A stretch of DNA of 62,971 bases, filler included, from Nitrospinae bacterium RIFCSPLOWO2_12_FULL_45_22 (GTDB taxonomy: Bacteria; 2-12-FULL-45-22), in assembly GCA_001803565.1 (NCBI GenBank). It is 7 parts of 7 records of this genome, joined end to end, with 100 filler letters (N's around TTAATTAATTAA, not from the genome) between each part and the next. Parts side by side here need not be neighbours in the genome. Positions count along the whole stretch, not along the records: positions 1 to 12,107 come from MHDQ01000078.1; 6 more parts are not named here. One strand, written 5' to 3'. The notes below the pieces were generated by a model. The model had not been told where the DNA came from. It ran no database searches and saw only the letters and a program-made list of their open reading frames with translations. Of this stretch, positions 1 through 62,971 are shown piece by piece (position 1 is the stretch's first letter; each line of letters opens with the position of its first letter). Both the position numbers and the translations under genes were made by a program.

Positions 1-79
1 TACTATAACTCATTTAAGTCAGTGAATTTATTACCTGACCAAAACAAAGTTTCTCATATAGAAACATAAGTTTAAAAAA

Positions 80-177
80 ATTATACGCATCTCCTCGAGC
101 TTATGTCAAGGTTTTTTATCCGGGAAAACCAAGGAAGAGAGGGAGATATTGACAGAGGTGTTCAAAAAACTTAAAAT
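80..177. promoter_or_regulatory. Divergent sigma70-type promoter pair
   Basis: Plus strand TTGACA(149-154)-N17-TAAAAT(172-177) upstream of tRNA-Leu; minus strand TTGACA(109-104)-N18-TATAAT(85-80) pointing out of the window. Confidence 0.7.
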
Positions 178-238
178 AGCCTCGGCCATACAGATCATAA
201 GCCAAGATTACCTAAAAATAAATATCAGTGGAAGAGAT

Positions 239-325
239 GCCGGAGTGGTGAAACTGGTAGACGCGCGGGACTCAAAATCCCGTGGGCTTCGGCCCGTGTC
301 GGTTCGAGTCCGACCTCCGGCACCA
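239..325 (+). tRNA. tRNA-Leu(CAA)
   Basis: Acceptor stem GCCGGAG/CTCCGGC, D loop TGGTAGA, anticodon loop CT-CAA-AA, long variable arm, GTTCGAG T loop, encoded 3' CCA. Confidence 0.97.
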
Positions 326-498
326 GTATTATCAGGATTTTTGCCCTTTCTACCTATTTTTGCTGCCGCTTTAGACAGCCTTTATCTTCCCGTTAACACT
401 CTTTACCCGCCCTTTTTATCCCTCTACTTTGTGAGGGGAGATAGGCAAGAAGTAATAGGGATAATTGTATACCATTGAGGGGGCAAATAATGTAAACT

Positions 499-1203
499 AT
501 GGAAAGAGATTTCAAAAAAGATTGGCGAGAATACCTGCCCAATAAAATACCAACTAAGGATAAATTACCGGATTACCTATACGAAGTCCTGGAAAAAGAA
601 GGGGTGAAAACGATTCTGGATCTAGGCTGTGGCACTGGTAGGTTCACAATTGATTTAGCCAAAAGAGGCTACTCGGTACTGGGCGTTGATATCAATCCAG
701 AGGCGATAGAGGCAGCAGAGTTAGAAGCAGCGAGATTGCACCCCGCTGAGCGTCGAGGCCGTTTAAGATTCATGGCCGGCGACGTTCTTAATGTAGAACT
801 AGATAGGGCTTCATTCGATGCCGTTTTGCTACAACTGGTAATTTCTATAATAGGCAAAGCTGAAGACCGGTGGAGATTAATACAAGTAGCAAGCTCTTTG
901 TTAAAACCTGTTGGGATATTATATTTTAGCGCCTCTGGTGTATCTGATGAAATTAACCCAACCTATGCTGACCTCTACCAAAAAGACCTGCCATTAACCG
1001 GCGAGGAATACACCTATTTTTCCAGGGATCAAAAAACTGGCGAAATACTCTACCTGACTCATCACTTTACTCACGAGGAGCTAGAGGAGTTACTAAAAGA
1101 AGATTTTGAAATAGAAATGATAAGCAAAGAAAGGGAGGCCAGTAGCCGTCGTCCTAGCGAGGCTGCCTATTTCTTCTATGTTATAGCCAGGCAAAAAATC
1201 TAA
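499..1203 (+). CDS. Class I SAM-dependent methyltransferase
   Basis: ILDLGCGTG motif I, GVDIN motif, GAGGGGG RBS upstream. Confidence 0.88.
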   Translation: MERDFKKDWREYLPNKIPTKDKLPDYLYEVLEKEGVKTILDLGCGTGRFTIDLAKRGYSVLGVDINPEAIEAAELEAARLHPAERRGRLRFMAGDVLNVELDRASFDAVLLQLVISIIGKAEDRWRLIQVASSLLKPVGILYFSASGVSDEINPTYADLYQKDLPLTGEEYTYFSRDQKTGEILYLTHHFTHEELEELLKEDFEIEMISKEREASSRRPSEAAYFFYVIARQKI

Positions 1204-1320
1204 CAGAGAGCAAAAACCCGGCTTAGCTTGGGGGCAGGGGTAATTTTCATCTTCCGATGAAGACCGGGGTGACTGTCTGTCCGTGATGGCATCGAGATTA
1301 TGAGAAAGAGTTTTCATAAG

Positions 1321-2033
1321 ATGAATGAGATTAAGAAAACTGATGGAATAAAAAGTTGGCCCAGGTCAGAGCGACCTCGGGAGTTATTATTAGAGAAGGG
1401 GTCTGAATATGTATCCGACGCAGGATTGGTGGCTATACTTCTCCGCACCGGAATAAAGGGAAAGGATGCGGTGACCTTAGGAAGAGAACTCCTTAAGCAC
1501 TTTTCTGGCCTTAGGGGATTATTGAATGCCAACAAAAAGGACCTGGAAGAAATTAAAGGGTTAGGAACTGCCAAGATTGCTCAATTACTTGCAGCTACCG
1601 AGATTGCTAAACGACAGTTGAAAGAGGAAATAGTCGGTAAGACAGTCATTCATGGACCCGAAGATGTCCTTGAGTACCTTTCTTTATCAATGTCGAATCT
1701 CAAAGAAGAGGCATTTAAGGTTATCTACCTCAATAGTGCCAATGTCGTTCTGGCCGCCGAGGATCTATTTAAGGGCACTATCGATCAATCCGCGGTCTAT
1801 CCAAGGGAGATCATCAAAAGGGCCTTTGAATTGAATGCCTCAGGACTTATATTTGTCCACAATCACCCATCGGGCAATTTAGAGCCCAGCCAATATGACT
1901 TATCGCTAAATGAGAAACTGAACAAAGCCTGCCACGCTGTTGATCTGACCCCCTGGATCATCTGATTATAGGTCCTACCGGTTATATTTCATTCACGGAG
2001 AAAGGACTTTTAGTAAAAACAGTAAATACCTAA
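1321..2033 (+). pseudogene. radC: RadC/JAB-domain protein with a 1-nt frameshift near the 3' end
   Basis: ERPRE, HhH (IKGLGTAK), HNHPSG JAB motif; the expected tail LDHLIIGPTGYISFTEKGLL continues in another frame after a C5 run at 1949-1953 and stops at 2031-2033. Confidence 0.85.
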
Positions 2034-2038
2034 AATTC

Positions 2039-2073
2039 ATAGTTTATCATCATATCTAATGATGATAAACTAT
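2039..2073. repeat. Perfect 15-bp inverted repeat with 5-nt spacer
   Basis: ATAGTTTATCATCAT-atcta-ATGATGATAAACTAT; a TTGACA follows at 2088-2093. Confidence 0.85.
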
Positions 2074-2119
2074 ATTAATAACCTCAATTGACACTTCTAT
2101 CGGTATATGGTTAAATTAA

Positions 2120-2142
2120 CGCAGGCTAAAGCCTGCGACTAC
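2120..2142 (-). repeat. GTAG-type REP-like palindrome
   Basis: Minus strand reads GTAGTCGCAGGCTTTAGCCTGCG (GTAG tetranucleotide plus hairpin). Confidence 0.65.
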
Positions 2143-2448
2143 CACAAAACCGCATTAATAAAATGAAAATTCCTATGCTATTAAATTAGACTGGAAACAT
2201 AATGTAACTCCAGAAAGTATCCCTCCGATCATCTCTCCATCCTCCAACACATGCCAGGATTGCGAAAATCCTTTTGTTTTCTTACCACAAATGGTAAAAT
2301 GGTTCTGGCTCTAGCGCTTACACCTAAGTAGATTTGATAAAAATGGACGGAATAAATATGATTATGGTTGAGAAAAGAAAATATTTCAGCGTCATGGCAA
2401 ATAAAGTTTATGCGGCTCCCGCATAGGTAACGGTTGGGAGGTGAATGC

Positions 2449-5007
2449 ATGAAGCAACATGAGGTTGATATTTTATCAAGAGTTCGTGATGAGTTAAATC
2501 GCTTAGGTTATGTTGACAAACTTTTACGACAAGACTACGTCTTTGATGATGCATCCGCCACAGGAACCCGAGAGCTGCATATACCCTTAGCAGCCTTTGC
2601 CCAATGGCCACCATCTTATCGCAATGCTTGTATAGGTGTGCTGACTGCGAACCGTCAACCGGGTCCAGAGCATGTTTCAAGCTATAGCACCCTAGGAGCC
2701 CCAATGTTTTTTGAGACGTTTCAGGACCGTATTGACCGATACCGTGTTGAAGCCTCTCGCCATGCTGTTTTCTTGGAGTCAATTCCAGCCCCAAATATCC
2801 CTAATGCCTTTGAGGCCAACAGAGAGAAGTGGGCCCCTGACACAATTTTCCGTGCCAAAGCTATCACGCCATTGACAGGTCCTGTTCAGCTCGATTTTAT
2901 TGATATAGGCCTTTTCCCTGCTCTAAAGGGTATGATCCATGGTAAATTGGATCGTTTACTAAAGGATATATTACAGAAAGCCATCATTACTTATGAGAGC
3001 AACACCTCAGGCGTCAAACCGGACGAAACTTTGCTCTTTCGCCTGATTTTCCGTTTCCTTGCGGCTAAAATTTTAAAGGACAAGAAACATCCTGGTAACT
3101 GGGCGACCCCCCAGGCAAATAGCATAATTGAAGAAATCCAAAGGTTTTATGGGCTCACTGCACCTAACATGCAAAAGATCCTTGATGAGCCGGGTACACA
3201 GCAGATTGTGTGGGATAAGTTTCGAAACGCTTTTAACTTTCAAAATACCTCTGTGGATGATCTGGCGTTTATTTATGAAAATACTTTAATAAGAGAAGAA
3301 ACTCGTAAACAATTTGGAATACACAGTACTCCGCCTGTTATAGCCGAACTCATAGTCGACCGACTTCCCTTTGAATCATTGCCTCAGGATGAACGTTACG
3401 TTCTCGAACCCTGTGCAGGACACGGTGTTTTTTTGGTTGCAGCCTTGCGCCGTCTTCGCGAATTATTGCCCATATCCTGGAGAGATAAGGAGAGACACAG
3501 GTATCTAAAAGACCGATTAACTGCTATTGAGATTGACCCTTTTGCCGCTGAGGTCTGCCGCCTATCCTTGATATTAGCTGATTATCCCAATCCGGACGGC
3601 TGGGAAATTATGCCTGAAGATATCTTCGCCAGCGACGTTCTAAAGAAGCAATTAAAAACATCCCAAATTGTTCTCTGTAACCCCCCCTTTGAAGATTTTA
3701 CCCCATTTGAAAGAATCCGTTATAGTAATAAAGTTCTAAGTGTCCACAAACCTTATGAGATTCTTCGCAGAGTCCTGGAACATCCTCCGGCCATGTTCGG
3801 CTTTGTGTTACCAAAATCTGCTATAGTGGGAGGAAGATATAGAGACCTCCTAGAACAAATTGTCCGTACTTATAAGAACATAGAAACGATAGCTCTACCG
3901 GATCGGATCTTTGTGTTTTCAGATCAAGAGGCTATGTTAGTCCTTGCTTATGAACATGATAAGACAGCCAATGCAAACGTTCTTACTCGCACCTTTTGGG
4001 TACGCGAAAATGATAGGCAATCGTTGCTCGAAACAAGGCGATTACCCAAAGAGATTAGCAAGGTCATAAATCGCTCAACTCATACGAGACCTATTTCCCC
4101 TTGGAATGCTCCCCTTTCAGAAATTTGGGATTATCTCAAAAGTTATCCCCAGTTAAAGGATGTGGCCGACATTCACAGGGGTATTGAATGGAATATTTCT
4201 CTCAAAGAAAATAGAAGTATTTTGATATCTTCTGAGCCAAAACCCGGCTTCAAAAAAGGAATAGACAAGGTTCGAAGGAAAATAGAGCCTTACTATACCG
4301 AGGGATTCGTATATCTCAATATGGATGAGCAGTATCGCCGAACAACCTCGCATTCATTGCCTTGGGATAGTCCCAAGGTCGTTGCTAACAGTCGCAGGAT
4401 AAGCCGGGGGCCGTGGAGGATTGTCGGTAGTCCGGATTCAAGCGGCTTGGTTTGTTACACAAATTTTTTAGGGATGTGGCCAAAAGTAGATATAAATATA
4501 GAAGCGCTTTCAGCTATCATTAATTCCCCTTTGGTCAATGCGGCGCTTTATCTTAAAGGGTATGGACGTGATAACCTGATTAATATATTGGAAAAAATCC
4601 CAATCCCTTTTTCGATGGCTATTGATACAGATAGAATTACTCTCCTCGCCAGGTACTATGCCAAACTTAGATCAGAATTTAAAAAGGGCCCTGTTAAAGC
4701 AACAACTATTAATGAATGTATCAAAACACTAATGGAAATAGACGGTTTGATTCTAAAGGCCTACGATCTCCCTCCAGGGCTTGAACGGAAGCTTTTGGAG
4801 TTTTTTAGAGGATACGACAGACCCCTTCCATTTGGTTTTCCTGACTATTATCCGCCGAAATTTGGACCCTATATTCCATTGCATAAGTACCTTAAGATGG
4901 ATTTTAAACAAGCCAGCGCCAAAGAGCTTCTTAAAAGAATCATCCCTTTTGATTCCGAAGAAATACATGAACTGGTAATGGATATTGAGAGAAGGCAATC
5001 CTTATGA
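2449..5007 (+). CDS. Large N6-adenine DNA methyltransferase, type IIG/Eco57I-like architecture
   Basis: YENTL...RKQFGIHSTP, motif I EPCAGHGVFL, motif IV NPPF, C-terminal TRD-like region; GGAGGTG RBS favours the ATG at 2449. Confidence 0.88.
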   Translation: MKQHEVDILSRVRDELNRLGYVDKLLRQDYVFDDASATGTRELHIPLAAFAQWPPSYRNACIGVLTANRQPGPEHVSSYSTLGAPMFFETFQDRIDRYRVEASRHAVFLESIPAPNIPNAFEANREKWAPDTIFRAKAITPLTGPVQLDFIDIGLFPALKGMIHGKLDRLLKDILQKAIITYESNTSGVKPDETLLFRLIFRFLAAKILKDKKHPGNWATPQANSIIEEIQRFYGLTAPNMQKILDEPGTQQIVWDKFRNAFNFQNTSVDDLAFIYENTLIREETRKQFGIHSTPPVIAELIVDRLPFESLPQDERYVLEPCAGHGVFLVAALRRLRELLPISWRDKERHRYLKDRLTAIEIDPFAAEVCRLSLILADYPNPDGWEIMPEDIFASDVLKKQLKTSQIVLCNPPFEDFTPFERIRYSNKVLSVHKPYEILRRVLEHPPAMFGFVLPKSAIVGGRYRDLLEQIVRTYKNIETIALPDRIFVFSDQEAMLVLAYEHDKTANANVLTRTFWVRENDRQSLLETRRLPKEISKVINRSTHTRPISPWNAPLSEIWDYLKSYPQLKDVADIHRGIEWNISLKENRSILISSEPKPGFKKGIDKVRRKIEPYYTEGFVYLNMDEQYRRTTSHSLPWDSPKVVANSRRISRGPWRIVGSPDSSGLVCYTNFLGMWPKVDINIEALSAIINSPLVNAALYLKGYGRDNLINILEKIPIPFSMAIDTDRITLLARYYAKLRSEFKKGPVKATTINECIKTLMEIDGLILKAYDLPPGLERKLLEFFRGYDRPLPFGFPDYYPPKFGPYIPLHKYLKMDFKQASAKELLKRIIPFDSEEIHELVMDIERRQSL

Positions 5008-5513
5008 ATGGTTACCTATTGGATACCAACGCAGCCAGTATCCTTTGGGATGCCCGGCATACGGATCACAACAAAATCAAATCTTTTCTCGAAAACCATT
5101 CCCAGTCCCTCCTCTGGATATCTATTATCGTGCTGGCAGAGGTTGAGTACGGACTAAAAACAGCTCCCAAAATGGACACAAGTCGTCAGAATGATGTCAG
5201 GAATGAGATGGCCAAATTTCCCGAAGTTCTTGACCTGGATAAGCACACGGTCTCTTCCTATTCGGATATTCGTGCAGAATTGTTTAAAACTTATTCACCA
5301 AAAGTCCGGAGAAAAAGGCTAACAGCAAAATGGCCAGAAGACCTTTTTGAACGAACAAGTGCCAAAGAACTCGGAGTCCAAGAAAATGATATATGGATAG
5401 CATCGCAAGCAATTCAATACAATTTAATACTGGTTACTGATGATCGCATGTCCCGGCTTGTAGAAGTCTCTAATTCCCTCAATGACCCCCTACAAATTGC
5501 TAAATGGAGATAA
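5004..5513 (+). CDS. PIN-domain (VapC-like) ribonuclease
   Basis: YLLDTN, LAEVEYG, ENDIWIA and LVTDD acidic motifs; ATGA overlap with the upstream methyltransferase. Confidence 0.9.
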   Translation: MNGYLLDTNAASILWDARHTDHNKIKSFLENHSQSLLWISIIVLAEVEYGLKTAPKMDTSRQNDVRNEMAKFPEVLDLDKHTVSSYSDIRAELFKTYSPKVRRKRLTAKWPEDLFERTSAKELGVQENDIWIASQAIQYNLILVTDDRMSRLVEVSNSLNDPLQIAKWR

Positions 5514-5736
5514 CGATGCGATAGTATAATAGGGGTCATCCATTAAATGGCTTGTCAGGTAAAAACATACCTCTCTGGTTTAAAAAATTGTTTATTTTTC
5601 CCCTTGGCTTACCCAAGCCCAGCACAACCCCTCATCTTCACTACCCTTTTCGCACCCGTTATTTCTTTCGGAATAGGTTTACGTTCAGGCTTCGCTAATA
5701 CACACCAGGTAGCAAGCAGGATCCAGGTCAATATAT

Positions 5737-5895
5737 ATTATTGTCGGCATGGACCAGCCTGGTGCGGTGGATATTCAGACACTGGAATGGATTGAATCCG
5801 GAAAAGTAATAGATCGTACCCTGGTTAAGGCGCTTCAGACGGAGATAGATGAAGGCCAAGCCGAAAGGATAGCCCTTTCCATTGAGTTGGGTTAA
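5737..5895 (+). pseudogene. Fragment of a DUF3368-like (PIN-fold) gene
   Basis: Manual translation IIVGMDQPGAVDIQTLEWIESGKVIDRTLVKALQTEIDEGQAERIALSIELG* resembles the PGA..WI..LD.GEAEAIALA.EL core of DUF3368 proteins; both ends missing. Confidence 0.6.
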
Positions 5896-7856
5896 TAATA
5901 ATTTATAGAGTTCAAGCATACAAAATTTTCGGTCGCTTTTGGGATGTCCTGTGGGTGGTGATATATATAAGAGATACTGTATTGGAGTTGATATAGTTTC
6001 GAATATATTCCGTCCTTATTTAATAATTGTTTATGGGTCCCTATCTCTACCAATTTACCTTTCTGCAAGACGATTATTTTATCGCAATTTAAGATAGTAG
6101 ACAATCTATGCGCAATAACTATGGTTGTTCTACCCTCCATTACCTTTTTGGTGGCTTCTTGTATAATTGACTCTGTTATTAGATCAACGTTACTGGTAGC
6201 TTCGTCCAGTATGATTATATCAGGGTTATAAATGAGGATTCTTGCGAACGATATAAGCTGTTTCTCACCCATAGACAGATTAGCCCCCCCCTCGACAACT
6301 TTACTATTAATCCCTTCTGGCAATTTATCTATATAGTAGCTGAGTCCCAGTTCCTTTGATATATATTTCAGATCCTCCGCAGGTATATCTCGGAAGAGGG
6401 TTAAGTTATCCTTTACGGTGCCATGGAAGAGGAAGAGGTCCTGCTGCACTATACCTATCCGGGAGCGGAGCAAGGTCTTATCATATTCCCTCAAATCTAT
6501 CTGGTCTAATAAAATCCTGCCTTGGTTGGGTTCGTAAAAGCGACACAAGAGGTTCATAAGGGTAGTTTTACCGGCCCCGGTTGCCCCAACCACGGCAACC
6601 GATTCCCCGGGCTCCACCGCAAAGCTTATATCCTTTAACACGTAATCTTCCCCAGAATAGGCAAAATAAACCCTATCAAACTCTATTTTTCCTCTTGTAT
6701 AATCATCCTCAATAGTTATCCTACCCTTGTCAATTTTATCTTCTCTTATGCTAATTCCTTCTTCTGCTGAAACTTTAACACCTGACCCTGCTTCATCATC
6801 TAGATAGTCCTTATGATGCCTTTGCCTGCCCTGTCCGGGCCGAGCCATCTCCGAAGGCTCAGCCATGAGATTAAATACCCTCTCAGCCGAGGCCATAGCC
6901 GCCTGAAAGATGGTATACTTATCGGCCAAATCCCATATAGGCATGTATAAATTCTGCGCATAAGCTAAGAAGGCCACTAATATACCTAGTTTTAATTCCC
7001 CCTGGCTATGTAATAAGCCACCGTACCAGAGGATCATAGCGATGGCTAGAGCGGTAAGGATGGTGGTAGTAGGGTGAAAGAGGGCATAGTATCTGGTTGC
7101 CTGCATTTGTTCTTTATAATAGTCTTTACTAATCTCTTTGAATTTCTCAAAATTCTTACCCTCTTTACCAAACAACTGAATGATCTCCATCCCGGATATG
7201 TTCTCGTTCAAGAAGGCATTTATCCTTGCCAGTTTCCTCTTTATCTCTCGGTATATACCTCGTAACCTGTTGCTAAAGAAGAGTGTAGAAAGTATCATGA
7301 GGGGCAAAATACCCAGTGTAATAAGGGCAAGCTTTAAATTAAGGATCAAGAGGAATATAATTACCCCAAATATCAGGCATATATCTCCTATTACTACGAT
7401 GATACCGGATGAAAATAGCTCACTTAGCGTGTTGATATCATTGGCTACCCGGGTAACGATCCTTCCCACTGGATTCTTATCGAAGAATGGTATGGGTAAG
7501 GTCTGGATATGGGAGAACAAGTCCATCCGTAAGTCGCGGATAACGTTTTGCCCCAGGAGTTGCAAAACATAAGTCTGGGCAAAGAGAACCGCCATGGTTA
7601 CCGTGTATATGCCAAATAAGGCCAGGCCTAATAGGATAACCATACTTTTATCGGCTTTATAAATCCCTTCATCGATGACATAACCGATGATATAGGGCGG
7701 GATAAGAGAAAGAGCGGTAGATAGCACCACTAAGGCAAGGGATAAGATTCCACAATAAGGGTACCTCTTCAGGTAGATAAAAAGCTTTCCTACCAAGGCC
7801 CGATCATATAGCTTTACGTTTATGGTATCATCTACGTGATAGAAACTGTTATGCAT
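5892..7856 (-). CDS. ABC exporter, fused permease/ATPase (MdlB/YheH-like)
   Basis: Hydrophobic TMD, Walker A GATGAGKT, signature LSMGEKQ, Walker B ILDEAT, IAHRL. Confidence 0.93.
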   Translation of the reverse strand: MHNSFYHVDDTINVKLYDRALVGKLFIYLKRYPYCGILSLALVVLSTALSLIPPYIIGYVIDEGIYKADKSMVILLGLALFGIYTVTMAVLFAQTYVLQLLGQNVIRDLRMDLFSHIQTLPIPFFDKNPVGRIVTRVANDINTLSELFSSGIIVVIGDICLIFGVIIFLLILNLKLALITLGILPLMILSTLFFSNRLRGIYREIKRKLARINAFLNENISGMEIIQLFGKEGKNFEKFKEISKDYYKEQMQATRYYALFHPTTTILTALAIAMILWYGGLLHSQGELKLGILVAFLAYAQNLYMPIWDLADKYTIFQAAMASAERVFNLMAEPSEMARPGQGRQRHHKDYLDDEAGSGVKVSAEEGISIREDKIDKGRITIEDDYTRGKIEFDRVYFAYSGEDYVLKDISFAVEPGESVAVVGATGAGKTTLMNLLCRFYEPNQGRILLDQIDLREYDKTLLRSRIGIVQQDLFLFHGTVKDNLTLFRDIPAEDLKYISKELGLSYYIDKLPEGINSKVVEGGANLSMGEKQLISFARILIYNPDIIILDEATSNVDLITESIIQEATKKVMEGRTTIVIAHRLSTILNCDKIIVLQKGKLVEIGTHKQLLNKDGIYSKLYQLQYSISYIYHHPQDIPKATENFVCLNSINYY

Positions 7857-7937
7857 AGTCCTTATTTGCTGGGTTGGGAGACCCAGCCCTACCCCGCAGG
7901 ATAGGATCGGGTCTCCTGACCCGATCTTTAACTTACT

Positions 7938-9689
7938 TTATAACCTTACTTCTTTTAGCTGGCTTAACTTGAGGAGTCTTGCATATAAACCATCTTGTAC
8001 CATCAGCCAGTCATGCGTGCCGCTTTCCACAATCTCTCCTTCTTTAAACACGACTATCAGGTCAGCATCCTTTATCTTTGCCAGCCTGTGGGTAATAATA
8101 ATAGTTGTAAACCCCTTCCTCTCGGCTCTGAGGCACTCCAATATTGCCTCTTCCTTTTCTGCATCCACTGATGAGAAGGGGTCATCCAGTATGAGTATGG
8201 GTGGTTTTCTTATAAGGGCCCGGGCTAGGGTGAGCCTCTGCTTCTGCCCACCAGATAGGTTGATGCCACGTTCTCCCAGATATGAGCCATACTGGTACGG
8301 AAACCCCTGTATCTCGTCATGAATCATCGCAATCCTCGCGGCTTCTTCCACCGAATAGGATGGCCGGGCATCCGTGCCCAGGCCAAAGGCGATATTTTCA
8401 TAGATAGTTTCTGAAAAGAGGAAAGGGTCTTGGGGTACAAATCCTATATTTTCCCTGATCCTCTCAAGCGGAATGTCAGTTATATCCACTCCATCTAAAA
8501 ACAACATTCCCTGGTTAACCGGGTGAAGTCCAGGTATTAATCTAGCCAAGGTACTCTTGCCTGATCCTATGGGACCAACAAATGCTACCACCATCCCCGG
8601 ACTTATATCCAAGTTGATACCCTCAAGGACTGGTTTAGAGGCTCCGGGATAACTAAACGATAAGTTTTTAAACTCTATCTTGCCTTTTATAGTTTTTATA
8701 TCCCGGTGATGATCGCCCTCTGGTCTCTCTGGCGTGGTGTCTAGTACCTCCCTTATCCGTTTCATAGAGGTCAATCCCTTTTGTAATAGATAAATTGCCC
8801 AGCCAACGGCCTTCATAGGCCATATAAGCCTGGATATATACCTTTGAAAGGCGACAAATGTTCCGATGGTTATAGCGCCATTTATAACGTATATACCACC
8901 TACCATTATGAGGAGCACCATCCCGGCATCCATGAAATACTCCATAAACGGTACGAAATATGCCTGGATAAAAGCCAGGGACAGGTTCTTATCCCGGCAT
9001 TTATCATTAATCTGCCTAAAAGATGCTACCTCTTGCTCAGCCCTATTGAATGTCTTTATAACCCTTATACCAGAGACATTCTCCCTTACCTTCTAACTTA
9101 TCTCAGAGAAGGCCTTCAGGACCTCATCAGATTTACGATCTATAATATTCCGGTTCTTTTTGACGAAGAAGGGGAGGCAGGGTAAGAAAAGAAAACTCAC
9201 TAGGGTAAGCCCAGGGGAGAGATAGATCATTATAATAGGGATGGTTAATATATAGAACAATGAGTCCAACGTTATAAGTATCCCCATGCCTACTGCCATT
9301 CTAACTGACTCTGAATCGTTCGTAGCCCTAGACATAATGTCACCCGTAGGTATGGATTGGAAGTAAGATCTGGAAAGCTTCTCCAGGTGTCGGAAAAGCC
9401 TTGCTTTCATATCGTATTCTATCCGGAAGGCAGCACCGACTAAATTCATCCGCCAGCCATATCGAAATAAACCTTGCAGGCAGGCTACCAAGACGAAAAG
9501 GATCGTAAGGGGCATTACACTCCTTTTGCTGGTAATATCAGATATATAGTCAATGGCTACTTTGATTATCAGAGGTGGGAATAGATCAAGGATATCTACT
9601 GCCAGCAGGGAGAGAATGCCCTGGATATAAAAACGTTTATGTCTCTTGATATTGTCCCAAAATAAATAGGTATCCCTGGATAACATCAA
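7938..9689 (-). pseudogene. ABC exporter partner subunit (MdlA/YheI-like) interrupted by an in-frame TAG
   Basis: ORFs 9093-9689 and 7938-8945 are in the same frame and read FSEIS-TAG-KVRENVSGIRVIKTF...; Walker A GPIGSGKS, LSGGQKQ, degenerate Walker B ILDDP. Confidence 0.85.
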
Positions 9690-10046
9690 AAGCTTTAGCC
9701 TCTTCCTACGACTACTGGCCTGAAAGTTGATTCCTGAAACCTCATACCTCTATACCTACTTAAGTATTATACCGACTTCTCGGTGAAAATCTTCATGAGA
9801 TTGCGGAGGCTGTTCCGAGCGGGGTGAGGAATCTCGCGCCGGGTTTGCTTCGGCTTCGCCTTGCAACTGCTAGCGCACCTTGCAATGACATTACGAAACC
9901 TTTTTCTGTCATTGAGTCCAAAGCGAAGCAATCTCAGTCCCTCGTTATTTCACAGAGAATTGCGGCCTTGACTCCCAATATAACAGTCTATAATATAGGG
10001 ACGTTATGCCAAAGACTGTTAGTTATCAGAAGGCTGGTGACAGCAA

Positions 10047-10260
10047 TATATTATCCTGGATCCAGAGCGAATGATGAAAATCCTTTATAAAATGATGATT
10101 CGGCTATCACAGAATGTAGGGACGGGGTTCATCCCCGTCCGCTCTGCCTGTGCTATGGCAGACCTGTCTGCCATAGCACAGGCAGGCAGGTAAAACGGAC
10201 AGCCACAAGGGCTGTCCCTACAGTTAAATAAAAAATTCGCTCTGGATTCAGGATTATATA
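10047..10260. mobile_element. MITE-like element with ~26-bp terminal inverted repeats enclosing a REP pair
   Basis: TATATTATCCTGGATCCAGAGCGAAT ... ATTCGCTCTGGATTCAGGATTATATA (24/26); contains GTAGGGACGGGGTTCATCCCCGTCCG and CGGACAGCCACAAGGGCTGTCCCTAC. Confidence 0.6.
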
Positions 10261-10290
10261 AAACGAAGTAAATAAAGAGAGGGGCAAAAG

Positions 10291-11582
10291 ATGAAGAAAG
10301 AAGAGTTTTACCGAGAAAAGAAAGAGACTACTATCGGGCCTTTAGAAGGCGTAAGGGTTCTGGAGGCCACTACTTCGGGGGCAGGACCTTGGGCCGGGAC
10401 CCTACTGGCGGATATGGGTGCCGAGGTGATAAAGATTGATCAACCAGAGGCCGGGGATGTGGTAAGAAGGCTCCCACCCTTCTTGAAGCCTGAAATGCCC
10501 CAAGAAACCGGCCTATTCCACCTATCCATCAATAGGAACAAGAAGAATATCACCCTTAAATTATCCTCTGACGAAGGGGCCGAGATATTCAAGAGACTGG
10601 CCCTGCATATGGATATTATTATCGAGAATTTCAAGCCCGGGACTATGGATAAATGGGGTATAGGCTATAAAGCTATTGAACAGATACACCCGGCAATCAT
10701 CTATACCTCGGTTTCAGGCTTCGGACAATATGGCCCGCTCCATACCCGGGCAGGTTATGATGGTGTAGGCCAGGCTATGGGTGGCCTGATNNNNNNNNNN
10801 NNNNNNNNNNNNNNNNTGTAGGCCAGGCTATGGGTGGCCTGATGAATATTACTGGCTATCCCGACCGTCCGCCCGTAAAGACCGGCAATGCTATAGCTGA
10901 TAATATTACAGGCTGGCTAGGGGCCTTTGTCTCCGTCTGTGCCTTATATTACCGAAAAAATACTGGTGAAGGGCAGCATTGTGATGTTAATCTACTAGAT
11001 TCTATCCTCTATACCAGTGAGGTAGGGATAATAGGGGCGGCTAATGCCAATTATCATTTAAAGAGGATAGGACACCATCCCCTCACCTTCCGCTCGGTGT
11101 ATGAGTGTAAAGACGGCCGGTACGCCTACCTGATGCCGCTACTGGATCAACATTGGAAAAAACTCTGCCAACTCATAAACCGGGAAGACCTTATTGACGA
11201 CCCCAGGACCAATGCTGCTACCGTGAGGCTGCAGAACAAGGCGGTATGTGAAGAGGCAATAGAGACCTGGATTAAGGATAAAACCGTAGATGAAGTAATA
11301 TCTCTTCTTGGCTCAGAAGGATTAGTCTGTGCCCCGGTACTGGATTTTGCTGAGATAGTTAAAAATGAGCATATCATAGCCAGGGAGATGGTCACTGAGA
11401 CCGAACATCCGGCGGCTGGTAAAATAAAGATCTATGGTGTGGCCCCGAAGCTTTCCAAAACCCCAGGCCGAGTAAGATCGCCTGCCCCTCTCTTAGGCCA
11501 ACACAATGAAGAGGTTTACCTGGGCAGGTTAAAGATGAGCCGAGAAGAATTCGATCGCTATAAATCCTCCGGAATAATATAA
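10291..11582 (+). CDS. CaiB/BaiF family (class III) CoA-transferase, one gene spanning a scaffold gap
   Basis: GPLEGVRVLE, LADMGAEVIK, NRNKK, ENFKPG, GFGQYGP, catalytic Asp in IADNITG; TGTAGGCCAGGCTATGGGTGGCCTGAT is repeated on both sides of the N gap. Confidence 0.92.
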
Positions 11583-11627
11583 ATCGGATACTAGATGACC
11601 CACAGTGAGTGGAGGAAGAATAAGACC

Positions 11628-12011
11628 ATGGCAAATCAGAATATGGGTTACGATTCTTCATGGGATGAAGATAATGAGGAGCTTTTTGATAAGAAATATG
11701 CTGAGTGGGAAAAGAGAAAATGGGAGGCTTGGCTTAAGAAAAAGCTGACTTTTCCATTTATGGTTACCAGGAAAGAGGATGAGGATGATGCTTATTTTAC
11801 TCACGTAGCAAAGCATAAACCGTTTCGGTTAGGCCATACTATGAACGCAGTAGAAATTGCTGGTGAAGATTCTCATTATGGAGTAATCATTAAAGTTAGC
11901 GAAGAGAAAAAGGTTGGCTATGTCCCCTTATGTGATGTCGAAGTAACCCCTAAAAGTGATCCAAATTACTGGTCGGTGAGGGAATATGTCGTCTGGTTTG
12001 CTAATAGATAA
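11628..12011 (+). CDS. CcbP-like (calcium-binding family) protein
   Basis: W...L.FPF, YGVIIKV, VPLCDVEV and EYVVWFANR C-terminal pattern; acidic N-terminus. Confidence 0.65.
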   Translation: MANQNMGYDSSWDEDNEELFDKKYAEWEKRKWEAWLKKKLTFPFMVTRKEDEDDAYFTHVAKHKPFRLGHTMNAVEIAGEDSHYGVIIKVSEEKKVGYVPLCDVEVTPKSDPNYWSVREYVVWFANR

Positions 12012-12015
12012 TAAG

Positions 12016-12107
12016 ATGAATGGCTTACCGGATAGTATAGAGCGGGAGCGGGCGGTAACTACCTTTGATCAGAATGTGGTGGTGGAGGCCGGGGCTGGTA
12101 CGGGCAA
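12016..12107 (+). CDS. UvrD/AddA-like helicase, N-terminal fragment cut by the contig end
   Basis: Manual translation MNGLPDSIERERAVTTFDQNVVVEAGAGTG(K), the Walker A of AddA/UvrD helicases. Confidence 0.75.
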
Positions 12108-12207
12108 NNNNNNNNNNNNNNNNNNNNNNNNNNNNNNNNNNNNNNNNNNNNTTAATTAATTAANNNNNNNNNNNNNNNNNNNNNNNNNNNNNNNNNNNNN
12201 NNNNNNN
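12108..12207. other. Artificial contig linker; same linker at 19652-19751, 26917-27016, 40874-40973, 48283-48382 and 55664-55763
   Basis: N44-TTAATTAATTAA-N44, which gives stops in all six frames; genes are cut on either side. Confidence 0.97.
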
Positions 12208-12476
12208 GGGGAATATTTTCTGGGAATCCCTAGGAGTTACCTTTGCACCGCCTTCTAAGAGAATGAGTGTTACTGCTAGGGCTGTTTATAATGGACTGGG
12301 GGCTTCTAATGCGGCTGGTGGCCTTGCAATTGAGACTAGTACAACATTTATGGGGAAAAACTACCTGAGAAGCAGACTATCTGATAAAAGATGGTGCCCT
12401 TGATACAGAACTGAAGGATAGGGGTCTTATTTCTCTGCTACAGGCCGTAATAGGGGGATAAGAAAGGGGGAAAAAG

Positions 12477-14750
12477 ATGAAAAAATATTCCGTAGTCGGC
12501 CAACGTGTACCGCGAATCGATGGGGTAGCTAAGGCGACAGGAGAGGCCAAGTTTACTGGAGACCTGGTACTGCCCCGGATGTTATATGCGAGGGCTTTAA
12601 GGAGCCCCCTCCCGCATGCCAAAATCCTTCATATATATACTACCAAGGCTGAAAGACTTATTGGGGTGAAAGCTGTTATTACAGGCAAGGATACAGCCGA
12701 CATTCAAATGAGTCGGTTATTTTGTCCTATCAAAGATGAACCCCTTTTAGCAGTGGATAGAGTCCGTTATATTGGGGATGAGGTAGCGGCTGTAGCTGCT
12801 GTGGACGAGGATATTGCCAGGGAAGCATTGGACCTAATCGAGGTGGAATATGAGCCATTACCTGCTATTTTTGATCTGGAAGAGGCCATGGCCCAAGATG
12901 CTCCGATCATTCACGAGCATGCTAAGAATAATATTGCCTACCAAATATCTATGAATTTCGGTGATATAGAGCAAGGGTTTAAAGAATCCGATTATATTCA
13001 CGAGGATCAATATACTACTGCATGCTATACCAATTGTTGGATAGAGACTGACACATGCCTGGCCCATTTTGATTCTTCCGAGAAACTAACCTTATGGACC
13101 CCTACCCAGTCTCCTTATATCCTCAGGAGTGAAGTAGCCAGCACCCTGGGCCTGGGAGAAGGTAGAGTAAGGGTCATTGCACCTTATACAGGGGGAGGTT
13201 TTGGTGGTCGAGTAGGAATTCAACCTCATCATTGCCTGGCTGCCCTTCTATCGCGCAGGACAGGACAACCGGTAATGCTAAAGTTGGGTCAGGAAGAAAT
13301 CTTCAACATGGGTAATTCTATGATCATCCAAATGAAAACCGGCGTAAAAAGAGATGGAACTTTAGTTGCCAGAACCCTTAAAGTTATAGCTGACTCTGGC
13401 GGATATTTAGGTATTGGAGGGGTTGACCTGCTTATTTCGGGACTATTTAATACGGTGCCTTATAAACTTTCAGCCTTTCGGTTTGAAGGCCTCATGGTCT
13501 ATACCAATAACCCTGTAAGGGGATTTGTCTCTGGCGAAGGGATTCTGGCCACAAATTATGCCACCAGCACCCAATTAGATATAATAGCAGAGAATTTAGG
13601 GATCGATCCAGTAGACATCTGCTTGAAGAATGCTGTCCAACCAGGTTATACCACAGTCAATAAGTTCAAGATTGGTAGCTGCGGTCTTACCGAATGTATA
13701 CAAAAAGTAACAGAAAATGCCCATTGGAATGGCAAACGGGGAAATCTCAGAAAAGTGCATAGCGGCTTTGGAATAGGTTGCGGCTCAGTCTGTTCAGGAG
13801 CGAAAGGAATTCTAGCCCATGATATCTCGGCAGCAATAGTTAAAGTGCAGGAGGATGGCTCGGTTATCATATTGACAGGGCTGCCGGATATAGGCCAGGG
13901 GTCCCTAACCATGTTGGCCCAGATCGCCGCTGAGGAGCTGGGTGTACCAATGGAAAAGGTCATAGTCCATTCAGCCGATACCGAAACAACTCCTATAGAT
14001 GTTGGTGCCCTTGGCCAGCGGGGTACGTTCATTACCGGAAATGCTGTAAGAACGGCCATTAGAGAGGTTAAGGGACAGCTTTTAGAAGTAGCTGCGTCCT
14101 GCATGAATGTTAATATTGAAGGGTTAGAGATACAAGGAGGTAGGATATTTTCTAGGGAGAATCCTGAGAAAGGCATGTCGGTAGCAGAGGGTGTACAGGT
14201 AAGCCAAAGATCCAGCAAAGGGCAGCCTATTATGGCTAAAGGGGTCTATAATCCGGCTAGTGAGCCTACGGATCCTACAACTTTTGAGGGTAATCTGGCC
14301 ATGGCTTATTCCTTTGGCGCACAAGTGGCGGAAGTAGCCATTGACCCGGAAACTGGAAAGGCAAAACTAAAGAAGATGACGGCTGCCCATGATGTAGGTT
14401 TTGCTATAAATCCTAATGCCGTTGAAGGGGAAATCCATGGCCAGATATGGAGCGGAAGAGATATGACATTGTTCCAAGAAAGGATCTTGGAGCAAGGGCA
14501 AACCTTAAATCCCTCTTTTTTGGATTATAAATTCTCTACCGCTATGGATACTCCGGAGGTCGAGACCATTATCGTGGAAACTAACGACCCCCATGGCCCT
14601 TTTGGTGCTAAGGAGGTAGGGAGAGGGCCCTTTATGTCGGTCGCCCAGGCTATAGGTAATGCCATTTATGACGCTACAGGGGTGAGGATCAAAAGCTTCC
14701 CCATTACTCCTGAGAAGATCCTCCAGGCCTTAGAAGAAAAGACTCCTTGA
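12477..14750 (+). CDS. Xanthine dehydrogenase family molybdopterin-binding subunit (HcrA/CoxL-like)
   Basis: RIDGVAKATGEAKFTGDL, LRSPLPHA, GGGFGGR, DIGQGS, HDVGFAINP, GPFGAKEVG. Confidence 0.92.
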   Translation: MKKYSVVGQRVPRIDGVAKATGEAKFTGDLVLPRMLYARALRSPLPHAKILHIYTTKAERLIGVKAVITGKDTADIQMSRLFCPIKDEPLLAVDRVRYIGDEVAAVAAVDEDIAREALDLIEVEYEPLPAIFDLEEAMAQDAPIIHEHAKNNIAYQISMNFGDIEQGFKESDYIHEDQYTTACYTNCWIETDTCLAHFDSSEKLTLWTPTQSPYILRSEVASTLGLGEGRVRVIAPYTGGGFGGRVGIQPHHCLAALLSRRTGQPVMLKLGQEEIFNMGNSMIIQMKTGVKRDGTLVARTLKVIADSGGYLGIGGVDLLISGLFNTVPYKLSAFRFEGLMVYTNNPVRGFVSGEGILATNYATSTQLDIIAENLGIDPVDICLKNAVQPGYTTVNKFKIGSCGLTECIQKVTENAHWNGKRGNLRKVHSGFGIGCGSVCSGAKGILAHDISAAIVKVQEDGSVIILTGLPDIGQGSLTMLAQIAAEELGVPMEKVIVHSADTETTPIDVGALGQRGTFITGNAVRTAIREVKGQLLEVAASCMNVNIEGLEIQGGRIFSRENPEKGMSVAEGVQVSQRSSKGQPIMAKGVYNPASEPTDPTTFEGNLAMAYSFGAQVAEVAIDPETGKAKLKKMTAAHDVGFAINPNAVEGEIHGQIWSGRDMTLFQERILEQGQTLNPSFLDYKFSTAMDTPEVETIIVETNDPHGPFGAKEVGRGPFMSVAQAIGNAIYDATGVRIKSFPITPEKILQALEEKTP

Positions 14751-14900
14751 TTTTAACCTGAATCCAAGGCGAATCGATCTTTACGTGGAAAGTTAGGCGG
14801 AATGACACCACTAGTGGTGTGACTCCAAGCTACATCTTATGATAAGTAAATCTTTATCTGGAATTATTCATTAACATTTGCTCTGGATTTAGGTTTAAAT
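14751..14900. mobile_element. Second, degenerate member of the CCTGAATCCAGAGCGAAT TIR family
   Basis: TTTTAACCTGAATCCAAGGCGAAT ... ATTTGCTCTGGATTTAGGTTTAAA; ends resemble the element at 10047-10260 but the interior differs. Confidence 0.5.
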
Positions 14901-14917
14901 AAATAAGGAGGTAAGAT

Positions 14918-16831
14918 ATGGAAGCTAGATATTATGCTGGGAAGCTTCTTTGGGTAGACTTATCTTCAGGTAAGATAAGGGAAACACCAACTAGCGACTA
15001 CGGTGACTTTGTAGGCGGGATCGGCATTGCCGCTAAAATATATTGGGATGAAGTCCCCACCGAAGTTAAGGCTTTATACCCTGAGAATAAGTTAATATTC
15101 ATTACCGGCCCCCTGAGCGGGTTTTCTGGATTTGCCAGCTCCCGCTGGAAGATAGCGGCCAAATCCCCTATAGCTAATCCCGAGCATTTCTCTTATGCTA
15201 ACCTGGGTGGAAGCTGGGGGGTTGCCCTTAAGCTGGCCGGTTACGATGGTTTAGTGGTGGAAGGAAAGGCAGAGAAGCCCGTTTATCTGCTGGTAGAGGA
15301 GGACAGGACCAGGATAATGGATGCTACTCATCTCTGGGGCAGGGGGGCAATAGAAGTCCGAGATATCCTTAAGGCCGAATGGGAGGATTCAGTCAATGTA
15401 TTAGCCATCGGTCCGGCGGGCGAAAACATGGCGGTGATGGCAACTGTCCTGGCTAACCAGGATGCCAGTGGCCGTGCTGGTTTTGGAGCGGTGATGGGTT
15501 CTAAGAAACTTAAGGCCATTGTTGTGCGAAGAGGGAGTCAGAAATTTTCTCCGGCATACCCAGAAAGGCTTAAAGAGCTATTGTGGCATTTCCGCTGGCT
15601 AGTGGGAGAAGGCAAGCTTGCTTTCTACCATCAGATGGTAAAAACAACAAAGGAACGACCGACTCGTAAAGACTACTGCTGGGGTTGTGCCGGCCCCTGC
15701 ATACGAGAATCCTACAAGGCTCAGGACGGCAAAGAAGGTAAGTTCATGTGTTCATCGGCCCTTTTCTATCGCAGATGGGCCTGGCCCTATTATAATAACG
15801 ATGATGAAGAGATCCCCTTCAAGGTAACCAAGCTCTGTGACGATCTGGGATTGGATACCATGCATTTTGAGGTCATCATAAAATGGCTTGATCGCTGCTA
15901 CCAGGCAGGGCTCTTGACGGAGGAAGAAACCGGCATCCCCTTTTCTAGAATAGGTAGCTGGGAATTCGCTGACGCTTTACTCAGAGAAATAGCTTATGGA
16001 GAGGGCATCGGTAAATTCCTGCGCTTGGGGGTGGAAAAGGCAGCCGAGCTTATCGGTAAGGGGACAGGAGAAATAATTTCTGATCTACTTCATAAATCGG
16101 GATTCGATATATATAGTCCCCGGATACATATTGCGAATGGGATTATATATGCTATGGAGGCCACACAACGGCTGGACCAATTACATGAAATATCTATACT
16201 TATTGAGCAATGGCGGCAATGGGTCCATGGCAGTGAAGGGGCTTTCGTCTCCAGTGATGTAGTTCGGTCCGTTGCCAAAAGGTTCTGGGGCAGTGAAGCA
16301 GCGGCCGATTTTACGTCCTATGAAGGGAAAGCCCTGGCAGCAAAGATGATCCAGGAGCGCGAATATGCTAAGAATTGCTTGATCCTCTGTGATTGGGTAT
16401 GGCCGTTGATGACATCGCCTAACACGGCTGATCATGTAGGAGACCCAACCCTGGAGAGCAAGATCTTCTCTGCCATTACTGGACAGGAAATGGATGAGGA
16501 TGGGTTTTCCCGGCTGGGAGAAAAGATCTTCCATCTCCAGCGGGCTATTATGATAAGGGAGGGACACAGGGGGAGACAGGATGACTGCCTGCCAGAGTTT
16601 TGCTACACTACTCCCTTGTCGGAACAGGTTGTTAACCCTGAAATGATAGTGCCAGGGAAGGATGGGGAGCCAGTCTGTCGGAAGGGTTCTGTAGTGGACA
16701 GAAAATCCTTTGAAAAAATGAAGGATGAATACTACCAGCTTCGGGGATGGGATATTAAGACAGGATTACCTACTATTCAACGGCCCAAAGAGTTGGGGCT
16801 GGACTTCACGAGGAATATTTTCACAGCATAG
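14918..16831 (+). CDS. Tungsten-dependent aldehyde:ferredoxin oxidoreductase family protein
   Basis: AGYDGLVVEGKA, IGPAGEN, GRAGFGAVMGSKKLKAI, CWGCAGPC Fe-S motif, DDLGLD, EYYQLRGWD. Confidence 0.92.
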   Translation: MEARYYAGKLLWVDLSSGKIRETPTSDYGDFVGGIGIAAKIYWDEVPTEVKALYPENKLIFITGPLSGFSGFASSRWKIAAKSPIANPEHFSYANLGGSWGVALKLAGYDGLVVEGKAEKPVYLLVEEDRTRIMDATHLWGRGAIEVRDILKAEWEDSVNVLAIGPAGENMAVMATVLANQDASGRAGFGAVMGSKKLKAIVVRRGSQKFSPAYPERLKELLWHFRWLVGEGKLAFYHQMVKTTKERPTRKDYCWGCAGPCIRESYKAQDGKEGKFMCSSALFYRRWAWPYYNNDDEEIPFKVTKLCDDLGLDTMHFEVIIKWLDRCYQAGLLTEEETGIPFSRIGSWEFADALLREIAYGEGIGKFLRLGVEKAAELIGKGTGEIISDLLHKSGFDIYSPRIHIANGIIYAMEATQRLDQLHEISILIEQWRQWVHGSEGAFVSSDVVRSVAKRFWGSEAAADFTSYEGKALAAKMIQEREYAKNCLILCDWVWPLMTSPNTADHVGDPTLESKIFSAITGQEMDEDGFSRLGEKIFHLQRAIMIREGHRGRQDDCLPEFCYTTPLSEQVVNPEMIVPGKDGEPVCRKGSVVDRKSFEKMKDEYYQLRGWDIKTGLPTIQRPKELGLDFTRNIFTA

Positions 16832-16844
16832 GAGGGTAAAGAGG

Positions 16845-19082
16845 GTGAAGGGATATTCAGTGGTGGGGAAACCTACTCCCCGGATTGATGGGGTGGCTAA
16901 GGTTACCGGCGAGGCCAGGTTTACAGGAGACCTGGTATTACCCCGGGTATTATATGCAAAAATCTTAAGAAGTCCTTATCCGCATGCCAATATCCTTAAT
17001 ATAGACACCACCAGGGCAGAGAGACTTAAGGGGGTAAAAGCCATTATTACCGGGAAGGATGTAATAGGCATTCAGTTGAATCGGTTGTACTCTCCCATTA
17101 AGGATGAACCCATTTTGGCAGGGGATAAAGTGCGCTACATTGGAGATGAGGTAGCAGTGGTTGCGGCGGAGGATGAAGATGTGGCCAGGGAAGCTTTGGA
17201 GCTAATCAGTGTAGAGTATGAACTATTGCCTGCTATCCTTAATGTTGAGGAAGCTATGGTTGCGGGCGCTCCTATCATCCACGGACATGCTAATAACAAT
17301 ATTGCTTACCAAATCTCGGCAAATTTTGGTGATCTGGAGCAGGGTTTTAAAGAGTCTGAGTATATCCGCGAGGATACTTATACCACCGCATATTATACCA
17401 ATTGTAGCATAGAAACCGATGTGTGTCTGGCCCAATTTGATTCTTCTGGGAAACTCACCTTATGGACTCCTACCCAGTCCACTTATATAATCCAGAAAGA
17501 CATAGCTAACACTCTGGGACTGGCAGAAGGTAAAGTAAGGGTCATTGCACCCCATATAGGAGGAAGTTTTGGTAGTCGATTGTCAGGCGAGCCCCATCAT
17601 TGTCTGGCCGCTCTCCTGGCACAAAAGACCGGACGGCCAGTAATGCTAAAGTTGGACCTGGAAGAAATCCTTAACCGGGGTAATTCTATGATTATACAAT
17701 TAAAAACCGGGGTAAAAAAGGATGGGACCTTATTATCCCGAAAACTCAAAGTTATAGCTGATGCTGGTGGGTATTTAGGTCTTACAGGTTTAGACGTTCA
17801 GATCGCCGGGCTACGTAATATGTTGCCTTACAAACTCGCAGCCTTTCAGTTTGAAGGTCTAGCGGTCTATACCAATAATCCTGTGAGGGGATTTTTATCC
17901 GGGGAAGGGATTCGAGTGGCAAATTTCGCCTCCAGCATCCAATTGGACCAAATAGCAGAAGATTTAGGGATTGATCCATTGGATATATGCTTAAAAAATG
18001 CCATCCAACCAGGTTATATTATGGCTAATAAGATAAAGATCGGTAGCTGTGGCCTTACAGAATGTATCCAAAAAGTAGTCGAAAAGGCCGGTTGGGATGG
18101 AAAGCGGGGTAGACTCAGAAGGGAGCATCGTGGTTTTGGCATAGGCTGTGGCTCAGCCTCTTCTGGTGGCAAAGGAGTTTTGACCCACAGTATCTCTGCC
18201 GCTACAGTTAAGCTTCAGGAGGATGGGTCGGTGGTATTATTGACCGGGCTGCCTGATATGGGTCAGGGTGCCCATACTATACTGGCCCAGATTGCCGCTG
18301 AAGTCCTGGGCCTACCATTAGAGAAGATATTAATATATTCAGCGGATACCGAGCTATCTCCTGTAGATTTAGGTGCCCTGGGCCAGAGGGGTACCTACAT
18401 AACAGGAAATGCGGTAAAGTCCGCCGCAGAAGAGGCCAGAAGACAGCTCTTGGAAGTTGCGGCAGAAAGCATGGATGCCAATATTGAGGATTTAGAGATT
18501 CAAGGGGGCAGAATCTTCATTAAAAATAACCCGGAAAAGGAGATGCCAGTCTCAGGAGTCGTTCAGACCAGCCAGAGGTCTGAGAGAGGGCAGCCTATTA
18601 TGGGTAAAGGCTTTTATAATCCGAATAGCGAGCCGCCAGATCATATAACTTTTTCTTTTGACGCCCAAGTGGCAGAAATAGAACTAGACCCGGAAACAGG
18701 AAAGATAAAGCTAAAAAAGGTCAATGTCGCCCATGATGTAGGCTTTGCTATAAATCCCCTGGCGGTTGAAGGACAGATCCACAGCCAGGTGTGGAGTGGG
18801 GGAGATATGACACTGTTCCAGGAAAGGATATTAAAAGAAGGCCAGAATCTAAATCCCTCTTTCCTGGATTACAAATTCTCTACCGCTATGGACGCGCCAG
18901 AGATAGAGACTACTATAGTAGAGACTATCGAGCCTTATGGTCCCTTTGGGGCTAAAGAGGTAGGGAGGGGGCCAATAATGTCAATCGGCCAGGCCATAGT
19001 TAATGCCGTTTATGATGCTACAGGAGTTAGGATCAAAAGCTTCCCTATTACCCCAGAAAAGATCCACTCAACTTTCACATAG
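16845..19082 (+). CDS. Xanthine dehydrogenase family molybdopterin-binding subunit, paralog 2
   Basis: Collinear with 12477-14750; start placed at GTG 16845 (VKGYSVVGK) after a GGAGG RBS. Confidence 0.92.
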   Translation: MKGYSVVGKPTPRIDGVAKVTGEARFTGDLVLPRVLYAKILRSPYPHANILNIDTTRAERLKGVKAIITGKDVIGIQLNRLYSPIKDEPILAGDKVRYIGDEVAVVAAEDEDVAREALELISVEYELLPAILNVEEAMVAGAPIIHGHANNNIAYQISANFGDLEQGFKESEYIREDTYTTAYYTNCSIETDVCLAQFDSSGKLTLWTPTQSTYIIQKDIANTLGLAEGKVRVIAPHIGGSFGSRLSGEPHHCLAALLAQKTGRPVMLKLDLEEILNRGNSMIIQLKTGVKKDGTLLSRKLKVIADAGGYLGLTGLDVQIAGLRNMLPYKLAAFQFEGLAVYTNNPVRGFLSGEGIRVANFASSIQLDQIAEDLGIDPLDICLKNAIQPGYIMANKIKIGSCGLTECIQKVVEKAGWDGKRGRLRREHRGFGIGCGSASSGGKGVLTHSISAATVKLQEDGSVVLLTGLPDMGQGAHTILAQIAAEVLGLPLEKILIYSADTELSPVDLGALGQRGTYITGNAVKSAAEEARRQLLEVAAESMDANIEDLEIQGGRIFIKNNPEKEMPVSGVVQTSQRSERGQPIMGKGFYNPNSEPPDHITFSFDAQVAEIELDPETGKIKLKKVNVAHDVGFAINPLAVEGQIHSQVWSGGDMTLFQERILKEGQNLNPSFLDYKFSTAMDAPEIETTIVETIEPYGPFGAKEVGRGPIMSIGQAIVNAVYDATGVRIKSFPITPEKIHSTFT

Positions 19083-19221
19083 TGGCTTAAATTGAATGAT
19101 GGAAGATTAATAAGGATATATTTGTGATGAAAGAGCTAAAAAGGAAATGTATAATTACCCCCTGTTATCAATTTAATAATCTGGTTTCATCTATGTCCAA
19201 TTAAATTAAGGAGGTAGACAG

Positions 19222-19651
19222 ATGAGGGAATATGCTGTTATCGGCAAGAGATTACCTAGAGTGGATGCCGTCCCTATGGCTACTGGGACGGCACAGTACA
19301 CGGGTGATGTAGCTCTAGCGGGGATGCTCCACGGCAAGCTCTTGAGGAGCCCTTACCCGCACGCTAAGATTCTCAATATAGATACCTCACGGGCTGAGCG
19401 ATTGCCCGGGGTGAAAGGAATAATCACCGGGCGAGACCCCAATAATAAGAAATGGGGTTTTATAGACGATCCCACTCAACTCGATGAATATCCCCTGGCC
19501 TTTGATAAGGTTCTCTACGTTGGAGATGAAATAGCAGCCGTAGCGGCTACAGATGAGGATATCGCCTTAGAGGCCATAGACCTTATCCGGGTGGAGTATG
19601 AAGAGCTACCCGCTATCTTCGATATAGAAGAGGCGATGAAGCCTGATACTC
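19222..19651 (+). CDS. Xanthine dehydrogenase family molybdopterin-binding subunit, paralog 3 (3' truncated)
   Basis: RVDAVPMATGTAQYTGDV, LRSPYPHAKI; AAGGAGG RBS; cut by the contig end. Confidence 0.88.
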
Positions 19652-19751
19652 NNNNNNNNNNNNNNNNNNNNNNNNNNNNNNNNNNNNNNNNNNNNTTAAT
19701 TAATTAANNNNNNNNNNNNNNNNNNNNNNNNNNNNNNNNNNNNNNNNNNNN

Positions 19752-20689
19752 CCATCGTTTTGAGAAATAATGCTATTTGTTATGTAGATGGCTGGGCTTA
19801 CAGATTGATATTGCGATGAAGAAATACCAGACCCTTTATTTCTTAATATACTACTATTGTTTATATTAATCCTTTTGAATAAATAACCAGAATCAGTACC
19901 AATTAGGATCCCAGGGCTTCCCTCCGATATAATGCAATATTCGAACGTGATATTACTATCACCTCCGGCAGTCTTACGAATAATTTTTATACCGTCCCAA
20001 TATCCAGGGGCCGATGACTCGGCATAGGGGGCAAATCTTATCGGTTTGCTAGAAGTACCCACAGCATTTAAAGTACCATGGACAAACAGTCCTGACCCGG
20101 CCATGAACTTTACCTCTACCCCGGGCTCTATGGACAAGAGAACACCGGGATTCACAAAAACATCATCGGTGACAATATAAGGGCTATTGGCCTCAGTCCA
20201 GGTGGTGTCGGTAGAAATACCGCCGCCAATGGCCTTACCAACGAAATCGGCTGTCTTAACAATAGTTTTGGGATTGCCCCAGTCGTCAGCCAGGTCTTTA
20301 TAGGTAACCGTTATCTTATCGCCAGCAAAAGTAACTTGCAGCTTCCCATCCGCCCCAATGCTTCCTTGCTCATCCAATGCTATGGAACCCTGAAAAACCC
20401 CGGTAGAAACATCTGTCTCGGTTAGGGTAACAGTTTCAGCCTGGCTCTCAATAGCACTTGTCACCGACACACTTAGGCTATCTTTGGCTGTGCTATCCTT
20501 ATTCTCATCAATATCGGTAACCTGGATATACAAAGTCTCTCCAGATCGATAGATACTCTTATCCAGGCTCAAGGTACCCGTTACATTTGCCAGGGTGCTA
20601 TTAGGGATAAGAAGCACGAGGCAGGCTATTATTGCTATTGCCAGGCAAGCTTTCAGGGATAATTTAGGTAGGGAAAATGCTCTGCCCAT
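19752..20689 (-). CDS. Secreted or surface protein with right-handed beta-helix repeats (3' truncated)
   Basis: N-terminal signal peptide; TLTETDVSTGVFQG Ig-like segment; DTTWTEANSPYIV...IEPGVEVKF...LNAVGT..PIRF...WDGI pattern. Confidence 0.75.
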
Positions 20690-20855
20690 CCTGCCCTCCT
20701 ATGGGGATATTGCCAGAGTGGATCATGGGCGAGACTCTCATACTACGGGCCATTAAATCAAAGAAACCATTGGGTGTCAAGAGGAATTTTAGCCAGCTTA
20801 ATCTGAACCTCCCGATGGTAAAAAAATATTCCGGCAAAAATATTTTATCCTTTTC

Positions 20856-20884
20856 TTGACAAAAATACAATAAGATGCTATTAT
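20856..20884 (+). promoter_or_regulatory. Sigma70-type promoter
   Basis: TTGACA-N17-TATTAT with an extended -10 TG. Confidence 0.65.
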
Positions 20885-21002
20885 ATAATTATGCAATTGC
20901 TTGTATCATAGGGTTAATGGGGGTAGAAGGTTAAAATGAAGATCGAAACCCATAGAAACGGTATCATTCCTCTTTCAGTAATTTAATAAGGAGGACTGTG
21001 AG

Positions 21003-21476
21003 ATGAAGGTAGAAGGAACGGGGCATTATGAAATACCTTCAGGTATTCCTTGCGGTACCTTTGGAACTGTTATAACCCGCAATGGATTCATTAGATTTAA
21101 GGTTGAGTGTCGCCGGTGGGATTGTGTTGAGTGTAGGGACAACCTCTGGAGCATTTGGGAAGCTAAGATTGACATAGCATGGGAAGGTAGAGACCGGTTT
21201 TATGTTGGTACTATGCAGAAGGAACGCAGGCAGCTAAGCCGATGGCTGACCAAAGTAGGGCTGGAGCAAGCAATTACAGTGTATGCTGGTAAAGATGGTT
21301 TCTTAGTAATAGCAAACAGGCCTTTCCCCGGTAGCCAGAGAGTGAGGAAGAAGAAGACCCTCAAAGTAATGAAAAGATACCTGTTTACCCAAATTGACCA
21401 CGGCCAAAACCGCAAGATCGTTGCTACAAAAAGGTTTGGGTCGGTTTTGAGAGTGCTTATTACTCATATTAAATAA
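21003..21476 (+). CDS. Hypothetical protein with a putative Zn finger
   Basis: C-x18-CRRWDCVEC; AAGGAGG RBS; basic C-terminus. Confidence 0.6.
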   Translation: MKVEGTGHYEIPSGIPCGTFGTVITRNGFIRFKVECRRWDCVECRDNLWSIWEAKIDIAWEGRDRFYVGTMQKERRQLSRWLTKVGLEQAITVYAGKDGFLVIANRPFPGSQRVRKKKTLKVMKRYLFTQIDHGQNRKIVATKRFGSVLRVLITHIK

Positions 21477-21559
21477 AAGAGGACATAAGTAATATAGGTA
21501 ATAGGCACCATGAAATTTACCGGAAAGCATTACTGGTAGCGAAATGGCTGAAAATAGGC

Positions 21560-21856
21560 GTGGTCAATTCTGGTCAAAAAGCCCTTGCTTATGATTGGAA
21601 AGGGGCGAAATGGGAGGATATTGACTCGAAGTGGAAGTTCAAGCCGGACGACTATAAAGCCGCTATACTCAAAGAGATCTCGGAACGAGGACTTGTACCC
21701 TTGGAAAAGGCGGGAAAAGAGTTTATTGAGGAGCATTCCTTCTCAGAGGTTATTATTGAAGATGTGAGGAGCCTGGTCATTGATTGGTTGGAGAGTTTGA
21801 AGGAGAGGAAGGGTGACAATGATTATTCGCACACTACAACCACTAAAAGGGCTTAA
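21560..21856 (+). CDS. Hypothetical protein
   Basis: 98-aa ORF co-oriented with its neighbours; start uncertain. Confidence 0.5.
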   Translation: MVNSGQKALAYDWKGAKWEDIDSKWKFKPDDYKAAILKEISERGLVPLEKAGKEFIEEHSFSEVIIEDVRSLVIDWLESLKERKGDNDYSHTTTTKRA

Positions 21857-22028
21857 TCACCGGGGTGAAATCGTAAAAGTACCTCCGGGGACGTACCTTT
21901 CTGTTGATCCCGATAAGGCAAACTTGTTAATAAGCCTTGATCTAGCCAAGCCAGAGAGGATATTTGAGTGGGAAGCTAGGGATGAACCTTTAGGTAAGTT
22001 TCCAGTTCATGATCGGTATGTTAATTAG
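21819..22028 (+). CDS. Small hypothetical protein
   Basis: MIIRTLQPLKG... after a purine-rich RBS (GAGGAAGGGTG); overlaps the previous ORF. Confidence 0.5.
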   Translation: MIIRTLQPLKGLNHRGEIVKVPPGTYLSVDPDKANLLISLDLAKPERIFEWEARDEPLGKFPVHDRYVN

Positions 22029-22065
22029 CCTTACCATCTGTAACCCCTAGGGAGGGGCAATATCC

Positions 22066-22566
22066 ATGTTCTCTGGGAAAAAGCTAAGAGAGATAAGGAA
22101 ATCCAAAGGACTTACCCTAAAAAAACTGGCAGAAAAAGCTGACTTGAATTGGCAGCAAATACAGGCCCTAGAAACTGGAATAAGAACCGGCCTCACAGCT
22201 ATAACCCTAAGAAAGATAGCCTTGGCCCTGGATGTTAGCATGGATGAGTTTTTTGAGGATGAGCACTTAGGGCAGAGGCCCCTAGGGTTAATTTTGGATG
22301 GGATAGAAGAGTTAGCAGAGAGGCGGCGGCTGACCCTGCCCAAGGATATATATCCTATATACCTATTCCAGGAGGCCCTGGGCATAGCGGATAATGAAGC
22401 ATTCACCAATATCCTGTTAGCACTGGCCAGAGGCAGGGTTATTGAACTTATCCCGGTATTTGCTCGTGATACTAAAGAAGGTATGAAGGTCTATCAGGTG
22501 CCGGAACTAGGCAACAAGAAGTATTATTCATTCACTATTGTAGCGCCTTATGCTTCAGATAAGTAA
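22066..22566 (+). CDS. XRE/HTH_3 family transcriptional regulator
   Basis: KLREIRKSKGLTLKKLAEKA...IQALETG...LRKIALALDV helix-turn-helix; GGAGG RBS. Confidence 0.88.
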   Translation: MFSGKKLREIRKSKGLTLKKLAEKADLNWQQIQALETGIRTGLTAITLRKIALALDVSMDEFFEDEHLGQRPLGLILDGIEELAERRRLTLPKDIYPIYLFQEALGIADNEAFTNILLALARGRVIELIPVFARDTKEGMKVYQVPELGNKKYYSFTIVAPYASDK

Positions 22567-22728
22567 GGGTAGTTGGTATACTGAGTAGGGGGGATACTTT
22601 ATAGTCTGGCAATACAAAGGGGATAGGGAACCTAGGCCCGATAAGGATAGGTTAAACCTTGGCACCTATCTTTCCCCTTTATTCATAAAAGCCAGGGTAA
22701 GCAACCTTAGCTAAGGGAGGAGCATAAT

Positions 22729-23799
22729 ATGGGAGTCTACAAGAAAGGTAAAAGCTGGTACATAAACTTTTATTACCAGGGCCAGCGAATTCAAGAATGT
22801 GTAGGCCAGGCAAGTAAAACAGTGGCTAAGGAAGTCGAAGCAAAGCGGAAGGCCGAGGTTATAGAAGGCCGCTACAACCTGAACCAGAAGAAACTAACCC
22901 CTATCTTTGAGAACTTCTGCCAGCAGTATTTAGAAACCTACTCCAAGCCTAATAAAAAACCTTCCTCTTACCTGCGGGATCAGTGCTCCATAAAGCGGCT
23001 AGGGGAGTATTTCAATGGAAAAAGGCTAGCTGATATTAGCGCCTGGTTAATAGAAAAGTACCGGGCCAAAAGGAAGGTAGAAGAGGTAGCAGTAGCTACC
23101 CTTAACCGAGAACTGGCCTGCTTAAGGCATATGCTAAATACAGCCCGTAAGTGGAATAAACTGTACGATAGCCCTTTTAAAGATGTAAAGCTCCAGAGAG
23201 AGAACAATGGCAAGATGAGAATCCTTACTCAGGAAGAGGAAATAACCTTAATGGATGTCATAAAGGTTAGCCCCAAAGCCCGGCACTTAGAGCCAATAGT
23301 TATTACCGCTCTAAATACTGGTATGCGAAAAGGAGAGATCCTTGGCCTAAAATGGGGGGCAGTAACCTTCAAAGAAGGCTATATCACCCTGGAGAATACC
23401 AAGAATAATGAGATAAGGCTAATACCCATGAATGACAAATTGACAAATACCTTGAAAAATGTTAAAAAGGATTCCACGAGCGATTATGTCTTTATTAATG
23501 GAGACGGCTTACCATATAGAGATATAAAGACCGGATGGTGGAATGCGGTAAAAAAAGCCGGTTTAAGAGGGTTACGCTTCCACGATTTACGGCATACCTT
23601 CGCATCAAGATTAGTTATGGCAGGGATAGACTTAGTAACCGTAAAAGAACTCTTGGGACATAAGGATATTAAGATGACTATGAGATATAGCCATCCTACC
23701 CCGGAACATAAAAAGGCTGCGGTGAAAATTCTGGATCAAGTAACTACTATTTTAACTACTCCGTCCAAAGTAGCTATTTTACATTTCCCACAATCTTAA
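22729..23799 (+). CDS. Tyrosine recombinase/phage integrase
   Basis: Arm-binding N-terminus (WYINFY), catalytic R (TGMRKGEI), K (TKN), HDLRH, LGH and Y (TMRY). Confidence 0.95.
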   Translation: MGVYKKGKSWYINFYYQGQRIQECVGQASKTVAKEVEAKRKAEVIEGRYNLNQKKLTPIFENFCQQYLETYSKPNKKPSSYLRDQCSIKRLGEYFNGKRLADISAWLIEKYRAKRKVEEVAVATLNRELACLRHMLNTARKWNKLYDSPFKDVKLQRENNGKMRILTQEEEITLMDVIKVSPKARHLEPIVITALNTGMRKGEILGLKWGAVTFKEGYITLENTKNNEIRLIPMNDKLTNTLKNVKKDSTSDYVFINGDGLPYRDIKTGWWNAVKKAGLRGLRFHDLRHTFASRLVMAGIDLVTVKELLGHKDIKMTMRYSHPTPEHKKAAVKILDQVTTILTTPSKVAILHFPQS

Positions 23800-23812
23800 G
23801 CTAGATAAGGAA

Positions 23813-23889
23813 GGGCGAGTAGCTCAGGTGGATAGAGCGTTGGTCTCCGGAACCAAAGGCCGTGGGTTCGAGTCCCGCCTCGCCTACCA
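23813..23889 (+). tRNA. tRNA-Arg(CCG)
   Basis: Acceptor stem GGGCGAG/CTCGCCT, anticodon arm TTGGT-CT-CCG-GA-ACCAA, GTTCGAG T loop, encoded CCA. Confidence 0.96.
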
Positions 23890-24083
23890 ATCCTATCAAG
23901 GCTTTCCGCGACTTGTCCAAAACTCTTCCCAAAAGGTTGCCAAAAAATCGGCCCTTTTATTCAATATAGAACCTCTTTAATAGATCCGATGTTCACCCCA
24001 AGGCAAATTAGGTGCGAACGAGCCGTAATGCACGGTTTTCAAGGCTTTTTGCAATGGGGGTGGGCAAGGTAGAGTTTGTCTCC

Positions 24084-24112
24084 TTGACAAGAATATTTTT
24101 CTCCAATAAAAT
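24084..24112 (+). promoter_or_regulatory. Sigma70-type promoter upstream of the NifH-fusion gene
   Basis: TTGACA-N17-TAAAAT, about 55 nt before the ATG. Confidence 0.7.
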
Positions 24113-24165
24113 GCCCATAATTAAACATTTGATTAACATACATTTAAAAAGCAAGGAGGAAGAGG

Positions 24166-25920
24166 ATGTCTTCACGAATCAGGCAGATTGCTATATATGG
24201 GAAGGGGGGTATAGGTAAATCCACCATTGCCTCAAATATCTCTGCAACATTAGCAGAAAAAGGATTAAAGGTATTCCAGATGGGCTGCTCTCCCAAGATA
24301 GATAGTACCTCCCTGTTAAACCGAGGAAATATCCTGGAACAAGATATCCTGACCAAGATCCGGACTGTCGGTGCTACCAGAGATGGTTTTAAGGAGTGTA
24401 TAGTTGAAGGGTATGGGGGAGTATTATTGGCTGAGTCAGGCGGACCAGAGCCTGCTACTGGCTGTGCTGGTAAAGGCGTTTCCCACGCCCTGGATATCCT
24501 TGCTCGTACACGCTTGCTAGAAGAATTAAGGGTAGAGTTTGTAATTTATGATGTTATTGGAGATGTTGTATGTGGTGGCTTTGCCCAACCTATGCGCTCC
24601 GGCTATGCCCAGGAGATATATATTGCTTCTAGTGGAGAGCTGATGTCGATCTATTCTGCTAACAATATCTGTATCGCTATAAAAGAGCTGAGTAGCCAGG
24701 GGGCTTCGGTGCGGGTAGGGGGACTAATCAATAATATGCGAGGAGTCCCAAAAGAGGGGGAGTTGATGAAAGAATTTGCCCAGCGATTAAATATACCTAT
24801 TTTAGCCAATATCCCTAGAGATAAAATTGTTCAAGAAGCAGAGGCAGAGGGAGGCACAGTAATAGAGAAACGTCCCGACTCAGCACAAGCTTTCATATAT
24901 CGTGAGTTAGCCGAGAATATCATTAATAATACCTTCCTCGGAATTCCTACCCCGTTGGAATTAGACGATATATTAGGATTGCTCAGGCGCTATCAAGAGG
25001 TAGAAAGAGCCCCGTCACCTATAATGAAACCGGAGCCATCCATCCCCATCTCCCCTCTACAGTCTTCCACTGCCTCCCGAAAAGCTACCAATGGCCTATT
25101 GCGAAAAGTTGCCTTCTATGGCAAGGGTGGGATAGGAAAATCTACCATTGCTGCCAATATCAGTACTGCCCTAGGCCAAATGGGGGAAAGGGTCATGCAA
25201 GTAGGCTGTGACCCCAAGAGGGATTCTCTCTTTACCCTGTTTGGTAGGCTGATGCCCACTGTCTTAGACGAATTACGCAAGGGTCCCATGAATAGAGATA
25301 GCCTCAAAGGCGTTATACATCAAGGAGCTAATGGTATCTGGGGGGTAGAGAGCGGGGGACCCAGGCCGGGTGTGGGTTGTGCAGGTGGTGGGGTGATGGA
25401 GGCCCTACGTTTACTAGAGGAATATCGTATTTTTGAGGAATATAATATAACCTTTGCCTTATTTGATGTTTTAGGGGATGTTGTGTGTGGTGGCTTTGCT
25501 CAACCCATGCGGGCCGGTTATGCCCAAGAGGTTTATATCATCACTTGTGGTGAGATGCTTACCCTCTTGCAGATCAACAATATTGCCAAGAGTATAAAAA
25601 AACTGGCCGAGCGGGGTAGCGAATGTGCCTGTGCCGGGCTTATCAATAATATGCGGGGATTGCCTCATGAAGAACAGATTGTGGAAGAAGTAGCTGCATT
25701 AATGGGTTTGCCAGTAGTGATGCACATCCCTCGCTCATCTACCGTCCAAGATGCAGAACTACAGGCTAAAACAGTAGCTGAAGCCTTTCCCGATTCTCCC
25801 CAGGCCCAGGTATATAAAAACCTTGCCCAGAGAATATTAAATAACGATAAAACCTATATACCTAAACCCCTTACTATGGAAGAGATCAAGTCTATCATCA
25901 GCAAATATGCAGGAAATTAG
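24166..25920 (+). CDS. Tandem two-domain nitrogenase iron-protein-like (NifH-NifH fusion)
   Basis: Two complete copies of YGKGGIGKST, ESGGP..GCAG.GV and DV.GDVVCGGFAQP joined by a Pro/Ser-rich linker; domain 2 begins at residue ~313. Confidence 0.93.
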   Translation: MSSRIRQIAIYGKGGIGKSTIASNISATLAEKGLKVFQMGCSPKIDSTSLLNRGNILEQDILTKIRTVGATRDGFKECIVEGYGGVLLAESGGPEPATGCAGKGVSHALDILARTRLLEELRVEFVIYDVIGDVVCGGFAQPMRSGYAQEIYIASSGELMSIYSANNICIAIKELSSQGASVRVGGLINNMRGVPKEGELMKEFAQRLNIPILANIPRDKIVQEAEAEGGTVIEKRPDSAQAFIYRELAENIINNTFLGIPTPLELDDILGLLRRYQEVERAPSPIMKPEPSIPISPLQSSTASRKATNGLLRKVAFYGKGGIGKSTIAANISTALGQMGERVMQVGCDPKRDSLFTLFGRLMPTVLDELRKGPMNRDSLKGVIHQGANGIWGVESGGPRPGVGCAGGGVMEALRLLEEYRIFEEYNITFALFDVLGDVVCGGFAQPMRAGYAQEVYIITCGEMLTLLQINNIAKSIKKLAERGSECACAGLINNMRGLPHEEQIVEEVAALMGLPVVMHIPRSSTVQDAELQAKTVAEAFPDSPQAQVYKNLAQRILNNDKTYIPKPLTMEEIKSIISKYAGN

Positions 25921-26010
25921 GCATCCCATTTTTTATCTCAGGAGAATAAGGTTCATGAAATATTTACCATTGACTTCATAACCCCAATAAGAATAAGAGG
26001 AGGGCAGTTT

Positions 26011-26403
26011 ATGAGAGAGAAAGAAAACATAGAGAAGGTAAGAGGAATTTATGAAGCTATGGATAAGGGAGACTTTACTGCCTTGATAAGCCTGATGGCC
26101 GAGGATGGTTCAGTCTGGCTTATCGGCTCTACACCCATGTCTGGCCTCCATCAAGGAAAGGAAAAGATCGAAGCCCTCTTTAAACAGGTTAGTCAGTTTT
26201 TCTGTAACGGCATCCATTTCAATATTAAACATATCCTGGCTGAGGGTAATGTTGTGATGGCAGAATGGGAGGATTGGGCGATTGTAGCTAATGGCAAGAG
26301 ATATGAGAATAATGGAGTAAATATATTTGTCTTCAACAAAGAAGGTAAGATACAAAGCTTTCGGGAATACATAGACCCAGAAAAGATAATGCAAGTTATG
26401 TAG
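26011..26403 (+). CDS. NTF2/SnoaL-like family protein
   Basis: VRGIYEAMDKGD...G...GKE.I...AEGNVVMAEW...G..YEN...GKIQSFREYID pattern. Confidence 0.88.
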   Translation: MREKENIEKVRGIYEAMDKGDFTALISLMAEDGSVWLIGSTPMSGLHQGKEKIEALFKQVSQFFCNGIHFNIKHILAEGNVVMAEWEDWAIVANGKRYENNGVNIFVFNKEGKIQSFREYIDPEKIMQVM

Positions 26404-26415
26404 GCCTAGGACATA

Positions 26416-26916
26416 ATGCTAGAAAAGTTTATAGGGCAATATCACCCCTGGTTGAAGGAGCACCTGAGGAAGATCCAGGAGCACCCCTGTTATGATCCTT
26501 CCGCCCGTCATCTTTATGGAAGGGTCCATCTCCCGGTAGCCCCGGTGTGCAATATAGGGTGCAATTATTGTATCAGGGAATTTGATTGTGTTCATGAGAC
26601 CAGACCCGGGGTGACCAGCCGGGTCTTAACCCCTGAAGAGGCGCTAAAGAAATTAGAAGTAGTAGTAGAAACCTATCCAGGGATACGGGTTTTAGGGATT
26701 GCTGGCCCGGGCGAGCCGCTGGCTAATGAAGAGACCTTCGTCACCCTTGAACTGGCTCAAGCTAAATTTCCCCATCTGATCAAATGCCTCAGCTCTAATG
26801 GTTTACTTCTGGCAGACAAGCTCTCTCAGTTGAAAGAATATAATATCTCTACCATTACCGTTACCTTAAATGCCGTTAGGGCCGAGATCGGCGAAAAAAT
26901 CTATGCCTGGATCAAT
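26416..26916 (+). CDS. nifB: NifB-type radical SAM protein (3' truncated)
   Basis: HPC motif, RVHLPVAPVCNIGCNYC, ETRPG, AGPGEPLAN, CLSSNG, TITVTLNA. Confidence 0.9.
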
Positions 26917-27016
26917 NNNNNNNNNNNNNNNNNNNNNNNNNNNNNNNNNNNNNNNNNNNNTTAATTAATTAANNNNNNNNNNNNNNNNNNNNNNNNNNNN
27001 NNNNNNNNNNNNNNNN

Positions 27017-27143
27017 CATACGCTGCATGACCTATGCAGAGCAAGCTCTGCCACTACAGCCTACAAAAAAGTTTGTAGTGGTCGAGCTTGCTCGACTCCC
27101 TTCATCCCTTGGTGACTTAGTGCCTTGGTGGCTGAACGGTTAC
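27017..27143 (+). mobile_element. MITE-like repeat copy 1 (5' part cut by the contig start)
   Basis: Near-identical to 32132-32264; ends in TGAACGGTTAC. Confidence 0.85.
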
Positions 27144-27404
27144 CAAAAATTTATTCCCTGGAAGGGTAAATTAGCGTATGGTAGATGGTTTTAGAAGAGT
27201 AGGAAAGTGGAGCGGTGAAATTTTGAAAGGGATGATACTTGGTTGTAAAAATTTTTGGGAAACCTCCATTTCTAAAATTTCATTGACCTTACCCCCAGAT
27301 AGGATTAAAATTAGTCCCCTAACAATCCTTTCTTTTTTTGAGAAAGGCCGAAGGGGTATTAAGGGTAACCCTTGAATGGGACACAAAAACAAGGAGAACC
27401 GCAT

Positions 27405-28646
27405 ATGAGAAAAGAAGAATTTTATAAAGAGGCTATACCTAATTCCCGCGGGCCGCTTGGAGGGATTAAGGTGCTGGAGGCCACTACTACCCAGGCTGGT
27501 CCAGTAGCAGGGGCTATCCTGGTAGACCTGGGTGCAGAGTCTATCAAGGTAGATGCCCCGGTAATGGGTGAACTGGGTCGGCATGTACCACCCCACCTGA
27601 ATATTCCAAATAAACTGGAGGCCAGTACGTATTATCTGACCCTTAACCGGGGTAAGAGGGGAATAACATTGACCCTCAATAAACCCGAAGGCCAGGAGGT
27701 CTTTCGGCAAATTGCGGAGAAGATGGATGTTATTATCCAGAACTATAAGCCCGGAACTATGGAAAAGTGGGGCCTGGGATATGAAGATATTAGGAAAATT
27801 AATCCTAATATAGTTTATGTTTCTTTATCGGGCTATGGGCAATTTGGCCCTTATCAACACAAGCCCGGCTATGACCCGATAGGCCAGGCCATGAGCGGTT
27901 TCATGAGCATAACTGGTTTCCCGGACGGCCCACCTATGAAGTCCGGTGGGGCCCTGGCAGATAATCTTACGGGCTGGCAGGGTGCTATGGGCGCCTTAGC
28001 AGCCCTCTATTACCGCGCTAAGACCGGCAGGGGCCAGCATGTAGAAAGCTCTCTGGTAGATGCTATGCTGGGGGTGAGTGACTGGGGGATCATGATGGCC
28101 GCTAATTTGGACCTATTATGGGAGCGAAGAGGCAATGCCTATGGCCCGGTAGGGTTGGACCCGGTAGTAAAGTGCAAGGATGAGTATATCTGCCTATTAG
28201 TTGCCTTAGATAGCCATTGGGCGAGGATGTGTAAGCTAATGGGCCGGGAAGACCTTATTGAAGACCCGCGGACCAAGAATTTAACCGCCCGGGCTGAACA
28301 TGCTGACTTGATAAATGGCGTCATTGGCGACTGGGCCAAAGAGAGAACCGCTGCTGAGGCAGTAAGAATCCTGGAAGAGGCCGATTTAGCCGTTGCACCT
28401 ATCCTTAATTTTAAACAGATATTAGAGGATAAGCATATTCAAGAAAGAGACATGATAGCAGAAGTGGAACACCCGGTGGCCGGCAAGCTAAAACTCTATG
28501 GCGTACCAACGAAATACTCTCTGACCCCAGCCCACGTGAAAGGCCCTGCCCCTATGCTGGGACAGCATAATGAAGAGATTTATGGCGGTATGTTGAGATT
28601 CGATAAGAAGAAGATGGAAGAGTTAAAGGGCAAAGGGATAATATAA
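27405..28646 (+). CDS. CaiB/BaiF family CoA-transferase
   Basis: GPLGGIKVLE, NRGKR, QNYKPG, GYGQFGP, LADNLTG; start MRKEEFY after an AAGGAG RBS. Confidence 0.93.
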   Translation: MRKEEFYKEAIPNSRGPLGGIKVLEATTTQAGPVAGAILVDLGAESIKVDAPVMGELGRHVPPHLNIPNKLEASTYYLTLNRGKRGITLTLNKPEGQEVFRQIAEKMDVIIQNYKPGTMEKWGLGYEDIRKINPNIVYVSLSGYGQFGPYQHKPGYDPIGQAMSGFMSITGFPDGPPMKSGGALADNLTGWQGAMGALAALYYRAKTGRGQHVESSLVDAMLGVSDWGIMMAANLDLLWERRGNAYGPVGLDPVVKCKDEYICLLVALDSHWARMCKLMGREDLIEDPRTKNLTARAEHADLINGVIGDWAKERTAAEAVRILEEADLAVAPILNFKQILEDKHIQERDMIAEVEHPVAGKLKLYGVPTKYSLTPAHVKGPAPMLGQHNEEIYGGMLRFDKKKMEELKGKGII

Positions 28647-28649
28647 GCC

Positions 28650-28785
28650 TTCAGCCGTCAGCTATCAGCAGTCAGCAAAACTTATCGTCCGGCGTTAGGA
28701 GTAAAAGGTAAAGAGAAATTTTTCTTACCCCTCACACCGCACGATTAGTTTAGCTGAAAGCTGACCGCTAATAGCTGAACGCTAA
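28650..28785. repeat. Heptamer-periodic imperfect hairpin between convergent genes
   Basis: TCAGCCG-TCAGCTA-TCAGCAG-TCAGC ... GCTGAAA-GCTGACC-GCTAATA-GCTGAAC with a second degenerate hairpin nested inside. Confidence 0.75.
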
Positions 28786-28794
28786 CGGGATTAT

Positions 28795-29637
28795 TTAGCC
28801 TTGTGCAGCCTTTTTCCTGGCCCGCTCCAGGGCAAATAAGGCGGCACCCATGGCCCCAGCGATCTGGGGCTCGGGCGGGATACTAGCTTTGAGCCCGGCC
28901 TTCTCCTCTACCTTGCTCAATACCCCAACATTCTTACCAATACCACCAGTAACGACAAACTTCTCTTCGATCCCTACCCGCTTCAAGAGAGCTATGACCC
29001 GGCTGGAGATGGCATCATGCAGGCCGGCCAAGATATCCGCCTTGGACGTCCCTTTCTTCAGCAAGGCCATTGCCTCTGATTTGGCAAATACGGCACAGAT
29101 GGTATTAAAGGGGATCTTCTGGGTAGACTCCAGGGAGATCGGCCCGATCTTGTTCAGCGGAAGCTGTAAGATATCGGCAATGATCTCCATAAATCTCCCG
29201 GTGCCACCGGCGCACTTATCATTCATGATAAAATTGGTCACATTACCCTTCTCATCTACCCGAATACCCTTGCAGTCCTGTCCACCCATGTCCAGGATAG
29301 TTGCTACCCCGGGGACAAAGCGGTATGCCCCTTTGGCATGGCAGGATATCTCGGTAATATTGGCATGGGCAAAGGGTACTATTACCCGGCCATAACCGGT
29401 CGCCACGATATAGGCTATATCCTCTATCTTTATATGGTCAGTCTTGACATCAGGGAGCTCCATCCGATACTCACCCCAGAGCTCCGAGCGCCTATGGATC
29501 GCACAATCAAAGGCCGCATAGGCCGTCTTGGCGCTCTCTGGCCCGGTCTCTATGTTGCTATAGGTGATAAGCTCCCCATCATCACAAATGACACACTGGG
29601 CACTGCGGGAGCCAATGTCTATTCCTGCGGTTAGCAT
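28795..29637 (-). CDS. ATP-dependent activator (BcrAD/BadFG/HgdC family), BzdQ-like
   Basis: AGIDIGS, ATGYGR, TEISCHAKG, DMGGQDCK, MNDKCAGGTGRF, CAVFAKSE, GGIGKN. Confidence 0.9.
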   Translation of the reverse strand: MLTAGIDIGSRSAQCVICDDGELITYSNIETGPESAKTAYAAFDCAIHRRSELWGEYRMELPDVKTDHIKIEDIAYIVATGYGRVIVPFAHANITEISCHAKGAYRFVPGVATILDMGGQDCKGIRVDEKGNVTNFIMNDKCAGGTGRFMEIIADILQLPLNKIGPISLESTQKIPFNTICAVFAKSEAMALLKKGTSKADILAGLHDAISSRVIALLKRVGIEEKFVVTGGIGKNVGVLSKVEEKAGLKASIPPEPQIAGAMGAALFALERARKKAAQG

Positions 29638-29696
29638 CCTTTATTTCCTCCTCTTAACCTGATAATGTTACATTTTCTGATAGCAACGCCTCTAAA

Positions 29697-29830
29697 CAAA
29701 TCCTAAATCTTAAGCACGAAGCTCTAAACAATATCGAAATCCTAATCCCAAATCCCAAAACTATTTATGTTTCTATATTTTGAATTTTGGTCATTTGAAA
29801 TTGTTTAGGATTTAGGATTTCGAATTTATG
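29697..29830. repeat. Heptamer-periodic AT-rich hairpin repeat (copy A)
   Basis: AAATCCTAAATCTTAAGCACGAAGCTCTAAACAATATCGAAAT ... TTTTGAATTTTGGTCATTTGAAATTGTTTAGGATTT; similar to 30710-30842. Confidence 0.8.
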
Positions 29831-29847
29831 GTTTATATTGATAATGA

Positions 29848-30627
29848 TTAGCCGGCCAACTGCTGGGCAATGATGGCCGCCCCTAAGGCCCCTACTATCT
29901 GTGGGTCCTCAGGTATCAATGCCTTATGCCCTAACTTCTCCTCTATGGCCCGCACTATCCCTAAATTCTTACTTACCCCACCCGTCAGCACTACCTCGGG
30001 CACGACTCCGATCCGCTGGGTCATACCAAAGAGCCGATCCACTATGGACTCGTGGATACCCGCCAGGATATCTTCCTTCGGGGTGGGGGGGTCCCGATGG
30101 ACATGGCTGATTACCTCAGACTCAGCAAAGATGACGCACATGCTGCTGATAGATGCCTTGGACTTGTGCTTTAAAGATACAGGACCCATCTCCTCTACCG
30201 GTACCCGCATCATCTTGCTCATAGCATGCAGGAATACCCCCGTACCAGCCGCACATTTATCATTGCCTACACTATCCTCTATCTTACCATCGGCACCGAG
30301 CTTTATCACCGTGGAAGACTCGGCCCCGATATCTATCACGGTACGGGCCGATGGAAAGAGCCAGTATGCCCCTTTGGCATGACAGCTCATGGAGGTACGC
30401 TGTTTCTGGGCAAAAGAGATCCCCTTACGGCCAGTACCGGTAGAGAGCACCAGCTTCAAGTCCTCTAGCTTCAAGCCCGCCCTGGCTAATGCCTCATCCA
30501 TGGCGTGCCTGGCCTCTATCTCGCCTACCTCCCCACTGACCCTTGTGGCACTACTCAAGACCTTGTCACCTTCAAGAATCACCACCTTGGTAGACAAAGC
30601 CCCCATATCAATACCTGCTACCGCCAT
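29848..30627 (-). CDS. ATP-dependent activator (BcrAD/BadFG/HgdC family), BzdP-like
   Basis: AGIDMG, STGTGR, CHAKG, DIGAE, NDKCAAGTG, CVIFAESE, GGVSKN; start placed at MAVAG after GGAGGG. Confidence 0.9.
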   Translation of the reverse strand: MAVAGIDMGALSTKVVILEGDKVLSSATRVSGEVGEIEARHAMDEALARAGLKLEDLKLVLSTGTGRKGISFAQKQRTSMSCHAKGAYWLFPSARTVIDIGAESSTVIKLGADGKIEDSVGNDKCAAGTGVFLHAMSKMMRVPVEEMGPVSLKHKSKASISSMCVIFAESEVISHVHRDPPTPKEDILAGIHESIVDRLFGMTQRIGVVPEVVLTGGVSKNLGIVRAIEEKLGHKALIPEDPQIVGALGAAIIAQQLAG

Positions 30628-30709
30628 ACCTAATTCCCTCCTCTTACTAAAGTTTATACCCTTATTACATTGTGACAATGCTATATTTACTGATAACAAA
30701 CGGGCAGTC

Positions 30710-30842
30710 AAATTCTAAATCCTAAGCACAAAATCCTAAACAATATCAAAATCGTAAATCCAAATCTCAAAACAAGTTTGACTGTTTTGAATTTTGGTTA
30801 TTTGGATTTGTTTAGGTGGTAGCATTTTAAATTTAGAATTTT
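30710..30842. repeat. Heptamer-periodic AT-rich hairpin repeat (copy B)
   Basis: AAATTCTAAATCCTAAGCACAAAATCCTAAACAATATCAAAAT ... TTTTGAATTTTGGTTATTTGGATTTGTTTAGG. Confidence 0.8.
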
Positions 30843-30853
30843 ACTTTGTCAAA

Positions 30854-31999
30854 TTATTTACCTACCTTCATCATCTCTAAAAATGCCTCTACCCGGGTCC
30901 TTATCTGACCAATACCACCCATTCCATATTCCAGGTCGAGCTCTAATACAGGAATTCCGGCGTCCTCCAATTTCTGTTTCATGACCGGTTTGTCATGGCC
31001 ATAGACATCACAAAACTTAATTATCTCATAAATCACCCCTTCCACCTTGAACTCGTTAATCAACCCCATGACAAAATCCATTCGCATAGAGAAAGGTCGC
31101 ATGCGGGCACATGGTGGGTGGTTGAGATAGCGTTTAGCCAGGGCTTCGATAGGTTCTAATGTGGTATCGGTCAGATTCCACCAGAACCTGGTGCCAGTAC
31201 AGAGCTCATCGGTGACAACAATTGCCCCCAGGCTCTCTATGGCATTGATAAACTCTGGCCGGTCCAGTATGCTGCCAACAACCATTAATCTTGGCCGGTC
31301 GCCATTGGATAGCGCCTGACGCTGAGGCAGCTCAGCCAAAAGCCTTTCTAATTGCGAATTGAACTCTGCCCGCGGCATACGCATACTCGCCTGGATAATC
31401 TCCATGGTCTCCGTCCCACTGATCAAAGGCCCACCTGATTTCCTGAAGTCATATAATTTTCTGAAAAGTTCCCGGCTCTTATTATAGAGCTTTATGGTCT
31501 CCCTAAGCTTATCCGTAGTAATATCTACCTGGAAAAATTCCTCTAATTCTTGCTTTAAATGCCGAAGCTGTTGGGCAAAAAATTCTTCTGCCTCGGGGGT
31601 AATTTTGTGGGGGACACTGACGATATGCCTAAATGGGGTTTGTAGATAGTTATTCCAGACATCAAATAGTCGCCTGATAGGGTCACAACTGGTCCCAGAG
31701 ACAACTCCATCTAGAAAATCATAATCCTTTCTCAGGGCAAGCTCGAGACAACCCCGGGCAAAGGTACAGGTATTGGCATACAGATAAGCATCGGCCTCAG
31801 TGATATCTTCTGCCTTAGCCCCGGTAACTCTTATCGGGAGCATACCCCCAGCCTCGATGATTTCTTCGGGGATGTAAGTACATATCCAGCCAACAACCTT
31901 TTTCCCCTGGGCCTTCCAGGCCTGGATAGCCTTACTCTGGGGGAAGGGAGAGCTGGCTTCCTTCAATTCTTCCAATACCTTTAGAGATTGCTCCATCAC
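30854..31999 (-). CDS. 2-hydroxyacyl-CoA dehydratase / benzoyl-CoA reductase family, ~380-aa (BcrC/BzdN/HgdB-like) subunit
   Basis: CTYIPEEII, CTFARG, SCD, DELCTGTR, PCAR, KFCD, QIRTRVEAFLEM. Confidence 0.9.
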   Translation of the reverse strand: MMEQSLKVLEELKEASSPFPQSKAIQAWKAQGKKVVGWICTYIPEEIIEAGGMLPIRVTGAKAEDITEADAYLYANTCTFARGCLELALRKDYDFLDGVVSGTSCDPIRRLFDVWNNYLQTPFRHIVSVPHKITPEAEEFFAQQLRHLKQELEEFFQVDITTDKLRETIKLYNKSRELFRKLYDFRKSGGPLISGTETMEIIQASMRMPRAEFNSQLERLLAELPQRQALSNGDRPRLMVVGSILDRPEFINAIESLGAIVVTDELCTGTRFWWNLTDTTLEPIEALAKRYLNHPPCARMRPFSMRMDFVMGLINEFKVEGVIYEIIKFCDVYGHDKPVMKQKLEDAGIPVLELDLEYGMGGIGQIRTRVEAFLEMMKVGK

Positions 32000-32050
32000 C
32001 TCTGCTCCTTATACTCAAGTTGTACTCAAGCCAAGTTATTTAAATTAATT

Positions 32051-32264
32051 GTAACCGTTCACCCGGCTAAGCTTTATCAGCCACCAAGACACGAAGGCAC
32101 CAAGAGATGCGATCATTTATCCGGTGTATGACATACGCTGCATGCCCTATGCAGAGCAAGCTCTGCCACTACAGCCTACAAAAAAGTTTGTACCTGCCTG
32201 CCGCAGGCAGGCTCGACTCCCTTCATGCCTTGGTGACTTAGTGTCTTGGTGGCTGAACGGTTAC
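32051..32264 (+). mobile_element. MITE-like repeat copy 2 (complete, 214 bp)
   Basis: TIR GTAACCGTTCA/TGAACGGTTAC, flanked on both sides by AATTAATT; subterminal 9-mer arrays; internal REP palindrome. Confidence 0.85.
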
Positions 32265-32266
32265 AA

Positions 32267-33541
32267 TTAATTTCGTACGCCGATTCCCTTTTTTTCCTCC
32301 ATCCTCTCAAAAAATTCCTCTAGTTTACCTTTAACCTCTTCGGTAGAGGTGAAAGACTTGTCTACCAGGTCACAATCTATCACTGCTACTGGCAGGTCCA
32401 GTTTGTCCTGGAGTTCATCCTTTACTGCCCGGATGCAGGCACAGGCCTGCCGGCAGCCGATATGGGCAAAGAACACAGCTCCATCCACCCGGTATTCCTG
32501 AGCAGATTTTACCATACTCTCTATAAAAGGTTCCATAGGGCCATGCAGTTGGTAGCAAGCAGGGTGGACAAAGGTCTTTCGGGCCAGGTTTTCTACTGGC
32601 TTATTCGGATTTTTCAGCCAGTAAGGATCATGTCCCCAGGCATTAAGGATATCTGCTACTATAACTGCCCCGTGCTCTTCTTGCATCCAATCCATAATAC
32701 TCATATCCCAAAATGGTATCACAAAAGGGAGTATTAGGCGATATCGTTCTTCGGGTAGTACCCCTATCCCTTTATCTACCCTCTCTTTCACCTCGTCCCG
32801 CATCTGCTCATAAAAAGTCACTGCTTCCGCTGTACCGGCCATGAGCCACATGACCGCTACCTGGGCAAAGAGGCCCTCACAGGGAAAAGGCTCAGGTACT
32901 GCTTTGCGTAATTCATTGAGCTCCAGACAAAGCTCAGTAACTCTATAAGACCGGGCTACTATTTCCTTAAGCCGATCATAATCCATCTTACGCCCAGTTT
33001 GCTCCTCAAGAAACTGTATCAAGCCCTCATATTCTTCGGTATAATAGGCCAAGCTCAGGTCATCATAGACATAAGGCCGATCCAAAAAATAACCGGGAGA
33101 GCCATACATCTCGGCCATACCCTCACCACTCTTAGGGGTATTATCGCAGGCCTGGGAAGAGAAGACAAAGAAGTCTGGCTTAGGGAAGGCCTGGGCTAAG
33201 ACCATGGCATCGGTGACCCGGTGGGCCGAACAGATCTCCGGTGGAAAGCCTACCTGGGCTGCTAATTCCAGATACTCTTTCAGGTCGCCAAAGAAATTGT
33301 TATACAGCGCATAGGCCTCAATATGCAAAGGGACAATATCCATGGCATAGAATAGTTCGATGGGGCACATGACAGTATGACCGACCAGGAATTTGCCCTG
33401 TTCTTTGGCACTAATGACCCGCTCATAATACTTAATTACTAAATCGAGATATGGGAGAACAGATCTGAAGCTGGAATCTTTATATAACTCCTTAACCCCT
33501 TCTAATTTATTTATTAGCTCTTGCATAGTAGGGTTTCTCAT
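32267..33541 (-). CDS. 2-hydroxyacyl-CoA dehydratase / benzoyl-CoA reductase family, ~420-aa (BcrB/BzdO/HgdA-like) subunit
   Basis: PIELFYAMD, ICSAHR, ACDN, FLEEQTGRKMDYDRL, HIGCRQAC. Confidence 0.9.
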   Translation of the reverse strand: MRNPTMQELINKLEGVKELYKDSSFRSVLPYLDLVIKYYERVISAKEQGKFLVGHTVMCPIELFYAMDIVPLHIEAYALYNNFFGDLKEYLELAAQVGFPPEICSAHRVTDAMVLAQAFPKPDFFVFSSQACDNTPKSGEGMAEMYGSPGYFLDRPYVYDDLSLAYYTEEYEGLIQFLEEQTGRKMDYDRLKEIVARSYRVTELCLELNELRKAVPEPFPCEGLFAQVAVMWLMAGTAEAVTFYEQMRDEVKERVDKGIGVLPEERYRLILPFVIPFWDMSIMDWMQEEHGAVIVADILNAWGHDPYWLKNPNKPVENLARKTFVHPACYQLHGPMEPFIESMVKSAQEYRVDGAVFFAHIGCRQACACIRAVKDELQDKLDLPVAVIDCDLVDKSFTSTEEVKGKLEEFFERMEEKKGIGVRN

Positions 33542-33562
33542 GCCTTTATCCTCCTAACAATT

Positions 33563-34711
33563 CTAGAAATGTTTAGTCTGGAGCATCTCTACGAAGGCCT
33601 CGGCCCGGGTTCTTACCTGACCAGTACCGCCTTGACCATACTCCAGGTCCAGCTCTAAGACCGGTATGTCCCGTTTCTCTAGCCTCTCTTTCAGTAGGGG
33701 TTTATCATGCCCATAAGGGACACAGTAGCGCACAATCTCGGAGACAACCCCATGTACCTTAAACTGATCCAGCATATCAAAGATATGACTAAAGCGACGT
33801 TCAGAGGGCTGGAAGCGGGCACAGGGTGGCCGATTTAAATAGTAGCGGGCCAGGGCCTCCATAGGTGGTAAATCAGTATCTACCATGTTCCAGAAGTAGC
33901 GGGTGCCAGTACATAACTCATCAGTTACCACTACGGCATCCAGGTCCTCAATGGCCTTGATCCATTCAGAATTGTGGAGGATACTACCCAGGATCATCAG
34001 TCTTACTCTTTTGTTTATCTGGCGATCAGTATGCTCTAGCTCATTCACCAATCTCTCTAATATTTTATTGTATTGCTCCCGGGGGATACGCATAGCGGCC
34101 TTGACCACTTCCAGGGTCTCTGCACCAGTTATTGGGGGATTATTCCTCTTTCTAAATTCATATAGGCTGTGCAAAAGCTCCCTACTCCTGTTATAGACAC
34201 TGATAGCATGACGTAGGGCCTCGTCACTAACTTCTTTCCCCACAAACTCTCCTAATTTTCCCTTTAACTCCTCCAGTTGAGCCCGGTAGAATTGGTGTGC
34301 CCGCTCAGTCCATTTTCTGGGGATATAGAAGATATGGGTGAAGGAGTTATTGTTGCCGTAGCGGAGCCATACATCATGGAGTCTCCGGGCACCATCACAG
34401 GTCTCAGCCGTCACTAAGCCCTCCAGGAAGTCGTATTGTCCTTCTATGGCTAATTGGAAGCCAGTACGGGCAAAAGAACAGGTGTTGATATAGAGGTAGG
34501 CCTCAGCCTTTTTTAGCTCCAGTTCTTCATTGTCGCCACTGACCCTGAAAGGAAGCACCCCGGCGGCATAGAGAATTTCTTCGGGGACGTAGATGCAGAC
34601 ATAACCTATAACCTTTCTTCCTGGCTTCTGCCATTCCTTGATAGCAGTATTTTTCGGGAAAGGCGTAGCCAGGTTTTTCAATTCTGTCAATGCCTCTAAG
34701 GAATTATCCAT
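33563..34711 (-). CDS. Dehydratase/reductase family ~380-aa subunit, paralog
   Basis: YVPEEILYAAG, CSFAR, TCDG, DELCTGTR, PCAR, RYCVPY, QVRTRAEAFVEM. Confidence 0.9.
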   Translation of the reverse strand: MDNSLEALTELKNLATPFPKNTAIKEWQKPGRKVIGYVCIYVPEEILYAAGVLPFRVSGDNEELELKKAEAYLYINTCSFARTGFQLAIEGQYDFLEGLVTAETCDGARRLHDVWLRYGNNNSFTHIFYIPRKWTERAHQFYRAQLEELKGKLGEFVGKEVSDEALRHAISVYNRSRELLHSLYEFRKRNNPPITGAETLEVVKAAMRIPREQYNKILERLVNELEHTDRQINKRVRLMILGSILHNSEWIKAIEDLDAVVVTDELCTGTRYFWNMVDTDLPPMEALARYYLNRPPCARFQPSERRFSHIFDMLDQFKVHGVVSEIVRYCVPYGHDKPLLKERLEKRDIPVLELDLEYGQGGTGQVRTRAEAFVEMLQTKHF

Positions 34712-35345
34712 TTGAACCTCCCTTTACGCTGATACCTTCTAAGATGAACCTATTAAGGATGCTCACCAGGTCATTTAAAATAACCTGGTTGCGATTTAAG
34801 AGCCACTGGAGGAGGATACCTTGCCAGGCACCTATCAGGGTTACAGCCAGAAGTCGAGAGTCAATATCAGTCCTTATGCTACCAGCTCGCTTGCCTTCTT
34901 CCACTATCTCAGACACAGATGAGAAAAATTCGTCAAAGGCATCCTTTAATACCCTTTCGAATTTTTCATCTACCTCGGTAAACTCAGCAATCAACACAAT
35001 AAAGATAACGAACTGGTCTTTATTTTTGAGGGTCAGCTCCATAAAGATATCTAGCATCTTAATCAGCTTCTCTAGGGCTCCTCCTTCTTTACCGATTTCC
35101 TTAATTATTAAGCTATTCCATAGGGCCTTTACCTCCCTCACTACCTCGCAAAAGATGGCTTCTTTACTCTCGAAATGACAATAGAAGGCCCCTTTAGTCA
35201 TCCGGGCCGATTCAGCTATTTGGGAGATAGTGGTGTTATGGAAGCCATTTTTGGCAAAGAGGCTCACCGCGGCTTCCAGTATCTCCTGTTTAGTCCTTTC
35301 TCCCTTCAGGTCCCAGGTATTTTTTACTGAATATGGGGTCTCCAT
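34704..35345 (-). CDS. TetR/AcrR family transcriptional regulator
   Basis: ILEAAVSLFAKNGFHNTTISQIA...KGAFYCHFESKE helix-turn-helix. Confidence 0.93.
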   Translation of the reverse strand: METPYSVKNTWDLKGERTKQEILEAAVSLFAKNGFHNTTISQIAESARMTKGAFYCHFESKEAIFCEVVREVKALWNSLIIKEIGKEGGALEKLIKMLDIFMELTLKNKDQFVIFIVLIAEFTEVDEKFERVLKDAFDEFFSSVSEIVEEGKRAGSIRTDIDSRLLAVTLIGAWQGILLQWLLNRNQVILNDLVSILNRFILEGISVKGGSNG

Positions 35346-35380
35346 TTTCCTTTACTGACACTAATTACTTACACTGATAC

Positions 35381-36652
35381 TTACTTAGTATCTTCTAGCA
35401 TCTCGAAGAACCCTTCCAATTTCCCTCGCATCTCTTCCCCTGGGCTTAAGGAGGGATCAATGATGTCGCAATCGAGGGCGATCATGGGGATGCCGACATC
35501 ATCTTTTAAGGCATCTTTCATACTACGGATGAGGGCGCATGCCTGGCGGCAACCAATATGGGCAAAATATATGGACCCATCAGCCTTATAGTCTATAGCC
35601 GCCTGCACAGCATCCTCAATAATACCTTCTGAAGGCCCATGCATCTGCCGGACCAGGGAACGGTAAAAAGACTTCTCAGCAATGCTTTCTAACGGCTTAG
35701 CGGGGTCCATATCCCCCTTTGCCCACCAGGAGCAGTATGGTTCCATAACACTTACCGCACCATACTCCTGCTCCATCCAATCCATCAGCTTCCACTCGTA
35801 AGAAGGGGGCAAGAAGAGGGTCAGGATACGGAACCTCTCTTCCGGAATACCACCTACACCTTTGTCTACCCGCTCCTTAATCTCGTCCCGTACCAGTTCA
35901 AAATATTCTACCGCTTCTTGAGTACCGGCATAGAGCCATTCAACTACCATCGAGTTAAGGAAGCAGCGATTGCGGGCTGGGGCCGGGATATTCCGCCTTA
36001 ATTCGGCTATCTCTCGATACAGCTCAGTGACCCGCTGGGAGCGGGCAACTGCCTCGCTTAACCTATCATAATCCATCTTTTGACCGGTCTGTTCTTCTAA
36101 AAATTGAACAAGCCTCTTCAATTCTTTAGTAAAATATTCTACTTCTCTGGTGGTATAGCGGTAAGGGCGATCCAGAAAGATACCGGGAATCTCATAGAGG
36201 TCCAGGATAGCATCCCCACTCTTGGAGGTATTGTCACAGACCTGATTGGTCCAGACAATAAAATCTGGCCGGGGCAATGAATTCTGAATCACGGTAGCTG
36301 CCAGCAGACGGTGGGCAGAACAGGTCTCCGGTGTCAGGCCGAAGCTACGGGCAGCATCAAAGAACTCGGCATAGTTACCGAGCAAGATGGCCATCATCAT
36401 GGAGGTGGATTCTAGATGCATGGGTACTATGCCCATACCATAAAAGACCTCCAGGGGCGACATGACTGTATGCCCTACTATGGTCCTTTCTTGTTCAACT
36501 GCCTCCATGATCCTACGGTAGTATTTAACCATCAGCTCGTAGTATAACTCTTCACTGGCATAAGTAGGGTTCTTATGCCTATGGGCCAGGATATTCTCCA
36601 AAATCTTTACCATTTGTTGAATTCTAGGTTTAGCCAGAGTCGCTACCGTCAT
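35381..36652 (-). CDS. Dehydratase/reductase family ~420-aa subunit, paralog
   Basis: TCSAHR, VCDN, FLEEQTGQKMDYDRL, HIGCRQAC. Confidence 0.9.
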   Translation of the reverse strand: MTVATLAKPRIQQMVKILENILAHRHKNPTYASEELYYELMVKYYRRIMEAVEQERTIVGHTVMSPLEVFYGMGIVPMHLESTSMMMAILLGNYAEFFDAARSFGLTPETCSAHRLLAATVIQNSLPRPDFIVWTNQVCDNTSKSGDAILDLYEIPGIFLDRPYRYTTREVEYFTKELKRLVQFLEEQTGQKMDYDRLSEAVARSQRVTELYREIAELRRNIPAPARNRCFLNSMVVEWLYAGTQEAVEYFELVRDEIKERVDKGVGGIPEERFRILTLFLPPSYEWKLMDWMEQEYGAVSVMEPYCSWWAKGDMDPAKPLESIAEKSFYRSLVRQMHGPSEGIIEDAVQAAIDYKADGSIYFAHIGCRQACALIRSMKDALKDDVGIPMIALDCDIIDPSLSPGEEMRGKLEGFFEMLEDTK

Positions 36653-37800
36653 CTTGCTTCCCTCCCTTGTAACATTTCTAAAAATGCCTCTACCCTCGTC
36701 TTTATCTGACCAGTCTCTCCCATACCATATTCTACATCTAACTCCAGGACCGGGACCCCTATTTGGTTCAATCTTTCCCTCAGCAAGGGCTCGTCATGGG
36801 CATAAGGGACACAATACCTAATTATCTCGGTCACGGCGCCTTGTACCCGATATTCTTTAATCATATTAAGGACATGCTCTAGCCGGACATCCCAGGGGTT
36901 CATCCGGGCACAGGGGGTATTATCCAGGTAGCGCCGGGCGATAGCCGCCAGGGGGTCTACTTTATTGTTTTCCACCAGGCGCCAGAAATAACGGGTACCG
37001 GTGCATAGCTCATCAATAACTACTATACTACCGGCCTTTTCTACGGCCTGGATAAACTCGTGATTATTAAGGATGCTGCCATTTATCATTAAGCGGGGTC
37101 GAGGACCGGGCAAGGCCACTCTCCCTTTTAACTCTTGCAGCAATTGTCGCAATAAGTCATTGAACTGGGGCTTAGGCATGCGGTAGCTGGCATTAGTTAT
37201 CTCTAAAGCCTCTGCCCCGCTAATGGGTGGGTTGTCTACTTTTCGAAGCGCATAGAGCTGATGCAATAGCTGCCGGGTTTCATTACATACCTGGATGGCT
37301 TCTTTCAGGCCCTGGTCAGTAATCTTGATACCAGCAAATTTCTCCAAATGTCCCTTAAACTCTTCTACCTCCTCCCGGTAGAGCTGGTGGGCATCCTCAG
37401 TAAATTTCCTGGGGACACTAAGGATATGGAGGAAAGGGGTGGGTATATAGTTTTTCCAGACGTCAAAGAGGCGCCTGGAACCATCACAGGTAGCTCCGGC
37501 TGCCAGCCCGTCTAAGTAGTCATACTGTTTCCGCAAGGCCAGATCCAAACAAGAGCGGGCAAAAGAACAGGTGTTAATATACAGGTAAGCATTAGCCTGT
37601 TCTAACTCCAATTCCCGGTTTATACCGCCCATCCTGATAGGGAGTATCCCTGCGGCCATTATCACTTCTTCCGGCACATAAGTACAGACCCAGGCAACAA
37701 CCTTCTTCCCTTCCTTTTTCCAATCCAGGATGGCCCTGGACTGAGGAAAGTCATTACATAAATCCTTTATCTTAGCCATAGATTCTGGTACTGCTGTCAT
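36649..37800 (-). CDS. Dehydratase/reductase family ~380-aa subunit, paralog
   Basis: CTYVPEEVI, CSFAR, TCDG, DELCTGTR, PCAR, RYCVPY; 4-nt overlap with the downstream subunit. Confidence 0.9.
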   Translation of the reverse strand: MTAVPESMAKIKDLCNDFPQSRAILDWKKEGKKVVAWVCTYVPEEVIMAAGILPIRMGGINRELELEQANAYLYINTCSFARSCLDLALRKQYDYLDGLAAGATCDGSRRLFDVWKNYIPTPFLHILSVPRKFTEDAHQLYREEVEEFKGHLEKFAGIKITDQGLKEAIQVCNETRQLLHQLYALRKVDNPPISGAEALEITNASYRMPKPQFNDLLRQLLQELKGRVALPGPRPRLMINGSILNNHEFIQAVEKAGSIVVIDELCTGTRYFWRLVENNKVDPLAAIARRYLDNTPCARMNPWDVRLEHVLNMIKEYRVQGAVTEIIRYCVPYAHDEPLLRERLNQIGVPVLELDVEYGMGETGQIKTRVEAFLEMLQGREAR

Positions 37801-37811
37801 AACGTCCCTCC

Positions 37812-38447
37812 CTAATTTTTTGCTATAATCCTCTCCCTTTTGAGAGAAGGAGCCAATCCATCAAACACCATAGAGCGCAAGCAATTTACCAGGCTCTCCA
37901 ACCTTACCTCGTTGCGGTTGAGGAGCCATTGTAGTAATATCCCTTGCCATACCCCCATAAAGGCTATAGCCATTAAATTAGTGTTAATATCTTTATGGAT
38001 ACTCCCCTCGCTTTTACCATCATCGATTATCTGGGCGATAAACTCAAAGAATTCCATAAAACCCTCTCTGAGGGCGCGCTCAAATCTCTCATCTACCTCA
38101 GTAAATTCCGCTATTAAGACGATAAATATTACGTATCTCTCTTTATTTTCTAAAGTTGTTTCTACAAAGAGATCCAGGATATTCTCCATCTTTTTTTGAG
38201 CACTCCAGTTCCTCTTGAGATTTTTCCGCAAGACATCTTTCCATTCCTGCCTTACCTGATCTATAACGGCCATAAGGAGGTCTTCTTTATCCTCAAAGTG
38301 CCAATAAAGAGCCCCTTTACTCAGTTGGCACATCTCAGTAATCTGGGCAATAGAGGTGTTATGGAACCCATTCTTGGCAAAGAGAGAAATGGCCGCCTTG
38401 ATGATGGTGGCCTTGGTCTTCTCGCTCTGTATGTCTTTCTTATTCAT
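37812..38447 (-). CDS. TetR/AcrR family transcriptional regulator
   Basis: IIKAAISLFAKNGFHNTSIAQI...KGALYWHFEDKE; paralog of 34704-35345; start placed at MNKKDIQ from the promoter position. Confidence 0.92.
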   Translation of the reverse strand: MNKKDIQSEKTKATIIKAAISLFAKNGFHNTSIAQITEMCQLSKGALYWHFEDKEDLLMAVIDQVRQEWKDVLRKNLKRNWSAQKKMENILDLFVETTLENKERYVIFIVLIAEFTEVDERFERALREGFMEFFEFIAQIIDDGKSEGSIHKDINTNLMAIAFMGVWQGILLQWLLNRNEVRLESLVNCLRSMVFDGLAPSLKRERIIAKN

Positions 38448-38467
38448 GGGTGGGTATATCCCTTTCA

Positions 38468-38511
38468 TACTAAACGGTCAGTATTTTAGCTAACCGGGTA
38501 AAAAAAGTCAA
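38468..38511 (-). promoter_or_regulatory. Sigma70-type promoter with an overlapping candidate TetR operator
   Basis: TTGACT(38511-38506)-N17-TAAAAT(38488-38483), followed by pseudo-palindrome TACTGACCGTTTAGTA (38483-38468). Confidence 0.65.
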
Positions 38512-38557
38512 GCAAAAAAAAATCAGTAAAAATTTAGCCACAAAAAGGGGCATCCTG

Positions 38558-38770
38558 CAAAAGTAGTTAACAATTTGAAAGAGCAAAATATTTTGTAACA
38601 GTTCAGGTTCTTTGTCATTTCGAGTGCAGCGAGAAATCTTTCCGAGACCGGAGGTAAATAAAGATTCCTCCCTTCTCACTCCTTACGATGTACGTATCTC
38701 TGTGATCTCTGCGTGCTCTGTGGCAAATTAGTAAAATTATTTTATTGACGAAAAGTGTTAACTACTTTTG
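38558..38770. mobile_element. 213-bp MITE-like insert with perfect 15-bp TIRs
   Basis: CAAAAGTAGTTAACA (38558-38572) and TGTTAACTACTTTTG (38756-38770). Confidence 0.7.
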
Positions 38771-38889
38771 GCCGAAGTGAAGGATGCCCCCTTTTCTTGT
38801 ACCTTTGTTGGTTAGAAAATGGGGGGATGAACCCACCCAAAAAATTATTCGACTCCTAAGGGAAACCTCTCGAATGTCAGATTTCAGAG

Positions 38890-38964
38890 TCGGGACGAGA
38901 GGATTTGAACCTCCGACCCCCTGCTCCCGAAGCAGGTGCGCTAACCAGGCTGCGCTACGTCCCG
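38890..38964 (-). tRNA. tRNA-Pro(CGG), CCA not encoded
   Basis: Minus strand CGGGACGTAGCGCAGCCTGGTTAGCGCACCTGCTTCGGGAGCAGGGGGTCGGAGGTTCAAATCCTCTCGTCCCGA, followed by CT. Confidence 0.96.
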
Positions 38965-39155
38965 ATCTCTATCAATTGCAGATGTTCGGTATGTATTATC
39001 CGTACCCGTTCACCCGCTTAATCCTTTATTTGCCACTAGGACCCAAAGACCTCATGTAGCCACAGGGCCCGGGTGCCCCATAGGTGCTGCTAAGATGGCA
39101 GCGTGAGACGCTGCTGCTAACTGCCGGTTGTCCAGCAGCTTGGGCTTAGAACGGA

Positions 39156-39821
39156 TCAGTTTTTCCAACCGTGTTGCCCAATCATCTTCACAAAAAAACA
39201 GGGGGAGAGGGTTATTACTCTCTTTCGCTCCCCATCTTTTATGACCTTGACCAGGGTCTGGGAGGTTTCGGTTCCCAGGGGGACAATCATGATACCCTTA
39301 TCTTTCAATTGACTTAATAAGGGTTCTGGTATTGTTGGGGAGGCAGCCGAGATAATTATCCGATCAAAGGGGGCGTCCTCACTCCAGCCATAACTACCAT
39401 CGGCTATCCTCATAAGGATATTGATATATCCCAGGCCTTCTATCAGTTCCCTGGCCTTAAGGGCTAATGTTTTGATCCTCTCAATAGAATAGACCTTCTC
39501 GCTTAATTCGGCCAGGACCGCGGTTTGATACCCGGACCCGGTGCCAATCTCCAGGACCCTTTCTGTCCCTTTTAACTCTAAAGTCTCTACCATAAAGGCT
39601 ACCATGTAAGGTTGGGAAATAGTCTGCCCCTCACCAATCGGTAAGGGATGATCCCCATATGCCTTACTGCGTAGTGCTTCCGGGACAAATAAGTGGCGGG
39701 GGATCTTTCTCATGGCCGTTAATACGCGCTGGTCTTTGATCCCCCGGGTGATCAACTGCTCCTTTACCATCTTGAGGCGGGAAGAAGGAAATTCCATTAT
39801 TGGCCCATTATCAAAACTCAA
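39156..39821 (-). CDS. pcm: Protein-L-isoaspartate O-methyltransferase
   Basis: PRHLFV, GQTISQPYMVA, VLEIGTGSGYQ, APFDRII; downstream of surE as usual. Confidence 0.95.
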   Translation of the reverse strand: MSFDNGPIMEFPSSRLKMVKEQLITRGIKDQRVLTAMRKIPRHLFVPEALRSKAYGDHPLPIGEGQTISQPYMVAFMVETLELKGTERVLEIGTGSGYQTAVLAELSEKVYSIERIKTLALKARELIEGLGYINILMRIADGSYGWSEDAPFDRIIISAASPTIPEPLLSQLKDKGIMIVPLGTETSQTLVKVIKDGERKRVITLSPCFFVKMIGQHGWKN

Positions 39822-40560
39822 TCCCCCAATCCAATAAATCTTTATAGGCAGAATAGTTAGTAAGGTCTATATGGAGGGGGGAAATAGAGATATTGCCTGT
39901 GTTTATAGCATGGAAATCAGTCCCTTCTTCTCCATACCAGCCATCTTCACCTCCTCCTAACCAGTAATATTTCTGGCCCCTCGGATCAACCTTTTCAATC
40001 ACTGCCCCACTATATCTTCTCTTACCCTGACGGGTAATTAATACCCCTTTCATCTCCTCTCTAGCCACATTGGGTACATTTACATTTAATATGGTATTGA
40101 GTGGTAGCCCTTTTTCTAGAATATATTGGCAGAGTTTCTGGCTGAAAGCGGCAGCTACCTGAAATTGGAAATTATTTCTCGTTACCAACGATACAGCGAT
40201 GGAGGGGATGCCAAGAAGGTTCCCTTCGATAGCAGCCATCACCGTGCCAGAATAGGTTATATCATCCCCCAGGTTTCCTCCTTCGTTTATCCCTACGGCT
40301 ATTAGGTTGGGTTTCTTATCCCGTAAAATGCCATTAACCCCCAGATTGATGCAGTCACTAGGGGTGCCATCCACCATGTACCAATGATCCTCGACCTCTT
40401 TTACCCGGAGGGGGCTATACAGGGTAACTGAATGGCTGGCTGCACTCCTATTCCGATCCGGGGCAAGGACATATATTTCCCCCAGCCCTACTAAGGAATC
40501 GTATAAAGCCCTTAATCCCGGCGAATAAATACCATCATCGTTTGAAATAAGGATAATCAT
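39811..40560 (-). CDS. surE: 5'/3'-nucleotidase SurE
   Basis: ILISNDDG, GTPSDC, GINEGGNLG, YSGTVMAA. Confidence 0.96.
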   Translation of the reverse strand: MIILISNDDGIYSPGLRALYDSLVGLGEIYVLAPDRNRSAASHSVTLYSPLRVKEVEDHWYMVDGTPSDCINLGVNGILRDKKPNLIAVGINEGGNLGDDITYSGTVMAAIEGNLLGIPSIAVSLVTRNNFQFQVAAAFSQKLCQYILEKGLPLNTILNVNVPNVAREEMKGVLITRQGKRRYSGAVIEKVDPRGQKYYWLGGGEDGWYGEEGTDFHAINTGNISISPLHIDLTNYSAYKDLLDWGIEF

Positions 40561-40661
40561 AAGGTTTGTCCTTTCTGATCATCATGGTATCTCGTAACAG
40601 TACAGCCAACTAAAGTCTTGACTACCCAGAGAAATTCAGGAGTCAGAATACAGAATTCAGA

Positions 40662-40861
40662 TCAGCCACCAAGGCACTAAGTCACCAAGGCATGAAGAGA
40701 GTCGAGCAAGCTCGACCACTACAAACTTTTTTGTAGGCTGTAGTGGCAGAGCTTGCTCTGCATAAGGCATGCAGCGTATGTCATACACCGGATAAATGAT
40801 CGTATCTGTTGGTGCCTTCGTGTCTTTGTGGCTGATAAAGCATAGCCTCGTGAACGGTTAC
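40662..40861 (-). mobile_element. MITE-like repeat copy 3 (inverted)
   Basis: Reverse complement of the 32051-32264 element; right end TGAACGGTTAC; degenerate left TIR GTAACAGTACAGCC displaced to ~40594. Confidence 0.85.
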
Positions 40862-41241
40862 TATTTTACTATCNNNNNNNNNNNNNNNNNNNNNNNNNNN
40901 NNNNNNNNNNNNNNNNNTTAATTAATTAANNNNNNNNNNNNNNNNNNNNNNNNNNNNNNNNNNNNNNNNNNNNATCCAGCGGCTCAAGTTGGCCCAGATG
41001 TTCTCTACTGGTCAGATAGAGGCCCAGATCCTTTATCCTACCAGACCCCTCTCCCTGGATAAATAAACCATAGCCGTTCCGCCACCAGGGCATTAAGTCA
41101 CTAAAGAACAAGCCGTGAAGAGTGAGCAGTAATGAGTTAACAGCTATCGGCTTACTCTTTACTCCTTACTGCTCACAGTTTAGTGGTCTTCGTGTCTTAG
41201 TGGCAGATAAAGGGTAATCGGGTGCCTAGATACTATATATC

Positions 41242-42480
41242 ATGAGGCTATATAAAGAATTTTGGTTATTGTGTAAAAAGACCTGGAATTTTTGGCGCCA
41301 GGAAAAGACCTCCTTAGAGCAAGGTTTTATTGCCCTGGGGATTTGCTCTTTAGGTGGTCTGGTAGCGGGTTTAGCCTTAGGGGCCATGGTGAAGCGCTTA
41401 GAACTATTACCGGGCCTAATTATCCTGATCCCGGCGGCTATAGGCATGCGAGGGAATGTCTTTGGTGCCCTGGGCTCCCGCCTGGGAACCCTGCAGCATA
41501 TGGGACTCTTTCGTCTGAGCCGCACCCGTCAAGAATTAAGCTACCAGAATGCCCATGCCTCTCTCCACCTGACTCTGGCTACTGCTTTATATCTGGGGAT
41601 AATGGCCAAGATTGTCGCCCTGGCCTTCGGTATAAAAGGTATCTCCTTGATAGAATTTTTGCTTATATCTATCCTGGGGGGGGTAATATCAGGCACTGTG
41701 ATCTTTTTTTTTACCTTACTGTTAGCCCTGGTATGTTATCGAAGACAATGGGATATGGATAATATAAGTGCACCTTTGATAACTGTAGCCGGTGATGCGG
41801 TAACTATCCCCTCCCTCTATCTAGCCAGTCTTCTAGTAGAAATCCCCTGGGTTACTCCACTGCTGTCTTTGTTCTTGTGTTTGATTTCCTTTTGGGGAAT
41901 AGCTTCGGGCTTCCGAGACGATTTATTGATATCACGTAGGATATTTCGAGAGAGCCTGCCGGTGTTGGCCTTAGCTGGGTTAATAGACCTTTTTGCCGGG
42001 ACAACCCTGGAACATCGGTTACAAATCTTTATCTCATTTCCGGCTCTCTTAGTCATTCTCCCATCATTCCTGGAGGATGTAGGGGCATTGGGTAGCATCC
42101 TGGCGGCCCGGCTGGCTTCTAAGCTTCATTTAGGAATAATTTCGCCCCAGAATTTACCGGACCTGCCCGCCTTACTAGACTTTACTATGATCCTGCTCTT
42201 TGCCGCACCAGTCTTTTCTATCCTGGGTATTAGTGCCCACTTAGTAGGGTATTTTGTGGGACTAAAGAGCCCTGGCTTGGGATATCTTTTGTTTATATCT
42301 CTCCTGGCAGGCTATTCATCTACTATTATCGCTCTGTTTGTGGCTTACTATGCCGCCATAGCTACTTTTCGCTACGGTCTTGATCCGGACAACCATGGCA
42401 TTCCTATAGTAACCAGTACTATGGATTTTTTGGGGGTATTATCTTTAATATTAACCATAATGCTTTTGGGGGTGGCTTAA
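41242..42480 (+). CDS. MgtE/SLC41-type divalent cation transporter (two membrane repeats, no CBS domain)
   Basis: GMRGNVFGALGSRL and GALGSILAARL repeats; DMDNISAPLITVAGD and GLDPDNHGIPIVTSTMD. Confidence 0.85.
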   Translation: MRLYKEFWLLCKKTWNFWRQEKTSLEQGFIALGICSLGGLVAGLALGAMVKRLELLPGLIILIPAAIGMRGNVFGALGSRLGTLQHMGLFRLSRTRQELSYQNAHASLHLTLATALYLGIMAKIVALAFGIKGISLIEFLLISILGGVISGTVIFFFTLLLALVCYRRQWDMDNISAPLITVAGDAVTIPSLYLASLLVEIPWVTPLLSLFLCLISFWGIASGFRDDLLISRRIFRESLPVLALAGLIDLFAGTTLEHRLQIFISFPALLVILPSFLEDVGALGSILAARLASKLHLGIISPQNLPDLPALLDFTMILLFAAPVFSILGISAHLVGYFVGLKSPGLGYLLFISLLAGYSSTIIALFVAYYAAIATFRYGLDPDNHGIPIVTSTMDFLGVLSLILTIMLLGVA

Positions 42481-42482
42481 TT

Positions 42483-43685
42483 ATGGAAAGGCCAGAAAAA
42501 AATGTTAAAAATATGCTTATTTCCGCCAAAGATACCTCAGAACTGATGCTGGACCTGGCTTATGCCGCTGTATTTTTTAACGACCGGGATATTGTTGAGG
42601 AAGTTATTGACCTGGAAAAAAATATGAGTGAGATTATTCATGACCTCCAGATCCTTTGTATCCTGGCTGGGAGGAGCCCAGAAGATGCCCAACAGGTCTC
42701 TGGTATACTACATATCGCCATGGCAATAGAGAAGATTGGAGACGAGGCCAGTGAGATTGCCCGGGTAGTAACTAAGGATCTGGGTATACCGGAGGAGTTA
42801 TTGCTGGACTTGCGCCATGCAGAAGAAGTAATAGGAAGAGCCATGGTAGGTGAGGATAGCCCATTACAGAATATCCCCTTACGAGAACTTAATCTGGCTC
42901 AGGATACCGGTATGTGGATAATAGCTATCCGCCGGGATAAAGACTGGATCATAGGCCCCGGTGGTGATGATATCCTCTATCGGGGAGATGTCCTTATCGT
43001 GCAGGGGGCAGAAGAGGGTTTGGAGAGCCTGAGTAATCTGGCTCGGAGCCTGTTACCTCGGAGTATCACTATCCCGGAAAGCAAAACCCCTTTGCCTGGC
43101 CTGGAGCAAGCGGTTGATTTAGTGGTAGAGCTAAAGGACCTGGCTGAGATAGCAGTCAATCTGGCTTATTCTTCAGTACTCTTTCAAGATAAGGCATTAG
43201 CGGTTGAAGTATCCGGTATGGAGGAACAGAGTGACAATATGCAGCGGGAGCTAGAGAAATGGGTCTTGACTACTGCCAGAGAGTATCCCCGGCCAGAGAA
43301 CCTCCGTGGGCTTATCCAATTGGCCCGGGCCTCTGAGGCTATTGTAGATGCCGCCCGGGGGATAACCAGTCTCATTGAAAAAGAAAAACCCCTCCACCCG
43401 GTTATTACGGTAGCTCTCCAGGAAACCCTGGAAGTAGTTATGCAGGAGATGATTGGCGCTGGGTCCAGGATAGCCGGGATGTCCTTAAAGCAGTTTCTGA
43501 AAACTACCAAGCTGGGCTTATCTCCACTGGCTATACAAAGAGGGAGGCGTTGGTTCTGCCGCCCCCGGCCCGACTTTATCCTCAAAGGAGAAGACCTTTT
43601 AATAGTAACTGGCCCGCCAGAGAGTGAAGATAAATTACAGCAATTATGCCAGGGTAAGGGTAATAAAATAAAGAAAAAACATTAA
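42483..43685 (+). CDS. Protein with duplicated PhoU-like and TrkA-C domains
   Basis: KDTSELMLDLAYAA and KDLAEIAVNLAYSS repeats, each followed by a TrkA-C segment (IIAIRR..W..GP...GDVLIV). Confidence 0.82.
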   Translation: MERPEKNVKNMLISAKDTSELMLDLAYAAVFFNDRDIVEEVIDLEKNMSEIIHDLQILCILAGRSPEDAQQVSGILHIAMAIEKIGDEASEIARVVTKDLGIPEELLLDLRHAEEVIGRAMVGEDSPLQNIPLRELNLAQDTGMWIIAIRRDKDWIIGPGGDDILYRGDVLIVQGAEEGLESLSNLARSLLPRSITIPESKTPLPGLEQAVDLVVELKDLAEIAVNLAYSSVLFQDKALAVEVSGMEEQSDNMQRELEKWVLTTAREYPRPENLRGLIQLARASEAIVDAARGITSLIEKEKPLHPVITVALQETLEVVMQEMIGAGSRIAGMSLKQFLKTTKLGLSPLAIQRGRRWFCRPRPDFILKGEDLLIVTGPPESEDKLQQLCQGKGNKIKKKH

Positions 43686-43706
43686 GAAAAATAGGGGGGA
43701 GGAGCT

Positions 43707-45377
43707 ATGGTCAAGTTAACGGGTGGGCAGGCATTTTGTGAATCCTTAAAAGTCCAAGGTGTACAGTATATATTTGGCACTCCGGGTACTACTGAGGTGC
43801 CTATTATAGACGCCCTTACTGAGTATGGAGAGTTGCAATATATCCTGACCCTGCATGAAGGGACGGCCTTAGGGATGGCTGATGGTTATGCCCGGGCGAC
43901 CAAAGAACCGGGGGTAGTCAGTGTCCATACTATAGTCGGGGTGGCCAATACTATAAATTATCTCTATAACAGCTACCGGGATCAGATACCTATTGTCTTG
44001 ACCGCGGGTTTTAAGGATACCCGGCTCCTGGGCCGGGGGGCTTTCCTGGAGACCCCGGACCTGCCAGAAGTGGTTCAGCAGTTAACTAAATGGAGCTGGC
44101 TGGTAATGCGGGCTGATACCATATCTGAAATAATGACCCGGGCCTGCAAGATCGCCACTACTCCGCCTCAAGGCCCGGTATTTGTGGCTATCCCTGAAGA
44201 CTTACAGCGAGAGGTCATTGATGTAGAAATCTCCCCCAGCCATAAGTATCGCATTCCCGGTCGTATCAGGCCGGATCAGGCCCAAATAGAAAAGGCCGGG
44301 CAACTCCTCATGGACTCAGCGCAACCAATTATTATTGCTGGTAATGAAGTAAGCCGGGCTGAGGCCCTGCCAGAGTTAACAGAACTAGCAGAAATTCTGT
44401 CTATACCGGTATTTGCAGAAGATATTATGTCCCTCTGCTACCTTACTTTTCCTAACCACCATCCCTTTTACCAGGGCCCGTTCTCACCAGCTAATCCCCT
44501 GGTACAATCGGCTGAGGTGGTTTTTGGGGTGGGCTGTAGGATGTTTATGCCCTTCAGATATTCTCCCGTCCCGCCCTTTCCGCCTACCGCTAAGATTATC
44601 CATCTCCATATTGATCCGCAGGAGATAGCCCGCATCTATCCAGTAGATGTACCTATGGTAGCAGATATAAAGGCGGCCCTGAAAGACCTCCTGGTATATA
44701 TTAAGGCCAACCTGCCTACCGAAAAGACCCAGCGATATAAGGAACGGGCAGAGCAATTAAGCCAGGCAAAGGCGGGATTAACCCCTAAAGGCCCTCCTGG
44801 TAGAACCACAGGCGAGATTACCCCCCAGGAGTTAATTATTACCCTGGGAGAAATATTGCCCGAGCAAGCTATTCTGGTTAATGAAGGTATTATGACCAGT
44901 CTTACCCTGCCTTATTTCCTCCGACTTAAGCCTTCCCAGGGCTATTATGCCAATAGTGGTGGAGGGTTAGGCTGGGGAGTACCGGCAGCTCTGGGGATAA
45001 AGCTGGCTATGAAGGACAGGCCGGTAATAGCTTTAGTAGGGGATGGGAGCCTCATATTTGGTATCCAGAGCCTCTGGACCGCCGCCCGCTACCAGATACC
45101 TATCATTATCCTGGTTTGCAATAACCGGGGCTATCAGGCTATCAAAGCGGCCCTGTTAGGCTATGGTGGTAAGGCCGCCGAGGAGAGGGTCTTCCCTGGC
45201 TGTGATATTACTGGACCCGAGATAGATTTCCCTTCACTAAGTAAAGGCTTTGGAGTAGCGGGCCGGAGCATAACGAGATTAGAGGAGCTAAGGCCGGCCT
45301 TTAATGAGGCCCTGCAAGCCCAGGCCCCATATCTGATTGACATAAGCCTTACGGGAGATATTCCTCCCCTACCTTAG
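43707..45377 (+). CDS. ThDP-dependent decarboxylase, benzoylformate decarboxylase-like
   Basis: FGTPGTTE, LHEGTALGMADGYAR, GGLGWGVPAA, GDGS...NN ThDP motif. Confidence 0.85.
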   Translation: MVKLTGGQAFCESLKVQGVQYIFGTPGTTEVPIIDALTEYGELQYILTLHEGTALGMADGYARATKEPGVVSVHTIVGVANTINYLYNSYRDQIPIVLTAGFKDTRLLGRGAFLETPDLPEVVQQLTKWSWLVMRADTISEIMTRACKIATTPPQGPVFVAIPEDLQREVIDVEISPSHKYRIPGRIRPDQAQIEKAGQLLMDSAQPIIIAGNEVSRAEALPELTELAEILSIPVFAEDIMSLCYLTFPNHHPFYQGPFSPANPLVQSAEVVFGVGCRMFMPFRYSPVPPFPPTAKIIHLHIDPQEIARIYPVDVPMVADIKAALKDLLVYIKANLPTEKTQRYKERAEQLSQAKAGLTPKGPPGRTTGEITPQELIITLGEILPEQAILVNEGIMTSLTLPYFLRLKPSQGYYANSGGGLGWGVPAALGIKLAMKDRPVIALVGDGSLIFGIQSLWTAARYQIPIIILVCNNRGYQAIKAALLGYGGKAAEERVFPGCDITGPEIDFPSLSKGFGVAGRSITRLEELRPAFNEALQAQAPYLIDISLTGDIPPLP

Positions 45378-45384
45378 TAGGAAG

Positions 45385-46773
45385 ATGCTGGAGAAGAGAT
45401 TACTCAGAGAATTTGAGAAGGCATTAAGCAAAGAGCGGGTGAAGTATCAGCCAGAAGACCTGATCAGTTATTCTTATGATGCCTATCTATCAGAGTTTCA
45501 GCCCGAGGCTGTCCTTTTGCCCTTATCTACTCAGGAACTAGTAAGGGTGATGAAAATAGCCACCCAGTACGAGGTTCCAGTCACACCCCGGGGGAGCGGT
45601 ACTAACCTGTTCAGTGGTTCTTTGGCCAAGCAAGGGGGCATTATTCTCTGCTTTTCCTTAATGAATAAGATACCGGAGATTGACCCGGCTAATCGTTACG
45701 CCATAGTAGAGCCCGGGGTAATAGTAGCTGATTTGCAGCGTCAGGTAGAGGCCAGGGGCCTCTTTTACCCGCCAGACCCGGGCAGCTCCAGCATAGCGAC
45801 TATTGGGGGTACTGTTAATACCAATGCTGGGGGGATGCGTGGGGTAAAATATGGTGTCACCCGTGACTATATTTTGGGCTTAGAGCTAGTCCTGGTCAAT
45901 GGTGATATTATCCAGGTAGGTAGCCGGGTAGCTAAGGACGTGGTAGGCTATGATTTGGTAAGGTTGATATGTGGTTCCGAAGGGACCCTCGCCCTCACTA
46001 CCCTGATTACCCTCCGCCTTCTACCAAAACCAGAAACCAGACGCACTATCCTGGCGGCTTATCTCCGACTGGAAGATGCCAGCCGGACAGTAGCAGAAAT
46101 AATGGGAGCCGGGATAATACCCGCTACTTTAGAGTTGATGGATAGGGTAATTATTAAGGCAGTAGAAGATTTCCTCCATATGGGCTTGCCCCTGGATGTC
46201 GAGGGTCTGTTATTGATAGAAGTAGATGGGTACCAGGGAGCGGTGATGCAACAGTTAGAGGTTATCTCCCATCTCTGTACCTCCTTAGGTGCCCAGTCAA
46301 TAAAGGTTGCTACCTCGGAACGCGAAAATGAGCAGTTGTGGCTGGCAAGACGCTCGGCCTTTGGGGCCATGGCCCGGGTAATGCCCAACTGCATCATCGA
46401 GGATGCCACGGTGCCTGTGAGCTACCTGCCAACGGCTATCAAGAGAGTTCAGGAAATTGCCCATAAATACGAGCTACTCATTGGTGTCTTAGCCCATGCC
46501 GGTGATGGCAATCTGCATCCCTTTATCCTGGTGGATGGCCGAAACCCGGAGGAGTTGCTAAAGGTAGAGAAAGCCAGTGAAGAGCTCTTTCGGTATGCTG
46601 TTTCGGTAGGAGGGACCCTTTCTGGGGAGCATGGTATTGGAACCGCTAAATACCGCTACCTGGGCCTCAAGCTAGACCCCCTGAGCCTGGAGATTATGCG
46701 CAAGATCAAAAAAATCTTTGATCCGCAGGGCATCTTGAATCCCGGCAGCTTTTTAGAATTGAGCAAGACATGA
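45385..46773 (+). CDS. glcD: FAD-linked 2-hydroxyacid oxidase/dehydrogenase, GlcD family
   Basis: PRGSGT, PPDPGS, TIGG..TNAGG, GSEGTL, HAGDGNLH, SGEHGIG, LNPG. Confidence 0.9.
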   Translation: MLEKRLLREFEKALSKERVKYQPEDLISYSYDAYLSEFQPEAVLLPLSTQELVRVMKIATQYEVPVTPRGSGTNLFSGSLAKQGGIILCFSLMNKIPEIDPANRYAIVEPGVIVADLQRQVEARGLFYPPDPGSSSIATIGGTVNTNAGGMRGVKYGVTRDYILGLELVLVNGDIIQVGSRVAKDVVGYDLVRLICGSEGTLALTTLITLRLLPKPETRRTILAAYLRLEDASRTVAEIMGAGIIPATLELMDRVIIKAVEDFLHMGLPLDVEGLLLIEVDGYQGAVMQQLEVISHLCTSLGAQSIKVATSERENEQLWLARRSAFGAMARVMPNCIIEDATVPVSYLPTAIKRVQEIAHKYELLIGVLAHAGDGNLHPFILVDGRNPEELLKVEKASEELFRYAVSVGGTLSGEHGIGTAKYRYLGLKLDPLSLEIMRKIKKIFDPQGILNPGSFLELSKT

Positions 46774-48023
46774 TTTTTACCGGGGCTGCCCAGAAGGATA
46801 TATATCACTGCCTGAAATGTGGCCTTTGCCTGGCTAGCTGCCCTATTTATAAAGAGTTAAGGGTAGAGGGCGTTGCGCCCCGTAGTAAAGTCCAACTGGC
46901 TAAAGCCTTGCTAGAAAACCGCTTAGAGCCATCTCGCCAGCTACAAGACTTACTAAGCCTCTGCTTAACCTGTCGTGCCTGTGAAGCAAATTGCCCCAGT
47001 GGACTCCAGTTGGAACCATTAATAATCACTATGCGGGCAGGGCTGGCAGCTCGATACCGGCTAAATTGGAAGAAGCGGTTCTTTTATAAGAAGATAATAG
47101 CTGAAAAGTGGTTTCTTCCATTTTCTAGCCAGGGGCTTAGGTTTCTCCAATATCTGCCCATTAAGCCCCGTATAGGTTCTGTCTATCCCCAGTATATACC
47201 CTGGTGGGAAAGACCATCCCTTAGCCGTGCCCTGCCGGAACATATTCCTGGCCAGAATAAAGAGGTTCGGGGAAGGGTTCTCTATTTTCCTGGTTGTTTG
47301 ACCGATTATATTGTCCCGACCATCGGTAGGAGTTTGATACGCGTTTTGACCCGCATGGGCTATGAAGTAATTCTCCCTAAGGGGCTTAGGTGCTGTAGTT
47401 ATCCGGTTTTTATGGCCGGTTACGAAGAATGGGCCCTGGCTAATTTGAAGAATAATTTGAAAGTCCTCTCTTCGTATGACGCCATTGGGGTAGTAACCAG
47501 TTGTCCTACTTGTGGACTGGCCTTAAAGAAGATATATTTATCTATCCTTAAGGAGCGCCAGGAAGATTTATCCTTAGCCCAATCCATCAGTGCTCGAACC
47601 TGGGATATAAGTGAGTTTATCTATAAAAATATTGATCTGTCAGGTTTATTGAGGGGGAGAAAACTATCCCGAATCGAACCGGAGATTATCTACCATGACC
47701 CCTGTCATCTGGCCTTTGGTCAGGGTATCAAGCAAGAACCGCGGGAAATCCTTGGTCAAGGGCTGGTTGGGGCACTGAAGGAGTTCGAAGGGCCGATAAC
47801 ATGTTGTGGCGCCGGTGGTGCTTTTCATTTATTCTTCCCGGATGTTTCTGCTAAAATAGCAAAAAATAGGGTTGAAGACATAAAGAAGGCCCAGGTAAAA
47901 ACGGTTGTTACTGGTTGTCCGGCATGTATTATCCAGTTAGGGAGCAATCTGGCGCAAGAACAGGAAGGTTACCAGGTTTTTCATACTATCCAATGGCTGG
48001 ATAGAGCCATCTTGAGCGTCTAG
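46770..48023 (+). CDS. glcF: Fe-S binding subunit with CCG domains, GlcF family
   Basis: CLKCGLCLASCP and CLTCRACEANCP ferredoxin motifs; YHDPCH, CCGAGG, GCPAC. Confidence 0.88.
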   Translation: MIFTGAAQKDIYHCLKCGLCLASCPIYKELRVEGVAPRSKVQLAKALLENRLEPSRQLQDLLSLCLTCRACEANCPSGLQLEPLIITMRAGLAARYRLNWKKRFFYKKIIAEKWFLPFSSQGLRFLQYLPIKPRIGSVYPQYIPWWERPSLSRALPEHIPGQNKEVRGRVLYFPGCLTDYIVPTIGRSLIRVLTRMGYEVILPKGLRCCSYPVFMAGYEEWALANLKNNLKVLSSYDAIGVVTSCPTCGLALKKIYLSILKERQEDLSLAQSISARTWDISEFIYKNIDLSGLLRGRKLSRIEPEIIYHDPCHLAFGQGIKQEPREILGQGLVGALKEFEGPITCCGAGGAFHLFFPDVSAKIAKNRVEDIKKAQVKTVVTGCPACIIQLGSNLAQEQEGYQVFHTIQWLDRAILSV

Positions 48024-48383
48024 GAATTCCTTGGTTAAAATTTTAGCCACGGATGGACACAGATTAGGCCACCAAGTCACTAAGTCACTAAGTTACTACA
48101 AGGGGTGACCTCTTAGAATCTGTCACAAAATAACTTGATCAATTGTATGGTATAGGAGTCTCCTTTTTTAGTGTAAGAAGAGGAGAGATGGGGATGGTAG
48201 GGATAGGGAGATTTATATATAATTCTTTTTATCTCCAATATCTCCTTTATCCCCTTATCTTACACATTTAACTTGATCAAGTNNNNNNNNNNNNNNNNNN
48301 NNNNNNNNNNNNNNNNNNNNNNNNNNTTAATTAATTAANNNNNNNNNNNNNNNNNNNNNNNNNNNNNNNNNNNNNNNNNNNNT

Positions 48384-49778
48384 CTTACCACCGGCGAATA
48401 TCTCCGGGAGGCCGTAACGTTGCTTTGTGAGATAGCAACCCTGGATGATGAAGACCTGGCAAAGCCGGGCCTCAAGGGTATATTTCCTCTCCTGGTAGAG
48501 AGGTTGAGCGATTCATTCAACCCGGAATATTGTGCGCTTTATGATCAAGCCTTTGCCCAGGTAGTAGAATTCTGCCGTCATCTGCCAGCCGGGAGGGCCC
48601 TGGATACGCAATTGAGACGGTTTGGCCTGATGAATGAACAAAACCTTTTAGCCCGAAAGGCAGCCCTTAAGCATCTGCGGGGAAAGTTCAACCCTTCTCT
48701 AAAAAGGAGCATCAAGAAGATATTTGTCCTCTCCCGGGTCACCGTGGGGGCTGAGGTAGCAATAACCAGCATTATTCTGGCAAAATTGAAGCAGACCTTT
48801 CCTCAGGCTGAGCTAGTACTACTGGCAGACCCACGGATGAGGCAGCTCTTTGGTGGGGATTCCAGGGTAAGGATACGCGAAACCCAATATGAAAGGAGCG
48901 GGGATCTAATTGAGCGGCTGAACAGTTGGATCGAGGTGGTTGATACCATTGACGATGAGATAAGGGGTTTGGAGTCTAGCGAGTTCTTAGTGGTTGATCC
49001 CGATTCGAGGCTCACGCAGCTAGGTATCCTGCCGGTGGTAGAAGATGACTCCAGATACCTATTCTTTGAGAGCCGTGGCTATAGAAAACCCGGAATAGGG
49101 TCTATCGGCCAGCTCACCGTGAATTGGCTGAATAACCGTTTCGGTGGGGATGATGAATTGTATCCTTACGTTAGTTTACCCGCCACGGATAATGCCTTTG
49201 GCAGACAGCTATCCCAGAAGCTCCGTAGTGGCAGTAGCCCTTATCTGGTAAGCATCAGTTTTGGCGTGGGTGGCAATTTGCGAAAAAGAGTCCCTGACCC
49301 ATTTGAGGAGAAACTTATATTAAGCCTCATTGATGATGGCTGCGTAGTTCTCCTGGACAAGGGTGTAGGGGAGGAGGAGCGTCTCAGGGCCAACCAGTTA
49401 ATTGCTGGCTTATGCGAGAAAGGCAAATTAGTTACTGAAGTTGATGAAGCCAGTGCACCTTATATACTACAGTCAGAGACCATCTCCTGTCATATAGCTA
49501 CCTGGGAAGGAGGCATTGGTCCCTTTGCTTCTTTAATTGCTGAAAGCGACGAATATATTGGGTACGATTCTGCCGGTCAACATATTGCAGCAGCCCTCGC
49601 TGTGCCTACCATAGATCTTTTTGCCGATAGGAGTTACCCGCTGTTTTCTGAACGCTGGAAGCCTTATGGCAAAGGGCCGGTCAAGGTAGTAAAACTAAAC
49701 GATAGCAAGAACGCTCCTGAGGAGGCATTGGCAGCAGTAATGGCTTATCATCAGGAGAGCAGAAAGGCCCGCCCGTAA
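48384..49778 (+). CDS. Glycosyltransferase family 9-like (heptosyltransferase-like), 5' truncated
   Basis: YIGYDSAGQHIAAALAVPTIDLF...RWKP motif; reading frame open back to the contig start. Confidence 0.75.
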   Translation, partial: LTTGEYLREAVTLLCEIATLDDEDLAKPGLKGIFPLLVERLSDSFNPEYCALYDQAFAQVVEFCRHLPAGRALDTQLRRFGLMNEQNLLARKAALKHLRGKFNPSLKRSIKKIFVLSRVTVGAEVAITSIILAKLKQTFPQAELVLLADPRMRQLFGGDSRVRIRETQYERSGDLIERLNSWIEVVDTIDDEIRGLESSEFLVVDPDSRLTQLGILPVVEDDSRYLFFESRGYRKPGIGSIGQLTVNWLNNRFGGDDELYPYVSLPATDNAFGRQLSQKLRSGSSPYLVSISFGVGGNLRKRVPDPFEEKLILSLIDDGCVVLLDKGVGEEERLRANQLIAGLCEKGKLVTEVDEASAPYILQSETISCHIATWEGGIGPFASLIAESDEYIGYDSAGQHIAAALAVPTIDLFADRSYPLFSERWKPYGKGPVKVVKLNDSKNAPEEALAAVMAYHQESRKARP

Positions 49779-49786
49779 AAGGAAAT

Positions 49787-51049
49787 ATGGAGAGAGTTCA
49801 AGGGGATAATCTTATCGGACATGGTTCAATCCTTATGGCAGCGACAATGACTGCCAATATTTCCAACTATTTGTTCCATATATTTATGAGCCGGTATTTA
49901 GGGCCATCTAACTATGGTATACTCAATTCTCTGCTGGCCTTATTTATGATCATTGCCATTCCCATGACCTCTATCCAAACATTAGTGGCGAGATATATAT
50001 CAAAATATCTAGCCCTCAATGATATAGCAAAGATAATCCCCTTCCTGGCCTTCACCATAAGACAGGTAGCAATTTTGGGAATATCGTTTTTTGCCATTTT
50101 TCTTATCTCTCTCAGAACGCTCTCTTCTTACCTTAATATTGATGAGTTGGCCCCGGTGCTAATAACCGGGGTTGCCCTCTTTATTACTATGTTTTTACCC
50201 ATTGCCCAGGGTTTGTTGCAAGGTGCCCAGAGGTTCTGGTATCTATCGGCAAGCATAGCAGGAGGTACGGTTGGGAGGCTTTTTGTAGGTATCTTGCTGG
50301 TTCTGCTGGGGTTTGGTGTAAACGGCGGAATAGCGGCATCAGCCCTGGCATCTTTCCTGTCTATCCTTATCTGCCTCTACCCCATATATCTATTCCTCAG
50401 AGAGCTATGGGGAACTAAAAACCGGCTTGAAATTAACCCCAAAGAGGTATATGGCTACTTCACCCCACTATTTACTGCCTTTTTCCTGTTTGCTATCCTG
50501 ACCAATGTGGATGTGATAATAGTAAAACACTACTTTTCCTCCATAGAAGCGGGCTATTATTCTGCCGCGGCCCTTATCGGCAGGGCCTTTCTCTTTCTCC
50601 CGGCCGCCCTGGTCATGGTTATGTTCCCCAAGGTCTCGGAGATGTACTCACGGCAAGAAAATTCTCTGGTTCTTCTCAAGAAAGCCCTGTTTTTTAGCCT
50701 GATAATATCATCTTGTGGGATCGTCTCCTGCCTCCTATTCCCCCAGGTTATTATATCCCTGCTATTCGGAGAAAAATACCTAGCCGCTAAGCCCCTGATA
50801 ATGTTCTTTGGCCTTTCGCTCACCCCGCTTGCTATGGTGAATATCCTTATCAATTATCATATTGCCCGCGAGCAGGTATCCTTCATATTTCCTGTGATGC
50901 TTGCAGCCATTATACTATTTGTTAGCTTAATATTTTTTCATCAGTCTCTACTCCAGGTGCTATTCATATTGGGGCTGAGCGGATTTTTCTTATTTTTATT
51001 CCTTTTAGGAATAATTTATCGAGAAGCCAGGCAAGAAGAGTGTTTCTGA
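49787..51049 (+). CDS. Oligosaccharide flippase (Wzx-like)
   Basis: Highly hydrophobic; SRYLGPSNYG, NVDVIIVKHYF, AGYYSAA, MFPKVS. Confidence 0.88.
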   Translation: MERVQGDNLIGHGSILMAATMTANISNYLFHIFMSRYLGPSNYGILNSLLALFMIIAIPMTSIQTLVARYISKYLALNDIAKIIPFLAFTIRQVAILGISFFAIFLISLRTLSSYLNIDELAPVLITGVALFITMFLPIAQGLLQGAQRFWYLSASIAGGTVGRLFVGILLVLLGFGVNGGIAASALASFLSILICLYPIYLFLRELWGTKNRLEINPKEVYGYFTPLFTAFFLFAILTNVDVIIVKHYFSSIEAGYYSAAALIGRAFLFLPAALVMVMFPKVSEMYSRQENSLVLLKKALFFSLIISSCGIVSCLLFPQVIISLLFGEKYLAAKPLIMFFGLSLTPLAMVNILINYHIAREQVSFIFPVMLAAIILFVSLIFFHQSLLQVLFILGLSGFFLFLFLLGIIYREARQEECF

Positions 51050-51123
51050 GGCCCAATTAGTAATTATCACCGCAAAGGCGCAAAGAACGCAAAGAAAGAT
51101 AGGTAAGAAAGGTTCTAAAAGGA

Positions 51124-52833
51124 ATGCAGGATAAAATTTCAGTAATCATGCCCGCCTATAATGAAGGGGATAATATCTATCATAATATCTCTGAAACGGT
51201 AAGGGTTTTTAATAACCTGAGAGGTACATACGAGATCATTGTGGTTGACGATGGTAGCAGGGATAATACTTACCAGGAGGCACAAAGGGCAGCCGAGATA
51301 TATCCCACTGTGCTAGTAAAGAAAAATGATGATAATCAGGGGAAAGGGTCCTCCCTCAAATACGGGTTTCAGCTTGCTACCGGGGAGCTCATAGTATTTC
51401 TCGATGCCGACCTGGACCTTCACCCGGAGCAACTAGATACCCTATTCCAGGTAATGGACCAGACCGGCTCTGATGTAGTAATTGGCTCCAAAAGACACCC
51501 CCATTCGCAATTGAATTACCCCCTAGACCGGAAGATCATAAGCAATATCTATGCCTTGCTCCTCCGACTCCTCTTCAGACTCCCTTTAAAAGATACCCAG
51601 ACCGGCCTCAAAATCTATAAAACCGAGGTGCTAAGAAAAATATTTCCACGGATCCTTTGTAAGGGATATGCCTTTGACGTAGAACTATTGGCCAATGCCC
51701 ACGGCTTTGGCTACAAGATTACCGAGGCGCCAGTCATATTGAATTTCCGGCGTGAGGCACGATGGGGCCGGATCGGATTATATACCTTATACAAGACTGG
51801 ACTGGATACCCTGGCTATCTTTTATCGGATGTATATCCTGAAATATTACCAGAGAGCGCTGCCCCAAATTGAGGCCTTCCCCAGGGTTTCAATTATAATT
51901 GCGGCAAAGGATTTTAATCACTATGCGCAAGAAGCTATAGAACGTTGTCGCAACCTTAACTATCCGGATTTCGAGATTATATTCCTTCCAGACCCTCCCT
52001 GCCAGATACCCTATGAGGAGGTTAAGGTTGTTCCTACCGGGCCAGTCGTCCCATCAAAAAAGAGGGACCTGGGGGTTGCGGCATCCTCTGGCCAGATAAT
52101 AGCATTTCTGGACGATGATGCCTATCCGGTAAGGGATTGGTTGATGAATGCCGCCAGATACTTTAATGACCCGGACATTGCCGCCATAGGTGGCCCTGCG
52201 GCTACCCCTGAAGAAGACAGTACCATGCAGAAGGCTAGTGGCGCTATCTATGCCTCGCTAATGATGGGGGGTAACCAGGGCTACCGCTATATCCCCAAGA
52301 CTTATCGGGAGGTTGATGATTACCCTACCTGCAATCTAATCGTAAAAAAATCTGATTTCGAAAAAGTGGGTGGATTTAATACCAACTTCTGGCCCGGTGA
52401 GGATACCTTTCTCTGCCTGAAGTTAACCAGGGAGCTAAAGAGAAAGATTGTTTATGACCCGGACGTCCTGGTATATCACCACCGCAGGCCCCTCTTCCTG
52501 CCTCACCTCAGACAGATAAAGAGCTATGGTTTACACCGGGGTTATTTTGTAAAAAGGTTTCCCAAAACTTCCTTACGTATATCCTATTTTCTGCCCACAT
52601 TATTGATCCTGGGCCTATCCCTGGGCTGGCTGACCGTATTCAGCTATCCTATGCTTTTTTCTATTTATCTCCTCGGCCTCGGTATCTATCTCACTATGGC
52701 ATTTTTAACGGGCTTGAAAAGCTTTCGTCTAAAAATGGCCCTGGGAATATTTTCTGGGATAATTTTATCCCACTTCACGTATGGGATCTGCTTTATAAAG
52801 GGGCTTATGAGCAGGAGGCTACCGGAAGAATGA
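51124..52833 (+). CDS. Double-domain GT2 glycosyltransferase with C-terminal TM helices
   Basis: ISVIMPAYNE, VDDGSRD, FLDAD, DTQTGLK; second domain VSIII...AFLDDD...GED. Confidence 0.9.
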   Translation: MQDKISVIMPAYNEGDNIYHNISETVRVFNNLRGTYEIIVVDDGSRDNTYQEAQRAAEIYPTVLVKKNDDNQGKGSSLKYGFQLATGELIVFLDADLDLHPEQLDTLFQVMDQTGSDVVIGSKRHPHSQLNYPLDRKIISNIYALLLRLLFRLPLKDTQTGLKIYKTEVLRKIFPRILCKGYAFDVELLANAHGFGYKITEAPVILNFRREARWGRIGLYTLYKTGLDTLAIFYRMYILKYYQRALPQIEAFPRVSIIIAAKDFNHYAQEAIERCRNLNYPDFEIIFLPDPPCQIPYEEVKVVPTGPVVPSKKRDLGVAASSGQIIAFLDDDAYPVRDWLMNAARYFNDPDIAAIGGPAATPEEDSTMQKASGAIYASLMMGGNQGYRYIPKTYREVDDYPTCNLIVKKSDFEKVGGFNTNFWPGEDTFLCLKLTRELKRKIVYDPDVLVYHHRRPLFLPHLRQIKSYGLHRGYFVKRFPKTSLRISYFLPTLLILGLSLGWLTVFSYPMLFSIYLLGLGIYLTMAFLTGLKSFRLKMALGIFSGIILSHFTYGICFIKGLMSRRLPEE

Positions 52834-54281
52834 AGGTCTTTATCTCCTACCCGCCCCTGGAAGACGCGAGGGGGATACCCCTTCTGAGCCAGAACAGGCA
52901 GTTCCAGTGGTTTAACAACCCTACTTATATCTATCCTATGGTACCGGCTTATGCTGCTACTATGCTTAAAGAAGATGGATTCGAGGTGATATGGGATGAT
53001 GCCATAGCCGAATCAAAGAGTTATAAAGACTGGTTCTTAAATCTAATCAAAGAGGAACCAGACCTCATAGCTATTGAGACGAAAACCCCGGTTATCAAGC
53101 GACACTGGCAGATCATTGATGAGCTTAAGAATTCATCGCCTGGCACTAAGCTTGTGCTCCTCGGGGACCATGTAACCGCTATGCCAGAAGAGAGCCTGGA
53201 GGCAAGCCAGGCAGACTTCCTGCTCACCGGGGGAGATTATGATTTTCTACTGCTCAATCTCTGTCGCTATCTTAATGGGAGCGCAGAAAGCCTGGAGCCC
53301 GGTATCTGGTACCGCCACAAAGGGCAAATACTTAATACCGGAGGATTTGCCCTGAACCACGACCTCCAACGGCTGCCATTCATTGATCGGGATTTAACTA
53401 GGTGGCAACTGTATAGTGAGAAAAACGGAAATTATAAAAGACTTCCAGGTACCTATACTATGGCCGGACGGGATTGCTGGTGGGGTAAATGTACCTTCTG
53501 CTCCTGGGTTTCTCTATATCCTAAATATCGTCTCAGGCCATACGAAAATCTACTGGATGAGATAGGTCTATTGATAGATCAGTACGGCATAAAGGAAATA
53601 ATGGACGATACAGGAACTTTTCCGGCTGGCCAGTGGCTCAGGGATTTTTGCCAGGGGATGATTGATCGGGGCTATAATAAAAAGATAGCCTTTGACTGCA
53701 ATATGCGACCCGGTATCCTGAAAGCTGAAGATTACCAACTCATGGGTAAGGCCGGGTTCCGTCTCATACTATTCGGGCTAGAATCTGCCAATCAGGAAAC
53801 CCTTGATAGGATCAATAAAGGGGTAAGGGCGGATGATATCATAAAGGACTGCCAGATGGCAAAGAGGGCCGGGCTACAGCCCCATATCACGGTGATGGTA
53901 GGGTATCCCTGGGAAGATAAAAGCCAGGTGAAAAACACCCTCTGCCTGGCTGCTAATCTCTTCAAGCAGGGGCTGGTAGATACCCTCCAGGCCACTATTG
54001 TCATTCCCTATCCCGGCACCCCGCTCTTTGATGAATGCAAAAAAAACCAATGGCTCATCACCGAGGAATGGGATAGGTACGACATGAGGGAGCCGGTTAT
54101 GAAATCACCCCTCTCGCCTGAAGAGCTTAAAAAGGCCACCCAACAACTATATAAGGCCTTTATCTCACCCCGGTTTATTGCCCGGAAGGTCTTAGCCATC
54201 CGGGGCCTTGATGACTTAAAGTTTCTTTACCGGGCGGCAAAGTCAGTGCTAGGCCATCTTAAAGATTTTATCCCTCATTAA
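52830..54281 (+). CDS. B12-binding-domain radical SAM protein
   Basis: N-terminal B12-binding-like region, GRDCWWGKCTFC cluster motif, FGLES, GYPWE, PYPGTPL. Confidence 0.85.
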   Translation: MKVFISYPPLEDARGIPLLSQNRQFQWFNNPTYIYPMVPAYAATMLKEDGFEVIWDDAIAESKSYKDWFLNLIKEEPDLIAIETKTPVIKRHWQIIDELKNSSPGTKLVLLGDHVTAMPEESLEASQADFLLTGGDYDFLLLNLCRYLNGSAESLEPGIWYRHKGQILNTGGFALNHDLQRLPFIDRDLTRWQLYSEKNGNYKRLPGTYTMAGRDCWWGKCTFCSWVSLYPKYRLRPYENLLDEIGLLIDQYGIKEIMDDTGTFPAGQWLRDFCQGMIDRGYNKKIAFDCNMRPGILKAEDYQLMGKAGFRLILFGLESANQETLDRINKGVRADDIIKDCQMAKRAGLQPHITVMVGYPWEDKSQVKNTLCLAANLFKQGLVDTLQATIVIPYPGTPLFDECKKNQWLITEEWDRYDMREPVMKSPLSPEELKKATQQLYKAFISPRFIARKVLAIRGLDDLKFLYRAAKSVLGHLKDFIPH

Positions 54282-54292
54282 TCAGCCTTTAG

Positions 54293-54745
54293 GCCACAAA
54301 GGCACCAAGTCACTAAGAGCAGCATAATGATATATGGGCCACTATCCGAAAGAGAAGAAGAGGTAGCTAGAAAGATTGTTGACGCAGCTTACACGATCCA
54401 CCGAATATTAGGACCAGGTTTGCTAGAAAAAGTGTATGAAGTCTGTTTTTGTCACGAGCTTTCTAAGAGAGAACTTTCTTATCAAAGACAGGTTGACGTT
54501 ACGATTGTATACGATGGTATTTCATTTGATGAAGGCCTGCGATTAGATGTGTTGGTTGAAGGACTGGTCATCTGTGAGCTCAAGGCTATGGATACCATAA
54601 ACCCAGTATGGGAAGCACAGTTGTTAAGCCAATTAAAACTCACAGGCAAACGTCTCGGTTTTCTGATCAACTTCAATGTTCCCCTTATCAAAGACGGGAT
54701 CAAGCGAATAATTTTGTAATCTTGGTGTCTTTGTGCCTTTGTGGC
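54293..54745. repeat. 26-bp imperfect inverted repeats enclosing the GxxExxY gene
   Basis: GCCACAAAGGCACCAAGTCACTAAGA (54293-54318) versus TCTTGGTGTCTTTGTGCCTTTGTGGC (54720-54745), 23/26 complementary. Confidence 0.85.
54327..54719 (+). CDS. GxxExxY family protein (PD-(D/E)XK nuclease fold)
   Basis: LGPGLLEKVYE, RLDVLVE, ICELKA, AQLLSQLK, LGFLINF. Confidence 0.93.
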   Translation: MIYGPLSEREEEVARKIVDAAYTIHRILGPGLLEKVYEVCFCHELSKRELSYQRQVDVTIVYDGISFDEGLRLDVLVEGLVICELKAMDTINPVWEAQLLSQLKLTGKRLGFLINFNVPLIKDGIKRIIL

Positions 54746-54761
54746 AAAACTGAGTAGCCGG

Positions 54762-55663
54762 ATGAATAATAACGAATTACCATCAATATCAGTTATAATC
54801 CCTACCTATAACTCAGGATCGGTCATCGGCAGTTGTCTTGACTCGATTACGGAACAAGATTATCCGGGCGGACTAATAGAGTTAATTATCGTTGATGGTG
54901 GTTCAACGGACAATACGATTAAGATTGTCCAGCAATATAGGGATAGACTCAACAATATCCGCATCCTGGAAAATAAGCTGAAGACCGGTGAGGCAGGGAA
55001 GGCACTGGGGGCCAAGGCCGCCACCGCAGAAATAATTGCCTTGATAGACTCTGATAATATATTACCAACAAAAGATTGGCTCAAAACGATGGTCAGCCCC
55101 TTTGCTGACCCAGCCATAGTTGGCACCGAGCCTATCGCATACACCTGGAGAAGGGAAGATAGTTATATAACTAGATACTGTGCCCTCATCGGTATGAACG
55201 ACCCTCTCTGCCTGTTCCTGGGAAACTATGACCGGTATAGCCTGCTTACCGGGAAATGGACCGGGTTGCCAGTAAAACAAGAGGATAAAGGTGGTTATAT
55301 AGAAGTTACTTTGAGCAAGGAACAAATCCCTACTGTCGGTGCCAATGGATTTATGATCAGGCAGAAGGCGCTATTGCAAGTAAATATTGGTGACTATTTG
55401 TTCGACATAGATATCCTTTGCGAATTGATTAATAAATATGGAGCGGACAATAATAAGATTGCTAAGGTAAAGACCGGTATTGTACATATATTTTCTGGAA
55501 ACTTATCTACTTTTATTAGAAAGCAGCGGAGGCGGATCGAGGACTTTATCTTTTTTGAAAAAAGGGCCTTGAGGAAGTATCCCTGGAAAACCAGGCCCAG
55601 GCAAAACCTGATAAAATTTATCCTCTACTCTATTATCGGCCTGCCGCTTTTCTGGCAAACGAT
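54762..55663 (+). CDS. GT2 glycosyltransferase (3' truncated)
   Basis: ISVIIPTYNS, IVDGGSTD, LIDSD. Confidence 0.9.
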
Positions 55664-55763
55664 NNNNNNNNNNNNNNNNNNNNNNNNNNNNNNNNNNNNN
55701 NNNNNNNTTAATTAATTAANNNNNNNNNNNNNNNNNNNNNNNNNNNNNNNNNNNNNNNNNNNN

Positions 55764-57080
55764 CTCTTCATTATAGCCCTCTATATCAGATGGGTAATTA
55801 TCACTCAGCCCCAAAGGGTAGGAGGGAGAAAACTTTCCATGGTAGTCACTTCCAGGCAATAACAGGAGCGGGAATTCTCGGTAAACCGGGTGATTTTCAT
55901 TTAACCAGGTTACATAGGATTTCACATAATCTCTAGCCTTCCCTTGGAGCTTATGACAATAATATTCTACTCCCGTGAGGAGGCCCGCATACCTCTTCCC
56001 GCCCACTTCAACTACTGCTAGATCGGCTAGAGCCTTTTCAAATGCCTCCCTTGAGCATTCATTCGGATGTGGTATTATCAATTTACGCTTGAGGACAATG
56101 GCCCTTTGAGCAACATTATTTATATCCGGTGGGCTGGGACTTCCCTCTGGCCCCTCCTCTTTGCGGTAGGTTCTGATGATCTTATCATAGACCTCATTAA
56201 CCCCTTTCAGTGGTTTTCTGCTAGCCGGGTCTCCAGGATCTAGTTCGAACCCATCCTGGAAGATATCTTTATATTTATTCCAGAGGGCTACCGCAATAGT
56301 AAAGGGATAAATAGTATCACCACGGCTTGCCACAGCTAACTCATCTTCGGTCAAGGCCAAGCTGGTTCTATATTTGTCCTGGATATGTCTTAAGAGATTT
56401 CTGGTATGTTCCCGGTTTCTCTCCTCTCTGAGATATAATAGAGCGGTCATAGGGTCGTTTAGGGCCTGTTGGAAATCATAATTGATGCCTTTAAAATATT
56501 CCTGAAAATTGTATAGATACTCCTGGAAGAAGCCCCTCATTGACTCCAGGTCAGCCTCTTCGGTATATATCTGGCTCAAATGGATATTTTCCCTATGGCC
56601 CGATCCCAACTGTACATAAGTAGAGGCTTCCCCTCCCTTAAATAGCTGGATTCCCAGGCTCGCAGCGGCCAATTCCGCCTCCTCATCGGCATAGCGGGTA
56701 TTATGGCATAGTATACCAACTGTATCTAGCCCCTCTTTGTAGGCCTCCAGGATTAGAGCCGTGGGGGTTGGATAGCCATCTTCAGAGAAATAGTCGTGGG
56801 TATGAAGGTCTATCTGGCCCTTGGAGGGGCGGGGGGCAGACGTTTTAATCCAGGGTTTTATCTTTTCCAGGGCCTTTAGTCGTAGTTCTTTGTTCTGTGC
56901 CCCGATGACCTCTTCAATGATCGTCTGGGCTGCTATTTCCTGGATCTCTTTCCCCAGGTTGTTCTCCAGGCAGTCCGTTAAAAAGCTGACAGATTCTTCA
57001 TCCCTAATATAGCCCTCTGATCTGAGGGCTTCTATCCTCTTAGTAATTTCTGCTAACTGAGTCCTCATCTTGTCTCCCAC
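55764..57080 (-). CDS. PHP-domain metal-dependent phosphoesterase (3' truncated)
   Basis: IDLHTH..SEDG, HN, GGE, PHP, GSDYHG motifs. Confidence 0.8.
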
Positions 57081-57112
57081 CTTAATGCCCCTGATCCCTA
57101 TCCAACCATTAG

Positions 57113-58357
57113 CTAAATAATTCCTTTCTCCTTCAATTGGGCGATCTTTTCTGCCCTGAGGCCTAAAAGACCACTGTATATCTCCTCATTATGCTGTCCT
57201 AGCATTGGGGCAGGCATACGAACCCTCCCGGGGGTCAAGGAAAGTTTCAGTCCCACACCATAGAGCTTCAGTGGGCCGGCAGCCGGGTGCTCTATCTCTG
57301 CTACCATGTCCCTCTCCAGGATATGCGGATCACGGATGATCTGTTTGAAGTTGTAGATCGGGCCCGCCACCAATTGGGCTTCATCTAAAATGACCATAGC
57401 TTCTTCGGCGGTCTTACCCTGCATCCATTGGCTTACCAGACCATCTACCAATTCAAAATGCTGCGAGCGGGCAGGAATGGAGTTGCAGCGGGGGTCATTA
57501 ATCAAATCCTCCCGGCCCAAAATCTGGCATAACCGTTTCCAATGAGTATCTCCTGCCACCAATAAGAAGATATAATTGCCATCTATACAGCGATAGGTAT
57601 TGAAAGGTACTACCCCTAAACTACGGTTACCCAACCTGTGTAAGGTAAAATCGTTCAGTGCTGCTAGCATAATCCCTGACTGGCTGGCGTAAAGGACAGA
57701 GTCCAGCAGGTTAACATCCACATGCTGTCCTTTACCAGTCTTTTCTCGATAGAAGAGGGCCAATATGCTACCATAGGCCCCGAGCCAGCCGGTCATATTG
57801 TCCGCTACCGCTATCCCGCAGCGCATAGGGGGTCCGTTGGGGTCTCCGGTAACACTCATTAGCCCGCCCATGGCCTGTCCTACCGGATCATAACCTGGCT
57901 TATAGCTATAAGGACCATACTGCCCATAACCTGAAACCGAGGTATAAATAATATCTGGCTTTATCTTTTTGATGTCTTTATAGCCCAGGTGCCATTTGTC
58001 CATAGTACCGGGCTTGAAGTTCTCAATAATTATGTCCATCTTTTTAGCCAGTTCTTTAAACAGTTCCTGCCCTTCAGGTTCCCTGAAATTCAGGGTGATC
58101 CCTTTCTTATTTCGGTTGATAGTGAGGTACAAGGCACTGGAATCCAATGTCGAGCTACTCTTAACAAAGGGAGGTAATTGGCGTAATATATCCCCTGTAC
58201 CTGCTTGATCAATCTTTATTACCTCGGCGCCTTGATCAGCCAATAAAGTCCCTGCCCAGGGCCCCGCGCCAGCCGTAGTGGCCTCTAAGACCCTGACCCC
58301 TTCCAGGGGACCTTTTGATTCCCGAAGTGCCTCTTGATAGAATTCTTCCTTCCGCAT
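57113..58357 (-). CDS. CaiB/BaiF family CoA-transferase
   Basis: GPLEGVRVLE, NRNKK, ENFKPG, GYGQYGP, VADNMTG. Confidence 0.93.
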   Translation of the reverse strand: MRKEEFYQEALRESKGPLEGVRVLEATTAGAGPWAGTLLADQGAEVIKIDQAGTGDILRQLPPFVKSSSTLDSSALYLTINRNKKGITLNFREPEGQELFKELAKKMDIIIENFKPGTMDKWHLGYKDIKKIKPDIIYTSVSGYGQYGPYSYKPGYDPVGQAMGGLMSVTGDPNGPPMRCGIAVADNMTGWLGAYGSILALFYREKTGKGQHVDVNLLDSVLYASQSGIMLAALNDFTLHRLGNRSLGVVPFNTYRCIDGNYIFLLVAGDTHWKRLCQILGREDLINDPRCNSIPARSQHFELVDGLVSQWMQGKTAEEAMVILDEAQLVAGPIYNFKQIIRDPHILERDMVAEIEHPAAGPLKLYGVGLKLSLTPGRVRMPAPMLGQHNEEIYSGLLGLRAEKIAQLKEKGII

Positions 58358-58565
58358 CTCTTTCTTCCTCTCTTTATCTTGATTGCATTAGGAATTTTCG
58401 TTTTTGTTTTGCTGGTTTCCTTATCATAAACACGCTCTCTCAAATACGTCTACGTCACTGTAATTATAAATTAGCGCACTAAGTTTATTATTTTTTGAAT
58501 GTAATCAGTGAAATCTGTGTAATCTGTGATTTCTGCCTTTAATTTAACCCTGGGTTAGACCAGGA

Positions 58566-59837
58566 TTAGGTACTGCGTTGGGCTGCCAGCATCTTAAAGT
58601 ATTCTGCCAGGGTAGCCTTCATCTGGGCATCTGATACTATCCTGGGGTCCCCGGCATCATCCTCTACTATTACCGTCGGTACCCCCAGATACTCCCTCAC
58701 AGCATCAGAGACTACCCGGATCAGGCCGCAGCCTTGCTTACAGCCAAAATTGGCGAAATATATGGAGGCATTACAGCCATACTCCTTTGCCCGCTCGGCC
58801 AGCTCAATAGACCGCTCAGTATAGGGGGCACAGAAGGCCCGGGCACCCATATTACTTATCAATGCTTTACGGGCCAAGGCCTCCAGGGGATCACCGGAGG
58901 TATCTACCGGGGTGCTCAGGAAGCGGGTATGGAGGTCAGAAACTAGCACTGCCCCGAATTCCTTCTCCATCCAGTCAAATATCGGCATGTCCCAGAAGGG
59001 ATAAGCCCCATTGACTAATACCCGGAAACGCTCGTTAGGGACCGCACCTTCACCCTGCTCCGCCTTCTCCAGGGTCTCTTCATAGTATGCCTTCATAAAT
59101 TCAACCGTCTCAGGCATCCCTTCACTGAACATCCGTATACCAAATGAAGAGAAAGAATCGCGCCCTCCCAGGGGTGTAGGGACCCTAGCCCGCAGGGCAT
59201 GGGCCTTTAAATAATAGTCATGGGCTTCTTTAGAGTTATTCAGGAATTCCCTCAGCTTCTCTGGGTCGTATTTAAGACCGGTCTGTCCTTCTACAAAGGT
59301 GATCAGGTCTTCCAACTCCGCCTTTAGGGCCCGCATACCGGCATCATCGTACCGGTAGGGCAGATTCAGGAAATATATAGGGGACTGATAGATATGGACC
59401 AGGTTCTCGATCATCACCGCCGATGAGTCGCAAGGCGACTGGGCCGTGGCAACAATAAAATCGGGCTTAGGCAGGATCCCTTCTAAGGCCAGACCTATCG
59501 TGGCCTTCTGAGGAGAACAACCTTCCTTAGGGAAACCATAAGCCTCTCCTTTATCAATATAGTCAAGGCCCAAGCCGGAAGCTATGAGTTGGATAGCATA
59601 CTGCTCCGCAGCAAAGGTCACTACCCCCATGGACAAAAGGATCTCAGGATAGAAGAGGATACTGGTAATAGCTAAGGGCTTGCCCTGTTCCTGGGCCTCC
59701 TTTACCCGGGTATAGTAATCCATCATACACTGGGTATAGATCAGCTTACTGTGTGGCCGACCATGCGCCTCCTGCCACTCCAGCCTCTTCTGGAACCGCT
59801 CAATCATTGCCTCCATAGTCAGTTCTTCTCTTCCCAT
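58566..59837 (-). CDS. 2-hydroxyacyl-CoA dehydratase family ~420-aa subunit
   Basis: PEILLSMG, GCS, SPCD, FVEGQTG, NFGCKQGC. Confidence 0.88.
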   Translation of the reverse strand: MGREELTMEAMIERFQKRLEWQEAHGRPHSKLIYTQCMMDYYTRVKEAQEQGKPLAITSILFYPEILLSMGVVTFAAEQYAIQLIASGLGLDYIDKGEAYGFPKEGCSPQKATIGLALEGILPKPDFIVATAQSPCDSSAVMIENLVHIYQSPIYFLNLPYRYDDAGMRALKAELEDLITFVEGQTGLKYDPEKLREFLNNSKEAHDYYLKAHALRARVPTPLGGRDSFSSFGIRMFSEGMPETVEFMKAYYEETLEKAEQGEGAVPNERFRVLVNGAYPFWDMPIFDWMEKEFGAVLVSDLHTRFLSTPVDTSGDPLEALARKALISNMGARAFCAPYTERSIELAERAKEYGCNASIYFANFGCKQGCGLIRVVSDAVREYLGVPTVIVEDDAGDPRIVSDAQMKATLAEYFKMLAAQRST

Positions 59838-60023
59838 CGCTCATTCCTCCTCGGTTGGTGATTGGTTAATTGGTGAGTAGTTAATTTGACTTATTCAGAT
59901 GATCTGGTTTATCATTAAAGAGCTAAGAACAAAGAACCAAGATGTTTTGTCTTTGCTCTGTGCTCTTTGTTCTTTGCCAGGGTTGCTTAAATTTATTGCA
60001 TAGGAATTTTCATTTTAAGAAGA

Positions 60024-60122
60024 ATGACGCCTTTAACCATTTTTTTTATCATCATGGGCGTTACCATTACGGTCATAACCTATCTGGTAACCCGGGAGGA
60101 TCGGCGCCCGAAGCAGCGCTAG
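60024..60122 (+). CDS. Candidate 32-aa single-TM small protein
   Basis: Manual translation MTPLTIFFIIMGVTITVITYLVTREDRRPKQR*: hydrophobic helix followed by a basic tail; weak RBS. Confidence 0.4.
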   Translation: MTPLTIFFIIMGVTITVITYLVTREDRRPKQR

Positions 60123-60362
60123 GGGGCACAGCGGAACCCTACGCCATTGATCCGGGCATCAGGCGGTGCTACTACCTTCTTAAATCCGAAAACCGCTAAA
60201 AATATCTTTATCCTCCCTATCTTTCCTAGAGAGAGGGCTTTTTATTCTATTATGACGGTCCCATATGGGTCTTTTGCTCTCCAACTTGCACCCCCTAATG
60301 TCGGAACCAGATAATCGTAATGGCCCTTCTCCACAAAACGGAGGCTGGCAACTGAATGCTCT

Positions 60363-61421
60363 CTAAAAATTTATACTCCGTAAGAAATTTACCCCTTTCA
60401 GGATATTATCCCGGCTAACTGAGGGTCTTAGTTCCATAATCCGCAGGGTTGTAGGCTCCAGGTATTTTTTTATCATAGCATAATCTACCTGACCAAAAGA
60501 GGGGGCCAGGTGGTCTTTTACCATAGGCGATAAGCGGCCTGACTCGAGATAGCTCACATACTCCTCCTGCCCCAGGGCCATTATATCTAGCTCCTGATCA
60601 GGGTTGAGGGGGTTAATAGCGGCATCATGAATATGGACCCCTAAGAGCCGGGGTTTTAGTTCTTGCAGGAGCCCTTCATGCGACTGTATAAGGAGATAGT
60701 CTTGTAATTGGGCATGGCCGATATCGTGCCAGTAGCCAAGGCTGGACTGCGGACCGAACTGGCTGAAGATAGATTTAAGCTCCTCCAGATTAGGAACCTG
60801 CAAAAATACTGACCGGTTCTCTATTCCAAGCTTTATTCTTTTAGCTGAGGCATATTTATCCAACCTCTGCAGGCTATCTATTAATTCGGGCCAGAAATCC
60901 TCTTTCTTTTCCCGCCGCTTCTCCAGCAGGGGGTTTATATGGGCAAAATAGACCTCTGTACCTAAGCTATGTTCTATTACCCACCGGCGCATCTGGCCCG
61001 GGACATAGCCAACCTCAACTATGCCTAGATGGATAATGACTACTTGTGCCGCTATGGCTTGAGCAAAATCAATAGTCTTCTGGGTTAAGAGGATGGATTT
61101 TTCTCGTAGGAGGGGGTCTTTTGTGACCAGATCAATAGCTTCCCGGAAATAGTTATCATTAAATATAGGTCTATCCCGCTCTTCTTTGGGCTTAGGGCAA
61201 GGGTTATGGATGCTTGCGATTTTAAAGGCATTAAAGCCATCTGAGGCCTGGAGGAACTCTTCACATTGTACGTCACTTAGCCCATTCAACTCAATAATAT
61301 CAAAGCCTAAAGAATGGATCTCTTCTAATGCGGCCTTTATGCTATTGGTACGCCGTATATTCCAGCAAGTAGAAAAGCCATACAGTGCTACCGGAAAACC
61401 GCAGCAGTCAATCTTTATCAT
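60363..61421 (-). CDS. Sugar phosphate isomerase/epimerase (AP endonuclease 2 TIM barrel) family
   Basis: SIHNP, IIHLG, LGIENR, YWHDIGHA, VHIHD, DHLAP, ME metal-ligand pattern. Confidence 0.85.
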   Translation of the reverse strand: MIKIDCCGFPVALYGFSTCWNIRRTNSIKAALEEIHSLGFDIIELNGLSDVQCEEFLQASDGFNAFKIASIHNPCPKPKEERDRPIFNDNYFREAIDLVTKDPLLREKSILLTQKTIDFAQAIAAQVVIIHLGIVEVGYVPGQMRRWVIEHSLGTEVYFAHINPLLEKRREKKEDFWPELIDSLQRLDKYASAKRIKLGIENRSVFLQVPNLEELKSIFSQFGPQSSLGYWHDIGHAQLQDYLLIQSHEGLLQELKPRLLGVHIHDAAINPLNPDQELDIMALGQEEYVSYLESGRLSPMVKDHLAPSFGQVDYAMIKKYLEPTTLRIMELRPSVSRDNILKGVNFLRSINF

Positions 61422-62971
61422 AATACTTCTATAGCTAAAAGTAGAGGGGGGGACTGGCGGGTTTCAAACCAGTCTATCAACTCATCCACCAGATCCATTT
61501 TTAATTCATATTTGCCTGGTTCAACCGGTGCTTTAAGGGCGATAGTCATTGAAATCTCCTCGCCGGGAGAGATATCTTTGGGTAAGGCCGCCCGGGCATA
61601 TTCTTTATCCAGTATTTTACCTGTACTATCCGCCAGTTGCATGCCTAGCCGGACAAAGCCACCTTCTTCCCGCCAATCCTTCAGCCATAGCGTATCCCCG
61701 GTATTTTTTACCGAGATGGTTAACGGGAAGATTTGGCTGGCTGATATCTGCTCAGGCATATCCAACAACCGTATCTGGGTTTTTAACCGATGCGGTAACC
61801 GGCTGTCTATCCCTCTTTCCTTTTCTGGTTTGCGCTGGTAAGCGGTCAATACCGGGCTTTTAAGGATGAGATAGGTAATGGGGCGATAAGAAGCCAGGAA
61901 CTCCGTTCTGCTGGCCAATATGGGTAATGGCTCAATGATAAAGGTAGGCCTCTGGGCCAGGATATAATCGGCATCATATTTCTCGTGCCCAGCAGCCCCT
62001 TGACCCATATTGAGCACGGGCTTATGGGCGATATAGAGATCATTGAGGCCCAGGCTATCCAGGCATCTTAGGCCAGAATAATACGGAATAGCGCCTGCAC
62101 CCAGTACTGCTACAGTATCCGTGCCAGAGGCATTCTGCTGGAGCCATTTCCCTACCTCTACCCGCTGCTTATCCGCCTTACCTATTATAAAGACGAAGTT
62201 ATATTCTCCTCTAACCGCACTGCCCCAATAAATGCCAGCGACTATCAGGATTATAAGAGGATAGCTTATTGCCTGGAGCATGCTGGGGGATACAGCTAGC
62301 TTATCTCGCAGGGCTAGATAGGTCTCTTTGAGCCCCAGGGCTATCAAGAGATAAATAATGGGTAGGAGCGGGACAAAGAACCGGCCAAAAGACCAGTCTC
62401 CTCCTACATAAACGATAAAGGCCAGATACGAGACCAGGCAGGCTATTAGATAGCTGCACCAGGTGGTAGACCAATATCTGAGGGCTGATATAAGGAGAAA
62501 ACCGATAAAGAAGTAATACCCATTATGCCCCTTAATGAATTGGCTGAGGTGTTGGAACCCGCGAGCAACCTGGTGCCAACCGCTACCTACCTTGACATAA
62601 AAGGTATTGGGCAAGGGATAACCATAGTATAAGTAGCGCCAGGTATAGTAAGGCAGATAAAGGGTCATAAAGACAGCCAGACCGATCAATGCCTGGGGTA
62701 TCTTATCCCTTTCTCCCTTTATCCAATGATAGATAATTTTGTGGCAAACCGTTACCCCGAAAACCAGCAACCCTTCGGGCCGGGTCAGGGCTGCCAGATA
62801 GAACATGACTACCCAGATGAGGGCAAAAAAAGGGCCTTTCGTTAAACTTTTTAGATAAGCCATAATACCAACAGTGACCAGCAAGGTAAAGAACAAGGTC
62901 TCCATCCCACTTACTGACCACCAGATAAAAGACCCATCGGCTATTAAGAACAGGATAGCCAACAGTCCAAC
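61418..62971 (-). CDS. GT-C-like membrane protein (arabinofuranosyltransferase-like) with a C-terminal Ig-like domain, 5' truncated
   Basis: SGMET, LTRPEG, YYGYPLPNTFYVK, GGDW..GRFF.P, AGAIPY, D.LGLND, GHEK; C-terminal VKNTG...W...PG.YEL..DLV. Confidence 0.75.
   Translation of the reverse strand, partial: VGLLAILFLIADGSFIWWSVSGMETLFFTLLVTVGIMAYLKSLTKGPFFALIWVVMFYLAALTRPEGLLVFGVTVCHKIIYHWIKGERDKIPQALIGLAVFMTLYLPYYTWRYLYYGYPLPNTFYVKVGSGWHQVARGFQHLSQFIKGHNGYYFFIGFLLISALRYWSTTWCSYLIACLVSYLAFIVYVGGDWSFGRFFVPLLPIIYLLIALGLKETYLALRDKLAVSPSMLQAISYPLIILIVAGIYWGSAVRGEYNFVFIIGKADKQRVEVGKWLQQNASGTDTVAVLGAGAIPYYSGLRCLDSLGLNDLYIAHKPVLNMGQGAAGHEKYDADYILAQRPTFIIEPLPILASRTEFLASYRPITYLILKSPVLTAYQRKPEKERGIDSRLPHRLKTQIRLLDMPEQISASQIFPLTISVKNTGDTLWLKDWREEGGFVRLGMQLADSTGKILDKEYARAALPKDISPGEEISMTIALKAPVEPGKYELKMDLVDELIDWFETRQSPPLLLAIEVL

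What the first reader, a model, noticed from the sequence alone, without database searches (positions are those of the whole stretch)
2449..5513. N6-adenine methyltransferase translationally coupled to an antitoxin-less PIN toxin: candidate defence system
Seen: an ~850-aa type IIG-like methyltransferase (EPCAGHG, NPPF, TRD-like region) overlaps by ATGA with a PIN gene that keeps all four acidic catalytic motifs. There is no small VapB-type antitoxin and no restriction or HsdS gene nearby. I cannot find a PD-(D/E)xK motif in the ~150-aa N-terminal domain, and there is an extra C-terminal tail (DYYPPKF...EIHELVMDIERRQSL). The pair sits with RadC downstream of a tRNA. Known: PrrC with EcoprrI and PARIS link an RNase effector to sensing of phage anti-restriction proteins. 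Inference: a nuclease-dead RM-like protein acts as sensor and antitoxin, releasing the PIN RNase on infection, or the PIN replaces the restriction nuclease.
Basis: partly seen in the sequence, partly recalled or inferred. Interest (0 to 1): 0.8.

Follow-up and report, generated by a model that had tools for sequence, protein, structure and literature searches.

The report
Methyltransferase with built-in antitoxin tail
A large DNA methyltransferase that looks like a restriction enzyme with a dead cutting domain carries a tail predicted to plug the active site of the toxin-like RNase encoded right behind it, and relatives swap both the tail and the toxin together, which points to an undescribed family of methyltransferase-tethered toxin modules.

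Summary
An 852-aa gamma-class N6-adenine methyltransferase (2449-5007) overlaps by ATGA a 169-aa PIN gene (5004-5513) that keeps all four acidic catalytic residues.

New findings:
1. The N-terminal domain has the restriction-endonuclease fold but lacks the catalytic D/ExK residues in 35 of 35 relatives.
2. The pair is conserved. Of 61 related loci with this tail type, 60 have the PIN directly downstream.
3. Relatives with a different C-terminal tail carry a different gene there: MazF, RES, HNH, metallo-beta-lactamase-fold or PIN_3. The RES-linked tail resembles the toxin-binding domain of Xre/MbcA/ParS antitoxins.
4. A complex model places residues 802-852 of the tail over the PIN active site (score 0.85, best control 0.00).
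5. Close relatives have a MerR-type gene upstream. This window keeps only a 26-codon remnant (2334-2411).

Best reading: a toxin-antitoxin-like module in which a nuclease-dead type IIG-like methyltransferase is the antitoxin. It is probably a phage-defence or addiction device. The trigger is unknown and nothing has been tested at the bench. PADLOC models and seven literature searches found no description. I rate it a new variant of a known kind.

The parts
2334..2411 (+). Remnant (26 residues) of the MerR-type gene that precedes the methyltransferase in close relatives. It lies inside a 27-codon mini-ORF at 2343-2426. The HTH-coding part is gone.
   Evidence: tblastn with 5 relatives' MerR proteins, E 4e-4 to 1e-3; no other part found in the window. 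Mini-ORF translation.
2436..2441 (+). GGGAGG ribosome-binding-like site 7 nt before ATG 2449
   Evidence: Read from the sequence.
2449..5007 (+). Gene for the 852-aa type IIG-like N6-adenine DNA methyltransferase with an antitoxin-like tail
   Evidence: Model pLDDT 89. Foldseek full-length-type matches to BpuSI, DrdV, MmeI and PglX.
2449..2898 (+). N-terminal domain (residues 1-150): restriction-endonuclease (PD-(D/E)xK) fold without the catalytic residues
   Evidence: VIA-align: HsdR nuclease domain 3h1t Z 9.6 (rmsd 4.4, 128 aligned), 9y1l Z 8.5, BpuSI Z 8.0, DrdV Z 7.8. Strands 42-50 'ELHIPLAAF' and 60-66 'ACIGVLT' carry no conserved D or ExK in 35 of 35 sequences.
3406..3426 (+). SAM-binding motif I, EPCAGHG (residues 320-326)
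   Evidence: G324 is invariant in 61 sequences.
3679..3690 (+). Catalytic motif IV, NPPF (residues 411-414)
   Evidence: N411, P412 and P413 invariant, F414 at 90% or more.
4009..4623 (+). Target-recognition-like region (about residues 521-725)
   Evidence: Beta-rich domain in the model. TaqI_C specificity-domain hits in relatives. Boundaries are approximate.
4852..5004 (+). C-terminal tail (residues 802-852) predicted to wrap the PIN and cover its active site
   Evidence: Interface residues 802, 804-809, 817-852. This tail type co-occurs with the PIN. Monomer pLDDT here is 55-82.
5004..5007 (+). ATGA overlap of the methyltransferase stop and the PIN start
   Evidence: An overlap of 4 nt occurs in 10 related loci and of 1 nt in 29.
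5004..5513 (+). Gene for the 169-aa VapC-like PIN nuclease (D7, E46, D129, D147)

Best explanation
The locus is a toxin-antitoxin-like module. The upstream, translationally coupled 'antitoxin' is not a small VapB but an 852-aa enzyme descended from type IIG restriction-modification enzymes.

This enzyme keeps an apparently active N6-adenine DNA methyltransferase core and a target-recognition region. Its N-terminal endonuclease domain has lost the catalytic residues.

Its last ~50 residues wrap the VapC-like PIN nuclease and occlude the PIN active site, keeping it latent. This step is predicted, not shown.

Across the family the same scaffold carries different tails matched to different downstream toxins or nucleases: PIN, PIN_3, MazF, RES, HNH and MBL-fold. 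It is often preceded by a TA-type DNA-binding regulator (MerR, RHH, Xre), which this window has lost.

Inferred role: the methyltransferase marks the cell's own DNA and serves as the platform whose disturbance frees the toxin, giving abortive infection. The disturbance could be engagement with unmodified foreign DNA, a phage anti-restriction protein, or shut-off and decay of the tail.

Shown here: the anatomy, conservation of the pair, tail/effector co-variation, the dead nuclease motif and the intact methyltransferase and PIN motifs.

Inferred: binding and neutralisation, the trigger and the defence role.
For: (1) Conservation. One search scored 72 related loci with a complete MTase 3' end and at least 150 nt downstream. 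59 have both this tail type and a family PIN abutting the stop. Two with the tail scored PIN-negative: L050 does have the PIN, and L054 has only the proximal half of the tail and a MazF gene. 10 of 11 loci with another tail, or with the 3' end truncated (L027), lack the PIN. Fisher p = 1.3e-9. Some loci are near-duplicates.

(2) Other tails go with other abutting genes: Lactamase_B (L056, L063 by its sequence, not scanned, L072, L080-82), PemK/MazF (L054), HNH (L071, L086), PIN_3 (L070). A RES toxin follows the relative on the Rhizobium sp. Q54 plasmid.

(3) The RES-linked 945-aa relative's tail hits Xre_MbcA_ParS_C 'toxin-binding domain' (E 1.5e-4), Xre-MbcA-ParS_M (E 0.011), TIGR02293 (E 2e-6) and NF049845 (E 4e-4). 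These are co-linear, but all lie below the curated cut-offs.

(4) Complex model of MTase 533-852 with the PIN: ipSAE 0.86, 0.85, 0.85; best of 3 controls 0.00. That mark was reached by 58 of 80 solved complexes and 2 of 110 mismatched pairs. The three runs (which differ only in seed) agree in at least 95% of contacts; partner pLDDT at least 83. The interface includes PIN residues 7-9, 46-47, 124, 126, 129 and 148, which is the active site.

(5) Intact PINs exist without any MerR gene: the window, L003, and 27 of 29 evaluable loci of the ~40% clade.

(6) In the three loci where the MTase has lost its 3' end (L027, L042, L078), no PIN remains. In L016, which has an internal MTase deletion, the PIN is truncated.

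(7) Gene order and overlap are those of type II TA operons, antitoxin first.

(8) About 10-11 of 29 loci have defence-type neighbours: type III and BsuBI/PstI RM, TIR_2, SLFN_AlbA_2, HepT, AAA_21/AAA_15, SIR2. One plasmid copy sits beside a gene annotated as a Shedu SduA domain-containing protein.
Against: - No experiment exists; binding is a model only. VapB-VapC complexes are solved, so the high score may partly reflect memory of that kind of interface.
- Most relatives have an upstream TA-type DNA-binding gene that could itself be the antitoxin.
- The RES-tail domain hits are all below the curated cut-offs.
- PADLOC gives only generic methyltransferase hits, and none for the PIN.
- About two thirds of the loci examined sit among housekeeping genes.
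- The recognition region is only slightly more variable than the rest: 0.56 against 0.64-0.72 identity within the close clade.
- The PIN is broken in 8 of 55 evaluable loci while the MTase stays whole.
- This copy has lost its regulator. Nearby genes in the window are split (ABC transporter, CoA-transferase), so local decay or assembly error cannot be excluded.
Confidence: 0.5

Rival explanations
1. Same molecular arrangement (the tail neutralises the PIN), but the role is selfish addiction rather than defence. The toxin enforces retention of the methyltransferase gene or of the mobile element that carries it, by post-segregational killing.
For: - Copies lie on rhizobial plasmids beside transposases.
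- Occurrence is patchy: 4 of 401 sampled genomes of one phylum.
- The cassette is often inserted among housekeeping genes.
- The upstream regulators are TA-like.
Against: - It does not explain why a large DNA-recognising scaffold with a conserved dead nuclease domain is kept over about 1600 representative clusters.
- Some loci sit in defence-type neighbourhoods.
- The two roles are not exclusive.
Confidence: 0.2
2. The upstream DNA-binding protein (MerR, RHH or Xre type) is the true antitoxin. The methyltransferase is a third component or cargo between antitoxin and toxin. In this window the PIN is then unguarded and either inactive, not expressed or decaying.
For: - MerR is present in 38 of 40 evaluable close-clade loci.
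- MerR-PIN pairs were predicted as TA systems by Makarova et al. 2009 (PMC2701414, passages read).
- The RHH hits are to FitA-like antitoxin families, at E 2e-5 and 6e-4, below the curated cut-off.
- The window's MerR gene is a remnant.
Against: - The same PIN family occurs with MerR, with RHH, with unassigned small genes or with nothing upstream, whereas the MTase tail type tracks the effector type.
- Intact PINs exist without MerR in L003 and the window.
- The complex model places the tail on the active site.
Confidence: 0.15
3. The PIN is the trans-acting nuclease subunit of a restriction-like enzyme. The tail recruits it to unmethylated target DNA, replacing the dead N-terminal nuclease.
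For: - The architecture is type IIG-like with a dead nuclease domain.
- Some sister variants carry HNH or MBL-fold genes, which can be DNases.
Against: - Other sister variants carry MazF or RES toxins, which are not DNases (family knowledge, recalled).
- The PIN's nearest solved relatives are VapC tRNases and FitB.
- The modelled contact occludes the active site.
Confidence: 0.1
4. Chance juxtaposition: an orphan methyltransferase next to a VapC whose VapB gene was lost.
For: There is no small antitoxin gene in the window.
Against: - The pair is conserved with 1- or 4-nt overlaps across MTase identities of 37-80%.
- The PIN family is a tight set of 214 clusters. By my own reading of the two lists, many share contig lengths with methyltransferase clusters.
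Confidence: 0.02

Closest known systems
Type IIG/IIL restriction-modification enzymes (BpuSI 3s1s, DrdV 7lo5, MmeI 5hr4)
   Same: One chain with an N-terminal endonuclease-fold domain, a helical linker, a gamma-class N6A methyltransferase core and a recognition domain. Foldseek alignments span 821-972 columns. The N-terminal domain matches BpuSI and DrdV at Z 8.0 and 7.8.
   Different: - The canonical catalytic D/ExK is absent in 35 of 35 relatives.
- There is an extra C-terminal tail and an obligate downstream toxin-type gene.
- Sequence similarity is limited to the methyltransferase core.
VapBC / FitAB type II toxin-antitoxin systems
   Same: - A PIN toxin with four acidic residues, related to VapC and FitB.
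- The upstream partner overlaps the toxin gene.
- The partner's C-terminal segment is modelled over the active site.
   Different: The partner is an 852-aa methyltransferase rather than a ~80-aa DNA-binding antitoxin. DNA binding by a small protein, where present, is encoded by a separate upstream gene.
Xre-RES / MbcTA / ParST systems
   Same: A relative on a Rhizobium sp. Q54 plasmid has a RES gene overlapping a methyltransferase whose tail resembles the antitoxin's middle and toxin-binding domains.
   Different: The antitoxin domains are fused to the methyltransferase scaffold. The hits are below curated cut-offs. The window's own tail is of a different type.
PrrC-EcoprrI, and PARIS (both recalled, not tested by any search beyond PADLOC)
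   Same: The logic: a latent RNase is held by a restriction-modification-type or sensor protein and freed on infection.
   Different: - PrrC is an ATPase-anticodon nuclease embedded in an active type I locus.
- PARIS uses an ABC ATPase and a Toprim nuclease.
- Neither has a PIN or a tail-fused single-chain methyltransferase.
- The PIN has no PADLOC hit.
Three-gene TA systems with a separate regulator, such as omega-epsilon-zeta (recalled)
   Same: The order regulator, neutraliser, toxin matches the MerR/RHH/Xre - methyltransferase - toxin order of relatives.
   Different: The neutraliser here is a large enzyme, and the window's copy lacks the regulator.
BREX PglX/BrxX and MADS MAD2 methyltransferases
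   Same: Defence-associated N6A methyltransferases without a working nuclease of their own. There are fold matches to PglX and partial model hits.
   Different: Scores are far below the family cut-offs: PglX 19.1 against 400 bits, MAD2 27.8 against 720 bits. None of the partner genes of those systems is present.

Membership tests
Type IIG/IIL RM enzyme (MmeI/BpuSI/DrdV-like) | N-terminal PD-(D/E)xK domain with catalytic D...(D/E)xK | tested here: not met
   The fold is present (3h1t Z 9.6, BpuSI Z 8.0, DrdV Z 7.8). Strands b2 and b3 carry no conserved acidic or lysine residues in 35 of 35 sequences. A non-canonical site cannot be excluded.
Type IIG/IIL RM enzyme (MmeI/BpuSI/DrdV-like) | Gamma-class N6A methyltransferase motifs I and IV | tested here: met
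   EPCAGHG at 320-326 and NPPF at 411-414. G324, N411, P412 and P413 are invariant in 61 sequences. Pfam N6_Mtase and MmeI_Mtase hits.
Type IIG/IIL RM enzyme (MmeI/BpuSI/DrdV-like) | C-terminal target-recognition domain in the same chain | tested here: inconclusive
   Full-length-type Foldseek alignments to BpuSI, DrdV and MmeI. TaqI_C hits occur in relatives, most below the curated cut-off and one (P0339, 27.6 bits vs 26.5) above it. There is no such hit for the window protein itself.
Type IIG/IIL RM enzyme (MmeI/BpuSI/DrdV-like) | DNA cleavage by the same polypeptide | not testable with these tools
   Needs an enzyme assay.
VapBC type II toxin-antitoxin | PIN toxin with the conserved acidic quartet | tested here: met
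   D7, E46, D129 and D147 are invariant in 29 of 29 sequences. PF01850 E 1.2e-13.
VapBC type II toxin-antitoxin | Small upstream antitoxin with a DNA-binding domain and a toxin-binding C-terminus | tested here: not met
   The window has no such gene, only a 26-residue MerR remnant. The upstream gene is the 852-aa methyltransferase.
VapBC type II toxin-antitoxin | The partner binds over the PIN active site | tested here: inconclusive
   Model only: ipSAE 0.85 against a best control of 0.00; the interface includes PIN residues 7-9, 46-47, 129 and 148. This may reflect memory of solved VapBC complexes.
VapBC type II toxin-antitoxin | Toxicity of the PIN and its neutralisation by the partner | not testable with these tools
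   Needs co-expression assays.
Xre/MbcA/ParS-RES (for the RES-linked relative) | Antitoxin toxin-binding domain (PF09722 / TIGR02293) next to a RES toxin | tested here: inconclusive
   RES E 1.5e-16. Tail hits: PF09722 at 22.1 bits against a 24.5 cut-off; TIGR02293 E 2e-6, 27.5 against 57 bits; NF049845 E 4e-4. phmmer against PDB found nothing.
MADS (MAD2) / BREX (PglX) | Family-level match of the methyltransferase and presence of the partner genes | tested here: not met
   MAD2 27.8 against 720 bits; PglX 19.1 against 400 bits. PADLOC hits cover only the methyltransferase core. No partner genes in the window.
PARIS / PrrC | AriA/AriB, or a PrrC ATPase-anticodon nuclease within an hsd locus | tested here: not met
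   The PIN has no PADLOC hit. The only AriA-model hit is a weak one on an ABC transporter ATPase. There are no hsd genes. No PrrC model was searched for by name.

The most novel reading that the evidence does not exclude
A large, unrecognised class of immune modules descended from type IIG restriction enzymes. The enzyme has given up its own nuclease and keeps methylation as the self mark. On meeting unmodified foreign DNA or an anti-restriction protein, it releases one of several interchangeable toxins (PIN, MazF, RES, HNH, MBL-fold), each held by a matching C-terminal antitoxin tail. This would be methylation-gated abortive infection.
Probability: 0.3. Interest if true: 0.9.

Novelty: new variant of a known kind. 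Interest (0 to 1): 0.75.

Why it matters
If the tail is the antitoxin, this family joins two kinds of system that are usually separate: epigenetic self-marking by restriction-modification enzymes, and toxin-antitoxin killing.

It would give a natural series of matched tail-toxin pairs on one scaffold. That series could be used to study how toxins are held and released.

It would also explain many genes now annotated only as 'N-6 DNA methylase' and 'PIN domain-containing protein'. About 1600 representative clusters at 50% identity match the methyltransferase.

Finally, it offers a testable case of what becomes of a restriction enzyme after its nuclease dies.

Tried and rejected
- **Own genome:** none is held for the window, so a search for other copies or a MerR gene elsewhere was impossible.
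- **Phages:** no relative of the methyltransferase in the phage collection.
- **Fused forms:** no fused PIN forms among longer proteins. The tool itself calls this weak evidence.
- **RES-linked tail:** phmmer against PDB sequences found nothing.
- **Upstream ~90-aa proteins:** in L053, L055, L057, L060 and L065 they looked AbrB/MazE-like to me. Pfam found nothing for the four scanned (L065 not scanned), NCBIfam nothing for L053, and a PDB profile search nothing. The Atlas gave only a weak lead to MazE_antitoxin clusters (score 0.79). They stay unassigned.
- **Hypervariable recognition domain:** not seen.
- **Base composition:** no anomaly around the cassette.
- **Promoters and terminators:** promoter-like sites upstream (2088-2117, 2334-2362) are no more frequent than in shuffles. 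Terminator-like sites are 7, against 3.8 ± 2.0 in shuffles.
- **Earlier findings of this scan:** nothing relevant.
- **Literature:** seven searches and passages from four papers gave no description of a methyltransferase-tail/PIN module. Matelska et al. 2017 state that they saw no PIN nucleases next to type II RM systems.
- **Chance adjacency:** rejected on conservation.
Full report
**What is there**

On the + strand, an ORF from ATG 2449 to 5007 encodes an 852-aa protein. GGGAGG lies at 2436-2441, 7 nt upstream of the ATG. The stop of this ORF overlaps, as ATGA at 5004-5007, the start of a 169-aa ORF ending at 5513.

The large protein matches Pfam N6_Mtase (E 4.6e-10, residues 269-492) and MmeI_Mtase. 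It carries EPCAGHG at 320-326 and NPPF at 411-414. In a 61-sequence family alignment, G324, N411, P412 and P413 are invariant.

The small protein is a PIN domain (PF01850, E 1.2e-13). D7, E46, D129 and D147 are invariant in 29 of 29 family members. Its nearest solved relatives by sequence profile are VapC toxins and FitB (3zvk E 4.8e-10).

Upstream lie tRNA-Leu(CAA) at 239-325, a small SAM methyltransferase and RadC. Downstream, on the other strand, lie ABC transporter genes. No restriction, HsdS or small antitoxin gene is present.

**The methyltransferase is a type IIG-like enzyme with a dead nuclease domain**

The AlphaFold model is confident (mean pLDDT 89.0, pTM 0.82). By Foldseek, the best matches are DNA adenine methyltransferases CamA and BseCI (E about 1e-20). 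Alignments of 821-972 columns follow to the single-chain enzymes BpuSI, DrdV and MmeI, and to BREX PglX/BrxX.

By sequence, only the methyltransferase core (residues 268-533) matches anything solved.

Residues 1-154 were modelled alone (pLDDT 87.7) and have the alpha-beta-beta-beta-alpha-beta layout of restriction endonucleases. The best VIA-align matches are:

| Chain | What it is | Z | rmsd | aligned |
|---|---|---|---|---|
| 3h1t | nuclease domain of an HsdR subunit | 9.6 | 4.4 | 128 |
| 9y1l | restriction-endonuclease-domain protein | 8.5 | 3.5 | 123 |
| 3s1s | BpuSI | 8.0 | 6.0 | 131 |
| 7lo5 | DrdV | 7.8 | 6.3 | 133 |

Further down the list come TT1808, EcoR124I HsdR, Hjc and other nucleases. 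Foldseek is weaker, with a best E of 2.7e-3, also for 3h1t. These Z values are middling by the tool's own calibration, but most of the top 20 rows are nuclease-fold proteins (a few, such as mitoribosomal proteins and pheromone precursors, are not).

The strands that should carry the catalytic D and (D/E)xK read ELHIPLAAF (42-50) and ACIGVLT (60-66). No acidic or lysine residue is conserved there in 35 of 35 relatives. Other positions (G20, Y21, Y30, F50, P54, A84, P85, W128, P130, Q147, D149) are invariant.

So the domain is kept under selection but not as a canonical nuclease. A non-canonical active site cannot be excluded.

**The pair is conserved, and tail and downstream gene change together**

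The methyltransferase belongs to a large family. 1642 representatives at 50% identity match at E <= 1e-3, and 493 at <= 1e-30. Most are about 840 aa long and alignable end to end. The PIN belongs to a tight family of 214 clusters.

I fetched 86 related loci: 6 from genomes and 80 from metagenomes. Their methyltransferases are 37-80% identical to the window's. Of the 86:
- 10 run off the contig at the 3' end.
- 2 have ORFs under 560 aa.
- 2 have less than 150 nt downstream.
- 72 remain scorable.

| Tail type | Family PIN directly downstream | No family PIN |
|---|---|---|
| the window's tail type | 59 | 2 |
| other tail or truncated 3' end | 1 | 10 |

Fisher p = 1.3e-9. Three of the exceptions are explained:
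- L050 does have the PIN; my start window missed it.
- L054 has only the proximal half of the tail and is followed by a MazF gene.
- L016, the one locus without the tail type but with a PIN hit, is a wreck: the methyltransferase has an internal deletion and the PIN is truncated.

Several loci are near-duplicates (L030/31, L034/35, L074/75, L080-82, L013/40). The counts therefore overstate independence.

The gap between the methyltransferase stop and the PIN start is an overlap of 1 nt in 29 loci and of 4 nt in 10.

Loci with another tail have another gene in the same place:
- a metallo-beta-lactamase-fold protein similar to the ComEC/Rec2 MBL domain (L056, L063, L072, L080-82)
- PemK/MazF (L054)
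- HNH endonucleases resembling retron and Septu effectors (L071, L086)
- a PIN_3 protein (L070)

In annotated plasmids the same arrangement appears:
- Sinorhizobium chiapasense pSchITTGS70c: 'N-6 DNA methylase' followed by 'PIN domain-containing protein'.
- Agrobacterium tumefaciens pAtA74a_a: the same pair, beside a gene annotated as a Shedu SduA domain-containing protein.
- Rhizobium sp. Q54 plasmid 8: a 945-aa 'SAM-dependent methyltransferase' overlapping a 'RES domain-containing protein'.

**The tail looks like an antitoxin**

The RES-linked protein's extra C-terminus gives co-linear hits to three antitoxin models:
- Pfam Xre-MbcA-ParS_M: residues 845-891, E 0.011.
- Pfam Xre_MbcA_ParS_C, the 'toxin-binding domain': residues 902-929, E 1.5e-4, 22.1 bits against a cut-off of 24.5.
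- TIGR02293 (E 2e-6) and NF049845 'type II RES/Xre antitoxin' (E 4e-4).

All are below the curated cut-offs, so this is suggestive rather than proof. But the domain order and the cognate toxin next door fit. A metagenomic representative, P0354, shares this tail (BLASTP E 5e-24).

For the window's own pair I modelled methyltransferase residues 533-852 with the PIN.
- ipSAE was 0.86, 0.85 and 0.85 in three runs.
- The best of three controls scored 0.00.
- In the tool's calibration, that mark was reached by 58 of 80 solved complexes and 2 of 110 mismatched pairs. Because my own alignments were used, those counts hold only roughly.
- The three runs (which differ only in seed) agree in at least 95% of contacts, and the partner's pLDDT is at least 83.

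The confident contacts on the methyltransferase are residues 775-780, 802-809 and 817-852. On the PIN they include 7-9, 46-47, 124, 126, 129 and 148, which is the catalytic pocket. This is the way VapB antitoxins sit on VapC. Because such complexes are solved, the pass may owe something to memory. In the monomer model the last 50 residues have the lowest confidence (block means 55-82), as expected of a segment that folds on its partner.

**The upstream gene**

In 38 of 40 evaluable loci of the close clade (58% identity or more), a ~150-aa MerR_1 protein is encoded just before the methyltransferase. It is missing in L003 and L038.

In the ~40% clade only 2 of 29 loci have it. Others have one of the following:
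- a 63-aa ribbon-helix-helix protein with sub-threshold hits to FitA-like antitoxin RHH families (L074, L077)
- an Xre-type HTH (L071)
- unassigned small proteins
- nothing at all

The window belongs to the close clade but keeps only 26 residues of the MerR gene's distal part, at 2334-2411 (E 4e-4). The HTH-coding part is absent from the whole window.

Makarova et al. 2009 predicted MerR-PIN pairs as TA systems (PMC2701414, passages read), so the MerR protein is a fair rival candidate for the antitoxin. Against that:
- The same PIN family is found with several kinds of upstream gene or with none.
- The methyltransferase tail tracks the effector.
- Intact PINs exist without MerR.

I therefore read the upstream gene as a regulator, as in three-gene TA systems with a separate repressor (recalled). 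I could not model it with the PIN.

**Decay patterns**

The PIN is broken in 8 of 55 evaluable loci while the methyltransferase is whole. Internal stops are also seen in 2 of the 5 source genomes and in one further genome.

Conversely, in the three loci where the methyltransferase has lost its 3' end (L027, L042, L078), no PIN remains on the DNA held. In L016, which has an internal methyltransferase deletion, the PIN is truncated. This asymmetry is what a toxin/antitoxin relation predicts, though the numbers are small.

**Context and spread**

About 10-11 of 29 loci examined have defence-type neighbours: type III RM, BsuBI/PstI RM, TIR_2, SLFN_AlbA_2, HepT, AAA_21/AAA_15, SIR2 and DUF4143 ATPases. 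The rest sit among housekeeping genes.

The PIN family was found in 4 of 401 sampled genomes of the phylum of one source genome. No relative of the methyltransferase was found in the phage collection. The module is thus rare, patchy and mobile.

PADLOC models give only generic methyltransferase hits (best mad2, E 5.4e-17, over the core) and nothing for the PIN. NCBIfam scores for MAD2 and PglX are far below the cut-offs.

**Mechanism and rivals**

My best reading (confidence 0.5) is a TA-like module whose antitoxin is the tail of a nuclease-dead, methylation-competent type IIG descendant, acting in defence.
- Shown: the anatomy, the motifs, the conservation and the co-variation.
- Inferred: binding and neutralisation, any trigger, and the biological role.

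Rivals:
- The same mechanism used for addiction of a mobile element (0.2).
- The upstream DNA-binding protein as the real antitoxin (0.15).
- The PIN as the trans nuclease of a restriction-like enzyme (0.1). This is weakened by the MazF and RES variants and by the occluding contact.
- Chance adjacency (0.02).

**Novelty**

Seven literature searches and passages read in four papers found no description of this arrangement. Matelska et al. 2017 (PMC5499597, passages) report PIN genes beside type I HsdM/HsdS subunits, but state that they saw none beside type II systems without a specificity subunit.

Much of the subscription literature and all supplementary files were out of reach, so prior description cannot be excluded.

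I class it as a new variant of known kinds: type II TA, and toxins linked to restriction-modification proteins. If methylation-gated toxin release is real, it may prove to be more than that.

**Caveats for this copy**

It lacks the regulator. Two nearby genes in the window are split: an ABC transporter at 7938-8945 and 9093-9689, and a CoA-transferase at 10291-10821 and 10830-11582. Local decay or assembly errors are therefore possible, although both genes of the pair are intact with all motifs.

Noticed in passing
window 7938-8945 and 9093-9689 (- strand); window 10291-10821 and 10830-11582 (+ strand): Two housekeeping-type genes each appear split into two ORFs. An ABC transporter has its membrane part (profile 4-179) separate from the remainder, which aligns to MsbA-type exporters from about model position 250 and carries the ATPase domain. 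A family III CoA-transferase is split into profile positions 1-145 and 141-366, in different frames. This could be frameshift pseudogenes or assembly indels.
   Followed up: partly
window 2038-2074: A 37-nt near-perfect AT-rich palindrome (16-bp stem, 5-nt loop) lies between RadC and the MerR remnant. It was listed as terminator-like on the - strand. It may mark the junction where the cassette was truncated or inserted.
   Followed up: no
window 499-1203 (+): A small class I SAM methyltransferase (Methyltransf_25) gives a PADLOC 'mad2' hit (E 3e-28). This looks like generic Rossmann-fold similarity rather than a defence gene.
   Followed up: no
window 11595-12011 (+): A 138-aa protein matches the calcium-binding CcbP family (PF11535, E 5.8e-8). 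The nearby ABC transporters score best against HepA- and cyanophycin-associated models. The methyltransferase's named relatives, by contrast, come from Desulfobacterales/Deltaproteobacteria MAGs and one Pseudomonadota MAG, which suggests horizontal transfer of the cassette.
   Followed up: no
L089 (Rhizobium sp. Q54 plasmid 8) 2986-6404: A 945-aa methyltransferase of the same family overlaps a RES-domain toxin gene by 4 nt. Its C-terminus resembles the Xre/MbcA/ParS antitoxin. A gene annotated 'restriction endonuclease BseRI' lies just upstream.
   Followed up: partly
L056, L063, L072, L080-L082 (gene abutting the methyltransferase stop): A 334-351-aa metallo-beta-lactamase-fold protein, most similar to the ComEC/Rec2 MBL domain, takes the place of the PIN. 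The methyltransferase here has a distinct tail ending ...VNVGAKKAEDLSFE....
   Followed up: partly
L053, L055, L057, L060, L065 (gene just upstream of the methyltransferase): A conserved 86-98-aa protein (MRIKIKINPKTGVVYLP...) has no family match. There is only a weak Atlas lead to MazE/AbrB-type antitoxin clusters (score 0.79).
   Followed up: partly
PIN residues 97-125, window 5292-5378: A family-specific, conserved basic insertion (SPxxRRGRLxxKxPEDLxxRTxxKELG) lies between the second and third catalytic acids. Classical VapCs aligned by the PDB profile search did not cover it. It may be a substrate-binding element.
   Followed up: no
window 5547-5795 (+): An 82-aa ORF after the PIN has no family match and a low-complexity hydrophobic sequence. 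It is probably not a gene.
   Followed up: no

What the first reader, a model, noticed from the sequence alone, without database searches (positions are those of the whole stretch)
24084..26916. Single-chain asymmetric NifH-NifH fusion co-oriented with an NTF2/SnoaL gene and nifB: candidate new nitrogenase-like system
Seen: one 584-aa ORF holds two complete, diverged Fe-protein domains joined by a ~35-aa Pro/Ser-rich linker. Each keeps the P-loop and both cluster cysteines (GCAG, VVCGG). It is followed by an NTF2-like gene and a NifB with HPC, CxxxCxxC, ExRP and AGPG motifs, behind a sigma70-type promoter; I found no sigma54 -24/-12 site. Known: NifH, BchL, CfbC and MarH are normally homodimers bridging one [4Fe-4S] cluster, and NifB makes the carbide-containing 8Fe precursor used by nitrogenases, with a homolog (MarB) in methylthio-alkane reductase. 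Inference: this is a covalent pseudo-heterodimeric reductase for a non-canonical nitrogenase-like enzyme with a NifB-derived cofactor, and the NTF2 protein may bind substrate or cofactor. The catalytic D/K-like genes are not visible because the contig ends inside nifB.
Basis: partly seen in the sequence, partly recalled or inferred. Interest (0 to 1): 0.9.

Follow-up and report, generated by a model that had tools for sequence, protein, structure and literature searches.

The report
Natural single-chain, two-halved NifH-like reductase
One gene encodes two different nitrogenase-iron-protein-like halves joined by a flexible linker, part of a widespread but apparently undescribed family whose members otherwise occur as two adjacent genes next to nitrogenase-like catalytic genes.

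Summary
ORF 24166-25920 (584 aa) carries two complete Fer4_NifH domains joined by a disordered Pro/Ser-rich linker. A SnoaL-like gene and a true NifB, cut by the contig end, follow it. It is not a misassembly: contigs from independent runs bridge the linker, and 97 of the 120 listed relatives have the same two-domain build.

The halves are orthologues of two paralogues, H1 and H2. These form sister clades (99/92, 98/94; joint 97/83), apart from the NifH, CfbC, other NifH-like and BchL/X references.

The pair occurs fused or as two tandem genes. All 7 split loci examined have a nitrogenase-D/K-like gene alongside. In 5 genomes H1 and H2 are the only NifH-family genes, matched by 2 D/K-like genes per pair, plus NifB (only a partial hit in one).

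The alpha-like partners keep the Cys275 equivalent and lack His442.

The asymmetry is systematic. Every H1 has Ser for switch-I Asp39 and every H2 keeps Asp. One subclade has also lost two further elements of the same nucleotide site.

The SnoaL partner is not conserved, NifB adjacency is local to this population, and no D/K-like gene is visible here. I found no description of such proteins in the literature searched.

The parts
24084..24112 (+). sigma-70-like promoter match TTGACA-17-TAAAAT, 54 bases upstream of the start codon
   Evidence: 11 of 12. This is a consensus match only; the number of sites in the region is not above the shuffles.
24153..24159 (+). AAGGAGG ribosome-binding site, 6 bases before the ATG at 24166
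   Evidence: Read from the sequence.
24166..25002 (+). H1 half (residues 1-279): NifH-like domain with P-loop G12-S19, switch I GCSPK (Ser42 in place of Asp39) and cluster cysteines C100 and C136
25003..25086 (+). Linker (residues 280-307), Pro/Ser-rich and predicted disordered
   Evidence: pLDDT below 50 over 280-307; variable in length and sequence among relatives; bridged by independent contigs.
25087..25920 (+). H2 half (residues 308-584 plus the stop codon): NifH-like domain with P-loop G319-S326, canonical switch I GCDPKRDS, cluster cysteines C405 and C441, and Gly at the Arg100 position
   Evidence: The NCBI-sourced protein for this contig (P0425, 273 aa) is this half alone, read from an internal TTG.
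26011..26403 (+). SnoaL_2 / NTF2-like protein, 130 aa; accessory gene specific to this lineage
   Evidence: PF12680, 1.9e-16. On the same contigs as the fusion and NifB at about 90% identity. Not found near or in other genomes with the pair.
26416..26916 (+). 5' part of nifB (167 of 407 codons), cut by the contig end; starts 12 bases after the SnoaL stop
   Evidence: The full-length form P0263 (407 aa, identical over the 167 residues, radical-SAM plus NifX-like domain) scores 403 bits against the TIGR01290 cut-off of 343.65.

Best explanation
The 584-aa protein is a single-chain, intrinsically asymmetric Fe-protein-like ATPase and reductase. Two paralogous NifH-like halves, H1 and H2, fold against each other as a NifH dimer does. 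Together they are expected to hold one [4Fe-4S] cluster between C100/C136 of H1 and C405/C441 of H2. The protein would then use ATP binding and hydrolysis to push low-potential electrons into a partner enzyme.

The two nucleotide sites are not equivalent. The site on H1 lacks the switch-I Asp39 in every family member. In one subclade this site has also lost its Asp43 and the trans-acting signature lysine that H2 supplies. So H2 carries the consensus catalytic site and H1 a modified, possibly regulatory or non-hydrolysing, site.

The most likely client is a divergent nitrogenase-like alpha/beta enzyme related to Group IV nitrogen-fixation-like (NFL) systems. It would carry a NifB-made cluster on a Cys275-equivalent thiolate without the His442 ligand, and it would be encoded beyond the contig end or elsewhere in the genome. 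Its substrate is unknown. The SnoaL-like protein is a local accessory.

Shown: the architecture, the orthology of the halves, the motif asymmetry, and the co-occurrence of the pair with D/K-like genes and NifB in other genomes. Inferred: cluster binding, ATP-driven electron transfer, the differing roles of the two sites, and the identity of the partner in this organism.
For: Architecture: two PF00142 domains. The AlphaFold2 model has mean pLDDT 86.7 and pTM 0.82, with only residues 280-307 disordered. Foldseek matches it, one domain at a time, to solved Fe proteins (2afi_F, TM 0.94 by target length).

Orthology: the split H1 genes of L002, L003 and L082 are 49-57% identical to the N half and 43-44% to the C half. 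The split H2 genes are 50-59% identical to the C half and 43-51% to the N half.

Tree: in a careful IQ-TREE tree of 106 rows, H1 (29 rows) has support 99/92, H2 (28 rows) 98/94 and the two together 97/83. They stand apart from the NifH references (100/98), the CfbC reference, the other NifH-like references and BchL/X. The H1 and H2 subtrees recover the same three fused subclades.

Asymmetry: GCSPK (once GCSTR) in 29 of 29 H1; GCDPK in 28 of 28 H2; Asp at that position in 15 of 15 references. All 10 pairs of subclade C have lost both the H2 signature Lys and the H1 Asp43, against 0 of the 17 other pairs. H1 Ser42 aligns with position 39 of the Asp39Asn Fe-protein structure 1xd8.

Partner: all 7 split loci examined have a PF00148 gene alongside. 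In G002, G003, G410, G411 and G826 the only PF00142 hits at E <= 1e-30 are the H1 and H2 genes (2, 2, 2, 2, 4). The PF00148 counts are 2, 2, 2, 2, 4.

NifB: over the cut-off in G002, G003 (two copies), G411 and G826, and partial in G410. In G002's phylum of 5 genomes, 3 have the pair, two PF00148 genes and NifB (partial in G410), and 2 have none of these.

Ligands: all 3 alpha-like partners and all 9 further family members aligned keep the equivalents of Cys62, Cys88 and Cys275, and none has His442.

Plausibility of a linked dimer: engineered NifH-NifH fusions with a 25-residue linker donate electrons to NifDK (passages of PMC13385145).
Against: No PF00148-like gene is found in the 63-kb window with 38 queries. 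The contig stops inside nifB.

Neither of the 2 fused loci with readable context has an adjacent D/K-like gene. In G817 (= P0040, subclade C) the fusion lies between thiolase and DUF35-type genes, and its 39.9-kb contig has no PF00148 hit.

None of the 41 relatives of the alpha-like family found shares a contig length with any fused protein listed.

NifB adjacency is confined to the roughly 90%-identity population. No NifB hit has the 52,126-bp contig length of the 87% relative.

NifB products also serve clients other than D/K proteins, such as the methyl-CoM reductase activation complex (section 2.5.2 of PMC13474568).

Cluster binding, ATPase activity and the geometry of the four cysteines were not testable, because the model's coordinates are not returned.

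The subclade-C double loss is a single phylogenetic event, not ten.
Confidence: 0.6

Rival explanations
1. The fused reductase serves a partner that is not a nitrogenase D/K-type protein. In fused lineages the H1-H2 module may have been recruited as an ATP-driven low-potential electron donor for another enzyme. Candidates are a CoA-ester-transforming enzyme or NifB / cluster maturation itself.
For: Neither of the 2 fused loci has a PF00148 neighbour. In G817 the fusion sits in a same-strand run of thiolase, fusion, DUF35, two thiolase-like genes and DUF35. In L082 the split pair is flanked by an acyl-CoA dehydrogenase and an HGD-D gene. L003 has an acyl-CoA dehydrogenase about 3 kb downstream. 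A neighbouring contig of the window carries a CoA-transferase, two BcrAD_BadFG activators and five HGD-D genes. NifB-type clusters have clients other than D/K proteins (section 2.5.2 of PMC13474568).
Against: The window's halves nest among split pairs that all have D/K-like neighbours. The other contigs of the window are not physically linked to this one. Only two fused contexts could be read, and one is truncated 2.75 kb after the start of the fusion. The CoA-related neighbours differ from locus to locus.
Confidence: 0.25
2. It is the Fe protein of a true nitrogenase (nitrogen fixation), merely fused.
For: The best solved-structure hits are nitrogenase Fe proteins (1.3e-69). A NifB that passes the NCBIfam equivalog cut-off lies next to it.
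Against: Both halves are below the nifH cut-off (312 against 394) and outside the NifH clade. Genomes with the pair have only 2 PF00148 genes per pair, all far below the NifD, K, E and N cut-offs (best 175 bits against 505). The alpha-like partners lack His442. H1 lacks Asp39 and H2 lacks Arg100.
Confidence: 0.03
3. It is a reductase for tetrapyrrole chemistry of the CfbC/BchL type, working with simple [4Fe-4S] clusters. On this reading NifB is an unrelated neighbour.
For: CfbC is the second-best NCBIfam model (302-307 bits) and the reference most identical to either half (47-48%). L002, L082 and the G410 and G411 loci have a single adjacent PF00148 gene, as CfbCD does.
Against: The scores are below the CfbC cut-off of 402 and the halves are not in the CfbC clade. 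The alpha-like partners keep the Cys275 equivalent. NifB tracks the system's presence and absence in the 5-genome phylum and is the operon neighbour here. The beta-like partner's best solved relative is chain C of the methylthio-alkane reductase entry (9d9u_C, 1.4e-37), not CfbD or BchB.
Confidence: 0.07
4. The fusion is an artefact: a frameshift or assembly error joining two genes, or a decaying pseudogene.
For: The NCBI-sourced protein for this contig is only the second half (P0425, 273 aa).
Against: Contigs from four independent runs bridge the linker without indels. 97 of the 120 listed 90%-identity clusters have the two-domain build over 556-636 aa. All catalytic motifs are intact in both halves. 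P0425 simply starts at an internal TTG in the same frame.
Confidence: 0.01

Closest known systems
Nitrogenase Fe protein NifH (also VnfH, AnfH)
   Same: Same fold (TM 0.94 by target length). Same deviant Walker A, switch II, two cluster cysteines per domain and a NifB neighbour.
   Different: NifH is a homodimer of one gene product. Here two paralogues 46% identical to each other (128 of 276 aligned positions) sit in one chain. The halves score below the nifH cut-off and lie in a separate clade. H1 has Ser for Asp39 and H2 has Gly for Arg100.
Group IV nitrogen-fixation-like systems, especially methylthio-alkane reductase MarBHDK
   Same: A NifB-family maturase accompanies an H plus D/K-like enzyme whose alpha subunit keeps the P-cluster-type cysteines and Cys275 but lacks His442 (review section 2.4 of PMC13474568; my alignment). 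The beta-like partner's best solved relative is chain C of 9d9u/9fmg; 9fmg is titled methylthio-alkane reductase complex. My reading of that chain as MarK is inferred.
   Different: Those systems have one H gene, taken to act as a homodimer. H1 and H2 form their own clade apart from the other NifH-like references of Rhodopseudomonas, R. hungatei and Methanoculleus. The alpha and beta partners fall outside those reference clades (quick tree, few references). Groups IV-A, D, E and F could not be labelled because the supplements are closed.
Engineered NifH-NifH translational fusions (KoNifHH, AvNifHH)
   Same: Two Fe-protein units in one chain joined by a linker of about 25 residues. They are reported active in electron donation to NifDK (passages of PMC13385145).
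   Different: These are man-made and made of two identical halves. The natural protein has two long-diverged halves with non-equivalent nucleotide sites.
ArsA arsenite-pump ATPase (architecture analogue; recalled, apart from the 'ArsA linker' named in PMC13385145)
   Same: Two homologous halves of the same P-loop ATPase class joined by a short linker, forming a pseudo-dimer with non-equivalent sites. Several relatives of the fusion are labelled 'ArsA-related P-loop ATPase' by NCBI.
   Different: ArsA has no bridging [4Fe-4S] cluster and no redox role. The Pfam ArsA score here is marginal beside Fer4_NifH.
NifH-NifD/E-type fusions (about 730 aa) and H-H-D triple fusions (807-1085 aa)
   Same: These are covalent joins within nitrogenase-like systems. 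A 'fused nifH/nifE' is listed in a table of PMC4153887. L104 of Methanoculleus is an H-D fusion. L001, P0099, P0102 and P0121 carry two H domains plus PF00148.
   Different: The H-H-D proteins come from a second, independent duplication (own d1/d2 sister clades, 100/96). G001, which carries one, has no NifB over the cut-off.
Engineered heterodimeric Fe protein (Chan et al. 2000; seen only as a title in the reference list of PMC13474568)
   Same: An Fe protein with two different subunits, built to ask what each ATP site does.
   Different: It is a laboratory construct. The family here is a natural and conserved version of that experiment.

Membership tests
NifH, nitrogenase iron protein (NCBIfam TIGR01287 equivalog) | Score at or above the curated cut-off of 394.35 bits | tested here: not met
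   312.9 bits (H1) and 312.4 bits (H2). The reference NifH proteins scored 450-470.
NifH, nitrogenase iron protein | Falls within the NifH clade in a tree | tested here: not met
   The NifH references form their own clade (100/98). H1 and H2 form a separate clade (97/83).
NifH, nitrogenase iron protein | P-loop, switch I Asp39, Arg100, switch II, Cys97 and Cys132 all present | tested here: not met
   The P-loop, switch II and both cysteines are present in both halves. H1 has Ser for Asp39, H1 has Lys and H2 has Gly at the Arg100 position.
NifH, nitrogenase iron protein | Homodimer of one gene product working with NifDK | tested here: not met
   Two diverged halves sit in one chain. No nifDK is in the window, and no PF00148 gene of related genomes reaches a NifD or NifK cut-off.
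CfbC (NCBIfam NF033200) | Score at or above 402 bits and membership of the CfbC clade | tested here: not met
   302.3 and 307.4 bits. The Methanoculleus CfbC reference (421 bits) groups elsewhere.
BchL/ChlL and BchX | Score at or above 345 (BchL) or 331 (BchX) bits | tested here: not met
   177-207 and 168-171 bits. These references served as the outgroup in the tree.
Group IV nitrogen-fixation-like reductase (NflH/MarH type) | Groups with known NflH/MarH sequences | tested here: inconclusive
   It stands apart from the six other NifH-like references I could label. Curated members of groups IV-A, D, E and F were not available because the supplements are closed.
Group IV nitrogen-fixation-like system | Alpha subunit with P-cluster-type cysteines and Cys275 but no His442, plus a NifB homologue | tested here: met
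   Met for the partners of split relatives and for NifB co-occurrence. It cannot be tested for this window's own partner, which is not visible.
NifB (NCBIfam TIGR01290 equivalog) | Score at or above 343.65 bits; radical-SAM CxxxCxxC motif | tested here: met
   The full-length P0263, identical over the window's 167 residues, scores 403 bits. CNIGCNYC, HPC, ETRPG and AGPGEP can be read.
SnoaL_2 / NTF2-like (PF12680) | Score at or above the Pfam gathering score of 27 bits | tested here: met
   61 bits, E 1.9e-16.
H1-H2 paired NifH-like family (defined here) | N half in the H1 clade with GCSPK; C half in the H2 clade with GCDPK | tested here: met
[4Fe-4S]-bridged ATP-dependent reductase (function) | Cluster bound between the four cysteines; nucleotide-dependent electron transfer | not testable with these tools
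   Only sequence conservation and a confident two-domain model (pTM 0.82) are available. No coordinates or biochemistry.

The most novel reading that the evidence does not exclude
H1-H2 proteins are naturally asymmetric Fe proteins in which only the H2 site is a full ATPase site. The H1 site would act as a nucleotide-binding latch or regulator. Electron delivery could then cost fewer than two ATP per electron, or be gated differently from nitrogenase. They would power a previously unrecognised lineage of NifB-dependent nitrogenase-like enzymes, with unknown substrate, in uncultured soil and groundwater bacteria. In some lineages the module would have been recruited to partners other than D/K proteins.
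Probability: 0.35. Interest if true: 0.9.

Novelty: new variant of a known kind. Interest (0 to 1): 0.75.

Why it matters
The reductases of nitrogenase and its described relatives are treated as homodimers with two equivalent ATP sites. How the two sites share the work has been studied with engineered heterodimers and asymmetric nucleotide complexes. The PDB holds an entry titled 'Asymmetric Nucleotide Binding in the Nitrogenase Complex' (4wza).

A conserved natural family makes that question directly testable. Its two subunits have been different since an old duplication, one site is systematically altered, and the halves have been fused in three subclades of the tree.

The fusion also matters for engineering. 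Single-chain Fe proteins are being built for plant nitrogenase work, and nature offers ready-made versions.

The family also marks a set of NifB-dependent nitrogenase-like enzymes of unknown substrate. These lie in uncultured lineages that the 2026 review's group scheme does not mention as having paired or fused reductases.

Finally, homology-guided annotation hides the fusion: this contig's public protein is the second half only.

Tried and rejected
Whole genome: none is held for the window, so D/K-like genes elsewhere in this organism could not be sought.

Genome-contig scan: the scan of genome contigs with alignment A1 used generic NifH peptides. Only 3 of its 80 loci were relevant.

None shares a contig length with a fused protein listed, so this route gave no link.

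Phylum and class samples: in Chloroflexota only the centre genome, of 401, has the pair. A first Myxococcota search used too strict a threshold and missed even G001's own gene. A second, with P0082, found no close relative in 401 genomes. G817 is alone in its order.

A correction: G826:C17 first looked fused (two in-frame TAG). The ORF listing shows two separate genes. My translation was out of frame and is discarded.

ESM Atlas: it returned only single-domain NifH clusters and holds no model of this protein. This is uninformative.

RNA: no RNA holder is listed among the sequencing runs, so there is no evidence on expression.

SnoaL: none of 4 genomes with the pair has a homologue. The tool warns that an empty answer shows nothing without a positive control.

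Complex prediction: not run. A pass for two NifH-like halves would follow from likeness to solved dimers and would not separate hetero- from homo-pairing.

Literature: six searches and term look-ups in PMC13474568, PMC13753814, 10.1101/765248, PMC9447857 and PMC4153887. None found a natural NifH-NifH fusion or a paired H1/H2 reductase. Supplements, such as File S1 of PMC13753814 listing the gene sets, are closed and may bear on this.
Full report
THE OBSERVATION

The window is seven contigs joined by N spacers. The finding lies on the 7165-base contig at 19752-26916, which is identical to metagenome locus L081.

ORF 24166..25920 (+) encodes 584 residues. Pfam reports Fer4_NifH with two stretches at E 1.6e-172. 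Both halves keep GKGGIGKS, the GCAG cysteine and the VVCGG cysteine. The joining segment, about residues 280-307, is rich in Pro and Ser. It varies in length and sequence among relatives and is the only part of the AlphaFold2 model with pLDDT below 50 (mean pLDDT 86.7, pTM 0.82).

After a 90-base gap comes a 130-residue SnoaL_2 protein. Twelve bases after that comes nifB, cut by the contig end after 167 codons. A protein identical over those 167 residues, P0263, is 407 aa long, has radical-SAM and NifX-like domains, and scores 403 bits against the NifB equivalog cut-off of 343.65.

A TTGACA-17-TAAAAT site lies 54 bases before the start codon, and AAGGAGG lies 6 bases before it. No + strand sigma-54-like site lies upstream. 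These are consensus matches only.

IS THE FUSION REAL?

The stretch is held by 20 sequencing runs from 18 studies, 3 of which may be the source. Logan contigs from four of the other runs cover the linker with no insertion, deletion or joint. One 2615-base contig runs from 23830 to 26444. Eight 584-aa members of the same 90% cluster come from other assemblies.

Among the 120 best 90%-identity clusters in the protein collection, 97 are two-domain proteins of 556-636 aa covering at least 96% of the query, at 37-99% identity. Where named, the source labels include Chloroflexota, Dehalococcoidia, Deltaproteobacteria, Binatia, Myxococcales and Thermodesulfobacteriota. The names given are 'AAA family ATPase', 'ArsA-related P-loop ATPase' or 'NifH'. 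I placed 24 of these in trees.

The NCBI-sourced protein for this very contig (P0425) is only the second half, read from an internal TTG. Public annotation therefore hides the fusion.

WHAT THE TWO HALVES ARE

Related loci carry two separate, adjacent NifH-like genes instead of one fused gene:
- L003 (a Dehalococcoidia MAG, genome G003), L002 (G002) and L082 (a metagenome contig).
- G410 and G411.
- G826, which has two such pairs.

Their first genes match the window's N half best (49-57% against 43-44%). Their second genes match the C half best (50-59% against 43-51%).

I built a careful IQ-TREE tree of 106 NifH-family domains over 284 columns, rooted on BchL/ChlL/BchX. Its results:
- The N-type domains (H1, 29 rows) form one clade, support 99/92.
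- The C-type domains (H2, 28 rows) form another, support 98/94.
- The two are sisters, support 97/83.

They stand apart from references that I labelled with NCBIfam. These were NifH of Iningainema, Rhodopseudomonas and R. hungatei (clade support 100/98), CfbC of Methanoculleus, and six other NifH-like proteins.

The H1 and H2 subtrees recover the same three fused subclades, interspersed with split forms. So fusion or fission happened more than once after a single old duplication. The window's halves are 46% identical to each other and 42-48% identical to NifH, CfbC or an NFL reference. Each scores about 312 bits against the nifH cut-off of 394 and 302-307 against the CfbC cut-off of 402.

A second, independent H-H duplication, fused further to a D-like domain (807-1085 aa), exists in another clade (L001, P0099, P0102, P0103, P0121).

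THE ASYMMETRY

The differences between the halves are systematic.

| Element | H1 | H2 | References |
|---|---|---|---|
| Switch I | GCSPK in 28 of 29, GCSTR in 1 | GCDPK in 28 of 28 | Asp at this position in 15 of 15 |
| Signature lysine of the deviant Walker A | kept in 29 of 29 | lost in 10 of 28 (GTGG or GNGG) | kept in 15 of 15 |
| Arg100 position | Arg in 15 of 29 | Arg in 3 of 28 (Gly in the window) | Arg in 15 of 15 |
| Both cluster cysteines | present in every sequence | present in every sequence | present in every sequence |

The H1 serine aligns with residue 39 of the solved Asp39Asn Fe protein, 1xd8.

The ten proteins whose H2 has lost the signature lysine form subclade C. They are exactly the ten whose H1 has also lost the second switch-I aspartate. 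None of the other 17 pairs shows either loss.

From established knowledge of this ATPase class (recalled, not tested here), the signature lysine acts across the dimer interface on the nucleotide bound to the other subunit. Both subclade-C losses therefore strike the same composite site, the one on H1. The H2 site keeps all its elements. This is one evolutionary event, not ten, but it is mechanistically coherent.

THE LIKELY PARTNER

All 7 split loci examined have a PF00148 (nitrogenase component 1 type) gene directly alongside.

| Locus | Gene order |
|---|---|
| L003 (G003) | H1-H2-beta-alpha |
| L002 (G002), G410, G411 | H1-H2-beta, with the second PF00148 gene elsewhere |
| L082 | H1-H2-alpha |
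| G826, both pairs | two PF00148 genes, then H1-H2 |

In five genomes the H1 and H2 genes are the only Fer4_NifH hits at E <= 1e-30.

| Genome | Fer4_NifH hits | PF00148 genes | NifB |
|---|---|---|---|
| G002 | 2 | 2 | over the cut-off |
| G003 | 2 | 2 | two copies over the cut-off |
| G410 | 2 | 2 | partial, at a contig end |
| G411 | 2 | 2 | over the cut-off |
| G826 | 4 | 4 | over the cut-off |

In G002's small phylum of 5 genomes, three have the pair, two PF00148 genes and NifB (partial in G410). Two have none of these.

All these PF00148 proteins are far below every NifD, K, E, N, BchN/B/Y/Z and CfbD cut-off (best 175 bits against 505).

Among solved structures, the G002 beta-like protein is closest to chain C of 9d9u/9fmg (1.4e-37). 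The 9fmg entry is titled methylthio-alkane reductase complex. The G002 alpha-like protein is about equally close to a nitrogenase alpha chain (9p1x_A, 1e-36), chain A of 9fmg (2.6e-35) and a NifEN.

In my alignment, all 3 alpha-like partners and all 9 further family members keep the equivalents of Cys62, Cys88 and Cys275, and none has His442. Cys154 is variable. The 2026 review describes this pattern for Group IV nitrogen-fixation-like proteins that bind L-cluster-like cofactors (section 2.4 of PMC13474568).

A quick tree places the alpha and beta partners beside, but outside, the few NFL reference clades I could include.

WHAT REMAINS OPEN FOR THIS WINDOW

No PF00148-like gene is found anywhere in the 63-kb window with 38 queries. 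The contig ends 2.75 kb after the start of the fusion.

The only other fused member whose surroundings I could read is G817 (= P0040, subclade C). It lies in a same-strand run of thiolase, fusion, DUF35, two thiolase-like genes and DUF35, and its 39.9-kb contig has no PF00148 gene.

None of the 41 relatives of the alpha-like family found shares a contig length with a fused protein listed.

The fusion, SnoaL and NifB travel together only within the roughly 90%-identity population, where they share contig lengths of 11405, 10993, 10470, 4549, 4443 and 4071 bases. For the 87% relative P0003, no NifB hit carries its 52,126-base contig length.

SnoaL homologues are absent from the other fetched loci, including the 44 others with a NifB match. 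They are also absent from the 4 genomes with the pair that I searched.

The review notes that NifB products also serve clients other than D/K proteins (section 2.5.2).

I therefore hold the reductase reading at about 0.9, and the D/K-type partner for this organism at about 0.6. A partner that is not a D/K-type protein is the main rival at 0.25.

COMPARISON WITH WHAT IS KNOWN

The protein works like a nitrogenase-family Fe protein but fails the membership tests for NifH, CfbC, BchL and BchX. Its closest system is the Group IV nitrogen-fixation-like kind with a NifB-type maturase. Those systems are described with a single H gene.

The 2026 review of these enzymes contains no occurrence of 'fused', 'fusion' or 'tandem'. 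It uses 'heterodimer' only for the alpha/beta interfaces and for an engineered Fe protein in its reference list.

Six full-text searches and look-ups in five papers found no natural NifH-NifH fusion or paired reductase. The supplements are closed, and the library does not hold most papers of subscription journals.

Engineered NifH-NifH fusions with a 25-residue linker are reported functional (passages of PMC13385145). This supports the view that a linker of about 28 residues is compatible with activity.

VERDICT

It is wrong about a conserved NTF2 partner, and unproven as to the partner in this organism.

I rate this a new variant of a known kind, with interest 0.75.

Noticed in passing
window 25096-25920 (protein P0425): The NCBI-sourced protein for this 7165-base contig is a 273-aa product that starts at an internal TTG. 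It covers only the second NifH-like half, so the fusion is invisible in that annotation.
   Followed up: yes
window 22066-23889: An HTH regulator (22066-22566), a tyrosine integrase (22729-23799) and tRNA-Arg(CCG) (23813-23889) lie just upstream of the operon. In contigs from other runs the sequence to the left of 23761 or 23813/23819 is different. This suggests a variable island at the tRNA, with the operon on the conserved side.
   Followed up: partly
window 27372-38468 (a different contig): A dense cluster holds a family III CoA-transferase, two BcrAD_BadFG activator ATPases, five HGD-D (2-hydroxyacyl-CoA dehydratase type) genes and two TetR regulators. It is not physically linked to the finding.
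   Followed up: partly
L165 (G817:C12) 495-7301: The fused H1-H2 gene of subclade C (P0040) sits in a same-strand run of thiolase, fusion, DUF35 (ChsH2-like), two thiolase-like genes and DUF35. There is no nitrogenase-like catalytic gene on the contig.
   Followed up: partly
L166 (G826:C17) 8004-14389 and L167 (G826:C1) 9255-12351: One Dehalococcoidia-class genome has two separate split H1/H2 systems, each preceded by two PF00148 genes by the family search; my own ORF picking in L167 lists only the nearer one. One system is followed by a LarA-like (lactate racemase family) gene.
   Followed up: partly
L001 2627-5884; proteins P0099, P0102, P0103, P0121: A second, independent duplication of a NifH-like domain is fused on to a nitrogenase D-like domain (H-H-D, 807-1085 aa). 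It sits in a Myxococcota-type clade. The genome that carries L001 has eight PF00148 hits and no NifB over the cut-off.
   Followed up: partly
L151 (G411:C2) 65-3236: ATP sulfurylase-like and APS-kinase-like genes (judged only from their N-terminal sequences, not scanned) lie about 5-8 kb from the H1-H2-beta operon on the same strand. This recalls the sulfur-metabolism neighbourhoods reported for other Group IV systems.
   Followed up: no
L082 2-5123: The split pair nearest to the window (58% identity) is flanked by an acyl-CoA dehydrogenase and, after the alpha-like gene, an HGD-D gene. This pairing of a nitrogenase-like gene with a dehydratase-type gene is unexplained.
   Followed up: no
protein P0127 (302 aa): A single-domain NifH-like protein branches just outside the H1+H2 clade (support 94/91). 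It may represent the state before the duplication.
   Followed up: no

Follow-up and report, generated by a model that had tools for sequence, protein, structure and literature searches.

A natural NifH-NifH tandem fusion from a Nitrospinae bacterium and its family of paired NifH-like proteins with putatively non-equivalent ATP sites

The Fe protein of nitrogenase (NifH) and the Fe proteins of nitrogenase-like (NFL) enzymes (MarH, CfbC, BchL/ChlL, BchX and NflH) share one fold, one Pfam family, the P-loop, switch I and switch II, and the residues Cys97 and Cys132; the protein described here has these features as well, the fold by prediction. Asp39 of NifH is a key catalytic residue, and we take Asp57 of Get3 to be its counterpart by way of the common 'DP' switch-I motif. 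For Get3 D57N, a passage of PMC12506534 describes ATP as bound without hydrolysis. Passages of a 2026 Chem Rev review (PMC13474568) describe the nitrogenase and NFL Fe proteins as homodimers whose two ATP sites are equivalent. They also have Lys10 of one subunit acting on the nucleotide in the other, and report a D43N Fe protein in which ATP is bound and not hydrolysed. The same passages hold Arg100 to be conserved in all nitrogenase and NFL Fe proteins except ChlL/BchL, and state as unknown whether MarH or IsrH follow a cycle of two ATP per electron.

The present fusion has counterparts in engineered tethered or asymmetric Fe proteins, such as the Asp39/Asn39 protein of Azotobacter vinelandii, linked BchL with one K44A site and the fusions KoNifH-KoNifH and AvNifH-AvNifH, each of them a single polypeptide or defined heterodimer whose ATP sites are non-equivalent. 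[quoted passage not shown] All are laboratory-made from identical protomers, whereas the family described here is a natural, ancient, widespread and diverged pair. In the part of the BchL study that bears on linked dimers, these are active with linkers of more than 20 residues and lose all activity once ATP binding fails at one site (PMC7948495). Engineered NifH-NifH fusions, already used for plant organelles, are soluble according to passages of PMC13385145, which also cite previous work on a KoNifH dimer, linked by way of ArsA, that was functional for acetylene reduction in E. coli. No natural NifH-NifH fusion was found in the literature searched, only engineered ones; an operon named 'nifH-nifHD1-nifHD2' (PMC11362086) and a mention of a fused nifH/nifE (PMC4153887) were returned. 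For a heterodimeric iron protein or Asp39, the nitrogenase literature searched yielded only the above review, and the literature searched gave nothing on combined deviant Walker A mutants.

The arsenite-pump ATPase ArsA, a member of the same deviant Walker A superfamily, is also a natural pseudo-dimer that arose by tandem duplication, its two deviant Walker A halves A1 and A2 being fused with a linker. Its halves are functionally non-equivalent. ArsA is no Fe-S electron donor, and its likeness to the present fusion is an analogy and not a relationship at family level. Heterodimeric ABC exporters carry one degenerate and one consensus composite ATP site. Their fold and function are unrelated, and the likeness is one of logic only.

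Here we analyse a window of 62,971 nucleotides from Nitrospinae bacterium RIFCSPLOWO2_12_FULL_45_22, in which contigs are chained by N44-TTAATTAATTAA-N44 linkers. It contains a NifH-NifH tandem fusion gene (24166..25920, plus strand, as are all features given below for its contig), which encodes a single-chain H1-H2 Fe-protein homologue of 584 amino acids in an uninterrupted reading frame and was assigned by profile, alignment, family comparison and AF2 model. The H1 half comprises residues 1-278 (24166..24999; AF2 pLDDT mostly 80-97), the H2 half residues 310-584 (25093..25917). Between them lies a Pro/Ser-rich linker of about 31 residues (279-309; 25000..25092), which is predicted to be disordered (pLDDT <50). 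A sigma-70-like promoter match upstream of the gene (24084..24112, TTGACA-17-TAAAAT, 11/12) is a consensus match only and weak evidence, with 4 such sites observed against 6.3 expected in shuffles.

Pfam profile PF00142 (Fer4_NifH) matches the fusion with 572.6 bits (cut-off 25) in two segments that between them span both halves. Residues 1-284 and 304-584 share 47% identity along 273 aligned residues (E 1e-91), and the halves are about 45% identical to NifH and MarH chains. Each half lies below every curated NCBIfam cut-off. Against TIGR01287 (nifH, cut-off 394.35) H1 scores 312.9 and H2 312.3 bits, the whole-protein value of 618 being the sum of two stretches; against the CfbC profile NF033200 (cut-off 402) the values are 302.3 and 307.4 bits. 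The BchL/ChlL profile TIGR01281 (cut-off 345.15) gives 207.4 bits for H2, with H1 unlisted at E<=1e-60, and the 333.4 bits against BchX (TIGR02016, cut-off 331.2) are again a two-stretch, whole-protein sum that no single protomer reaches. ArsA profiles match locally: PF02374 (ArsA_ATPase) with 43.8 bits on a 39-residue P-loop stretch (residues 313-351) and TIGR04291 with 43.5 bits (cut-off 650), short of a full-length ArsA match, alongside weak local PDB matches. In the AF2 model (pLDDT 86.4, pTM 0.82), pLDDT is below 50 only at residues 1-3 and 279-309. Both halves are predicted to have the NifH fold: each half matches NifH chains, with a target-normalised TM of 0.89-0.95 at an rmsd of 1.4-2.0 A in most of the 50 matches listed. 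The fold search gave, among the matches listed, single-chain NifH matches only. For the relative placement of the halves, and hence for a putative pseudo-dimer geometry, the sole support is the pTM of this model.

Unlike NifH and the NFL Fe proteins, the fusion joins different paralogues in one chain, lacks Asp39 at one site and lacks Arg100 in both halves. An earlier note on this DNA had described two diverged NifH halves with altered switch-I and Arg100-region motifs, which a motif script and an alignment to the A. vinelandii Fe protein bore out. The deviant Walker A P-loop GKGGIGKS is kept in each half (residues 12-19, 24199-24222; residues 319-326, 25120-25143, with signature Lys320). Switch I reads GCSPKIDST in H1 (24283-24309), where Ser42 (codon TCT, 24289-24291) aligns with Asp39. 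In H2 it reads GCDPKRDSL (25204-25230), with Asp349 (codon GAC, 25210-25212) as the canonical Asp39; Asp353 is retained as well. The Arg100 region is GCAGKGV in H1 (24460-24480), Lys103 (24472-24474) taking the place of Arg100 in the alignment, and GCAGGGV in H2 (25375-25395), with Gly408 (25387-25389). The equivalents of Cys97 and Cys132 are Cys100 and Cys136 in H1 and Cys405 and Cys441 in H2, and these four cysteines would hold one bridging [4Fe-4S] cluster. The best sequence match is 1xd8, entitled 'Nitrogenase Fe protein Asp39Asn', with N in the Ser42 column. That these differences are a private mutation, a sequencing error or the mark of a decaying pseudogene is a negligible prospect, and the data refute it. 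The 584 codons are open, TCT is two bases away from GAY, so that a single base error cannot account for Ser42, and the same four motifs occur in independent assemblies (P0003-P0006) at 99%, 87%, 87% and 79% identity, with Ser in all 102 pairs of the family described next.

Judged by its sequences, Ser at the Asp39 position is the mark of a large clade of uncharacterised NifH-like proteins that come in pairs, H1 and H2. Two-domain proteins of 550-640 residues account for 97 of the 120 matches listed; their linkers have a median of 26 residues (range 6-69, n=97), and H1 and H2 of a pair are 29-50% identical (median 35%). H1 and H2 are either fused or encoded by neighbouring genes, and H1 invariably comes first. 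In the split pairs (L002, L004, L005, L089 and L090), the first gene has GCSPK and the second GCDPK. According to the source records, the carriers belong to KSB1, Chloroflexota, Tectomicrobia, Binatia, Deltaproteobacteria-type and other uncultured bacteria. In the 120 top single-domain matches to H1, the Asp39 position is Ser in 55, Asn in 2, Asp in 59 and unreadable in 4, and the best-ranked 20 all have Ser.

Residues of the ATP sites were counted in 102 H1/H2 pairs, 46 single-domain references and 11 halves of symmetric fusions. Site 1 was defined as the H1 P-loop and H1 switch I/II with Lys10 donated by H2, site 2 as the H2 P-loop and H2 switch I/II with Lys10 donated by H1. The P-loop Lys15, Cys97 and Cys132 are kept in both halves of all 102 pairs; the need of linked BchL for ATP binding at both sites fits these retained P-loops. 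The position of Asp39 is Ser in H1 and Asp in H2 in 102/102 pairs, as expected had Ser39 of domain 1 been conserved in homologues, and no pair has Asp39 in both halves. Site 2 has the canonical pattern KSDDDK in every pair (102/102), site 1 in none (0/102). In a subclade of 58 pairs, site 1 has in addition Asp43 changed to Ser or Asn together with Lys10 of H2 changed to Thr or Asn, always in the same 58 pairs. Such loss of catalytic residues from both halves is the pattern of the degenerate site in ABC exporters. The proposal of one degenerate ATP site thus agrees with the pattern of residues, site 2 being always intact and site 1 never.

The fusion gene itself belongs to a subgroup of 37 of the 102 pairs in which site 1 reads KSSDDK, Ser39 being the sole change of the catalytic site. 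With Asp43, Asp125, Asp129 and the trans Lys10 retained, turnover at site 1 would still be conceivable in this subgroup, perhaps at a slow rate. The intact remainder of site 1 in the fusion gene and the 36 other pairs also speaks for an explanation in which both ATP sites are active, Ser39 of H1 is tolerated or compensated through water activation by Asp129 or another residue, and the divergence of the halves serves mainly regulation or asymmetric docking to a partner of D/K type rather than ATP economy. We regard this as improbable, though worth keeping in view. Lys10, Asp39 and Asp43 are retained in 46/46 single-domain references, Asp39 also in 11/11 symmetric-fusion halves and in H2 of all pairs, and this invariance of Asp39 indicates a strong constraint wherever the site must work. 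Moreover, site 1 erodes further in the 58 pairs, including the trans Lys10, and site 2 never changes. An engineered Asp39/Asn39 heterodimer of the A. vinelandii Fe protein (Chan et al. 2000) was reportedly without normal sustained turnover. One-sided loss of Asp39 therefore need not be compatible with the cycle, and the H1/H2 family must have compensated for it.

In a tree of 261 sequences, a single bipartition sets off H1 (support 0.925) and another one H2 (0.966), and H1 and H2 together are split from all 57 other sequences (0.988). H1 and H2 are thus sister clades, apart from NifH, CfbC and the other sampled single-domain relatives. The joint loss of Asp43 and the trans Lys10 falls into a single clade in both the H1 and the H2 subtree, and we count it as one evolutionary event, not as repeated independent covariation. 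Other natural proteins with fused NifH-like domains exist, namely symmetric NifH-NifH(-PF00148) fusions (P0101, P0103, P0104, P0105 and L003) and NifH-PF00148 fusions (P0112-P0121). The symmetric fusions form a separate clade (support 1.0) with GCDPKHDS[TS]R and GCAGRGI in both halves; they show no site asymmetry and are the product of an independent fusion event.

A scan of genome contigs with generic patterns found two NifH-like domains only in L003-L005 among the 80 loci listed, and a metagenome scan matched the fusion gene's own contig and L002 only. Around genome G003, 18 of 401 genomes of the phylum match at E<=1e-60, with an adjacent pair in G003 only. Around G001, 19 of 401 genomes match. 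In 6 of these 19, the motif script found no Ser-type H1: four have a single Asp-type NifH-like ORF, and two (L095, L096) have none. G001 itself lies below the threshold despite its symmetric triple fusion, so the phylum survey misses distant members. The split pair is present in 3 of the 5 genomes of the small phylum of G002.

The docking face also differs between the halves. Arg is found at the Arg100 position in 38/102 H1 and 16/102 H2 sequences as compared to 44/46 single-domain references, and Gly at this position of H2 is confined to the fusion gene's own clade (13/102); Arg140 is variable within the family. The Arg100 and Arg140 positions are unlike in H1 and H2, so that the halves are specialised in docking whichever explanation holds, and the variation of these positions across the family is in keeping with the explanation by two active sites. 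The earlier note had Arg100 lost in both halves. This is true of the fusion gene (Lys103, Gly408) and does not extend to the family as a trait. The loss of Arg100 contradicts the statement in PMC13474568 that it is conserved outside ChlL/BchL.

The true contig of the fusion gene (L001) spans window positions 19752-26916 (7165 bp), and genes past 26916 are no neighbours of it because the contig stops there. Genes of benzoyl-CoA-reductase/HGD type at 27372-38468 were considered as neighbours and rejected, as they lie past a linker on another contig. Downstream of the fusion follows a gene for a small SnoaL/NTF2-like protein of 130 amino acids (26011..26403; PF12680, 61 bits), which is probably in the same transcript; no plus-strand terminator-like site was found between the fusion and the downstream genes. 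Next comes a NifB-like radical SAM gene (26416..26916; TIGR01290), cut after 167 codons by the contig end. It matches the TIGR01290 nifB profile with 193 bits over profile positions 6-157, chain 6y1x_A with 210.7 bits and the NifB chains 7jmb and 7bi7 with 157 bits.

These two genes are the sole visible functional neighbours, and PF00148 was absent from the 46 window ORFs scanned against Pfam, including the 7165-bp contig that ends inside the NifB-like gene. NifH is known to assist P-cluster and FeMo-co maturation, as stated in a passage of PMC13385145. Both facts would suit a cofactor-maturation or cluster-insertion ATPase acting with the NifB-like enzyme, and not an electron donor of a reductase. 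We consider such a role very unlikely. A divergent PF00148 (NifD/K-like) gene lies directly downstream of the H1-H2 pair, often overlapping it, in 5/5 split-pair loci, the gene order of a two-component reductase; the contig of the fusion stops only 167 codons into the NifB-like gene; and clusters of NifB-H-D-K style are the norm for MAR, as given in part of PMC13753814. The candidate partner in the H1/H2 relatives is hence a divergent PF00148 protein and not a recognised NifDK, in L002 with NifD-like and MarD chains as its nearest matches at only 77-85 bits. The expectation that the partner is no standard MoFe protein was upheld in these relatives; the partner of the fusion itself is not on its contig. 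In L002, an HGD-D gene follows the NifD-like gene.

In the reading that we prefer, and hold to be probable though by no means secure, the fusion is a natural single-chain NFL Fe protein, a pseudo-heterodimer in which one ATP site hydrolyses and the other only binds. It would be the ATP-driven electron donor of an NFL reductase, with H1 (N-terminal) and H2 (C-terminal) as anciently diverged paralogous protomers and a flexible linker between them. ATP bound at both sites would close the pseudo-dimer and push the cluster toward the partner. Efficient hydrolysis would take place at the H2 site only, and the H1 site would be a binding-only site with a structural or timing role, a situation with formal parallels in the degenerate ABC-exporter site and the unequal ArsA halves. 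The docking face would have become different in the two halves and in comparison with NifH, Arg100 being replaced by Lys in H1 and Gly in H2, and H1 and H2 are probably each adapted to their own side of a NifD/K-like partner outside the standard type. DraT-type ADP-ribosylation at Arg100 would be impossible on the fusion. The adjoining NifB-like gene may point to a NifB-derived complex cluster in the partner, as in MAR or Nfa. Tentatively, and with less than even confidence, the family might even be a class of NFL reductases, widespread in nature, with a heterodimeric or single-chain Fe protein in which one site is catalytic and the other keeps its ATP bound for good without hydrolysing it; these would spend one ATP per electron, half the canonical cost. 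The fixed polarity from H1 to H2 would then leave only one orientation in which to dock on a partner that is itself asymmetric.

The H1/H2 family offers a natural experiment on the ATP cost of the Fe-protein cycle, in which the two sites have long been under visibly different selection. As both sites reside in a single chain, each can be mutated separately, free of the problem of subunit mixing. If one site proves to be binding-only, one hydrolysis event would be enough for the Fe-protein cycle, the fusion would be a template for Fe proteins of lower cost or easier expression, and a sizeable uncharacterised clade of NFL enzymes would be marked out. Should the cost indeed be one ATP per electron, evolution would already have solved the 'cheaper Fe protein' problem of nitrogen-fixation engineers.

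The open reading frame at 24166-25920 (+) encodes 584 residues, which PF00142 (NifH/frxC) of Pfam matches in two stretches (572.6 bits). Its N-terminal half (H1) and C-terminal half (H2) are 47% identical across 273 residues, and solved Fe proteins show ~45% identity to either half. Nearest to H1 are the A. vinelandii NifH chains (240 bits), nearest to H2 the R. rubrum methylthio-alkane reductase Fe protein chain 9fmg_D (236.6 bits). Every curated NCBIfam cut-off exceeds the scores of both halves, including those of nifH (312.9 and 312.3 bits vs 394.35) and CfbC (302.3 and 307.4 bits vs 402). The P-loop GKGGIGKS, switch II D-x-x-G-D-V-V-C-G-G-F and both cluster cysteines are intact in each half. 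The four motifs quoted by the earlier note were all located exactly by script: GCSPKIDST (24283-24309, +) and GCAGKGV (24460-24480, +) in H1, GCDPKRDSL (25204-25230, +) and GCAGGGV (25375-25395, +) in H2. In PDB alignments with the A. vinelandii protein, whose numbering is used here, Asp39 aligns with Ser42 and Arg100 with Lys103 of H1; chain 1xd8, titled Asp39Asn Fe protein, has Asn at the same column as Ser42. An AlphaFold2 model (24-sequence alignment; mean pLDDT 86.4, pTM 0.82) is disordered only at residues 1-3 and in the linker 279-309, and the halves superpose singly on NifH chains with a target-normalised TM of ~0.9.

Serine at the Asp39 position, noted earlier for H1 only, is conserved in just this one-sided manner. 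A whole-fusion search of a 5.8-billion-protein collection listed 120 matches, of which 97 are two-domain proteins of 550-640 aa with 99% down to 37% identity, named sources being candidate division KSB1, Chloroflexota, Dehalococcoidia, Deltaproteobacteria, Binatia, Thermodesulfobacteriota and Myxococcales. The other 23, partial or longer, were excluded, and six of these were re-added later as outgroups. A MAFFT alignment of the query and the 97 has Ser in the Asp39 column of 97/98 first halves and Asp in that of 98/98 second halves. The sole non-Ser half 1 belongs to P0103, a member of a different fusion family, with GCDPKHDSTR and GCAGRGI in both halves as in the NifH-NifH-PF00148 triple fusions P0101, P0104 and P0105; the triple fusion of locus L003 differs from P0103 in these motifs only by GCDPKHDSSR in its second half. 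H1 and H2 also occur split, as separate adjacent genes with the Ser-type gene always first, at the loci L002 (58% identity to the query), L004, L005, L089 and L090 (the last two from genomes G007 and G006). Altogether, H1 has Ser and H2 has Asp in 102/102 pairs. Stand-alone Ser-type genes are common: the best 120 single-domain matches to half 1 comprise Ser 55, Asn 2, Asp 59 and unreadable 4, with Ser in the top 20/20 and Ser or Asn in 39 of the best 40, rank 40 being unreadable. Two stand-alone H1-type proteins, P0143 and P0154, carry Asn, the substitution of the laboratory D39N Fe protein (PDB 1xd8). Judged from the alignments, the loss of Asp39 on one side is genuine, ancient and shared by the whole family.

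A FastTree phylogeny (LG+gamma, 261 sequences) contained H1 and H2 of the query, of 96 fusions and of 5 split pairs (102 sequences each), plus 46 NifH-like single-domain references from named genomes, 8 halves of symmetric fusions and 3 NifH-PF00148 fusions. The references derive from 77 ORFs matching the H2 profile, 47 of which were classified by NCBIfam and one, a partial ORF of locus L067, was dropped. H1 and H2 each form a single bipartition (support 0.925 and 0.966), and jointly they are separated from the remaining 57 sequences (0.988), among which symmetric and NifH-PF00148 fusions group as a distinct clade (1.0). These bipartitions indicate that the pair arose once, outside NifH, CfbC and the other groups sampled, its members having co-evolved since. 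Within pairs, H1 and H2 are 29-50% identical (median 35%).

The nucleotide site of Fe proteins is composite, with P-loop and switches from one subunit and Lys10 from the other (PMC13474568). Six elements were scored per site in the 102 pairs. Site 2 (H2 Lys15, Ser16, Asp39, Asp43 and Asp125 with H1 Lys10) is canonical in 102/102, site 1 (the H1 equivalents with H2 Lys10) in 0/102. At site 1, Asp39 is replaced by Ser in 102/102 pairs and Asp43 by Ser or Asn in 58/102, and H2 Lys10 is Thr or Asn in the identical 58 pairs; P-loop Lys15 and both cysteines are intact in 102/102 H1 and 102/102 H2. Single-domain references have Lys10, Asp39 and Asp43 in 46/46 each. Since the 58 doubly eroded pairs form one clade in both the H1 and the H2 subtree (support 1.0), their double erosion is a single event of the past and no recurrent covariation. 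The query falls in a milder group of 37 pairs with Ser39 as the only site-1 change. The earlier proposal that one ATP site is degenerate thus agrees with the comparative pattern, which is the one that a degenerate-site model predicts.

The switch-I Asp of Get3 (D57) presumably corresponds to NifH Asp39. Get3 belongs to the same ATPase superfamily as Fe proteins, and its catalytic mutant D57N is trapped as an ATP-bound closed dimer (PMC12506534); the D43N Fe protein binds ATP and has lost hydrolysis (PMC13474568), and a tethered BchL dimer loses its activity if ATP binding is abolished at one site (PMC7948495). The retention of both P-loops fits the need of tethered BchL for ATP at both sites, and the selective loss of catalytic residues at site 1 fits a binding-only site like those of D43N and Get3 D57N. 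On this combination the query is most likely a pseudo-heterodimeric Fe protein: binding of ATP to both sites would close the pseudo-dimer and hydrolysis at the H2 site would reset it, the H1 site being hydrolytically slow or silent. A lower ATP cost per electron, as suggested earlier, is a possible consequence. The interdomain linker (31 disordered residues in the query; family median 26, range 6-69) fits the lengths known from tethered BchL, which needs >20 residues and fails below 15 (PMC7948495), and from engineered NifH-NifH fusions with a 25-residue ArsA linker (PMC13385145, which cites an earlier ArsA-linked KoNifH dimer functional for acetylene reduction).

According to a review (PMC13474568), Arg100 contacts NifD and NifK, is the DraT target and, ChlL/BchL apart, is kept throughout the nitrogenase and NFL Fe proteins. 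The references have Arg at this position in 44/46. In H1 (n=102) it is Arg 38, Val 34, Lys 25 and other 5, in H2 (n=102) Lys 48, Arg 16, Gln 15, Gly 13 and other 10; H2 Gly occurs solely in the query and the 12 proteins closest to it (P0003-P0014), and Arg140 is likewise variable in the family. By these counts Arg100 is relaxed family-wide and not uniformly lost. Its loss from both halves, as claimed earlier, holds for the query (Lys103, Gly) and not for the family, where loss is clade-specific. ADP-ribosylation at this position of the query is impossible.

In 5/5 split loci a gene of the NifD/K-like family PF00148 overlaps the H2 gene end or starts a few bases past it; L002, L004, L089 and L090 have one such gene and L005 two. 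The L002 protein is distantly NifD-like (84.7 bits to 9p1x_A, 76.8 bits to MarD 9fmg_A), and retains cysteines at the aligned positions of three in 9p1x_A, which presumably correspond to the NifD Cys88, Cys154 and Cys275 regions. Six N44-TTAATTAATTAA-N44 linkers of six-frame-stop type (12108-12207, 19652-19751, 26917-27016, 40874-40973, 48283-48382, 55664-55763) join separate contigs of ~7-14 kb, and gene order across them is meaningless because the window is a pseudo-molecule. The true contig of the query is 19752-26916, identical to the 7165-bp L001. It carries a truncated adhesin-like ORF, small ORFs with an HTH protein, a tyrosine integrase (22729-23799), tRNA-Arg(CCG) (23813-23889), a promoter-like site (24084-24112, +), the fusion gene, a SnoaL-like gene (26011-26403, +) and a NifB-like gene of the radical SAM family (from 26416, +), of which 167 codons precede the contig end (193 bits to TIGR01290, 210.7 bits to 6y1x_A, 157 bits to NifB chains). 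As no terminator-like site was found on the + strand of 23800-26916, these last three genes probably share one transcript. None of 46 window ORFs scanned against Pfam matched PF00148, which says little because the other contigs are not neighbours. The PF00148 partners of the split loci, taken with the NifB-like gene here, point to a reductase of NFL type that carries a complex cluster. The earlier expectation of a partner other than a standard MoFe protein is thus favoured by the divergent PF00148 proteins of 5/5 split relatives, no partner of the query being visible on its own contig.

Upstream, the integrase ends 14 bp from tRNA-Arg(CCG), and together with the HTH protein and small ORFs, 21003-23889 resembles an element integrated at the tRNA gene, directly bordering the fusion gene's promoter region. 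Elsewhere, a 26-N gap (10791-10816) interrupts a single CoA-transferase family III gene, which is therefore read as two ORFs, 10291-10821 and 10830-11582. At L002 (4347-5123), the closest of the split-pair loci, an acyl-CoA dehydrogenase gene precedes the NifD-like gene and an HGD-D gene (2-hydroxyacyl-CoA dehydratase / benzoyl-CoA reductase type) follows it; HGD-D genes of this type, BcrAD and CoA-transferase genes abound on the window's other contigs, and a link of the H1/H2 system to CoA-ester metabolism is possible. One of these contigs holds, densely clustered at 27372-38468, five HGD-D genes alternating between ~382 and ~424 aa, two BcrA/D-type activator ATPases, a family III CoA-transferase and two TetR regulators; the cluster resembles duplicated modules of an ATP-dependent dehydratase or aryl-CoA reductase. 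At L005 (5641-9879, Dehalococcoidia), a SorC-type regulator precedes the H1-H2-D-K operon, as does a divergent PBP2/FecCD/ABC system for siderophore-, haem- or cobalamin-type uptake. A second, independent NifH-NifH fusion family (P0101, P0103, P0104, P0105, L003 2627-5884) is canonical in both halves, each with GCDPKHDS[TS]R and GCAGRGI, and is often further fused to a PF00148 domain (807-1085 aa); at L003 (Myxococcota) its neighbours are a further PF00148 gene, a TonB-dependent receptor and a periplasmic binding protein.

In the open-access full texts searched, engineered NifH-NifH fusions and mentions of nifH/nifE-type fusions were found, but neither a natural NifH-NifH fusion nor an Fe protein with a Ser39/Asp39 heterodimer. 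The words fused, fusion and tandem are absent from a 2026 Chem Rev review (PMC13474568). By its sequence, the query can be classed as a natural asymmetric Fe protein, here single-chain. In work by Chan et al. in 2000, an engineered Asp39/Asn39 heterodimeric A. vinelandii Fe protein reportedly did not sustain normal turnover, which speaks against a simple form of the proposed mechanism. Given this counter-example, the H1/H2 family must have adapted to its site asymmetry.
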